Of a stretch of DNA of 33,830 nt, positions 1 through 33,830 are shown in pieces (the stretch's first letter is position 1; the number at the start of each line of letters is the position of its first letter). Location of the stretch: contig JAAYKT010000040.1 of the NCBI GenBank assembly GCA_012522255.1, positions 1 to 33,830 on the forward strand, written 5' to 3'. This DNA comes from Clostridiales bacterium. Lineage in GTDB: Bacteria; Bacillota; Clostridia; Lutisporales; Lutisporaceae. The position numbers were made by a program, and so were the translations under genes. The notes under the pieces were generated by a model, which was not told where the DNA came from, ran no database searches, and saw nothing but the letters and a program-made list of their open reading frames with translations.

Positions 1-377
1 TCAAATATAATTATAATTATACCTACTATAGAATATATAAGCAAGTATAAATATAATTATTTTTTAATACTTATGCATTGTTATTCCTATATCACTTTTC
101 CTTGCATCTTTAAAAGTGTACCCTTCATCAATTATCCATGATACGAAATGCAAAAATGCAATTTTATACAATATATGTATTGCAATTATGGGTAACACAA
201 CTATTAAATGAATCAATCACTTTACGCATAATAAACAGTACCCGATGATATTTGAAAATGGCGATTTTGGGTTGCTTTTCCTCTGTGGCACCGATTCATG
301 CTTTGCTATAGTTTTTAAAAACCCTTGACATAAATGACGAAAAATGAAAATATATAGTTAAGAATTATTATTAAATA

Positions 378-1040
378 GTGGACGGTGCTATTATGAAATT
401 AGATGAAATAAGCGGAAAGAAAACCGTTGCAAAATACGAAAAAATAGCCGTGGATATTGCATACAGCATATTAAATGATGAATGGGAAATAGGCGAGGTT
501 GTAAAAGGCCGCTCCACACTTTCCGGTAAATACAGCGTATCACCGGAAACCATAAGAAGGGCACTAAAACTTCTTGAAGATCTGGAAGTTGTTGAAATTG
601 TAGAAAGAAAAGGTGTCATTATAAAATCCAAAACGGCAGCCGATACTTTTATAAAAGAATATCAGTCCAAAGACAGCATATTGACACTGAGAGAAGAAAT
701 AGCCAACCTTTCTTTGAATAGGCGTAATATCGAAGATTCTATCCTTGAAAAAATCGACCTAATAATTGAACAGGCTATGATTCTTCGCAATGTTGGCATT
801 ATCTATCCTCTTGAAATAAAAGTACCGGCAGACAGCCCCATAATAGGAAAGTCAATCGGCGAAATACGCTTTTGGGAACACACGGGAGCTACTATTATAG
901 GAATAATAAGAACCGGCCATTTATATCTGTCCCCGGGGCCGAAATTGGTCTTTTATGCAGACGACCTTATTCTTTATGTTGGAAATGCTCCTAACATATC
1001 AGGTAAAATACAAAAATTGGTCTATAAGTCTACAGTATAG
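378..1040 (+). CDS. GntR-family winged-helix transcriptional regulator fused to a TrkA-C (RCK_C) ligand-binding domain
   Basis: 220-aa ORF. The N-terminus has a GntR-type wHTH (SGKYSVSPETIRRALKLLEDLEVVEIVERKGVII). The C-terminus is TrkA-C-like (PIIGKSIGEIRFWEHTGATIIGIIRTGHLYLSPGP...LILYVG). The track start is a GTG; the ATG at codon 6 (MKLDEISG, about nt 393) is the more likely start. Confidence 0.8.
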   Translation: MDGAIMKLDEISGKKTVAKYEKIAVDIAYSILNDEWEIGEVVKGRSTLSGKYSVSPETIRRALKLLEDLEVVEIVERKGVIIKSKTAADTFIKEYQSKDSILTLREEIANLSLNRRNIEDSILEKIDLIIEQAMILRNVGIIYPLEIKVPADSPIIGKSIGEIRFWEHTGATIIGIIRTGHLYLSPGPKLVFYADDLILYVGNAPNISGKIQKLVYKSTV

Positions 1041-1263
1041 GCTAATCTATCCTGTCAAAGTCTAAGTTTTTTTATGATAAAATTCTATCCACTTATGTGT
1101 ACGAGCAAATTATCCATAATTTTTATTTGCATTTCATATAAAAAGTATATATAATACAACTTTGAGTCCTTTCTTCTTTGGACACTCCGTCATACAAGAA
1201 AATATTCAAAAATAATTAGACAGAAAATATAGTCTCAGGCAGTCTAAAGTTGCGAAAAGTTTT

Positions 1264-1346
1264 ATTGACAACTTCATTGACACATGGAGGTTGGTAGTGT
1301 ATACTTGGTAATATGACAACTTGATGTTATGCGTTAGGTTGTCAAT
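1264..1346 (+). promoter_or_regulatory. Three copies of TGACAAC(Y)T (two direct, one inverted) around the GNAT promoter; candidate operator
   Basis: TTGACAACTT lies at ~1265-1274, ATGACAACTT at ~1313-1322, and inverted AGGTTGTCAA at ~1336-1345. Copies 2 and 3 form TGACAAC-N17-GTTGTCA between the -10 box and the RBS. Confidence 0.45.
1277..1305 (+). promoter_or_regulatory. sigma-A-type promoter of the GNAT gene
   Basis: TTGACA (1277-1282), a 17-nt spacer, then TATACT (1300-1305), about 70 nt upstream of the ATG at 1374. Confidence 0.55.
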
Positions 1347-1373
1347 AAATATGTGAAAAGGAGGTTGCCTATT

Positions 1374-2123
1374 ATGATGACAAATGGAATTTTAAACAGG
1401 CGTACAAATGATTTATCTTACCCTGAAAATTTCTATATGAAACCAATGCATATTAAGGAGCTTAACCGTGTAGTTGAATTGCAAAAATATGTTTACAATA
1501 ATCTTCCGGATAAAAATGTTTTGTTTATGGACTCATATGAAGAAATGTTTGATGATATGAAATCAGGTGCCAAAATCATAGGTGTTTTCAACGAAGCAAA
1601 TAATTTAATTGCTTATCGTTATATCAGTTTCCCGGGTTTGGACAGTAAGAGCCTGGCTTATGACATTGATTTGCCGAAAAGCCAAATGGCTAAAGTTGTG
1701 CACCTGGAAACTACTGTTGTGCATCCGGAATATAGAGGTAATGCCCTTCAGAGCATCACTTTGCAATATGCTGCAGAAGAAGTGGAAACATTGGGCTACA
1801 GGCACCTGCTTTGCACCGTATCACCGCAAAATATGTTCAGCCTTTATAACATAATGAAAAACGGATTAAAAATAAAGGCCTTAAAGAGGAAATACTCATC
1901 CTCTGAAAATCCCGATGGATTATGGAGATTTATTCTTCATAAAGACATGGCAATAGAAAGCTACAACAAGCCTATTTCATCTTATATGTCCGGGTTGGAA
2001 AATTTCGATGAACAAAAAGGCTTAATAGATAGGGGATATATAGGTTTCAATATTTTTAGAGAAAACAGATTGTTGAATTACGCGAAATTCGGAGATGTTT
2101 CCTATCAGGGAATTCCGGCATAA
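1374..2123 (+). CDS. GNAT-family N-acetyltransferase with a C-terminal extension
   Basis: Acetyl-CoA binding core VVHLETTVVHPEYRGNALQSITLQYAAEEVETLGYRHLLCTVSPQN. The track ORF starts at GTG 1353, but that codon sits on top of AAAGGAGG. ATG 1374 (MMTNGIL) lies 7 nt downstream of the AGGAGG. Confidence 0.8.
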   Translation: MMTNGILNRRTNDLSYPENFYMKPMHIKELNRVVELQKYVYNNLPDKNVLFMDSYEEMFDDMKSGAKIIGVFNEANNLIAYRYISFPGLDSKSLAYDIDLPKSQMAKVVHLETTVVHPEYRGNALQSITLQYAAEEVETLGYRHLLCTVSPQNMFSLYNIMKNGLKIKALKRKYSSSENPDGLWRFILHKDMAIESYNKPISSYMSGLENFDEQKGLIDRGYIGFNIFRENRLLNYAKFGDVSYQGIPA

Positions 2124-2126
2124 AAC

Positions 2127-2155
2127 AAAAAAGGCCTTCCGGCCTTTTTTATTTT
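2127..2155. terminator. Bidirectional rho-independent terminator between convergent genes
   Basis: Perfect 10-bp stem AAAAAAGGCC / GGCCTTTTTT with loop TTCC, and A-run/T-run flanks on both sides. It sits between the GNAT stop (2123) and the giant gene stop (2186). Confidence 0.85.
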
Positions 2156-2185
2156 ATGGTTGTTACTATCACTATATTAAACGAA

Positions 2186-5100
2186 TTAACGAGCTACGGT
2201 ACCCATAAATCGTTGCAAAATCGTTGCAATCTCTACTCTGGTTGCTTTTCCCTTTGGTACCAAGGTATTGCCGTCCACTCCCGTAATAAGCTTCATACCG
2301 TTTGCCCATTTCAAGGCTCCCTTTGCCCACTCACTGACATTATCTCCGTCAGTGTATTGGTATAAACCTGCACCAACTATTATATTATAATGCTTAAACT
2401 TACCATAATTCATAAGTATTACTGCCGCCTGTTCTCTGGTGATTTCATCATTGACACCGAAGATCCCGTTCCCGTACCCCGAGACAATTCCTTGTGAGGA
2501 AGCCCAGTTAACTGCTTTTTCGTACCATTTACCGGTTTCAACATCGCCGAAGCTACCATCTTTCTCTGTCTCCGGCTTCCCTTCCATATTCCAAAGTACG
2601 GTTGCGAACATTCCTCTCGTCATAGGAATTCCCGGTGCAAACTCGTCCATGTTTATTCCGGTAAATAAGCCGTTCCCGTATGCAAAAGAAACGCTGTCGA
2701 AGTACCAGGCATTACTTGAAACATCTTTAAAAGGTACATATCCGACGATGTATTTTGAAAAATGATTCGTTGTAAAATTAACGGTTTTTGTTTCTGCATC
2801 GTAGTACCCGTTAACACATTCCAAAACGTTTTTATCATTTAGGTACCAGACAACTATGGCCCCCGGGTTTTCATCCTCTTTTAAAATATAATGCATACTG
2901 ACCTTAGCTGTTCCCTGCCCAAAATCAGATATGGCTTTACCTTTGGATGTAATTGTCAGATCAAGGACGGGTCTATCCTTAACCATACTTCTTTGTTCTA
3001 TTGTCAGCATATTATCACCAATAATACTTGCCGAAATAAATATATCATCCGGGTCACTGCTTCCTATTGCCAAAAGTGCCTGGCGGTCAAAAGTCATATG
3101 TGCCGCATTCAATGAAATTGAAAGCGTATTTATTGTTTCGTTTTCTGTAATCATGCCAATCAATCTGCCGGGTATGACAGCCTCATTTATGTCACCGAAA
3201 TCGGTAAAATCAAAAGGTACCTCTCCGTTTTCCGTAAGGATTTCATTTAAGCCTGCCGCATCTATATCCACATTTGCAATTGTCCCGTCTATAGTTATAT
3301 TGACCCCTGTCTTAGTCGGTACTGTGCTTTCTTCTTTATCTTTCTTTGAGGATTTTGGAGCGGAACCGCCGCCTTTGCCCGAGCCTCCACTGTCATCATC
3401 ATCGGATGGGATTCTTTCAAATATCCCGGTAACTGTTACATCCCCATCAACCATGACAAAACTATAGATCAATGGTTCTATTTTAGTTAGTTTGCATCCC
3501 GGATCTGTCCACAAAGACTTTAGCCTATATCCGCTATCAGGTGTGACTGTCAGTGTTACGACATCTCCTTCTTGCGCCTTTTTATGATCTGCTTTTATAC
3601 TGCCATTAGGGCTGTCAGCCGGCGTTACCTTATAAGATATCTTTTCAAATTCAGCACTGATAATTAAATCCTTTCCCGGCATTTCAAAAATATATTCAAA
3701 GTCATCAGTCTGTTTTATTTCCCTACTTGTGTTGATGTCCAAGGATTTTAATTCATAACCGCTGTCGGGGGTAACCGTTATGGTTATGGTTTCTCCTTTT
3801 TTAGCTCTTGAATAATCAGCTATTACATTGCCGTGAGCACTATCCGGAATTTCAATATTATACAATCTGTAATAGATGTTTTCCTCACTAAGGTCAATAT
3901 CCTTTCCCAAATTTCTTATAGTGACAGTAAACTCATTATCATCCTCATTGTTTTCAATATCTATCAATGCATCACTATTAATTTGATTTTCGAATATTTC
4001 TGTGAGTGTGTCCGCATCAGTCCCATAACGTTCTGACGGTTTGAAAGTCATTTTTACGGTACCGCCCATTCTGACCTTTTCCATATCACTATTCCTTATG
4101 CCATCATCATCCGGTATTATGGGAGTAATATAAACTATTTCCGAGATCCCATTGGAATCGCCAATTTCACCATACACAGAATCATAGACTGCAAGGGTAA
4201 CTGTGCTGATTTGAAGGTCAGAAAAGTATGCTCTAACCGTCATATGTTTCCATAGTGAATCCACATTTAGTACCGGCTCTACAATATTTATCCTGTCTTC
4301 ATCCGTAGCTGCATCCTCTTCCGTTTCACTGGGATCTCCTTCTGTTACAGTCCAATAATCAAGCATATAATCGCTATCCGGCTCTGCATTAAACCTCAAG
4401 CTGCTTCCGCCGTAGCAAAGGTCACCGCTTTCAAATGATTTGCCATCCATTTTTGCGGATAAGGTTCCATGTATATCATCTATATCACCCTTTTCCGCTG
4501 CAAAATACACCATATAACTACTGGCTGCCTTAAGATATACAGTAACGTCAATATTATCTTCTATTTCATCTATGGTATAAGTCTTTTCATTCGTGTAAAT
4601 GTTATCATCATTCACCTGCCATTGTTCCACCATGCTCCCGGTTTTGACACTGACGATTAAAACAATGGACTCACCTTCATAGACAGTTAATTCTTCAGGC
4701 ATAGTGACAGATTCTTCAATCAATTCACCGTAGATATCATACAGAGTATATTTCATGCTGCCACGGCTCTCATTGCTGACGTCAGCTTTAACCGTATATG
4801 GTATATTGCCTGTAAATACTGCCTCGACAGATGAGTTCTCACCTAATTCAGTTATGGTAAAGGTTTCTTCATCTCCGCACTCGTCCCCGTTTACTTCCCA
4901 ATGATCGAATATATAACCGCGTTTTGCCTTGGCTTCAAAAACAATAGCCGTACCGCCCAAAACGGTTTTCAGTTCATTTTCGTTTTTCAAAACTCCGTTA
5001 ATTTTGGCTGTGATATAACCATTTTCGGAGATTAATGACACTTTATATTTGTTTCTGACTGTCTGTAAAGATACAAAACTATCTCCGGTTATTATGAATT

Positions 5101-8100
5101 CCAACTTCGAAATTTCTTCTGTTTCTTCCTCGTTTAGAATAAAGAATGCACCTTCATCGGCACTATAACCCACTTTTGGTTCAACGATTATTACAGTATC
5201 TCCCGGAATGATCCCGCCGTTTGAAACATTTTTTTTGATATTATCTGTGGAAGGATCGTTATCATTGTCATACCAATAATATGCAGCTATATCTCCGGCA
5301 AGCCCCAGTCTATAGCCGTCCCGTTCAAAATCAGCATAAACTATCGTAGAAGCCTCCCCCACGGTTATGATCAGTTCATTGGTACCGTCATCATTTAATA
5401 AACCTTGTTTGGTCTCGGTTTTGGCACCGCTTATAATTCTCCAGCTTTTGAAATGGTAGCCCGCTGCAGGATAAGCCTTGAACCCAAATTCCGCACCATA
5501 ACCGACAATGGCACCGGATGAAAATGTGGGGTCGCTGCAGCTCACGGTTCCGCCGGCACTTGGACTTGCAATGGTTGTCAAGCCAATCCGTGATGGTCTG
5601 AAAGTAACGGTTACATCCACATCGCAAGCCTGCATGTCAAGAATGAATGTACTCCCCCCAGATTGCACCTTTACCGGCGAACCTTCAAAAACAGCAGTCC
5701 ATTTATCGACCTCAAAACCTGCCTTGGGTGCCGCATATAGAACCACTACGCTACCCGATGAATATTTTGCTTTGGCTGATGTTTCATTGGTGATGCCTGC
5801 TGTTCCCACCGGCCTTACGGCACCATCGGAAGAATAAGGTTCCGCCTTTACTTCCATCCAGTAAGTAAGCCCTATAATAGTATAATTGCCCGGCATATAC
5901 GTTATGCTGTAGTTGTTGTATAAGTCTGAAGGAGTATCAGGCCCTATAGATGCGATCACCTTATAATTTCCCGGCTCCGTACTATTATCAAGGGTGACGA
6001 TATTTCCTGCTGTGTTCGTGGTGATATAATCGAGTTTTAAATTTTCCAAGTCAACTTGGCTGATATCAGCACATTGTATTACAGGCTCATTGGACGACAC
6101 GGTTCCCGCATCGATACTTGTCTTATTTTCAATCCGCACCGTGATGGGTTTCTTTGAAACAGTAAAGTTCTCCGAAGCCACTAAATCTCCACCTATATAA
6201 GCATCTACAATATAGCTGCCTATACTTGGAGTCAGGCTATCGGATTGAAAATCAGTGCCGGTCTCCTCATTGACATCCCTCAGTTTAAACAAAGCACTTA
6301 TCGGCGTAGATGTGATGTTACCGCCGGCATCCTTACCTATGCGGGATAATGAAGAATAGACATGATCCCCATAGGTAAATTTAGTGGTGCCTTCACCGTT
6401 TTCTTTAGTTTTTAGATCCAATTTATATGCCTGGGCATCACCTATAACCACAAATGTTTCTTTGGAAATATCATAGTCTTTAAATACTTTGCTTCCGCTG
6501 TAATATGCGGTAACCGTATAAACTCCCTTGGCCAGTCCCGGGATTGTAAGAGAAGCCGTAGAGTATAACTTTGATTCCTTTAAATCTTCAAAATACTTTG
6601 TGCCGGTCTGTTGGTCGAGTTTAACGGTTTTGCCATACAAATAATCCGTTCCCTTTACCATAAAAGTAACATTCCCTGACGGCGCCGAAGAATGGCCCTT
6701 GTTTGCAGAATAAAACTCCACATCAGCTTTTAAAGAGGATTCTGTTCCGCTTATTATTTCTTGCGCCGTTAACTTACCAATAGGTGTACGTTTTCTATAT
6801 GCCGTAGCAAACGAATCCGAATATGCGGAGATATAATACTCCTGAGCGGCAGTTTCATCATAATATATGGTATTAACGCGGCAGCGATATATACCATCAT
6901 CAGCAGCACCGGCGTTTTTTATGGTAAAACTTTGGGAAGTGCGTCCCGGTATACTGACGAAATCTCCACCTGTCACCTTCTGCCATTGATAATCAAATGC
7001 GTTATAATTATCCTCATCTTTTATTTCAAGAGTCACAGTGCTGTCAGCATCGGGATAAATGGGCAATACTCCTTCTCCGTCAAGGCCGTTAAGGCTTATT
7101 ACAGGATAGCCCTTTTCTGTTTTTGTCCTGCAAATCAGCGGTTCACTATAAATACTTTCTTTCGGATCGAGGCCGCGGACTGACTTTATTTGATACTTAT
7201 ATTCCGAATAAGGACTTAATCCCACATCCACATAACTAAAATGATATAAACCTCCATCCTTATGGCCTTTATTAAAGGGAACGAAAGCAACTTCATAGCT
7301 GCCTGATCCCTCAGGGAATTCGTAATATCGGTAAATCCTGAAGCCCGCTATAGTGCTGTCATAGGTCCAATCAAGAGTTATGGAATCGGAAGTGGTTTCC
7401 GCCGTATTCTGATTAAAATCTTCCGGTAAAGGCGGCGGATTATGCACATCACTTACTAAATAACTCACAACAGGAAATGTGGAGCCTGCATTGCTGTATA
7501 TATAGCAAAAAATCTTCCAGTTCATTCCGTAACCGTAGGGTTGGGCTTCTATGGGCATATTCTGCAGCTCACCGGTAAAAGAACTCCCGTTTGTTGTAAT
7601 ATCCACACTGCCGCCGCCACCCTCAACGCCTGCAATCACACCGACTTTAAAACCACCGGCTCCTGCCCCTGCTTTTGCTTCGATACCGCCGGAAATAGAA
7701 AACGCGCTGCTTTTTTCTTTGGACATGGCTATTTCCTGGGCAATGGCGGAACCGCCGCCTGTACTGCTGAATCCTACAGCCGATGGAACATCATCATATT
7801 CCGCCAGAACCTTATACCCATCTGTTTTAGCCGGATAAGATGCCGGACTTCCTATTTCATGGGTCAAAACATTATCGGCTATTTTGGGCAGCACACTATA
7901 ATCCTTGGCGATAAACTCATATTCATCCAAAGAAAGCAGCCTTACCGCGGCTTCGTGGGGGATATTGACCGTCGTCAGAACTTCATCATATTCTCCGCTG
8001 CCATCGGGAACATAAGATTTATACTCATAGATTTCCATGGGTATGGAATAAAAGGCAACCATATCTTCACCGGAGGAAGCTGTGTATGTTATTGTCTGTT

Positions 8101-10435
8101 CCAAAGTGCTGGTGGTCTCCGTATCCCATGTGAATCCGGCTTTTACTACGGCTTCCGCTTCCACAGAAGCCACAGTAACGCCGAAAACTTTAAAATCCTG
8201 CTCATAAGACACATAGGCACCTACACTTATAGTGACGGATGATGTGCTTCCTGACCCGGAACCTTTTGTTGAGGAATAGCTCGTCGTTGACTCCCCATAG
8301 TTTCCCGATAGGTCATCCCTGTCTAAAAGGTCCTTAAAATAGGGTGGGGAAGCCAGAACTGTCAGCACCTCCGGGTCGGTATATGTAAAGTAGTGCCTGC
8401 CGCTGTAACTCATGTAGCTGGAGTCCCTATCCGTGTTGGCAAGACAAATGCCTGTTGAAAAGTCTTCTTCTGTACGCCTTATTTTATCAGTTGGATCTAC
8501 CGTTACCATATAAGCCTTACCCATTTCAAGTTTTGGATACTCAACCTCTACCGGGCTCACAGATGAGGTCGTTATTGTCCCGTTTTGTACAATTCGATAA
8601 CTTTTTATTTTAAAAATTTTACAAAACCAGTTTTTATAATAACTTTGAACCTCATATTTAGGTAAAGTAACGGAACCTTCAACAGTATAAGAGGCCGTCC
8701 CTTGCCTTTTGTTATCAGAAAGTGTCTGAATCATAGTTGCAAAGGTACTTGCCCCGGTTTTCCCTGTCAGATCTCCGGCTACCCCATCGTACTCCACATA
8801 ATCAACACAGTTACTTATATCTGATTGCATGGCGACAGTATTATCCCAAGCTTCTTTTAGTTTGAGCCCATCCTCCGTATACTCTATGATCAAGCTGTCA
8901 AAATAAAGCAAGTCGCCACCTTTGCCAAGACCTTGCCCGATCATTGCCGTATTGGATACACAAAAAGGCAGTGAATAAAACTTATCTTTTTGGGGCTCGG
9001 ACCTGGTACCCATAACAGTCCAGGTATAACTGTCCCCATCATGTTCAAACAAATCGAAATTCTGCTTTATGTTTGTGACAAAAGAATTACCATTCCAGTC
9101 ATAAAGGGCTGCATAGCGGGTTTGTGTATTTCCGGCACGAAGATCCGCATCGGATTGCCCGCACAATATAAGCGACTTGCTGTTTGCACCGGCCATATCA
9201 CCGTATGCAAAGGATGCACGAACAATATTGGATGTCCCATAGGTCAGGTCAAATTCCTGTGATTTTTGTAACATTTTGCTGCCCTTGCCACCAAACATAA
9301 CAACAGCCTTGGAACCTTTGTTCTGTTCAGGTCCGTAATAATAACCCCAGGTACCCGCCAAATCATCTATACCATCCTGATTCACATCACCGTTTGTGAA
9401 AGACACCATATTGGAAACCACATCACCCTCGCGAAGGTAATAAGTCCATGCAACTTTCCACTTGTCAGGATTCTTAAATGCTTCGGATTTGTTATCGCTT
9501 TCCGTCAGCTGCAATGCATAAATAATGATACGTGAATTACCCTTTTCCGGTATATAGACTGCTACCTCGTCCAAGCCGTCATTATTCCAGTCACCTGTTG
9601 TAATCTGAAGATAGTTGCGTAATTGGTATGGATTTTCGGCAAAGTTTTCGACAAGCTCACCTTCATATTTTAAATCCGGATTTCCAATTTCTTTTGCTGT
9701 ACTTAAAAGCTCTTTTGCATTTGAGCCGTAATTATCCGATGCCGCATTTCCAAAGCGAAGATATAGTCCTCCGTTTTTACTGTATTCGGCGGTATAAACC
9801 ATTGCTGTCTGAGCCTTTAGGCCTTCCTTGTTGCCATCAAAATTCCCCGTTGTCACGGAGGACATGGCATATTTAAAACTGTCAAACTGTGTATAGGCAT
9901 TTTTAGCTTCTTTCAAGTAACCGTTTCCTGGAATATTGGAAGCATTTATATCCTTTATTGTACCTGAACTGATTAATGTATAATTCCCTACAGTAGCAGT
10001 GGTACCTCCACTGAACAGGCTTTTAGACTCTCCGGACCCTAAAATGTATTCCTCATCCTTGTCCCACTGGTTATGTCCGTATAGGACTGAGTGCATCTCA
10101 ACACCGGTTTTTGTTTCTTCATGCCCGGCAGTGTTTCCGCCGCTTTGGAGTGTGCTTGTGCCGTAATTATAAGACTCGCCATATTGCACCTTTGTATCCA
10201 ACCCGACCTTATAAAGCTCGTTGACAGGGGCCACCTGGATAGTATTTCTGCCATAGGGGTTGTCCGTACTGTACGGGTCATAGCCCTCCGGTGCTTCGCC
10301 GGTATCAATACCCAAGGCGGTGAGAGCATCCATATCGACGTCAGCCGCTGCTGCTGAGACGGTTGTATTAAAAGTAGGTATAAGACCGATTATCATGACA
10401 AATGACAGTAATAGGCAAATAATTTTTCGCCTCAT
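2186..10435 (-). CDS. Giant (2749 aa) secreted, SLH-anchored multidomain cell-surface protein
   Basis: Uninterrupted 8.25-kb ORF with an N-terminal signal peptide (MRRKIICLLLSFVMIIGLIPTFNTTVSA/AAA). Domains in order: FG-GAP/VCBS-like loops, FN3, an Ig-like domain (YQWQK...DDGIYRCRV), an Ig-like repeat, an MBG-like domain (PGNYKV...NYSITYMPGNYTI) and nine InlB-B-repeat-like modules. It ends in three SLH domains. An AAGGGGA RBS lies ~11 nt upstream of the ATG. Confidence 0.9.
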   Translation of the reverse strand: MRRKIICLLLSFVMIIGLIPTFNTTVSAAAADVDMDALTALGIDTGEAPEGYDPYSTDNPYGRNTIQVAPVNELYKVGLDTKVQYGESYNYGTSTLQSGGNTAGHEETKTGVEMHSVLYGHNQWDKDEEYILGSGESKSLFSGGTTATVGNYTLISSGTIKDINASNIPGNGYLKEAKNAYTQFDSFKYAMSSVTTGNFDGNKEGLKAQTAMVYTAEYSKNGGLYLRFGNAASDNYGSNAKELLSTAKEIGNPDLKYEGELVENFAENPYQLRNYLQITTGDWNNDGLDEVAVYIPEKGNSRIIIYALQLTESDNKSEAFKNPDKWKVAWTYYLREGDVVSNMVSFTNGDVNQDGIDDLAGTWGYYYGPEQNKGSKAVVMFGGKGSKMLQKSQEFDLTYGTSNIVRASFAYGDMAGANSKSLILCGQSDADLRAGNTQTRYAALYDWNGNSFVTNIKQNFDLFEHDGDSYTWTVMGTRSEPQKDKFYSLPFCVSNTAMIGQGLGKGGDLLYFDSLIIEYTEDGLKLKEAWDNTVAMQSDISNCVDYVEYDGVAGDLTGKTGASTFATMIQTLSDNKRQGTASYTVEGSVTLPKYEVQSYYKNWFCKIFKIKSYRIVQNGTITTSSVSPVEVEYPKLEMGKAYMVTVDPTDKIRRTEEDFSTGICLANTDRDSSYMSYSGRHYFTYTDPEVLTVLASPPYFKDLLDRDDLSGNYGESTTSYSSTKGSGSGSTSSVTISVGAYVSYEQDFKVFGVTVASVEAEAVVKAGFTWDTETTSTLEQTITYTASSGEDMVAFYSIPMEIYEYKSYVPDGSGEYDEVLTTVNIPHEAAVRLLSLDEYEFIAKDYSVLPKIADNVLTHEIGSPASYPAKTDGYKVLAEYDDVPSAVGFSSTGGGSAIAQEIAMSKEKSSAFSISGGIEAKAGAGAGGFKVGVIAGVEGGGGSVDITTNGSSFTGELQNMPIEAQPYGYGMNWKIFCYIYSNAGSTFPVVSYLVSDVHNPPPLPEDFNQNTAETTSDSITLDWTYDSTIAGFRIYRYYEFPEGSGSYEVAFVPFNKGHKDGGLYHFSYVDVGLSPYSEYKYQIKSVRGLDPKESIYSEPLICRTKTEKGYPVISLNGLDGEGVLPIYPDADSTVTLEIKDEDNYNAFDYQWQKVTGGDFVSIPGRTSQSFTIKNAGAADDGIYRCRVNTIYYDETAAQEYYISAYSDSFATAYRKRTPIGKLTAQEIISGTESSLKADVEFYSANKGHSSAPSGNVTFMVKGTDYLYGKTVKLDQQTGTKYFEDLKESKLYSTASLTIPGLAKGVYTVTAYYSGSKVFKDYDISKETFVVIGDAQAYKLDLKTKENGEGTTKFTYGDHVYSSLSRIGKDAGGNITSTPISALFKLRDVNEETGTDFQSDSLTPSIGSYIVDAYIGGDLVASENFTVSKKPITVRIENKTSIDAGTVSSNEPVIQCADISQVDLENLKLDYITTNTAGNIVTLDNSTEPGNYKVIASIGPDTPSDLYNNYSITYMPGNYTIIGLTYWMEVKAEPYSSDGAVRPVGTAGITNETSAKAKYSSGSVVVLYAAPKAGFEVDKWTAVFEGSPVKVQSGGSTFILDMQACDVDVTVTFRPSRIGLTTIASPSAGGTVSCSDPTFSSGAIVGYGAEFGFKAYPAAGYHFKSWRIISGAKTETKQGLLNDDGTNELIITVGEASTIVYADFERDGYRLGLAGDIAAYYWYDNDNDPSTDNIKKNVSNGGIIPGDTVIIVEPKVGYSADEGAFFILNEEETEEISKLEFIITGDSFVSLQTVRNKYKVSLISENGYITAKINGVLKNENELKTVLGGTAIVFEAKAKRGYIFDHWEVNGDECGDEETFTITELGENSSVEAVFTGNIPYTVKADVSNESRGSMKYTLYDIYGELIEESVTMPEELTVYEGESIVLIVSVKTGSMVEQWQVNDDNIYTNEKTYTIDEIEDNIDVTVYLKAASSYMVYFAAEKGDIDDIHGTLSAKMDGKSFESGDLCYGGSSLRFNAEPDSDYMLDYWTVTEGDPSETEEDAATDEDRINIVEPVLNVDSLWKHMTVRAYFSDLQISTVTLAVYDSVYGEIGDSNGISEIVYITPIIPDDDGIRNSDMEKVRMGGTVKMTFKPSERYGTDADTLTEIFENQINSDALIDIENNEDDNEFTVTIRNLGKDIDLSEENIYYRLYNIEIPDSAHGNVIADYSRAKKGETITITVTPDSGYELKSLDINTSREIKQTDDFEYIFEMPGKDLIISAEFEKISYKVTPADSPNGSIKADHKKAQEGDVVTLTVTPDSGYRLKSLWTDPGCKLTKIEPLIYSFVMVDGDVTVTGIFERIPSDDDDSGGSGKGGGSAPKSSKKDKEESTVPTKTGVNITIDGTIANVDIDAAGLNEILTENGEVPFDFTDFGDINEAVIPGRLIGMITENETINTLSISLNAAHMTFDRQALLAIGSSDPDDIFISASIIGDNMLTIEQRSMVKDRPVLDLTITSKGKAISDFGQGTAKVSMHYILKEDENPGAIVVWYLNDKNVLECVNGYYDAETKTVNFTTNHFSKYIVGYVPFKDVSSNAWYFDSVSFAYGNGLFTGINMDEFAPGIPMTRGMFATVLWNMEGKPETEKDGSFGDVETGKWYEKAVNWASSQGIVSGYGNGIFGVNDEITREQAAVILMNYGKFKHYNIIVGAGLYQYTDGDNVSEWAKGALKWANGMKLITGVDGNTLVPKGKATRVEIATILQRFMGTVAR
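2189..2737 (-). other. Three tandem S-layer homology (SLH) domains (cell-wall anchor) at the C-terminus of the giant protein
   Basis: FKDVSSNAWYFDSVSFAYGNGLFTG...MTRGMFATVLW; FGDVETGKWYEKAVNWASSQGIVSGYGNGIFG...ITREQAAVILMNY; YTDGDNVSEWAKGALKWANGMKLITG...ATRVEIATILQRF. Confidence 0.85.
3410..5863 (-). repeat. Array of nine divergent ~75-118-aa beta-modules (divergent InlB B-repeat-like) within the giant CDS
   Basis: Protein residues ~1525-2342. Each module has a 'G..v.l.a.P..GY.f..W' core followed by a 'v.v.a.F' end, e.g. FKAYPAAGYHFKSWRI, FEAKAKRGYIFDHWEV, TVTPDSGYELKSLD, TVTPDSGYRLKSLW. The last two modules (nt 3410-3862) are clearly the most similar pair. Confidence 0.6.
6851..7438 (-). 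other. FN3 domain followed by an Ig-like (I-set-like) domain within the giant CDS
   Basis: Residues ~1000-1195. FN3: PLPEDFNQNTAETTSDSITLDWTYDSTIAGFRIYRYY...YSEYKYQIKSV. Ig-like: TVTLEIKDEDNYNAFDYQWQKV...SFTIKNAGAADDGIYRCRVN. Confidence 0.6.
8756..9853 (-). other. FG-GAP/VCBS-like repeat region (probable beta-propeller) within the giant CDS
   Basis: Residues ~195-560 carry recurring Ca-binding-like loops: TTGNFDGNKEG, TTGDWNNDGLDEVAV, TNGDVNQDGIDDLAG, AYGDMAGANSKSLIL, YDGVAGDLTGKTG. Confidence 0.55.
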
Positions 10436-10594
10436 ATAATTCTACATCCCCTTTTTTATATTGATTACATGATTCAGTTTTCGTTGCCGCTATATCTGAT
10501 TCATGCATACCCCTTAGTACGAGTTCCTGAGATCACCTCATTTACATTTATTAATTTTCTCGCAAATAATGACATTTTTTATTAGATACATTCA

Positions 10595-10622
10595 ATTATA
10601 TTCCTTTTTATAAAATATTCAA
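10595..10622 (-). promoter_or_regulatory. Candidate sigma-A promoter for the giant surface-protein gene
   Basis: The minus strand reads TTGAAT, a 16-nt spacer, then TATAAT. This would give a ~150-nt 5' UTR. Confidence 0.4.
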
Positions 10623-10664
10623 AGTAAATAAACTATGAGAATATTGATCGATACCTGAGTCTAT

Positions 10665-11459
10665 TTAAAACTTTCCTGATTTATGTGAGGAACCGTGGGA
10701 ATTAATAGTTGTTCCCCCGGACGAACTCTTGGCCTTTTCCCGTTTTGTGCGTATAACGTTCCTATACAGAAATATATCTTCCCTGCCCGTCAGTTTCAAT
10801 CCTTCATCGGTGATGTATTCGTTTGCCCTGAGTTTTATTTTTGCAGTTTTCATCTTGCTACTTTGAACAACTACAGTTAAAAGTGCAATAATAAAAGGCA
10901 CTATTGCTAAAACTATTCTGCCTGTTTTCTTTTTACTATCGGGATCAGTCCTTATATCTATAGGCTCTCCAAACCGCGCCGACTCAAGATAACTATTACA
11001 GGTTTCTATAAAAACATTAAAACTGCTGTAATAGTCACCCATAGACAAACCCGGCAAAAACATATCCGCCAGTCTGTCCTTCCCGTAGTCTGTGAAAGCC
11101 ACATTGCCATAGCCGTGTGCCATTATATCGTAATCCCGCTCTGCCATGCTGATTATAAGCATTATACCGCTTCTATCTTCGCCGTAACCCAAATCGTATT
11201 GATCATAGATTGTCTGAGCATAGTCTTCTATATGGGCATCCCCTTTGTCATCAACAGTTATTATCATAATGTCACAGTCATATCTTTCGGAAGCCTCTTT
11301 GGCCTTATCATTTAATTCAACCCGTTCATCTTCTGTCAAAAGCCCTGCCCCGTCGGTGACATAGTCCAATTCTCCTGATCCCGCAAATAAATATAGTGGA
11401 CTGAATAAGGATAAGATCAGTAGCATTAGTAAGCAAATATTAGGTATTCTTTTTCTCAT
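10665..11459 (-). CDS. TPM-domain (TLP18.3/Psb32/MOLO-1-type) membrane protein, YdjH-like
   Basis: Signal/anchor sequence, then a TPM core (YVTDGAGLLTEDERVELNDKAKEASERYDCDIMIITVDD...GIMLIISMAERDYDI) and a C-terminal TM helix (IVLAIVPFIIALLTVVV). AGGAGG lies 8 nt before ATG 11459; the track's GTG 11468 overlaps that RBS. Confidence 0.8.
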   Translation of the reverse strand: MRKRIPNICLLMLLILSLFSPLYLFAGSGELDYVTDGAGLLTEDERVELNDKAKEASERYDCDIMIITVDDKGDAHIEDYAQTIYDQYDLGYGEDRSGIMLIISMAERDYDIMAHGYGNVAFTDYGKDRLADMFLPGLSMGDYYSSFNVFIETCNSYLESARFGEPIDIRTDPDSKKKTGRIVLAIVPFIIALLTVVVQSSKMKTAKIKLRANEYITDEGLKLTGREDIFLYRNVIRTKREKAKSSSGGTTINSHGSSHKSGKF

Positions 11460-11471
11460 TCTCTCCACCTC

Positions 11472-12563
11472 CTAAATAAAGCCCAGAAAGAACATTGCTA
11501 TGCCCATTAAAGCAGCCATCCCGCCCCAAATACCGAAAAACCAACCAAAAAGTTTGCTTTTGGAAATAGGCAGGTCACCTATGAGCTTGCCTGTCTGCCC
11601 ATTCATGGCAAATAAATAATTGTTGCCTTTCCATTTGGTTGCCAAAAGCCATACAGGCAGCAAAGCATATTTAATTGACCCTTGTTTCATTTCTATGTCC
11701 GCCCGGTTCACGCTGCAAGTAGTATATTCACTCACTGTTTGAGCAAATGCATCTGTGGTGCTGTTTTTCATCCTGACATTGACTCTTTGGGCGCTTTCCT
11801 CCGCATCCACATCATATTTATCAGCGAAAAATCCGGGCAAATAAGCCGTGGAAAAGGGCACCATTTCACTGTAATCATAGGGTTCAATAGCATCCATATG
11901 GGCATCGGGCATCTTTGTGGAACCATCCGCAGGTACTTTTTGGAAGTATATCTCACCCTCGCGTGTTACTCTATAATGAGAGGTCTCCGTAACATCATAA
12001 TCTCCAGAGCTCCACATTCGAACTTTTTGCCCGTTATATTGTATATAGGCATCAGCATCACAATCAAAGAGCCAAAAAGGCACATATACGCCTTTGATTT
12101 CTTCAATATGATTTTCGTCTTTAAATTCTTTTGGGAGTAGCAGCTTTTTATTATAATGGTTCTTCAAGGCCTTCATAGCTGCCACTTTATTGAGTTTAAA
12201 AGGTATTACATAATCCGGTTTTAGATTCCCGCCCAATTGTCCCGGTACAACGGTAGGATTTCCGCAATAAAGGCAACTGGTGGCGGCTGTAGTTTCATCT
12301 GTTATTATTTCTGCTCCGCAGGAGGGGCAGTTATATACCTTTAAGCCCTTGGCTTCCATCTCACTCCATGGAGAGCCGGCAGCATCAATATCCCACTGAG
12401 GCTCTTTGGCCTCTGCAGCTGCTTTATTTGCGTCTTCATATAGAGCTTCAATAGTTGCTACATCGTAAACATTTTCACAATATTCACACTGAAGCTTACC
12501 GCTTTCAGAAGAAAATTTAAGGGGACCCGTACAGGACGGGCATTTGTAATTGGTTACTTGCAC
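11472..12563 (-). CDS. Double zinc-ribbon membrane protein, YdjG-like
   Basis: Two CxxC...CxxC ribbons (YKCPSCTGPLKF...LQCEYCENVY and YNCPSCGAEII...SCLYCGNPTV) plus a C-terminal TM helix (FGWFFGIWGGMAALMGIAMFFLGFI). The likely start is GTG 12563, downstream of AAGGGGGAG; the track start 12599 encloses that RBS. Confidence 0.7.
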   Translation of the reverse strand: MQVTNYKCPSCTGPLKFSSESGKLQCEYCENVYDVATIEALYEDANKAAAEAKEPQWDIDAAGSPWSEMEAKGLKVYNCPSCGAEIITDETTAATSCLYCGNPTVVPGQLGGNLKPDYVIPFKLNKVAAMKALKNHYNKKLLLPKEFKDENHIEEIKGVYVPFWLFDCDADAYIQYNGQKVRMWSSGDYDVTETSHYRVTREGEIYFQKVPADGSTKMPDAHMDAIEPYDYSEMVPFSTAYLPGFFADKYDVDAEESAQRVNVRMKNSTTDAFAQTVSEYTTCSVNRADIEMKQGSIKYALLPVWLLATKWKGNNYLFAMNGQTGKLIGDLPISKSKLFGWFFGIWGGMAALMGIAMFFLGFI

Positions 12564-12816
12564 GCTTATTGTTATCTCCCCCTTTATTACAAACCACACA
12601 AATTATGTATATCTAACGCTAAATTTTATACCTTCTGAACCAACATTTTAAATCCTGCCGGAAGGATTAAGATCCTTCGCTGCGCTCAGATACCATAGTA
12701 AACCAAGTGATATTTTAAGAAAAAACAACCACCTATAGCAAGGCGTGGGGCTATTCGTAGCTGGCGGTCAAAGACCGCCCCTACAAGATGTTTTACATAA
12801 TATGACATTATCTATA

Positions 12817-14160
12817 TTATTGCTGATCCTTTTCGTCAAATACATCCCCACATTCCGGACAGAATTTGGGTGGATTATTGAGATCCTTCGGTTCCCAACC
12901 GCATTTATCACATTTATACAAAGGCGCCCCGGCAGGCTTTGGTTTGCCACACTCCTGACAGAAGTTGACCTTATTCACCGCACCGCAGGAGCAAGCCCAG
13001 CCTTCCTGCGCAGGTTGGGGTTTGCCGCATTCAGCACAGAATTTCCCTATATTGCCCCGGTGCCCGCATGATGCACATATCCATCCTGCTACCACCGGTG
13101 GCGGTGTAGTTTGAGGTGTTTGAGGTTGAGTCGGCGGTTGCTGTCCTTGTTGGCCCATGCCGTATAAACCTTGTGCATTCATTCCTCCTACATTTTGCGC
13201 CATTCCCATTCCCATAAACGCCATAGCAGGCCCTGCCGTTGGATTACTTGCTGCCGATTGCATAGCTGCTGCCTGGGAACCGACAAGATGTGCCGCTGCT
13301 CTGGTGGGGTCCATAAAAGCCGCATTTCTCTGCAATTCCTTTATCATTTTTTCATCTTCATCTGATGCTTTGACTGAGGAAACACCAAAGGAAATGATCT
13401 CAAGCCCCCTAAGTTCGCTCCATTTTGCCGACAATACTTCATTAATTGCATTGGCTATTTCTTCCGTATGTCCCGGCAGTGCGCTGTAGCGTATTCCCAT
13501 TTGTGAAATCTTTGCAAAAGCCGGTTGTAGCGCTGACATAAGCTCGGACTTTAATTGCCCATCTATTTCGCTTCTATTATAATCTCTCTCTACATTTCCC
13601 GTAACATTGGTATAAAACAACATCGGGTTGGTTATTTTATAACTGTATTCTCCGAAACATCTTATTCCTATATCAATATCAATGCCGGCTCTTTCATCCA
13701 CAACTCTAAAAGGTACAGGACTTGGAGTACCATATTTGTTTCCTACCAATTCTTTTGTATTGAAATAGTATACTCTCTGATCTTTTCCCGGATCGCCGCC
13801 AAAAGTAAAACGCTTACCTATTTGAGAAAAAACCGCCTTAATATTTTCTTTATTTAATCCGCCATATAAAAGTGTAGGCTCTGTGGAAGTGTCATAAACA
13901 AATTCGCCCGGCTCAGCGCAAATGTCCACTACCTTTCCTTGATCCACAATAATCATACATTGACCGTCTGCAACCGCAATTATTGAACCGTTCGATATGA
14001 TGTTGTTTTCGCCTTTTGTATTGGAGCTCCTGCCTCCGACCCTTTTTTGACCTTTGGCTACTAATACATCCACCGGCATGGATTCACTATAGAAAAAATC
14101 GCGCCATTGGTCTGCCATTACGCCGCCAAAGGCTCCTATCCCTGCTTTAAATATACCCAC
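12817..14160 (-). CDS. SPFH-domain protein of the COG4260 / YdjI type ('virion core protein-like') with three C-terminal zinc ribbons
   Basis: The N-terminus GIFKAGIGAFGGVMADQWRDFFY...LVAKGQKR...NIISNGSIIAVADGQCMIIVDQGKVVDICAEPGEFVYD is typical of this family. A Q/P/G/M-rich linker follows, then CASCGH..FCAECG, CSCGA..FCQECG and CDKCGW..FCPECG. The likely start is GTG at codon 4 (14160), 9 nt after GAGGGA. Confidence 0.85.
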   Translation of the reverse strand: MGIFKAGIGAFGGVMADQWRDFFYSESMPVDVLVAKGQKRVGGRSSNTKGENNIISNGSIIAVADGQCMIIVDQGKVVDICAEPGEFVYDTSTEPTLLYGGLNKENIKAVFSQIGKRFTFGGDPGKDQRVYYFNTKELVGNKYGTPSPVPFRVVDERAGIDIDIGIRCFGEYSYKITNPMLFYTNVTGNVERDYNRSEIDGQLKSELMSALQPAFAKISQMGIRYSALPGHTEEIANAINEVLSAKWSELRGLEIISFGVSSVKASDEDEKMIKELQRNAAFMDPTRAAAHLVGSQAAAMQSAASNPTAGPAMAFMGMGMAQNVGGMNAQGLYGMGQQGQQPPTQPQTPQTTPPPVVAGWICASCGHRGNIGKFCAECGKPQPAQEGWACSCGAVNKVNFCQECGKPKPAGAPLYKCDKCGWEPKDLNNPPKFCPECGDVFDEKDQQ

Positions 14161-14254
14161 ATTGATCACTCCCTCATCATTAATATATTATTATTCTATA
14201 CCCTATCCATAGATAACTTTTTTCATGCTTATTGCTTTTTAACTGTCACACCTA

Positions 14255-14282
14255 ATTATATCAGTTAGCATTCCACTGTTAA
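14255..14282 (-). promoter_or_regulatory. Candidate promoter of the SPFH/zinc-ribbon/TPM operon
   Basis: The minus strand reads TTAACA, a 16-nt spacer, then TATAAT, about 90 nt upstream of the start codon. Confidence 0.3.
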
Positions 14283-14367
14283 ATAGTCAATTTCTTGCTT
14301 GTGGGATAGAATCCATAAGAAACATATTTGCATAAAAAAATGCCTATGCAGTTTTAAAAACTTAAAA

Positions 14368-14416
14368 TTTGAAAAGCAAAAGCCTACCCCTCTTCAGTTG
14401 AAGGGCAAGCTTTTTT
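14368..14416 (-). terminator. Rho-independent terminator downstream of the aconitase-X small subunit gene
   Basis: The minus strand reads GCTTGCCCTTC-AACT-GAAGAGGGGTAGGC (an imperfect GC-rich hairpin) followed by TTTTGCTTTTCAAATTTT. A T-run is also present on the plus side. Confidence 0.6.
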
Positions 14417-14439
14417 GATTGATACAAAAAATAGCTACA

Positions 14440-14880
14440 TCACTTTATAACCACGACACCATCTTCCCCCACGGTAACAGTCATGCCTGTTTCCACTGCC
14501 TGCAAAAATTCATCACCAAGGCTATCCACAGTTGGCATGGATGCATCAGTCCATACATCAGCCAATATCACCCCAGCTGCCGCTAAAGAATCAATAGGCT
14601 TACTGAACAGCAGACATGCCGGCTGCCGGGATAGGGCCGCAGCACAGTATAACACCATACCCCCTGTTGTGGAGCCTATGGTTTGAGGCAGGCACAAGGC
14701 TTTACCGTACATAGCCTTGTTATATAAATCCGGATTGTTTTGGTCCGAGCAAGTGGCTTTTTTGTCACCAAACATGAGACTTTTTTGAAAGCTGGCCAAG
14801 GTATTAAAACCACCTCGGGAAACAAGGGCCTCTGCCTCTACTGTACCGGGCACCACTACACGTCCTTGAAATCGCTTCAT
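14440..14880 (-). CDS. Aconitase X swivel-domain subunit (DUF126)
   Basis: 146 aa. GRVVVPGTVEAEALVSRGGF...GKALCLPQTIGSTTGGMVLYCAAALSRQPACLLFSKPIDSLAAAGVILA matches the DUF126/AcnXS pattern. The ATG lies 1 nt after the upstream stop, with a GGGGAGG RBS inside the upstream gene. Confidence 0.85.
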   Translation of the reverse strand: MKRFQGRVVVPGTVEAEALVSRGGFNTLASFQKSLMFGDKKATCSDQNNPDLYNKAMYGKALCLPQTIGSTTGGMVLYCAAALSRQPACLLFSKPIDSLAAAGVILADVWTDASMPTVDSLGDEFLQAVETGMTVTVGEDGVVVIK

Positions 14881-14881
14881 A

Positions 14882-16153
14882 TCAGCACACCTCCCCGGAA
14901 AGTTTCTTTAGAATATCCCCGTCGGTATAGTATCGTGCGGTGGTATAAGTACGCAGTTTATTTGAATTCGTAATTACAGGCATTTTACCGCACAGCGGGT
15001 TATTCATATACATCAAGGGGCAAATGCTGCTGACCACTACCCCCATGTTTTTTAAAGTATCTTTTTCGGGGGTATCATTAAAAGCCGCAAGTACTGCGGG
15101 AGCTGTCGTAAACACCGTTGGGACGGCTACTTTGCCACGTCCTTGAGCCTTGAGAGAATCCGACAATCTGGTTGTCCAGTCCTTCAACTGGTTCAGCGAA
15201 AGATGAGGACAGCCGATAAAGCATAGTTTTGGCTCGGTATTTCTGTCCTTCCATACTATCGGATAGTTGTTTTTCACCCGTTCGAGCTCTGCATCATCTA
15301 CCACATAAGTTTTAGCCCCCTCTGTAATCAATCCCTCACCCTTTTCCACCGCCTCGGGAGTCAGATTTTCTATATGATACAATCCCACCGCACCGTTACT
15401 TGCTGTGGCGGCACCAAAATCTTTCAAATAATCTTTAGCCTCTTGAGTAAGCTCGGTTCCCAACCATTTATCCAGCCCTTTCACATAAGGTACATCTTCC
15501 ATGACCTTCATGCCGATGGCACTGCCCAGTACCTGAGCTTCCGGCTTTTTATCCGTTTTTACTTCTATTATCCAGTTAGCACGGCGACCTTCATCCGTTA
15601 ACAGCCCGAAATACGGTACATATCCTACTATGCTTCCGAAAAGCTCCAAAATCCCTGAATTACGATTGCAACGGGCCCCACATACGCTGTTTGCGTATAC
15701 CACGGCACTGGATTCTGCCCAAGACAGAACTTCCCCGTATTTAGGAATGTTCCCCACCTGATCCATATAGCAGGTGCATGTATAAGCGTCATCAGACATA
15801 ATGCCCAACTTTTGCAGCTGCACATCATAGTCTTTCTGCTTTGAATACATCACTTTAAAAAATATATTTTGCAACAAATTCGCCGGCACGTTCTTGTCAA
15901 GGGGACGGGGGTCTACGGAAAAAGGCTGTTTGGAAAGGGCCCCGGCTTCAATAAGCTGGTCCATTAATTCATACACCGGCTTCATAACCGATAATCCGAA
16001 ACTTGTGACCAAGTGCCCCTTTTCACTATCAACGGGTACCATTTTTTCCGCGCCAAAAGCTTCTCCATACATCACCAAAGTCTTCATAACCTTGGAAAGT
16101 GTCTCACCCTGACTTCCGTCTAATATCTGTTGTTGTTCCAAAGTAAGCTGCAT
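14882..16153 (-). CDS. Aconitase X catalytic subunit (DUF521)
   Basis: The N-terminus MQLTLEQQQILDGSQGETLSKVMKTLVMYGEAFGAEKMVPV is typical of DUF521. Conserved Cys-containing stretches are present (CTCYMDQVG, SVCGARCNRNSG, FIGCPHLS). The likely start is ATG 16153, 11 nt after AAGGAG; the track's GTG 16165 abuts that RBS. Confidence 0.85.
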   Translation of the reverse strand: MQLTLEQQQILDGSQGETLSKVMKTLVMYGEAFGAEKMVPVDSEKGHLVTSFGLSVMKPVYELMDQLIEAGALSKQPFSVDPRPLDKNVPANLLQNIFFKVMYSKQKDYDVQLQKLGIMSDDAYTCTCYMDQVGNIPKYGEVLSWAESSAVVYANSVCGARCNRNSGILELFGSIVGYVPYFGLLTDEGRRANWIIEVKTDKKPEAQVLGSAIGMKVMEDVPYVKGLDKWLGTELTQEAKDYLKDFGAATASNGAVGLYHIENLTPEAVEKGEGLITEGAKTYVVDDAELERVKNNYPIVWKDRNTEPKLCFIGCPHLSLNQLKDWTTRLSDSLKAQGRGKVAVPTVFTTAPAVLAAFNDTPEKDTLKNMGVVVSSICPLMYMNNPLCGKMPVITNSNKLRTYTTARYYTDGDILKKLSGEVC

Positions 16154-16172
16154 AGCCTTCATCACTCCTTTT

Positions 16173-18230
16173 TTACAACTTCATGCCCACATCCCAGGCA
16201 CTCCAAATCACCGTTCTCAAGTTGCCAACCTTCACCGCATCTCCTACAGTTTTACCACGGCTGCCCGAACCCTGGAGGGGCATAGGTTTATAGCCCACTG
16301 ACAAAATGACACTGTCTGCCTCAATTTTAAAATCTTTGCCATCTTTGTCCGTAACCAGGACGCCATCATCAAGTATTTCCTTTAGTTTTGTTTCCAAATA
16401 CACCGGTACCTCATAGGTTTTGAAGAAATCCCGCAGGTAACTGGAATTGGCCAGACATACACCGGTAACTGCTATAAGGTCCTGTTTCATTTCAACGATA
16501 GCGGGTTTTTTACCTTTCAGATACAGTTCGTAAGCTATTTCACAACCGGTGAGGCCGCCGCCGATAATTACCACGTTTTCTCCTACTTTCTTTTCCCCGG
16601 ACAGGTATTCGATGGCCTCTATTCCCTTTTCAAAACCTTTAACCGGCAAGCGGATGGATTTGGCTCCCGTGGCCACCACAATTTCATCTGCATCTAATGC
16701 ATCTATATCTTTTATTTCAGTATTGAGCCTGATTTCTATCTTCGGGTATTTGGCAATTTCCCTTTGATACCAGGTCAAAAGCTCTCTGTCCTTTTCTTTA
16801 AAAGACGGAACCGCCGCCCAATTGAATACGCCTCCCAATTCATCGCCTTTTTCATATAATGTGACGGTATGTCCCCGTTTTGCAGCCACTATTGCCGTTT
16901 CCATACCGCCGATGCCCCCGCCTATAACAGCAATTTTTTTGCTGTTTGCCGTCGGGATAATTTTATATTTTTTGGACTGCATGGTCCTGGGGTCAAGGAC
17001 ACAGCGCGCAATATGTGCCGCATCATAGATGGATTGATCGTTGGCCACACCTTTGTAGTGGCTGAAATTGAAACAGGCATTGTGACAGCATATGCAAGGC
17101 CTTATATCATCCAACCTGTCTTCAATAAGCTTTGTGACCCATTCTCCGTCGGCCAAAAACTGACGGGCAAAACCCGCGCCGTCGATGCGGCCTTCAGCAA
17201 TTGCTTCTGCCCCCACTTCCGGCTCCATACGCCCCGCACAGACTACAGGTATATCAACAAATTTTTTAATGTGTGCCACATCTTCCAGATTACAGTTCTT
17301 TGGCATATACATAGGCGGATGTGCCCAGTACCAGGAATCATAGGTGCCGTTATCAGCGTTTAGCATATCATAACCCGCATCCTGTAAATACTTCACTGCC
17401 TTTTCACTTTCCTCCAAGTCTCGGCCAACCTCGGTGTAATCTTCTCCAGGAAGTGCACCATAGCGAAAATCCTTCATCTTTGAAACCGCGGAATATCTCA
17501 ATGATACCGGGAAATCCTTACCGCAGGTTTCTTTGATAGCCTGCACAATCTCCACAGGAAAACGATATCTGTTTTCAAAGGAGCCGCCATATTCATCTGT
17601 ACGTTTATTTGTATATTCCATAGTAAACTGATCCAACAGATAGCCTTCATGGACTGCGTGTACCTCCACGCCATCGACGCCTGCATCCATGCATAACTTT
17701 GCGGTTTTGGCAAAGCCGTCTATTATCTCACGGATTTCCTGCAGGGTAATTTCACGGCACATAACCTTGTCCGACCAGCGAGATGGTAATTCGCTTGGGC
17801 TTGCAGATTGATACTGCACATCTATAATTGGTTTTGCCAAAGCATGCAAAAGCGGATTGTTATGAAGCATAACTAAGTGGTCAGTAATAGCCCAGGAACG
17901 TCCCATCCCGGCGGTCATCTGAACAAAAAGCTTAGCCCCGGTCTTATGTATTTCATCCATAAAAATCTTAAGATCCCGAAACATTTTTTTGTTCTTCCAC
18001 AGCCACCGCCCGCCTATGGTATCCTTAATGGGAGCAATACCGGGTATAATGAGCCCTACATTATTTTTGGCCCTTTCCAAAAAAAAGTGGGCAGCCTCCT
18101 TATCAAAATGATTGGGCTCCATCCAACCAAACAAAGAAGTGCCACCCATAGGGCAAAGAACAATACGGTTTTTGATTTCCACATTGCCGACTTTCCAAGG
18201 GGTAAATAATGGTTCAAACTTAGGATCCAT
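16173..18230 (-). CDS. 2-enoate reductase / 2,4-dienoyl-CoA reductase-family NAD(P)H:flavin oxidoreductase (FMN + [4Fe-4S] + FAD)
   Basis: 685 aa. It has an OYE-like TIM barrel (NRIVLCPMGG..., GVDGVEVHAVHEGYLLDQF), a Cys cluster (RPCICCHNAC...ARCVLDP) and two dinucleotide folds (KIAVIGGGIGGMETA, VVIIGGGLTGCEIA). An AAGGAG RBS is present. Confidence 0.9.
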   Translation of the reverse strand: MDPKFEPLFTPWKVGNVEIKNRIVLCPMGGTSLFGWMEPNHFDKEAAHFFLERAKNNVGLIIPGIAPIKDTIGGRWLWKNKKMFRDLKIFMDEIHKTGAKLFVQMTAGMGRSWAITDHLVMLHNNPLLHALAKPIIDVQYQSASPSELPSRWSDKVMCREITLQEIREIIDGFAKTAKLCMDAGVDGVEVHAVHEGYLLDQFTMEYTNKRTDEYGGSFENRYRFPVEIVQAIKETCGKDFPVSLRYSAVSKMKDFRYGALPGEDYTEVGRDLEESEKAVKYLQDAGYDMLNADNGTYDSWYWAHPPMYMPKNCNLEDVAHIKKFVDIPVVCAGRMEPEVGAEAIAEGRIDGAGFARQFLADGEWVTKLIEDRLDDIRPCICCHNACFNFSHYKGVANDQSIYDAAHIARCVLDPRTMQSKKYKIIPTANSKKIAVIGGGIGGMETAIVAAKRGHTVTLYEKGDELGGVFNWAAVPSFKEKDRELLTWYQREIAKYPKIEIRLNTEIKDIDALDADEIVVATGAKSIRLPVKGFEKGIEAIEYLSGEKKVGENVVIIGGGLTGCEIAYELYLKGKKPAIVEMKQDLIAVTGVCLANSSYLRDFFKTYEVPVYLETKLKEILDDGVLVTDKDGKDFKIEADSVILSVGYKPMPLQGSGSRGKTVGDAVKVGNLRTVIWSAWDVGMKL

Positions 18231-18348
18231 AATATCAACTCCTTTTCTTTCATTTAACTTTTATTTATTTATAATTATTGAGTATTGTCCAATAAAATAT
18301 GGCAGTCATTTTGAACACCGGTAGTTCCATTAAAACAACTGACTTTTG

Positions 18349-19200
18349 TTACCTACTGGCACCGCCGCCGCCGCTTCTGCCTCCGCCAAAACCGCCTCCT
18401 CCAAAGCCACCGCCGCCAAAGCCACCGGATCTGCCCGAACCGCCACTAAAACCACCGAAGCCGCCGTAATAGCCTCCCCTACCTCTGTAATTGCCACCTT
18501 TTTTAAACCCTCTTCTGATTAATAAAAAGATAATAAGTAAGACTACCACCACTATCCACATCGGAATTTCATTAATATCATCTACAGGGTAGTTTTGCAA
18601 CCCGAAAAGGCCTTCTTTTTCCAGATCCAAATCATATTCTTTTGCAACCTCCGAGGCCACCGCCATAAAGGTGTCTTTAACACCTTTTGAAAAATCCTTG
18701 TCTTCAAAAGCAGTCATGGCATAATCATCAAGAATAGCCCCTGCTTTACCGTCATTAATTGCCCCTTCCAGACCGTACCCGACTTCTATACGAATTCGGC
18801 CCCGCTGATTTTTCAACAGGCTCTCCTCATTAACTAAAATCAAAACACCATTGTTTTTATTCTTATCACCTATACCCCAATCCCTGAACAGCTTAACAGC
18901 ATAGTCCTCTATCTCCATTCCCGACAAATCTTTTACAATGACTGCTGCAATCTGAGCTTTTGTTTTGTCTTCAATTACTTTACCGACCCTCTGCATTTCC
19001 TGAATATCACTTTTATTTACCATGCCGGCATAATCAAAAACAAATGTATTTGTCGCAGGTTTCACCGGAATAACCTGTGCAAAAACTAAAAAACCGCATG
19101 CCAAAGTGAGGGTCATAGTTATCAATAAAAACACCGATAATTTAACCTTATAATATTTAAAACTTGCTTTTCTTTTTAAATTCTTGTTGTATTTAGTCAA
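18349..19200 (-). CDS. TPM-domain membrane protein with a Gly-rich C-terminal tail (YgcG-like)
   Basis: N-terminal anchor, then a TPM core (FVFDYAGMVNKSDIQEMQRVGKVIEDKTKAQIAAVIVKDL...NGVLILV), a TM helix (MWIVVVVLLIIFLLI) and a GGFGG-repeat tail. TTG start. Confidence 0.85.
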   Translation of the reverse strand: MTKYNKNLKRKASFKYYKVKLSVFLLITMTLTLACGFLVFAQVIPVKPATNTFVFDYAGMVNKSDIQEMQRVGKVIEDKTKAQIAAVIVKDLSGMEIEDYAVKLFRDWGIGDKNKNNGVLILVNEESLLKNQRGRIRIEVGYGLEGAINDGKAGAILDDYAMTAFEDKDFSKGVKDTFMAVASEVAKEYDLDLEKEGLFGLQNYPVDDINEIPMWIVVVVLLIIFLLIRRGFKKGGNYRGRGGYYGGFGGFSGGSGRSGGFGGGGFGGGGFGGGRSGGGGASR

Positions 19201-19220
19201 AATGTATCACCGCCTATAAA

Positions 19221-19784
19221 CTAAAAATCTACCTTGGGAACCTCCTTGGCTCCCTCAGCCGCCTGAAAATAGTCTCTTTGTTGAAAATTGAACATCCCCG
19301 CTATAATAGAAGTGGGAAATCTTCTTATTTTAACATTATATGACTGAACTGCATTATTATAATCCATACGGGAAACAGCTATACGGTTTTCTGTCCCTGC
19401 GAGCTCATCGGAAAGCTGCCTGAAATTTGCATCTGCCTTAAGCTCCGGATAGTTTTCTGCTATTGCAAGGAGTCTGGACAGCGATCCCGTAAGTTCCTGA
19501 TCCGCCTTAGCCATGTCACCCACTGTACCTGCACCAATAAGTTTTTCCCTGGCTTTTGTAACCTCGGTAAATATTTTTTCCTCATGGGAAGCAAAACCCT
19601 TAACTGTGCTGACCATATTAGGAATCAAATCCATCCTGCGCTGAAGCTGGTTTTCTACCTGGCTCCAGGAACTCGTCACAGCCTCATCGGAAGAAACCAA
19701 ACCGTTATATGAGCCAAAAATAGATATAGCTATAACTGCGAGTATCACTAACAAAACTATAACCGGACTAAACATCTTTTTCAT
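19221..19784 (-). CDS. lemA: LemA-family membrane protein
   Basis: 187 aa. N-terminal TM helix plus the LemA signature SSWSQVENQLQRRMDLIPNMVSTVKGFASHEEKIFTEVTKAREKL. A TAGGAGGGG RBS is present. Confidence 0.9.
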   Translation of the reverse strand: MKKMFSPVIVLLVILAVIAISIFGSYNGLVSSDEAVTSSWSQVENQLQRRMDLIPNMVSTVKGFASHEEKIFTEVTKAREKLIGAGTVGDMAKADQELTGSLSRLLAIAENYPELKADANFRQLSDELAGTENRIAVSRMDYNNAVQSYNVKIRRFPTSIIAGMFNFQQRDYFQAAEGAKEVPKVDF

Positions 19785-19851
19785 TTAAGACCCCTCCTAA
19801 ATCTAAATTACTTGCTTTTTTCTAAACTGATATCATATCTTCTTTATTTTA

Positions 19852-20298
19852 TTATATTATATTTTCATATACTAATTTTAAAAAAATTTCAATTTCTCCA
19901 TTATAGTTTTCTGCACCTTCAATCAATTCTCCTTTAAAGCCCATTCGTAAAATTACATCGTTCCTTTTATTAGCGCCAAAACCTATGTGATGCTATAAAG
20001 CATCTAAAAAATATATCTAAGCAGAATTTTTGTGGAGGATCTTAGAATAGGTTAATGAAGTGAACGTCTGTAATTTTAACTGTGTGAGCGGGTTAGCGAG
20101 TTTTAAAATTACAGTGAACGAATTTACCTATTCTTAGGTCTGGAACTCTTTTTCTGTGTGATATATTTTTTAGAGCAACCATCGGGAACAGGATGGTCTC
20201 CATTAAAAAAGTCGCTGCACATCAATCTACTATTATGCAAATGACAAAAAGTGCAGATAACCGGGCTGCATATCTTCACCACATTCCGGGCATTTCAT
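19852..20298 (-). pseudogene. Possible disrupted small zinc-ribbon gene: N-terminal 21-codon ORF plus out-of-frame and downstream coding-like remnants
   Basis: The minus strand reads AAGGAGG-8nt-ATG AAA TGC CCG GAA TGT... = MKCPECGEDMQPGYLHFLSFA* (20233-20298). A shifted frame continues NSRLMCSDFFNGDHPVPDGCSKKYITQKK... into the palindromic element. Beyond the element, a 46-codon open stretch HHIGFGANKRNDVILRMGFKGELIEGAENYNGEIEIFLKLVYENII* ends at 19852. Confidence 0.3.
20004..20173. repeat. 170-bp nested imperfect palindrome (MITE-like or structured-RNA element)
   Basis: There are three perfectly complementary arm pairs. They are CTAAAAAATATATC (20004-20017) / GATATATTTTTTAG (20160-20173), AGAATAGGT (20044-20052) / ACCTATTCT (20126-20134), and CTGTAATTTTAA (20068-20079) / TTAAAATTACAG (20103-20114). 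GTGAACG occurs once in each half in direct orientation. Confidence 0.6.
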
Positions 20299-20569
20299 TT
20301 TATAATCCTCCTTACTAACTACCAAGCAAAGCCGTGAATAAACTATATAACTTAAAACCTCTGTTTGCCGCTACTTTTATCTTTGCATTAATTCAAACAC
20401 TGTACTGCCTCTATATCATATCACAAATATGTTTATACATATTATGTTGTTTTATGGCTGCCATAGTATTGATGTAATTTTATCCTGCCAGTCTTTGATT
20501 TATGAATGGATAAGTGAGATAATATATCCATCCTGATTTTTATTACAACATTAAGGAGACTGACACTTT

Positions 20570-21625
20570 ATGAAATCAAATAGAAATACTGTTTTCCGAA
20601 TTGCCGTAAGCATTATTTTAGTTGTTTTAACCTCTTCTTTTGTTTCCTATGTTGTACATAAAAATAGATCTGCTGACTATGATAAGGAAGTATTAAAAAG
20701 TTATGCAGATGAAAATGTTTCTTCTATGGATAAGTATGATATTACGGAATTTGATTTAATTGATAAATCAATATTAAGTAAAGAAGCGATGCTCAGCGAA
20801 GAATACACAAAGAATCTGGTGGAACAAGGTGCCATAAATATATTATTTTTAGGTGAAGACAAGGAAAACAGTCTCTATGACACAATTGGATTAATAAGTA
20901 TTGATAAGAAAAATAAAAAACTTTCCATAATAATGCTACCACGTGATCTGTACATAGATTATAGTCAAACCGTAAAGGATGCTCTTGCAGCTGCCGGAAA
21001 AACAAAAGCAGCAGGTATATATAAGCTGAATGCTGCCCATTATGTAGGTGCTTTGATGGAATACGAAGGAAAGTTTAAGGCAAACTCCATCAGTTTTTTA
21101 GCAGATGTCATTAAAGAAAAATTTGCAATAGATGTGGATGATTATATAAAAATAAACCTTTCTGGTTTTAGAAAAATAGTGAATTTATATGGCGGTGTCA
21201 ATATATATGTTCCTTACAATATGGACTATGATGACCCTTCACAGGATTTATCCATACATCTGCAAAAAGGATCACAGCTTCTTGATGGTAACCAAGCTGA
21301 AGGTTTTGTAAGGTTTAGGCAAGGCTATGATGAAAATGGTATAAGATTTGATGTAGACCGTAAAAAAAACCAATTGGCTTTTTTAAATGCTTTTATAAAA
21401 CAGCATGGTACTATAGGTAACATAAATAAAATACCGGACTTGTTAAAAGCGTTAAGCAGCAATATGATGAACAGCATTGGCTTTGGAGAATTACTGACCA
21501 CATATACAGGAATAGCAAAGGATATTGTGAACGATAAATATGAAATAGAAAACAAAAATATTGATGGGACAAGCAAAATGATAAATGGGGTATCCTACAT
21601 AGTTATCGAAGAAGAGAAACCATAA
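20570..21625 (+). CDS. LCP-family (LytR-CpsA-Psr) cell-wall polymer transferase
   Basis: N-terminal TM anchor plus LCP core motifs NILFLGEDK...DTIGLISIDKKNKKLSIIMLPRDLYI and INLSGFRKIVNLYGGVNIYVP...LLDGNQAEGFVRFRQ. AAGGAGA RBS. Confidence 0.9.
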   Translation: MKSNRNTVFRIAVSIILVVLTSSFVSYVVHKNRSADYDKEVLKSYADENVSSMDKYDITEFDLIDKSILSKEAMLSEEYTKNLVEQGAINILFLGEDKENSLYDTIGLISIDKKNKKLSIIMLPRDLYIDYSQTVKDALAAAGKTKAAGIYKLNAAHYVGALMEYEGKFKANSISFLADVIKEKFAIDVDDYIKINLSGFRKIVNLYGGVNIYVPYNMDYDDPSQDLSIHLQKGSQLLDGNQAEGFVRFRQGYDENGIRFDVDRKKNQLAFLNAFIKQHGTIGNINKIPDLLKALSSNMMNSIGFGELLTTYTGIAKDIVNDKYEIENKNIDGTSKMINGVSYIVIEEEKP

Positions 21626-21754
21626 ATATAATTCTAATATCTGCTAAAGACCTTTGCATTGTCCACTTTCAGCGATAAATCATCCACCCGATAACAAAAA
21701 GGTGTAATGATAAATATACAAAAAACACAACTGCCCATGCCTGTTCTTTTATTT

Positions 21755-21985
21755 TTATTTTACGAGTTCCCCGGGAGGATTGCCGGTTCTAAGAGGCAAT
21801 ACTTCTTTACCCTTTAAAACTGCCTTATATCCTATTTTATTGCTTCTTCCGGGGTATATCCTTTTAGCTTCACTTGACTCACTGCAGCATGAATATCCGA
21901 AGGGAAATTCAAATCGTCTACGAGTATTTTGTATCTCTTCAGCTTCAATAAGTCTGTCAAAATTCCATCTTATAGCACATTGCAA
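21755..21985 (-). pseudogene. Coding-like open frame without a credible start (possible gene remnant)
   Basis: A 77-codon open frame in an AT-rich region (…FEFPFGYSCCSESSEAKRIYPGRSNKIGYKAVLKGKEVLPLRTGNPPGELVK). It has only a TTG start with no RBS and overlaps the 3' end of the upstream gene by 16 nt. A second frame (21832-21960) is also open and protein-like. Confidence 0.25.
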
Positions 21986-22485
21986 CCAAGTGTCGACTTC
22001 ATTTCCTTTAGAGCAAACTCATGAGCCTTTTTATCGAAGGATGCCACACCAGCCTCATATATGTTTACGTCGTAAGATAAATTTCTTGCATCTGCTGCCG
22101 TGTACAGCACGCATATATTTGTGCATACTCCCACCAAGGACATTTCCCTGATCTTCTTTTCTCTTAAATACAAATCCAAGTCAGTACCAAAAAAAGAACT
22201 ATATCTTCTTTTTTTTATTATTTTATCACCTTTTTCCGGCTGCAACTCGGATATAATTTCACTGCCTTTAGTACCTGAGACACAATGAGACGGGAACATA
22301 TCGAACTCCTTATCGTCAGTTTCGTGATTATCGCATATGTAGATAATTGGGTTTCCGCCTTTTCTATATTCAGTTATTTTTTCTTTGATAAAATCTATTA
22401 TGACGGTTCCTGCTTCTCCTGTTGTCAATAGGCCTTTTTCATCAATAAAATCCTCCAGCATATCAATTACCAGTAATGCTTTCAT
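21970..22485 (-). CDS. pncA: Isochorismatase-family cysteine hydrolase, nicotinamidase-like
   Basis: 171 aa. ALLVIDMLEDF (catalytic Asp), ICDNHETDD...MFPSHCVSGTKGSEI (nicotinamidase-type DxH...PxHC metal site), KKRRYSSFFGT (Lys) and LVGVCTNICVLYTA (catalytic Cys). AAGGGGAG RBS. Confidence 0.8.
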   Translation of the reverse strand: MKALLVIDMLEDFIDEKGLLTTGEAGTVIIDFIKEKITEYRKGGNPIIYICDNHETDDKEFDMFPSHCVSGTKGSEIISELQPEKGDKIIKKRRYSSFFGTDLDLYLREKKIREMSLVGVCTNICVLYTAADARNLSYDVNIYEAGVASFDKKAHEFALKEMKSTLGCNVL

Positions 22486-22629
22486 TATATCTCCCCTTTG
22501 TTTTAGTATTTTCTCCGTTTTTAAGAACTCTATATCTTATTGCGTTATGTGTATATGTCAGGATTCCTGACACCCGGGGATAATGGTATCTCTGTGTGCA
22601 TGTAAATACCCCCGTCTTTCTGATATGGT

Positions 22630-22995
22630 CTATACAATATTTTCTACAAATTGTATTCTTAGACCATTAGGATCCCTAACAAAGAAAAACTTCACCCCTG
22701 GATTCGGTTGAAAAGGACCGCTATCTACCTTTAAACCTTTTTCTTTAATAAAATCCATTTTCTCCTCTAGACAATCTACTTCAAAACCTAAGGAGATATC
22801 AGCTCCTATGACTACATCTTTGCCTGAGCCATCATATATAAGCTCAACCTTTGTCTCGCCTCCGCCTAGGAACACTATTTCGCCATTTGATCCCGTTGGA
22901 AATCTTCTTGATATAGATAACCCCACGATATCCTGATAAAATGCCAAGGATTCTTCCATGCTCTTTACTGAAATTGTCGTCCATAAAAATTTCAT
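22630..22995 (-). CDS. VOC-family (glyoxalase/bleomycin-resistance/dioxygenase) protein
   Basis: The beta-alpha-beta-beta-beta module pattern is present (SVKSMEESLAFYQDIVGLSISRRF...VELIYD...GFEVDCLEEKMDFIKEKGLKV...FFFVRDPNGLRIQFVE). The start is ATG 22995, 8 nt after GGAGG; the track's ATG 23010 lies inside that RBS. Confidence 0.85.
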   Translation of the reverse strand: MKFLWTTISVKSMEESLAFYQDIVGLSISRRFPTGSNGEIVFLGGGETKVELIYDGSGKDVVIGADISLGFEVDCLEEKMDFIKEKGLKVDSGPFQPNPGVKFFFVRDPNGLRIQFVENIV

Positions 22996-23116
22996 TTCTA
23001 ATACCTCCATAATTTTTTTATTTTTCCCGGTTTGCTTTTTTAATATTAACTTGGTAAATCAATCTGGGATTCTATCCATAGCTACCCGATAAATCCACCT
23101 CGTTATAATCCCGGTT

Positions 23117-23152
23117 CATGTTCGTTTTCTGGCTCAGAAAAACCTCACTGCT
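23117..23152 (+). repeat. Copy A of a 36-bp direct repeat (RelE/ParE-toxin gene fragment)
   Basis: CATGTTCGTTTTCTGGCTCAGAAAAACCTCACTGCT matches copy B at 34 of 36 positions. In frame it encodes HVRFLAQKNLTA without a start codon. Confidence 0.7.
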
Positions 23153-23162
23153 AAACTCATTG

Positions 23163-23759
23163 TTAATTTGCCTTAAGTCTCAATAAATAATGGGTATACC
23201 CTTTCAAACTATCTTCCGTATCTCCATAGGATACGGTTTCCATGGCAAGAAAAATATTGTCTTTGGTTATATAAAACAAAGGATTTGATAAAACCCCACC
23301 CTCTTCATACATAATATAATGTTTGATTTCATTGACATTTAATTGCTTTTTAATATCATCATAATCAAATATTGAATCCAGACCCTCAAAATCCTCTATA
23401 TCTTTCCTAACTAAATCATCATAATATTTATCTCCGTAGTCTTTTACGGTTATAAACTCAAAACCTTCTACCGGACTCTCTCCAAATGTTCCTGTTGTTT
23501 CATGGAAGTAATTTTCTTTTATTGAAAACTGCGCAGCTTTGAAAGTTTCTGTTACTGTCTCTAAGTCATTCTTATATTGTTCTTCACTTATTATAGGGGA
23601 CTTACGCATATATACCACTTCATCAAATGTGTATTCTCCATAAAAATCAGCAATATTTAGGGATGTTATACCAATTGGGTTATTAGAGGATCGACACCCT
23701 GCTAAAACCAAAAGAATGATACCAAGCAAAATAATTATTAATGTTAGCTTTTTATTCAT
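23163..23759 (-). CDS. Lipoprotein of unknown function
   Basis: Signal peptide with a lipobox (LLVLAGC|RSS) and an AAGGAGA RBS 9 nt upstream. I recognised no family. Confidence 0.7.
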   Translation of the reverse strand: MNKKLTLIIILLGIILLVLAGCRSSNNPIGITSLNIADFYGEYTFDEVVYMRKSPIISEEQYKNDLETVTETFKAAQFSIKENYFHETTGTFGESPVEGFEFITVKDYGDKYYDDLVRKDIEDFEGLDSIFDYDDIKKQLNVNEIKHYIMYEEGGVLSNPLFYITKDNIFLAMETVSYGDTEDSLKGYTHYLLRLKAN

Positions 23760-24020
23760 TTACTTCTATCTCCTTTTTTACATAGGCTAAGCAGACCTCA
23801 GCATTGCCCATTTTCAATGATGAACCATCCATCCGAACTTATTATTTTACAGTTTACTGACCTTCCTGCGGAACATTGTTTGACTAAACTCAGTCTGACA
23901 TCTTAAAACAATAGTGTCAATATGATATACACTTGTTTTATTTGTTGACAAATCTTAATGTCTGAAACAAAATATAAATGAAACCGCGAAATTCTGTTTA
24001 ATAAAACTCTGGGGGTAAAA

Positions 24021-24677
24021 ATGAAAAATCATAAATTAAAAATACTAATAATACTACTAGCGGTTTTAATAGCCGCAATCGGTTGTGTCAATAATGGTAA
24101 AACAAAAGATGAAAATATAAATATTATTCCTTTGACGGATATTGAAATTGAAAGTTTCAATGAGTCTTTTAAGCCAATACTTGTTGATGAACAGGGCATA
24201 GGCTACGTTAACCCTATCAGCAACTTCTTTACATCTTATTACGACAAGCCTGAAGATATTAATCTCGCCGAATTTCTTAGCTATTTTACACCGGACAGAG
24301 ATGTTCAAGATGGTGATGAATTTGATGCACTCAAAAATGAAAAGAACTGGCCCTTTGGTACTGACAGGGATTTTAAAAGCATGCCTGTTCCTATACATGC
24401 TTTTCATGTTGAAACCATAAACAAAGAGCTGCAACAATATATGGATATAACATTAGATGATATAAGCGGTATAGGTACTGAAAGCCTTATATTTCTTGAA
24501 GAATATAATGCATATTATAATTTCACCAGTGATTTTGCCGCCGGTGTCTTTCAATGTACCAGGGGGGAAACCGAGGGAAACATAGTCCGCCTGTTTAGTG
24601 AATCCGTGACACTTACTTTAAGGAAACACGATGATGATTATTTAATCCTGTCACACCAACTATCTGCAAAAGATTAA
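24021..24677 (+). CDS. Lipoprotein of unknown function
   Basis: Signal peptide with a lipobox (LIAAIGC|VNN) and a GGGGGT RBS. It is divergent from the other lipoprotein gene and shows no similarity to it. Confidence 0.7.
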   Translation: MKNHKLKILIILLAVLIAAIGCVNNGKTKDENINIIPLTDIEIESFNESFKPILVDEQGIGYVNPISNFFTSYYDKPEDINLAEFLSYFTPDRDVQDGDEFDALKNEKNWPFGTDRDFKSMPVPIHAFHVETINKELQQYMDITLDDISGIGTESLIFLEEYNAYYNFTSDFAAGVFQCTRGETEGNIVRLFSESVTLTLRKHDDDYLILSHQLSAKD

Positions 24678-24693
24678 TTATTTATATTTTAAG

Positions 24694-24925
24694 TGAGGGT
24701 TTATATTTTGAAGGTTCTCCATCATATCAATATACCGGGCAAGGCGGCTTAAGCTGGGGTATACCTTATGCTGCAGGTGTATTGGCATTAGGGTGGCAAG
24801 TAAACCCAACTTTAAACAATGAGCAAATCCTTCAGATTCTCTTTGATACATGCACTACAGCAGATGATGGAAGCAATATAATAAATCCTCCTACATTTAT
24901 AGATGCTGTTAAAAACTTTCAATAA
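24694..24925 (+). pseudogene. C-terminal remnant of a subtilase-like (S8-type) serine peptidase gene
   Basis: The frame is open but has no start codon: ...GSPSYQYTGQGGLSWGIPYAAGVLALGWQVNPTLNNEQILQILFDTCTTADDGSNIINPPTFIDAVKNFQ*. This resembles the GTSMAxPxVAG...P.L....I...L..T... C-terminus of S8 peptidases. Confidence 0.45.
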
Positions 24926-24936
24926 TATCAATAATA

Positions 24937-25176
24937 ATGGCGGGCCATGTTCGTTTTCTGGCTCAGAAAAGCCCCACTGCTGCCCGCAGGACAAAGAATG
25001 AATTAATGGATGCCGGAGCGATTTCCATTTCTCAACACAGAATTTATACCGCTGAATAAGTTCACAAGATGTCCGTTGAGAAATGGTATTTGATTCTGTA
25101 TCAGATTAAGGATCAGACAGTATATGTTGATTATATCGTGGATTGTAGACAAGATTATGGTTGGCTGGTGCGGTAG
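24937..25176 (+). pseudogene. RelE/ParE-family toxin pseudogene (N-terminally truncated, in-frame TAA)
   Basis: MAGHVRFLAQKSPTAARRTKNELMDAGAISISQHRIYTAE * VHKMSVEKWYLILYQIKDQTVYVDYIVDCRQDYGWLVR*. The ending ...Y.I.Y.I.D.TVYV..I.DCRQDY is typical of ParE/RelE toxins. An in-frame stop lies at 25057-25059, and there is no antitoxin gene upstream. Confidence 0.5.
24946..24981 (+). repeat. Copy B of the 36-bp direct repeat
   Basis: CATGTTCGTTTTCTGGCTCAGAAAAGCCCCACTGCT lies 1.83 kb downstream of copy A in the same orientation. It is part of the ParE-like pseudogene. Confidence 0.7.
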
Positions 25177-25305
25177 AACTTATTTATTTCAATTAATGTT
25201 TATATATAGCGCCCAAACAGGAATTCGTTACGATGTTATTCTGCATTGCTTGCTGCAACGATTGAGTATAAGGTATCGTAATGGTAAGCAAAGGAGGCGG
25301 GAAAT

Positions 25306-25731
25306 ATGTTTAGTGAAAATCTTAAAAATCTTCGTAAGGAAAAGGGGCTTTCACAAGAGGAATTGGCAGAGCGATTGCATATAGTTCGGCAGACAATATC
25401 AAAATGGGAAAAAGGTCTTTCGGTACCTGACGCAGACATTCTTATTCGGATTGCTGAAATTTTCGAAACATCTGTAAGCACACTTCTTGGTGATACAGTA
25501 GTGGCATCTAACGATAGGAACATTGTAGCCCAAAAATTAGAGCAACTCAACGCACTGTTAGCCGAAAAAAATAAGCGAAGCCGTCGTATTTGGAAAGCGG
25601 TTACAATTATTTTGATTTCCATTGTTGCGATAACGGTATTACTATTCATATTCAACTTTTCAGTTACTCAGAAATTTTTTGAATCTGGCAAGTCAACTGT
25701 AATCACGAAACAAAACGCACAGATAAAATAA
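25306..25731 (+). CDS. Xre-family HTH transcriptional regulator with a C-terminal transmembrane helix
   Basis: The HTH_3 motif is LKNLRKEKGLSQEELAERLHIVRQTISKWEKGLSVPDADILIRIAEIFETSVSTLLG. The TM helix is IWKAVTIILISIVAITVLLFIF. AAAGGAGG RBS. Confidence 0.85.
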   Translation: MFSENLKNLRKEKGLSQEELAERLHIVRQTISKWEKGLSVPDADILIRIAEIFETSVSTLLGDTVVASNDRNIVAQKLEQLNALLAEKNKRSRRIWKAVTIILISIVAITVLLFIFNFSVTQKFFESGKSTVITKQNAQIK

Positions 25732-25822
25732 CCATCCCATAAAAGTTAATTTAAATTTGAAGGGGCCATAGTGTAACCTTTTGCTATACTTTTCCCTCTA
25801 TATAAGTGAAGGAGGTGTTTTG

Positions 25823-26377
25823 ATGGATGATAATAAAATAATCGAACTTTACTTTGCCCGAGATGAGGCGGCAATCAAAGAAACCAAAATTGCTTATGGC
25901 AAAAAGCTTGATAATCTATCTTTTGACATTTTGAAAAATATTGAAGATACCCTGGAATGTGTAAATGATACTTATTTAAAAACATGGAATACTGTACCGC
26001 CCCAAAAGCCAACCTACTTTTATGCTTTTATCTCTAAAATATGCAGGCATCTGTGCTTCGACAGGTTAGATTACCAGAATGCCAAGAAGCGAAAATTTGA
26101 AACAGTTACCCTTTCTGATGAACTAGCTAACTGTATCCCGGATACACTTAACGATGCAGAGTTTGAGGATAAAGCAATTGGAGATGCCCTGACAATATTT
26201 TTGAATACTTTATCTAAGAATCATAGGCTGATATTTATGCGCAGATATTGGTTTTGCGAGCCAATATCTGATGTAGCAAATCATCTCAAGGTATCGGAAA
26301 GTAAGGTCAAAACATCGCTTCATCGAACACGCATAAAATTAAGAGCATATTTAGAAACGGAGGGAATTTCTATATGA
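25823..26377 (+). CDS. Sigma-70-family (ECF-like, group 4) RNA polymerase sigma factor
   Basis: Region 2 is IIELYFARDEAAIKETKIAYGKKL...ECVNDTYLKTWNTVPP. Region 4 is RLIFMRRYWFCEPISDVANHLKVSESKVKTSLHRTRIKLRAYLE. ATG 25823 lies 7 nt after GAAGGAGG; the track start 25781 is upstream of that RBS. Confidence 0.85.
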   Translation: MDDNKIIELYFARDEAAIKETKIAYGKKLDNLSFDILKNIEDTLECVNDTYLKTWNTVPPQKPTYFYAFISKICRHLCFDRLDYQNAKKRKFETVTLSDELANCIPDTLNDAEFEDKAIGDALTIFLNTLSKNHRLIFMRRYWFCEPISDVANHLKVSESKVKTSLHRTRIKLRAYLETEGISI

Positions 26378-27633
26378 AAGGAAATGATTTATTAAAAGGT
26401 TTAACCTATGTGGATGATAGTTTAATAAAAGAAGCAGAAGAACATAAACTGAAAAAGTCACCAATTAGGCTTGTACTGCCTCTTGCTGCGAGCTTTGCAT
26501 TAACTATTGCCGTATTTACAATCTGGTCAAATTATTCAAACCATTTGCCCTTATCTCCCGGAAACAATATTCCGCCTATTGTGGGTAACGAAGGCCCTCA
26601 TTCCGACAAGGGTTATATACTTTATTTTAATGAGGCTGATAGTCAAATAGCCGCTAGTATCCATATTGAAGGTCATTTTTGGGAAGAATTAACCTCCGCA
26701 CAAATAGAAGGGTTATTTCAGGACATTACGAAAAAATATAAAATAGACGGCACAGTTAACTATTCGTATAAATCAGGTTCTGCATCAGTTTTCAATATTG
26801 ATGCACGATTTAATGCTAATGGCAAGGATGTAAAAGTCACTATCGCACCGGGAGAAATGATAAAATGCTATCTGATTGAGGGTGAGCCCATCTTTTCTGA
26901 AATTGAAGGCGTGAACATTGAAGCTGGTATCTTTATTACTGACAAAAACAGTAAGGGTCAGCTAAACTACATTTATTATGCAGATTTCAAAATCGATGAT
27001 ATTGCCTACAATGTTGAGTACATTGGTAATAAAGACGATAAGGATTTTTTCACCAATATTATTGCAGATATAGTTTTAGGTGGTAAGGCAGATCTTTCTG
27101 TTCTGGAAAATCCCGTCGTGCCTAAGCTTCGTAGTGACAGGCTGACGGAAATTGAGGCTTATGGCGAAAAAGATTTTGGAGCCTATTTACTAAAAGTGCC
27201 AAATAATTATACTTTTAATGATGCTACACGCTTTGTTAACCAGAATAGCGACTTTTTGTCATCAAGCTGGTCGCGGGGTTATGATGATATCAGAATCACA
27301 ATTTCAAAGTTAAATGAACAGGATAAAGAAAGAATTGTTTCGCTAAAAGATACAAAGCTTTACGACATGTCACTTTATCCTATCCCATGGGCAGAAAGTA
27401 TGCCGAGGGATAAAGCAAATATTATAGAAAATCCTATTTTCAAGATTGAAGAGCTTACTATCGATATTTTGAAGCTGCGTGGTTATACCCGCAACGAGCA
27501 AGGTGGCCCAGGCAAAAACATTATAAATATGAGATTTTCTGTGCTTTACGATGATATTCTTGTGGAGGTTAATACAGAAGGTGTTAGTTATGAATATCTA
27601 TTTAATGAATTGTCAAAGATACCTCATGTCTAA
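26374..27633 (+). CDS. Putative membrane-anchored anti-sigma factor with a large unassigned extracytoplasmic domain
   Basis: The start overlaps the sigma gene stop (ATATGA). The short cytoplasmic N-terminus (LLKGLTYVDDSLIKEAEE) is typical of partners of this sigma type. One TM helix (LVLPLAASFALTIAVFTIW) is followed by ~350 aa with no motif I can place. Confidence 0.6.
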   Translation: MKGNDLLKGLTYVDDSLIKEAEEHKLKKSPIRLVLPLAASFALTIAVFTIWSNYSNHLPLSPGNNIPPIVGNEGPHSDKGYILYFNEADSQIAASIHIEGHFWEELTSAQIEGLFQDITKKYKIDGTVNYSYKSGSASVFNIDARFNANGKDVKVTIAPGEMIKCYLIEGEPIFSEIEGVNIEAGIFITDKNSKGQLNYIYYADFKIDDIAYNVEYIGNKDDKDFFTNIIADIVLGGKADLSVLENPVVPKLRSDRLTEIEAYGEKDFGAYLLKVPNNYTFNDATRFVNQNSDFLSSSWSRGYDDIRITISKLNEQDKERIVSLKDTKLYDMSLYPIPWAESMPRDKANIIENPIFKIEELTIDILKLRGYTRNEQGGPGKNIINMRFSVLYDDILVEVNTEGVSYEYLFNELSKIPHV

Positions 27634-27697
27634 ATCAAAATCTATTATTAGATATTGAACGTCTAACACACAAATAATCTATGATATAGCTCAAAAT

Positions 27698-27733
27698 GGA
27701 GCCACTGCAGAAAGCAGTGTCTCCTTGTTCGTT
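27698..27733 (+). terminator. Rho-independent terminator after the sigma/anti-sigma operon
   Basis: GGAGCCACTGC-AGAA-GCAGTGTCTCC (10 of 11 bp paired) followed by TTGTTCGTT. Confidence 0.6.
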
Positions 27734-27847
27734 ACATTCCCAAAATAGTCCAAAGTATCCTTGCAAAAGAACAGTTAATTCATGCTATAGTTTATATATA
27801 AAAATAAACTTTTAAAAATAACGAATATCAAGCAGTTGTCTATATAG

Positions 27848-27949
27848 TTAAATGGTGTTATCCGTTTTGGACGTTCATGGGCAATACCTAAAAATGTAGA
27901 AAAGCCTGCGGATGGTAGAATGAAAGAAAATCGAGAAAAAAGAAATTGA
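27848..27949 (+). pseudogene. C-terminal remnant of a small HTH DNA-binding protein gene
   Basis: ...ITNIKQLSI * LNGVIRFGRSWAIPKNVEKPADGRMKENREKRN*. The G..W.IP...EKP.DGR ending is characteristic of a common Firmicutes HTH family. There is an in-frame TAG and no intact N-terminus. Confidence 0.4.
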
Positions 27950-27974
27950 GAAAAACTTGAGATTTACATGTAAT
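27946..27974 (+). promoter_or_regulatory. Candidate promoter of the two-component operon, with a TTGAGA-N5-TTGAGA direct repeat
   Basis: TTGAGA (27946-27951), a 17-nt spacer, then TGTAAT (27969-27974). A second TTGAGA at 27957-27962 gives an 11-bp periodicity. The TTG start is at 28004, after GAGGGGAGGG. Confidence 0.45.
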
Positions 27975-28003
27975 AATAGTATCTGCTGAGGGGAGGGTGT
28001 TAT

Positions 28004-28678
28004 TTGAAACATAAAATATTGATTGTTGATGATGAAAAAGGCATTGTCACAATGATGAAGAATTATTTTGAAATGTCAGGATACCAAGTGTATTCTGCTT
28101 ATAATGGTAACGAGGCTCTTCAAAAAGTCTCCTGCCAACCGGACATCATTTTGCTCGATATCAATATGCCGGAGATGGACGGCATTTCTGTTTGCCGGCG
28201 TATTCGTGAACACATCTCCTGCCCAGTCCTTTTTCTCACTGCCCGTATCGAGAGCAAGGATAAAATTATAGGATTGCAGGCCGGTGCGGATGACTATATT
28301 GTCAAGCCCTTTGACATAGATGAGCTGGGGGCGCGAGTGGAAGCACATTTGCGCCGTGAACAGCGGAAGCAGGAACGGTCTGTAGTGCGATTTTTTGACG
28401 AGCTGGCTATCGACTATTTGAAAAGAGAGATAACGATAAATACTAATCTTATCCTGTTATCAAAAAAAGAATTTGATATTGTAGAGCTGCTTTCCGTGAA
28501 TGCTGGACAAGTTTTTGACCGGGAACGTATTTACGAAGTCATATGGGGCATTGAGGGTGACGGCAGCAGTGATACCATCATGGAGCATATACGAAAGATC
28601 CGTTTAAAATTAGCTGCGTATACCAACCACAGTTATATTAAAACGATATGGGGGGTAGGTTATAAGTGGAACGGCTAA
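28004..28678 (+). CDS. OmpR-family response regulator (REC + winged-helix)
   Basis: KILIVDDE...DIILLDINMPEMDG...VLFLTAR...GADDYIVKPF, plus the Trans_reg_C ending IKTIWGVGYKW. Confidence 0.9.
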   Translation: MKHKILIVDDEKGIVTMMKNYFEMSGYQVYSAYNGNEALQKVSCQPDIILLDINMPEMDGISVCRRIREHISCPVLFLTARIESKDKIIGLQAGADDYIVKPFDIDELGARVEAHLRREQRKQERSVVRFFDELAIDYLKREITINTNLILLSKKEFDIVELLSVNAGQVFDRERIYEVIWGIEGDGSSDTIMEHIRKIRLKLAAYTNHSYIKTIWGVGYKWNG

Positions 28679-29829
28679 AGCAAATGAGTTTGAAAAAAGC
28701 ATTTTTTTACTTAACGATGCTGTTTTTATTTATCGCCCTCATCTTAAGTGCTTTTTCAGTAATGGCCATCAGCAGAATTTTACAGCAATATGGATCGCCA
28801 TTAGAAATGAAAATAGACGGCAACGGTATTATAATTCCGACTGCGGCAACGGTTGATAATGCTATTCCCCTTTGGTATCACGCATTAGGGATTTTACAAC
28901 TGGCACTTCCGGTTTTTTTTGTAACAACAGGCTTGCTGTCGGCCAGTCTCGTGTTTTATCGCCTGAAATTAAAAAAACCCCTTGCTGAGTTGCAAGCCGG
29001 AGCAGTGCGGATTATGCAAAATGATTTGGATTTTTCAATTCAGTCCATTTCTAAGGATGAGCTTGGTCAGCTATGCAATTCCTTTGAGAAAATGCGTCTT
29101 GAGCTTTTGAACAATAACCGGGAGCTTTGGCGGCAGATGGAAGAGCGCAAGCGTCTCAATGCGGTTTTTTCCCATGACCTTCGTAATCCGGTTACCGTGC
29201 TGAAAGGCTCTGCAAAAATACTAAAAAAGGGACTATCCAATGGTACATTGTCATCCCAAAATGCACAGGATTCCGTATTGCTGATAGAAGAATATACTGG
29301 CAGAATTGAAACCTATATTGAAGCCATGAGCAGTGTACAACGTCTGGAAGAACTGCAATGCTCCCCTAATAATATTTGTTTGGAAACAGTGATTAAAGAA
29401 TTATCGGATAGTGCTCGCCTACTTACAATGGATTCCAGCATTAAAATAGAAGTAAAAGTTGAAAACCAATTCGTAACGTTGCAAAAAAATGTTTGGCTTG
29501 ATAAGGCAATTGTATTCAATATAGCTGAGAATCTGATTATGAATGCAGTGAGGTTCGCAAAAACCAAAATACAAGTCGGCTTAAGGCTGGATGCGGAAAC
29601 GCTTGTATTGTCCGTACAGGATGATGGACTGGGTTTCCCGCAAGAAATCCTTCGCAAAGGAGCAGAGCCATTTCTCCGTGGTGATAAAGGTAATGACCAT
29701 AGCTCTCATTTCGGCATGGGCCTCTATGTTTGTCGCCTCCTATGTGAAAAACACAGCGGTTCATTACAGCTGAAAAACACCCAAGACGGAGCTTTGGTAA
29801 CAGCAAGATTTAAAGTTTTTAGAACTTGA
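28666..29829 (+). CDS. Sensor histidine kinase (2 TM helices, HAMP, HisKA, HATPase_c)
   Basis: Two TM helices, a HAMP domain (LAELQAGAVRIMQNDLDFSI...ELGQLCNSFEKM), an H-box (FSHDLRNPVTVLKG), an N-box (NLIMNAVRFA) and G-boxes (DDGLGFP, GMGLYVC). It overlaps the response regulator gene by 13 nt. Confidence 0.9.
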   Translation: MERLKQMSLKKAFFYLTMLFLFIALILSAFSVMAISRILQQYGSPLEMKIDGNGIIIPTAATVDNAIPLWYHALGILQLALPVFFVTTGLLSASLVFYRLKLKKPLAELQAGAVRIMQNDLDFSIQSISKDELGQLCNSFEKMRLELLNNNRELWRQMEERKRLNAVFSHDLRNPVTVLKGSAKILKKGLSNGTLSSQNAQDSVLLIEEYTGRIETYIEAMSSVQRLEELQCSPNNICLETVIKELSDSARLLTMDSSIKIEVKVENQFVTLQKNVWLDKAIVFNIAENLIMNAVRFAKTKIQVGLRLDAETLVLSVQDDGLGFPQEILRKGAEPFLRGDKGNDHSSHFGMGLYVCRLLCEKHSGSLQLKNTQDGALVTARFKVFRT

Positions 29830-29836
29830 GTAATTT

Positions 29837-29853
29837 TTGAGAATTACTTGATA
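29837..29853 (+). promoter_or_regulatory. TTGAGA-N5-TTGATA direct repeat upstream of the ABC genes (candidate response-regulator box)
   Basis: TTGAGA lies at 29837-29842 and TTGATA at 29848-29853. The hexamer and 11-bp spacing are the same as the box at 27946-27962. Confidence 0.4.
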
Positions 29854-29854
29854 A

Positions 29855-29886
29855 ACTCTCCTTATCAACGGAAGGAGAGTATTTTT
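29855..29886 (+). terminator. Hairpin plus U-run between the kinase and ABC genes; its 3' arm is the ABC ATPase Shine-Dalgarno
   Basis: ACTCTCCTT (29855-29863), loop ATCAACGG, then AAGGAGAGT (29872-29880), a perfect 9-bp stem. ATTTTT follows, then ATG at 29887. Confidence 0.55.
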
Positions 29887-30561
29887 ATGATAATTAAAGG
29901 AAAAGACTTATCAAAATATTATGGGAACGGTGAAAATAAGGTGAACGCCCTCAACAGAGCAAATCTTGAAATTGTAGCAAGTGATTTTATTTCTATTATG
30001 GGACCATCCGGCAGCGGAAAAAGCACACTGCTTCATATTATTAGCGGATTGGATACGCCAACCTCCGGTACAGTCGTATTTGATGGAAAAGATATTTATC
30101 AAATGAAGGATCAAGAACTGTCAGCTTTTCGCCGCCGCAGGATTGGCTTTATCTTTCAACAATTTAATTTACTGCCCGTATTGACTGCAAAAGAGAATAT
30201 TATCATGCCCCTGCTTTTGGACAAGCGTCAGCCGGATGAAGCCTATTTGAAGCAAATTACCGAACTTTTGGGAATCACCAACCGATTATCCCATCTGCCC
30301 AGCGAGCTTTCGGGAGGGCAGCAGCAACGTGTTGCTATTGCCAGGGCACTGATTGCAAAGCCGGATGTTATCTTTGCGGATGAACCCACAGGTAATTTGG
30401 ATAGCAAGAGCGGTAATGAGGTTGTGGAAATACTTAAAGACATTTGGAAGACATTTGGCAAGGCATTGGCCATCATCACACATGACAGCCGTATAGCACA
30501 AATGGCAGACCGCCAGCTTACTATTGTGGATGGGATACTTTCGGAGGTGACGGCACGATGA
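29887..30561 (+). CDS. ABC transporter ATP-binding protein (MacB/FtsE/BceA-like)
   Basis: Walker A GPSGSGKST, Q-loop, signature LSGGQQQRVAIARAL, Walker B VIFADEPTGNLD and H-loop ITHD. ATG 29887 has a GGAAGGAGAG RBS; the track's TTG 29848 has none. Confidence 0.9.
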   Translation: MIIKGKDLSKYYGNGENKVNALNRANLEIVASDFISIMGPSGSGKSTLLHIISGLDTPTSGTVVFDGKDIYQMKDQELSAFRRRRIGFIFQQFNLLPVLTAKENIIMPLLLDKRQPDEAYLKQITELLGITNRLSHLPSELSGGQQQRVAIARALIAKPDVIFADEPTGNLDSKSGNEVVEILKDIWKTFGKALAIITHDSRIAQMADRQLTIVDGILSEVTAR

Positions 30562-33038
30562 AATCTTATCATGCACTTGCCTGGAAAGAGCTTAAAACCC
30601 AAAAAGTAACATCTACACTCATTCTAATTGCCATTGTACTGTCAACTATGATGACGACGGTGATTGGTCAGTCTTGGGGCATTTTGCAGACCTTACGGGA
30701 GCAGCAGGCCGGAATGTTGAATGGAAACCGGTATGCCACGTTCCACAACTTGGCTGAGGAACAAAAGCTCCTGCTTGAGAAAGATGACCGGCTCTCTTTT
30801 GTCGGCAGTAGTATGACTCTTGGAACCACAAAGCTAAAGAACAGTGGAATCTCATTACAGCTTAGAGAATATGACGAGCAGGACTTATCGGTTTATCCAA
30901 CTGTTTCACAACTTATCAAAGGACATCTCCCCCAGAAAGCAGGGGAAATCGCCCTGCCCCAGGATGCGCTTGAATACTTGGGCTTTTCCGGTGATATCGG
31001 CGATATGGTTACGCTGAATTTGAGTATTTCGCTTCTTCAGGACACGGAAGAAGCTTATGAATATCAAGCGAAATTCACCTTGTGCGGAATTATGAAAAGC
31101 AATTATCTCGGCTACAGCTCAGGAGTTGTAACTGGAATTGCCGGACAAGGAACCGCAGAGAAATGGCTTCCAGTAAAATATCAGGTCTATTCGACGGATT
31201 TTCGCACTGCAGATAAACGTAATTTTCAGCAGACTGTCAACAATCTTGCCGAAAAAACAGGAACTCCCGACAGTCACATCCAATACAATTGGCTTTACCT
31301 GAGCGCATTAGGCATCACATATGATAAAGAAGATAGCGTTTCGGACGAAAGCAGCGGCTTTTCCTACATGCTTATGGCCGGTATCATGATTGGTGCATTG
31401 GTCTTATTGGCAGCGGGACTTGTCATCTACAACATTTTGAAAATCGCGGTAAGTAAACGAATAAAGGCATATGGAACTCTGCGGACGATTGGCGCTCATC
31501 AGGGACAGCTTTACCGCTTGGTTTCCGAACAGCTTGTCCTGCTATGCCTTGCAGGTATTCCTATAGGTGCTGTTCTAGGGGTAATATCTGCCGGTGGTAT
31601 CACAAAAGCGGCTACCAGCCTGTTCTCCCCGGAAATTTTTATGGTCCAAAACACGGAAGAGCTTGGCACATTGATCGCACAGAACAGTACAGGTAAGCTG
31701 CTTCCTCTGCTTATTAGTGCAGCTATTACTTTAGTATTTGCTTTTATTGCCGCTCTGCCTGCTGCACGATATGCCGCAAGGGTTTCCCCTACCGTTGCCA
31801 TGCATGGGATAACAAGTAAAATAAAACGAAAAAATCGAAGGGAGAAGCATATCCGGAATTTTGAAGCATTTTACGCAAGACTAAACCTGAAACGCAATGC
31901 AGGCAGAACCGCTATAACAATTTTGTCTCTGGTAATGAGCATTACAGTGTTTGTGGCAATTCAATCCTTTTCTGGCTTGTTGGATGCCTCCCAAGCGGTA
32001 CAGAAGCTTCATTTAGGAGATTACTCTATTACAAATGATTCAATCGGTTTTATACCCTCTGTTGTGGAGGCTCTAAAATCCCAGGAAGGAGTTTCTTCGG
32101 TGTCTACTTTAAAATACAGCCTTTATATGCAGGCAAAAGACGGTACTTTGCCTATTGAAGCAGGCTTTAAGTTAAAACCGAGTGAAACACTGCAAATTGT
32201 GGGAGTCGATGAGGAACGTCTTAAAGCACTTAAGCCAGCACTCACCAAAGACGAGATACAGGAGTTGAAGGATGGAAAAGCTTGTTTAGTCAAAAATCCT
32301 ATAGCAATATCTTATGAAGGAATACAAATAGAAACAACCTCATTTACAGCCGGAGATACTATTTCAGTTGCTAATAATGAACTGAAAGTGCTCGGAAATA
32401 GTGATGCCATCGGATTGGATAACGAAGGCTTTGTCAACGGTGTTCAAGTGGTGGTGTATGATACGGTTTATGATCAACTGACCGGAAAGAGCACCTATTC
32501 AGAGCTGTACCCGATTTTAGAAGAGGGAGCGGATACCCAGGCTGTGGAGCAGAAAATAGAGCAAATCAGCGAGCAAACAGCGGGAAGCCGTTGGCTCTCC
32601 TATCAGAACACTGATAAACAGCTGGAAGAAAGCTATCAGCAAATTAAGCTGATCGCTTGGGGACTGATACTCTTTATCGGGTTGATTGGACTTTTGAACA
32701 TCATCAATACCACCTACACCAATATTCACACCCGCATTCAGGAAATCGGGATGCAGCGCGCAATCGGTATGAGTACGGCAAGCCTGTATAAGACCTTTTT
32801 GTGGGAAGGCGCCTACTATGGGATAATAGCCGGTGGTATTGGGGCTGTGGCAGGATATATTTGCACCATCTTTGTAGAAGCAGCGGCAACAGATCAGCTT
32901 GCGCTTGTGGCTGTGCCGACAACCTCTATTATTCAAGCAGCTTTCACATCTATTGTTGCCTGTCTGATAGCAACCTGTATTCCACTATACCAGATTGCGA
33001 AGATAAGTATTGTGGATTCCATTGAAACTGTTGAGTAA
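30558..33038 (+). CDS. ABC transporter permease with two FtsX domains and two large extracytoplasmic domains
   Basis: 826 aa. There is an N-terminal TM helix plus extracellular domain, an FtsX 4-TM block (~aa 275-400), a second extracellular domain, and a C-terminal FtsX block (LIAWGLILFIGLIGLLNIIN...GMQRAIGMS...). It has an ATGA overlap with the ATPase gene and a GGAGGTG RBS. Confidence 0.9.
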   Translation: MKSYHALAWKELKTQKVTSTLILIAIVLSTMMTTVIGQSWGILQTLREQQAGMLNGNRYATFHNLAEEQKLLLEKDDRLSFVGSSMTLGTTKLKNSGISLQLREYDEQDLSVYPTVSQLIKGHLPQKAGEIALPQDALEYLGFSGDIGDMVTLNLSISLLQDTEEAYEYQAKFTLCGIMKSNYLGYSSGVVTGIAGQGTAEKWLPVKYQVYSTDFRTADKRNFQQTVNNLAEKTGTPDSHIQYNWLYLSALGITYDKEDSVSDESSGFSYMLMAGIMIGALVLLAAGLVIYNILKIAVSKRIKAYGTLRTIGAHQGQLYRLVSEQLVLLCLAGIPIGAVLGVISAGGITKAATSLFSPEIFMVQNTEELGTLIAQNSTGKLLPLLISAAITLVFAFIAALPAARYAARVSPTVAMHGITSKIKRKNRREKHIRNFEAFYARLNLKRNAGRTAITILSLVMSITVFVAIQSFSGLLDASQAVQKLHLGDYSITNDSIGFIPSVVEALKSQEGVSSVSTLKYSLYMQAKDGTLPIEAGFKLKPSETLQIVGVDEERLKALKPALTKDEIQELKDGKACLVKNPIAISYEGIQIETTSFTAGDTISVANNELKVLGNSDAIGLDNEGFVNGVQVVVYDTVYDQLTGKSTYSELYPILEEGADTQAVEQKIEQISEQTAGSRWLSYQNTDKQLEESYQQIKLIAWGLILFIGLIGLLNIINTTYTNIHTRIQEIGMQRAIGMSTASLYKTFLWEGAYYGIIAGGIGAVAGYICTIFVEAAATDQLALVAVPTTSIIQAAFTSIVACLIATCIPLYQIAKISIVDSIETVE

Positions 33039-33072
33039 CAGCAGAAAGGATAGATATGAGGTCTACCATTAT

Positions 33073-33104
33073 AATAAAACGCTCATCGTAATGAAAGTTT
33101 TATT
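33073..33104. terminator. Possible bidirectional terminator hairpin between convergent genes
   Basis: AATAAAAC-N16-GTTTTATT (8-bp AT-rich stem) lies in the 76-nt gap between the permease stop and the HipA-like stop. The stem is weak and the loop is large. Confidence 0.3.
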
Positions 33105-33114
33105 ATTGGCAGCT

Positions 33115-33830
33115 CTATATGGTCTGTTCTTGAGAGCCTTTCTCCATGGCAAAAAGTTGTTCAATACTATAATCAAGAATTTTAGACTTGCGCTCATGGA
33201 GTATAATTTTATAAAACTCTTTTTGAATAGGCATCGGCGTTGGTGTTTCCTCAATAATTTTATATAGTCCTTCCAGATTAATTCGACTGTGAATTCGCTT
33301 TAATGCCAGGTTGCAATCCTCGTTTTTCAAGGAAGAAATAAACTCAAAGTATGAAACTTTTTTGCCGTTTTCTTCAATGGTTGATGCCGGATAGGTATAG
33401 ATTCGCCTGTTAATCTCGTCCTCTCTATCCAACACAGACTGCATATCCTCTGCCGCAAGCTGGGGATAAAGACAAGAGCCACAGTCATATATGGGAGCTA
33501 TTTCTGCAGTTTCCATGTGCTCATCTACGAGGATACCCCAGTTGCCGTTATGCCTGTCAAAATTTCCAAGGAAGGCATCTGCAATAAACATATCCCAAAA
33601 GAAATCACGAAGTTTATCGGGTGGCAGCAATGTTTGCTCTTCGATGGCTTCAAGAATTGAGGATAGCTCTGTGCCGTATCCGCTTTGCTCACTATTAATA
33701 CAGGTGTTTTTAAGATGGGCAAATTCAATCAGTTTCTTTCCTCCATCGGTAAAATCACCACAGGCTACCACAGTTTTTTCCTTGCCTCGGCTGTCAGTAT
33801 AAGTACCGAGCAGGGTTTCCTGCGTGTTGA
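33115..33830 (-). CDS. HipA-like serine/threonine kinase, C-terminal domain (5'-partial; runs off the window edge)
   Basis: FIADAFLGNFDRHNGNWGILVDEH...IAPIYDCGSCLYP matches the HipA_C catalytic-loop / APxYD pattern. The frame stays open upstream of the track's GTG (…NTQETLLGTYTDSRGKEKTVVACGDFT) all the way to nt 33830. Confidence 0.75.
   Translation of the reverse strand, partial: NTQETLLGTYTDSRGKEKTVVACGDFTDGGKKLIEFAHLKNTCINSEQSGYGTELSSILEAIEEQTLLPPDKLRDFFWDMFIADAFLGNFDRHNGNWGILVDEHMETAEIAPIYDCGSCLYPQLAAEDMQSVLDREDEINRRIYTYPASTIEENGKKVSYFEFISSLKNEDCNLALKRIHSRINLEGLYKIIEETPTPMPIQKEFYKIILHERKSKILDYSIEQLFAMEKGSQEQTI

Follow-up and report, generated by a model that had tools for sequence, protein, structure and literature searches.

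Conserved pairing of a bacterial type II aconitase X with an enoate reductase-type flavoenzyme probably marks an uncharacterized organic-acid pathway

Introduction

What reaction might join an aconitase X (AcnX) to an enoate reductase-type flavoenzyme (ER) in one transcription unit? The two known AcnX activities are cis-3-hydroxyproline dehydratase and mevalonate-5-phosphate dehydratase, and the literature lists bacterial AcnX types IIc-f as being of unknown function. The window analyzed here, a 33,830-nucleotide stretch of contig JAAYKT010000040.1 (assembly GCA_012522255.1) from a Clostridiales bacterium, encodes both AcnX subunits next to such a flavoenzyme. An initial annotation had read the locus as a DUF521/DUF126-type AcnX beside a clostridial-type enoate reductase, and had offered 3-hydroxyproline to pyrroline-2-carboxylate to proline, feeding Stickland metabolism, as an example of what the pair could do.

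Results

The ER gene and the genes for the large and small AcnX subunits form a single compact operon (Table 1). ER ends in a TAA at 16175-16173 and the large subunit has three candidate starts, GTG 16165, ATG 16162, and ATG 16153; the last lines up with Met1 of the archaeal TkAcnX, and the real start is probably either ATG 16153 (423 aa) or ATG 16162 (426 aa), as judged from the sequence. The large subunit terminates with a TGA at 14884-14882, leaving a gap of 1 nt before the small-subunit ATG. The tight packing of three minus-strand genes noticed in the initial annotation is thus confirmed by the ORF coordinates, the 1-nt gap, and the ribosome-binding sites (RBSs), and the hairpin and U-run with which it ended the unit folds with a minimum free energy of -22.3 kcal/mol (z = -3.1), a stability reached by 0 of 200 shuffled sequences. 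Its remark that the unit includes no transporter or regulator also holds for the adjoining genes, the flanks in the window encoding TPM, LemA, Band_7_1, and zinc-ribbon proteins. Neither a promoter nor a terminator of consensus type turned up when the 118-bp spacer preceding the ER gene was scanned, and transcription possibly reads through from the upstream LemA/TPM genes.

Table 1. Positions of genes and signals of the AcnX-ER operon within the window
Feature	Position	Strand	Description	Basis
ER gene	16173-18230	minus	685 aa	ORF and Pfam profile match
AcnX large subunit gene	14882-16165	minus	427 aa counted from GTG 16165	ORF and Pfam
AcnX small subunit gene	14440-14880	minus	146 aa	ORF and Pfam
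RBS of ER gene	18239-18244	minus	AAGGAG, 8 nt upstream of the ER ATG	
RBS of AcnX large subunit	16165-16170	minus	AAGGAG	read from sequence
RBS of AcnX small subunit	14890-14896	minus	GGGGAGG, 9 nt upstream of ATG 14880	
Intrinsic terminator	14364-14414	minus	15-bp hairpin 14378-14414, then U-rich tail	

The large subunit matches Pfam family PF04412 (E = 1e-93, 314.7 bits against a cutoff of 31.5) and the small subunit PF01989 (E = 1e-10, 41.2 bits against a cutoff of 27). The top PDB match of the large subunit is TkAcnX (7cnr_A, E = 6e-45), which at 157 bits is nearer than AtAcnX at 73 bits. Alignment to these enzymes, with the residue roles in Tk and At AcnX taken from PMC8184944, identifies the cluster ligands as C130/C319/C382 (Tk C110/C283/C342), invariant in 127 AcnX orthologues and corresponding to a type II [4Fe-4S]/[3Fe-4S] cluster, unlike the [2Fe-2S] set of AtAcnX. 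The residues that bind the hydroxyl and carboxylate, E151/S152/S153/K403/Y407, are likewise invariant in the 127 orthologues; E151, S152, and K403 are equivalent to Tk E129, S130, and K361, and Y407 to At Y534. The small subunit, the swivel domain (domain 4), carries the catalytic serine motif G69-S70-T71-T72, whose S70 aligns with Ser62(S), the general base of the Tk enzyme (7cnr_B), as well as a clade motif, C44-x-DQNN-x-DLY; the small-subunit motifs are kept in sister-clade proteins. The protein is therefore a two-subunit AcnX by its tandem PF04412 and PF01989 genes, three Cys ligands, Ser base, and binding set. Three features of the large subunit, H51, D85-P-(R/K)87-P, and R405, set it apart from both characterized AcnX enzymes; two of them, H51 and R405, are shared with further uncharacterized bacterial type II AcnX proteins. 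Because the residues that define both known activities are replaced, the window's AcnX belongs, by its sequence, with the function-unknown bacterial type II proteins.

ER contains PF00724 (residues 8-372, E = 8e-59) and PF07992 (residues 432-651, E = 1e-34), and its single chain has an OYE-type FMN barrel, a [4Fe-4S] cluster, and FAD and NAD(H) Rossmann folds. The cluster motif C379xxC382xxxC386...C410, the Rossmann motifs GGGIGG437 and GGGLTG557, and the catalytic residues H191/H194/Y197 are invariant in 103 orthologues. By sequence, the closest structural relatives are NCR (6qkg, E = 2e-59), to which ER aligns over its full length, and FadH (1ps9, E = 6e-59). In domains and motifs, ER is an Fe-S flavoenzyme of the enoate reductase/FadH/BaiCD type. 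Assignment as the bile acid enzyme BaiCD or the bilirubin reductase BilR was rejected, the scores against the NCBIfam equivalogs falling below cutoff in both cases (343.4 against 825 for BaiCD and 348.8 against 750 for BilR-long). Some orthologues have been named "2-enoate reductase" by JGI, which is an automatic name only.

The family assignments of the initial annotation survive these comparisons: the profile searches it proposed matched all four families, the AcnX assignment is further backed by the structure alignments, and the cluster cysteines, which it had suggested aligning, are intact. "Clostridial-type enoate reductase" holds as a description of architecture only. The initial annotation had also reasoned that a close reductase homologue with an assigned substrate foreign to AcnX would speak against the pairing; the close homologues all lack a functional assignment.

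Adjacency of the two enzymes, which the initial annotation had proposed surveying, proved to be conserved across genomes and phyla and to persist in different gene orders and with different reductase subtypes; the genes occur together in hundreds of anaerobes of the gut. An ER-family gene adjoins AcnX in 45 of 67 informative loci (36 orthologues and 9 copies of a 755-aa paralogue), and AcnX adjoins ER in 56/74, mostly with gaps of 11-60 nt and in the orders ER-L-S and L-S-ER, plus one convergent case. The adjacency is kept even where ER has been swapped for paralogues only 29-41% identical: AcnX proteins that share 74% identity adjoin reductases that share only 29%, and the reductases recruited beside AcnX come from two ER subgroups, HAVHEGY and HGHEGY. 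It extends to Coriobacteriales, Flexilinea, and Sphaerochaetaceae, and a sister clade (52-61% identical) has the same trio in the cultured anaerobes C. carboxidivorans P7, Thermoanaerobacter, and Capillibacterium and in a cultured Clostridium sp., sometimes with TetR or sigma-54/PAS regulators. By our estimate a genome has only a few ER-family genes, which would put the likelihood of chance adjacency at well under 1%. The AcnX-ER pairing is not due to chance. Distances within the two families also co-vary (Mantel r = 0.66, reached by 0/999 permutations), a correlation that may merely mirror shared species history.

The two genes also occur apart. ER is not adjacent in 22 of the 67 AcnX loci, AcnX is not adjacent in 18 of the 74 ER loci, and one ER at 79% identity adjoins an amidase instead. 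ER-linked and unlinked AcnX proteins are intermixed in the AcnX tree; together with the unlinked loci, this indicates that each enzyme can serve, or be encoded, separately. In the aerobes Rhodococcus and Bacillus, AcnX is found with LysR and the reductase is absent; in Rhodococcus, an MHS-family organic-acid/H+ symporter gene is adjacent. Characterized enoate reductases are oxygen-sensitive. At the related loci examined, no conserved neighbor was found besides AcnX and ER, and the flanks contain unrelated genes of housekeeping type and lack transporters, so the context says nothing on the substrate in this clade.

Discussion

AcnX and ER probably constitute an uncharacterized organic-acid pathway. 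We lean, with modest confidence, toward a module of two enzymes that works on a free organic acid, independently of CoA, and takes a beta-hydroxy acid through a 2-enoate to a saturated acid. The conserved residues suggest that the AcnX heterodimer works as a [4Fe-4S] hydro-lyase of the aconitase type, in which Ser70 of the small subunit would take the proton from C-alpha, Glu151 and the free iron of the Cys130/Cys319/Cys382 cluster would together activate the beta-hydroxyl, and Ser152, Lys403, Tyr407, and Thr71(S) would hold the carboxylate, giving a 2-enoate as product. The family and motifs of ER point to electron flow from NADH by way of FAD and [4Fe-4S] to FMN, with hydride delivered to C-beta, a proton donated to C-alpha by Tyr197, and the carboxylate held by His191/His194, which would saturate the C=C bond. 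The net reaction would be beta-hydroxy acid + NADH + H+ -> saturated acid + NAD+ + H2O and would serve fermentative anaerobes as an electron sink. Since a beta-hydroxy acid can be dehydrated reversibly, the reaction may run in either direction in vivo. Characterized clostridial enoate reductases reduce free 2-enoates, dicarboxylates included (PMC5460604).

The positive or polar residues of the clade at the TkAcnX phosphate site or near the catalytic lysine (His51, Arg/Lys87, Arg405) bear on the substrate; because of them we infer that it carries a further anionic group and would be a hydroxy di- or tricarboxylate. Candidate conversions are citrate/aconitate to tricarballylate, citramalate/mesaconate to methylsuccinate, and malate/fumarate to succinate. 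This proposal depends on alignment to TkAcnX and AtAcnX, and Arg87 sits in an 8-residue insertion. The invariant Asp85 at the position of Tk Asn79 is unexpected beside an anionic group and counts against a polycarboxylate. As a speculative and rather unlikely case, AcnX may interconvert citrate or a related acid with trans-aconitate, which ER would reduce to tricarballylate in a previously unrecognized CoA-independent route for a hydroxy or unsaturated polycarboxylate from plants. Ruminal tricarballylate formation is linked to grass tetany, and to our knowledge its enzymes have never been identified; the trans-aconitate route, if true, would name them. It would also assign bacterial AcnX types IIc-f their first function and reveal the natural role of the enoate reductases in a large gut clade.

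Both known AcnX activities have to be weighed against such a module. The hydroxyproline route of the initial annotation, in which AcnX would dehydrate cis-3-hydroxyproline to pyrroline-2-carboxylate and ER would reduce this to proline, has the same logic as the known system, where AcnX dehydration is followed by NAD(P)H-dependent reduction; AcnX types I and IIa are reported to have the dehydratase activity, the At residue in contact with the ring nitrogen, Thr72, has its counterpart in Thr72 of the small subunit, and the ER superfamily takes in C-N oxidoreductases such as TMADH (121 bits against ER). Thr72 is, however, the only substrate landmark retained. At Asp203, Trp35, and Ile206, whose mutation inactivates or cripples AtAcnX, are replaced by His51, Leu28(S), and Thr54; the cluster ligands are those of type II rather than the At set, AtAcnX is the more distant of the two homologues, and the NCBIfam equivalog NF051439 scores 139.8 bits against a cutoff of 700. 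Known pyrroline-2-carboxylate reductases belong to families other than that of ER. With no hydroxyproline or proline-reductase genes nearby in the window, we consider this route very unlikely and do not retain the Stickland role proposed with it. A bacterial phosphomevalonate dehydratase in an archaeal-type mevalonate pathway is still harder to credit and we give it almost no weight, although TkAcnX is the nearest solved structure and some relatives in UniRef are called "phosphomevalonate dehydratase large subunit-like". The type IIb enzymes (TkAcnX, 7CNR/7CNS; A. pernix PMDh) share with the window's AcnX the two subunits, the Cys ligands, the Glu-Ser-Ser, Lys, and Tyr set, and the small-subunit catalytic Ser. 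The phosphate landmarks are nonetheless replaced: Tk Asn53 corresponds to residue 59, which varies among Ser, Lys, and Gly, Asn79 to the invariant Asp85, which is followed by the insertion PRPLDKNV, and Tk Gly48-Val49-Ser50 to Leu52-Val53-Thr54. The type IIb partner is a UbiD-type decarboxylase, whereas here it is a reductase, for which that pathway has no use; neither a UbiD/UbiX decarboxylase nor an isopentenyl phosphate kinase was found in the window or the related loci examined, and the clade consists of fermenting bacteria in which no genes of the modified mevalonate pathway lie close by.

A different arrangement of the same two reactions is a tentative possibility to which we assign a clear minority share: AcnX would hydrate, and ER reduce, the same free 2-enoate (for example of the aconitate, mesaconate, fumarate, crotonate, or cinnamate type), so that the enoate is dismutated, the hydroxy acid feeding oxidative or assimilatory metabolism while the ER portion balances redox. 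The AcnX and ER genes are often found apart, ER-only loci exist, and the AcnX-only aerobes with LysR and an organic-acid symporter fit an enzyme that supplies a central metabolite by hydration; AcnX reactions are reversible, and PMDh has been assayed in the hydration direction in the literature. Hydration and dehydration look alike in sequence, and translational coupling and the repeated re-recruitment of ER suit a sequential pathway at least equally. The dehydrate-then-reduce order explains the data only slightly better than this branch point. That the adjacency is functionally meaningless, the genes being independent neighbors or hitch-hiking together in horizontal transfers, we find improbable. 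The unlinked loci, about one-third for AcnX and one-quarter for ER, would agree with it, as would a Mantel correlation produced by species history, but the adjacency outlasts order inversion, strand change, phylum shift, and replacement of ER by paralogues at loci that have no other conserved neighbor.

Among known systems, the electron sink of the dehydrate-then-reduce module has the same net course, from a hydroxy acid by way of an enoate to a saturated acid, as fumarase with fumarate reductase and the CoA-level pairs crotonase/Bcd and CaiD/CaiA. Their protein families are wholly different, and the AcnX-ER module appears to act on free acids with no CoA activation, membrane, or electron-bifurcating partner. 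In bile-acid 7-alpha-dehydroxylation by gut anaerobes, BaiE together with BaiCD/BaiH likewise removes water and then saturates a C=C bond. BaiCD/BaiH and BilR belong to the ER superfamily and are its top NCBIfam matches, but the BaiE dehydratase is SnoaL-like, not an Fe-S protein, and unrelated to AcnX, the Bai and BilR substrates are steroids and tetrapyrroles, and no bai or bil genes were found near the operon. Compared by description, the 2-enoate reductases of EC 1.3.1.31 (C. tyrobutyricum, C. acetobutylicum, C. kluyveri, M. thermoacetica, B. coagulans ER-BC, and C. sporogenes FldZ) resemble ER in size (~665-685 aa) and in their FMN barrel, [4Fe-4S], FAD, and NADH domains. They are described as stand-alone enzymes of broad specificity with no dehydratase partner, whereas the window's ER is paired with AcnX, and they take free, non-activated 2-enoates, including dicarboxylates, which is the sort of product that AcnX would release.

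Operon Architecture

Three minus-strand genes of the window form an operon that encodes a 685-aa Fe-S flavoenzyme of the enoate reductase family (ER) followed by the large (L) and small (S) subunits of aconitase X (AcnX). An AAGGAG lies just past the ER stop codon. The large subunit has three candidate starts (GTG 16165, ATG 16162, and ATG 16153), the last of which aligns with Met1 of the archaeal AcnX of Thermococcus kodakarensis (TkAcnX), and only 1 nt separates its TGA from the small-subunit ATG (14880). The junction geometry read from these stops, starts, and AAGGAG is the one that the initial annotation had described as packing for co-translation. The terminator it had placed after the unit is also borne out, as the hairpin with its U-rich tail has a folding energy of -22.3 kcal/mol (z = -3.1) and none of 200 shuffles was equally stable. 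A simple scan of the 118-bp spacer upstream of the ER gene gave no consensus promoter or terminator match, and an Rfam scan of the window gave no riboswitch or other RNA.

Coordinates of the operon and of other features in the window
Feature	Position	Strand	Remark
ER ORF	16173-18230	-	685 aa
AcnX large subunit ORF	14882-16165	-	427 aa from GTG start
AcnX small subunit ORF	14440-14880	-	146 aa
ER stop TAA	16175-16173	-	
AAGGAG	16170-16165	-	just past ER stop
Large-subunit TGA	14884-14882	-	
Small-subunit Cys44 codon	14749-14751	-	
Terminator hairpin	14378-14414	-	15 bp, U-rich tail, downstream of trio
Membrane-associated gene set	10665-14169	-	downstream of operon
Membrane-associated gene set	18349-19784	-	upstream of operon
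Antisense ORF within ER gene	16869-17363	+	164 aa
Antisense ORF within ER gene	17877-18209	+	110 aa
Long ORF	2186-10435	-	2749 aa
Sensing/export genes	28004-33038	+	

As previously stated, the trio includes no transporter or regulator, and the flanking genes encode none either. It is bracketed by membrane-associated gene sets, with TPM and LemA genes upstream and genes for a Band_7_1 protein with a double zinc ribbon, a zinc-ribbon protein, and a second TPM protein downstream. A termite-gut Christensenellaceae contig is syntenic with the window (ER-L-S-Band_7_1; locus L169). The two antisense ORFs within the ER gene most likely reflect the mechanical listing of ORFs rather than real genes.

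Catalytic Machinery of the Two Enzymes

Pfam profile searches uphold the family assignments made earlier for all three proteins: the large subunit is AcnX (PF04412, E 1e-93), the small subunit is AcnX_swivel (PF01989), and ER combines Oxidored_FMN with Pyr_redox_2. ER aligns over its full length with 2-naphthoyl-CoA reductase (6qkg) and FadH (1ps9). Its C379xxC382xxxC386...C410 cluster, GGGIGG437 and GGGLTG557 motifs, and His191/His194/Tyr197 site are invariant across 103 orthologues. The top curated-family scores of ER, 349 bits for BilR-long (cut-off 750) and 343 bits for BaiCD (cut-off 825), are both far under threshold. The closest homologues of the trio proteins carry generic names only, and none comes with an assigned function.

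The best solved relative of the large subunit is TkAcnX (7cnr_A, E 6e-45), a mevalonate-5-phosphate dehydratase; the match to the Agrobacterium cis-3-hydroxyproline dehydratase is far weaker (E 2e-19). Residue roles were taken from Watanabe et al. 2021 (PMC8184944) and transferred onto the window AcnX through alignments with these two enzymes. The Fe-S ligand cysteines of the type II cluster are all intact (C130, C319, C382), and the large subunit keeps Glu151-Ser152-Ser153, Lys403, and Tyr407. In the small subunit, Ser70 aligns to the general base within a GSTT motif. These ligands and catalytic residues, Ser70 included, are invariant across 127 orthologues. The catalytic machinery is intact in both enzymes. 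Cys44 of the small subunit, in the motif C-x-DQNN-x-DLY, is kept in the clade and in its sister clade and is absent from TkAcnX.

Conservation of the AcnX-ER Pairing

The association of AcnX with ER is conserved across genomes. When one genome per species was scanned, relatives of the large subunit turned up in at least 594 genomes. Their sources are anaerobic and include human gut, rumen, and termite gut, and the carriers include Oscillospiraceae, Acutalibacteraceae, Lachnospiraceae, Christensenellaceae, Coriobacteriales (Collinsella massiliensis), Flexilinea, and Sphaerochaetaceae. Among the best 80 of these loci, 45 have an ER-family neighbor, 22 with full flanks do not, and 13 have incomplete flanks. 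Orthologous ER (62-82% identical) accounts for 36 of the 45 pairings, 35 of them directly upstream of AcnX on the same strand and one convergent; the other nine are copies of a 755-aa ER paralogue. When a metagenome scan is anchored on ER instead, AcnX is adjacent at 56 loci and absent at 18 with full flanks, and seven have incomplete flanks. The 56 pairings divide into 33 ER-L-S and 23 L-S-ER loci, the latter redundant because they come from one abundant human-gut organism.

ORF clustering of 161 related loci found nothing conserved beyond the three genes, with no transporter, regulator, or third enzyme, and the surroundings of the trio are housekeeping genes, e.g., groEL, valS, folC, and guaB. 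A neighbor-joining tree does not separate ER-linked from unlinked AcnX, and the two hence form one orthologous group. Pairwise identities of AcnX and ER co-vary (Mantel r = 0.66), a value reached by 0 of 999 permutations.

The nine paralogue-bearing loci (L003, L005-L007, L019, L020, L034, L035, and L079) have a reductase of 752-775 aa that is about 29% identical to the 685-aa ER and carries HGHEGY instead of HAVHEGY, placed directly upstream of an AcnX 72-76% identical to that of the window. In cultured anaerobes, the sister clade has the same trio. Its AcnX is 49-61% identical to the window AcnX and has the same large-subunit motifs (HxVTSFG, DP(R/K)PxD, and ITNSNKLRTY) and small-subunit motifs (CxDQNNxDLY and IGSTTGGM). 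Clostridium carboxidivorans P7 has a TetR gene and then ER679-L-S, Thermoanaerobacter sp. a sigma-54/PAS activator gene and then ER665-L-S, a Clostridium sp. ER666-L-S, and Capillibacterium thermochitinicola L-S-ER722. Two subgroups of partner reductases can be told apart by active-site motif, HAVHEGY or HGHEGY, and their mutual identity is about 30%. Even where two AcnX proteins are 74% identical, their partner ERs can be 29% identical. The repeated recruitment of different reductases of the same family beside a constant AcnX points to a functional link and is otherwise hard to explain. We consider AcnX-ER well supported as a functional unit that is widespread in gut anaerobes and directly testable.

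At one locus (L081, 8001-11818), the gene after an ER 79% identical to that of the window encodes, instead of AcnX, a 560-aa protein with an amidase signature; genes for a GntR regulator and a Bmp-type ABC uptake system lie close by. Reductases of this type may therefore also work with a different upstream enzyme. The amidase was rejected as a substrate clue, as it is generic and under every equivalog cut-off. In the Clostridium sp. locus L174 (2107-9741), bioY, bioD, bioA, and a divergent bioB directly precede the trio; found at this single Clostridium locus, the biotin link was set aside as incidental. A gene for a small MCP-signal protein follows the L174 trio, and another MCP-signal gene lies near that of Capillibacterium.

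Proposed Reaction and Alternatives

From family knowledge, AcnX would most likely convert a free beta-hydroxy carboxylate to a 2-enoate and water, and ER would reduce the enoate with NADH to the saturated acid; the net reaction would be a reductive dehydroxylation with NAD+ regenerated. The carboxylate-binding Ser/Lys/Tyr/Thr set of AcnX favors a free acid over a CoA ester. Characterized enoate reductases take free 2-enoates, C6 dicarboxylates included (PMC5460604).

The specificities of both known AcnX activities are lost in the window AcnX. In the initial annotation, 3-hydroxyproline was offered as an example, with dehydration to pyrroline-2-carboxylate and reduction to proline. Where the Agrobacterium enzyme binds proline with Asp203, Trp35, and Ile206, the window AcnX has His51, Leu28 (small subunit), and Thr54, and its score with the NCBIfam cis-3-hydroxyproline dehydratase equivalog is 140 bits (cut-off 700); the example is not upheld, and we consider this route very improbable. 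Phosphomevalonate dehydration can be practically dismissed, as it fails on gene context at the loci examined as well as on its landmarks: the phosphate-binding Asn53 of TkAcnX corresponds to a variable residue, and its phosphate-binding Asn79 to an invariant Asp85 that is followed by an 8-residue insertion, PRPLDKNV. These replacements agree with the published statement that AcnX types IIc-IIf are without the landmark residues of either known activity and have unknown function.

Two further explanations concern the pairing itself. An adjacency without functional meaning would be at odds with the gene-order and paralogue-replacement data, and we judge it quite unlikely. Alternatively, AcnX and ER could meet at a branch point, the same enoate being hydrated by the former and reduced by the latter. 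Such an arrangement would account for aerobic loci with AcnX alone and for the fact that each gene often occurs without the other; we give it a minor but appreciable chance.

For sequential dehydration and reduction, several observations suggest, as a weaker inference, that the substrate may carry a further anionic group and be a hydroxy di- or tricarboxylate. His51 occupies the Agrobacterium Asp203 position, Arg/Lys87 sits in the insertion beside the TkAcnX Asn79 equivalent, and Arg405 lies two residues past the catalytic Lys, where the Agrobacterium and TkAcnX types have Ala. His51 was rejected as a clade-specific marker: most bacterial type II AcnX representatives have it, so the clade is not defined by His51 alone. 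Aerobes (Bacillus sp., Rhodococcus sp. ZPP, and an R. opacus PD630 plasmid) have AcnX without reductase and with a divergent LysR gene. That they need AcnX alone implies that its product already belongs to central metabolism, in keeping with such a substrate. The same holds for the transporter encoded in the operon neighboring Rhodococcus AcnX, which scores 424 bits as a metabolite/H+ symporter (MHS; the family includes ShiA, KgtP, and TcuC) and 67 bits as AAHS in NCBIfam. Candidates are citrate/aconitate/tricarballylate, citramalate/mesaconate/methylsuccinate, and malate/fumarate/succinate, each of them individually unlikely. An aromatic (cinnamate-type) or short-chain (crotonate-type) acid is possible. 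The aromatic lead came from an mhpA/mhpC/mhpB-like 3-carboxyethylcatechol meta-cleavage cluster about 5 kb from the Rhodococcus AcnX pair; given the transporter typing, which goes against an initial guess that the protein was an aromatic-acid symporter, cinnamate or beta-hydroxyphenylpropionate was downgraded. The AcnX pair and divergent LysR gene occur in L177 (R. opacus PD630 plasmid pRoPD630_1, 1-11472) and L172, both Rhodococcus loci, and alpha/beta hydrolase and SDR genes also lie beside the pair.

Significance

Both enzyme families are already known, and the AcnX clade is functionally orphan. In an incomplete literature search, we found no report of an AcnX-ER module, and none of the literature found on AcnX, DUF521, or DUF126 addresses one. 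Bacterial AcnX types IIc-f are a large orphan group; clustered at 50%, the whole AcnX family has 1857 representative clusters at E <= 0.001 and 230 at E <= 1e-30. Which substrates clostridial enoate reductases use physiologically has, to our knowledge, been unclear ever since these enzymes were discovered. With the search narrowed by the conserved physical link to free beta-hydroxy acid/2-enoate pairs, a simple in vitro screen under anaerobic conditions becomes worthwhile. In gut ecosystems, the module may serve as an unrecognized electron sink and supply saturated organic acids. Direct entry is offered by cultured carriers that have regulators: C. carboxidivorans P7 (Ccar_03865 region), Thermoanaerobacter, and R. 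opacus PD630 (K2Z90_RS40375/40380).

Other Features of the Window

The stretch between about 2 kb and 19 kb, in which the operon lies, has a G+C of 0.39-0.46, against 0.32-0.37 at 0-2 and 19-28 kb. The translation of the long ORF has an N-terminal signal-like segment, many Ig/fibronectin-like repeats, and a C-terminal region resembling S-layer-homology repeats, and its product is probably a giant cell-surface protein. The plus-strand sensing/export genes encode a putative response regulator, a HAMP/HisKA histidine kinase, a probable ABC ATPase, and an 826-aa FtsX/MacB-type permease, a typical peptide-sensing/export module that is unconnected with the AcnX-ER trio.
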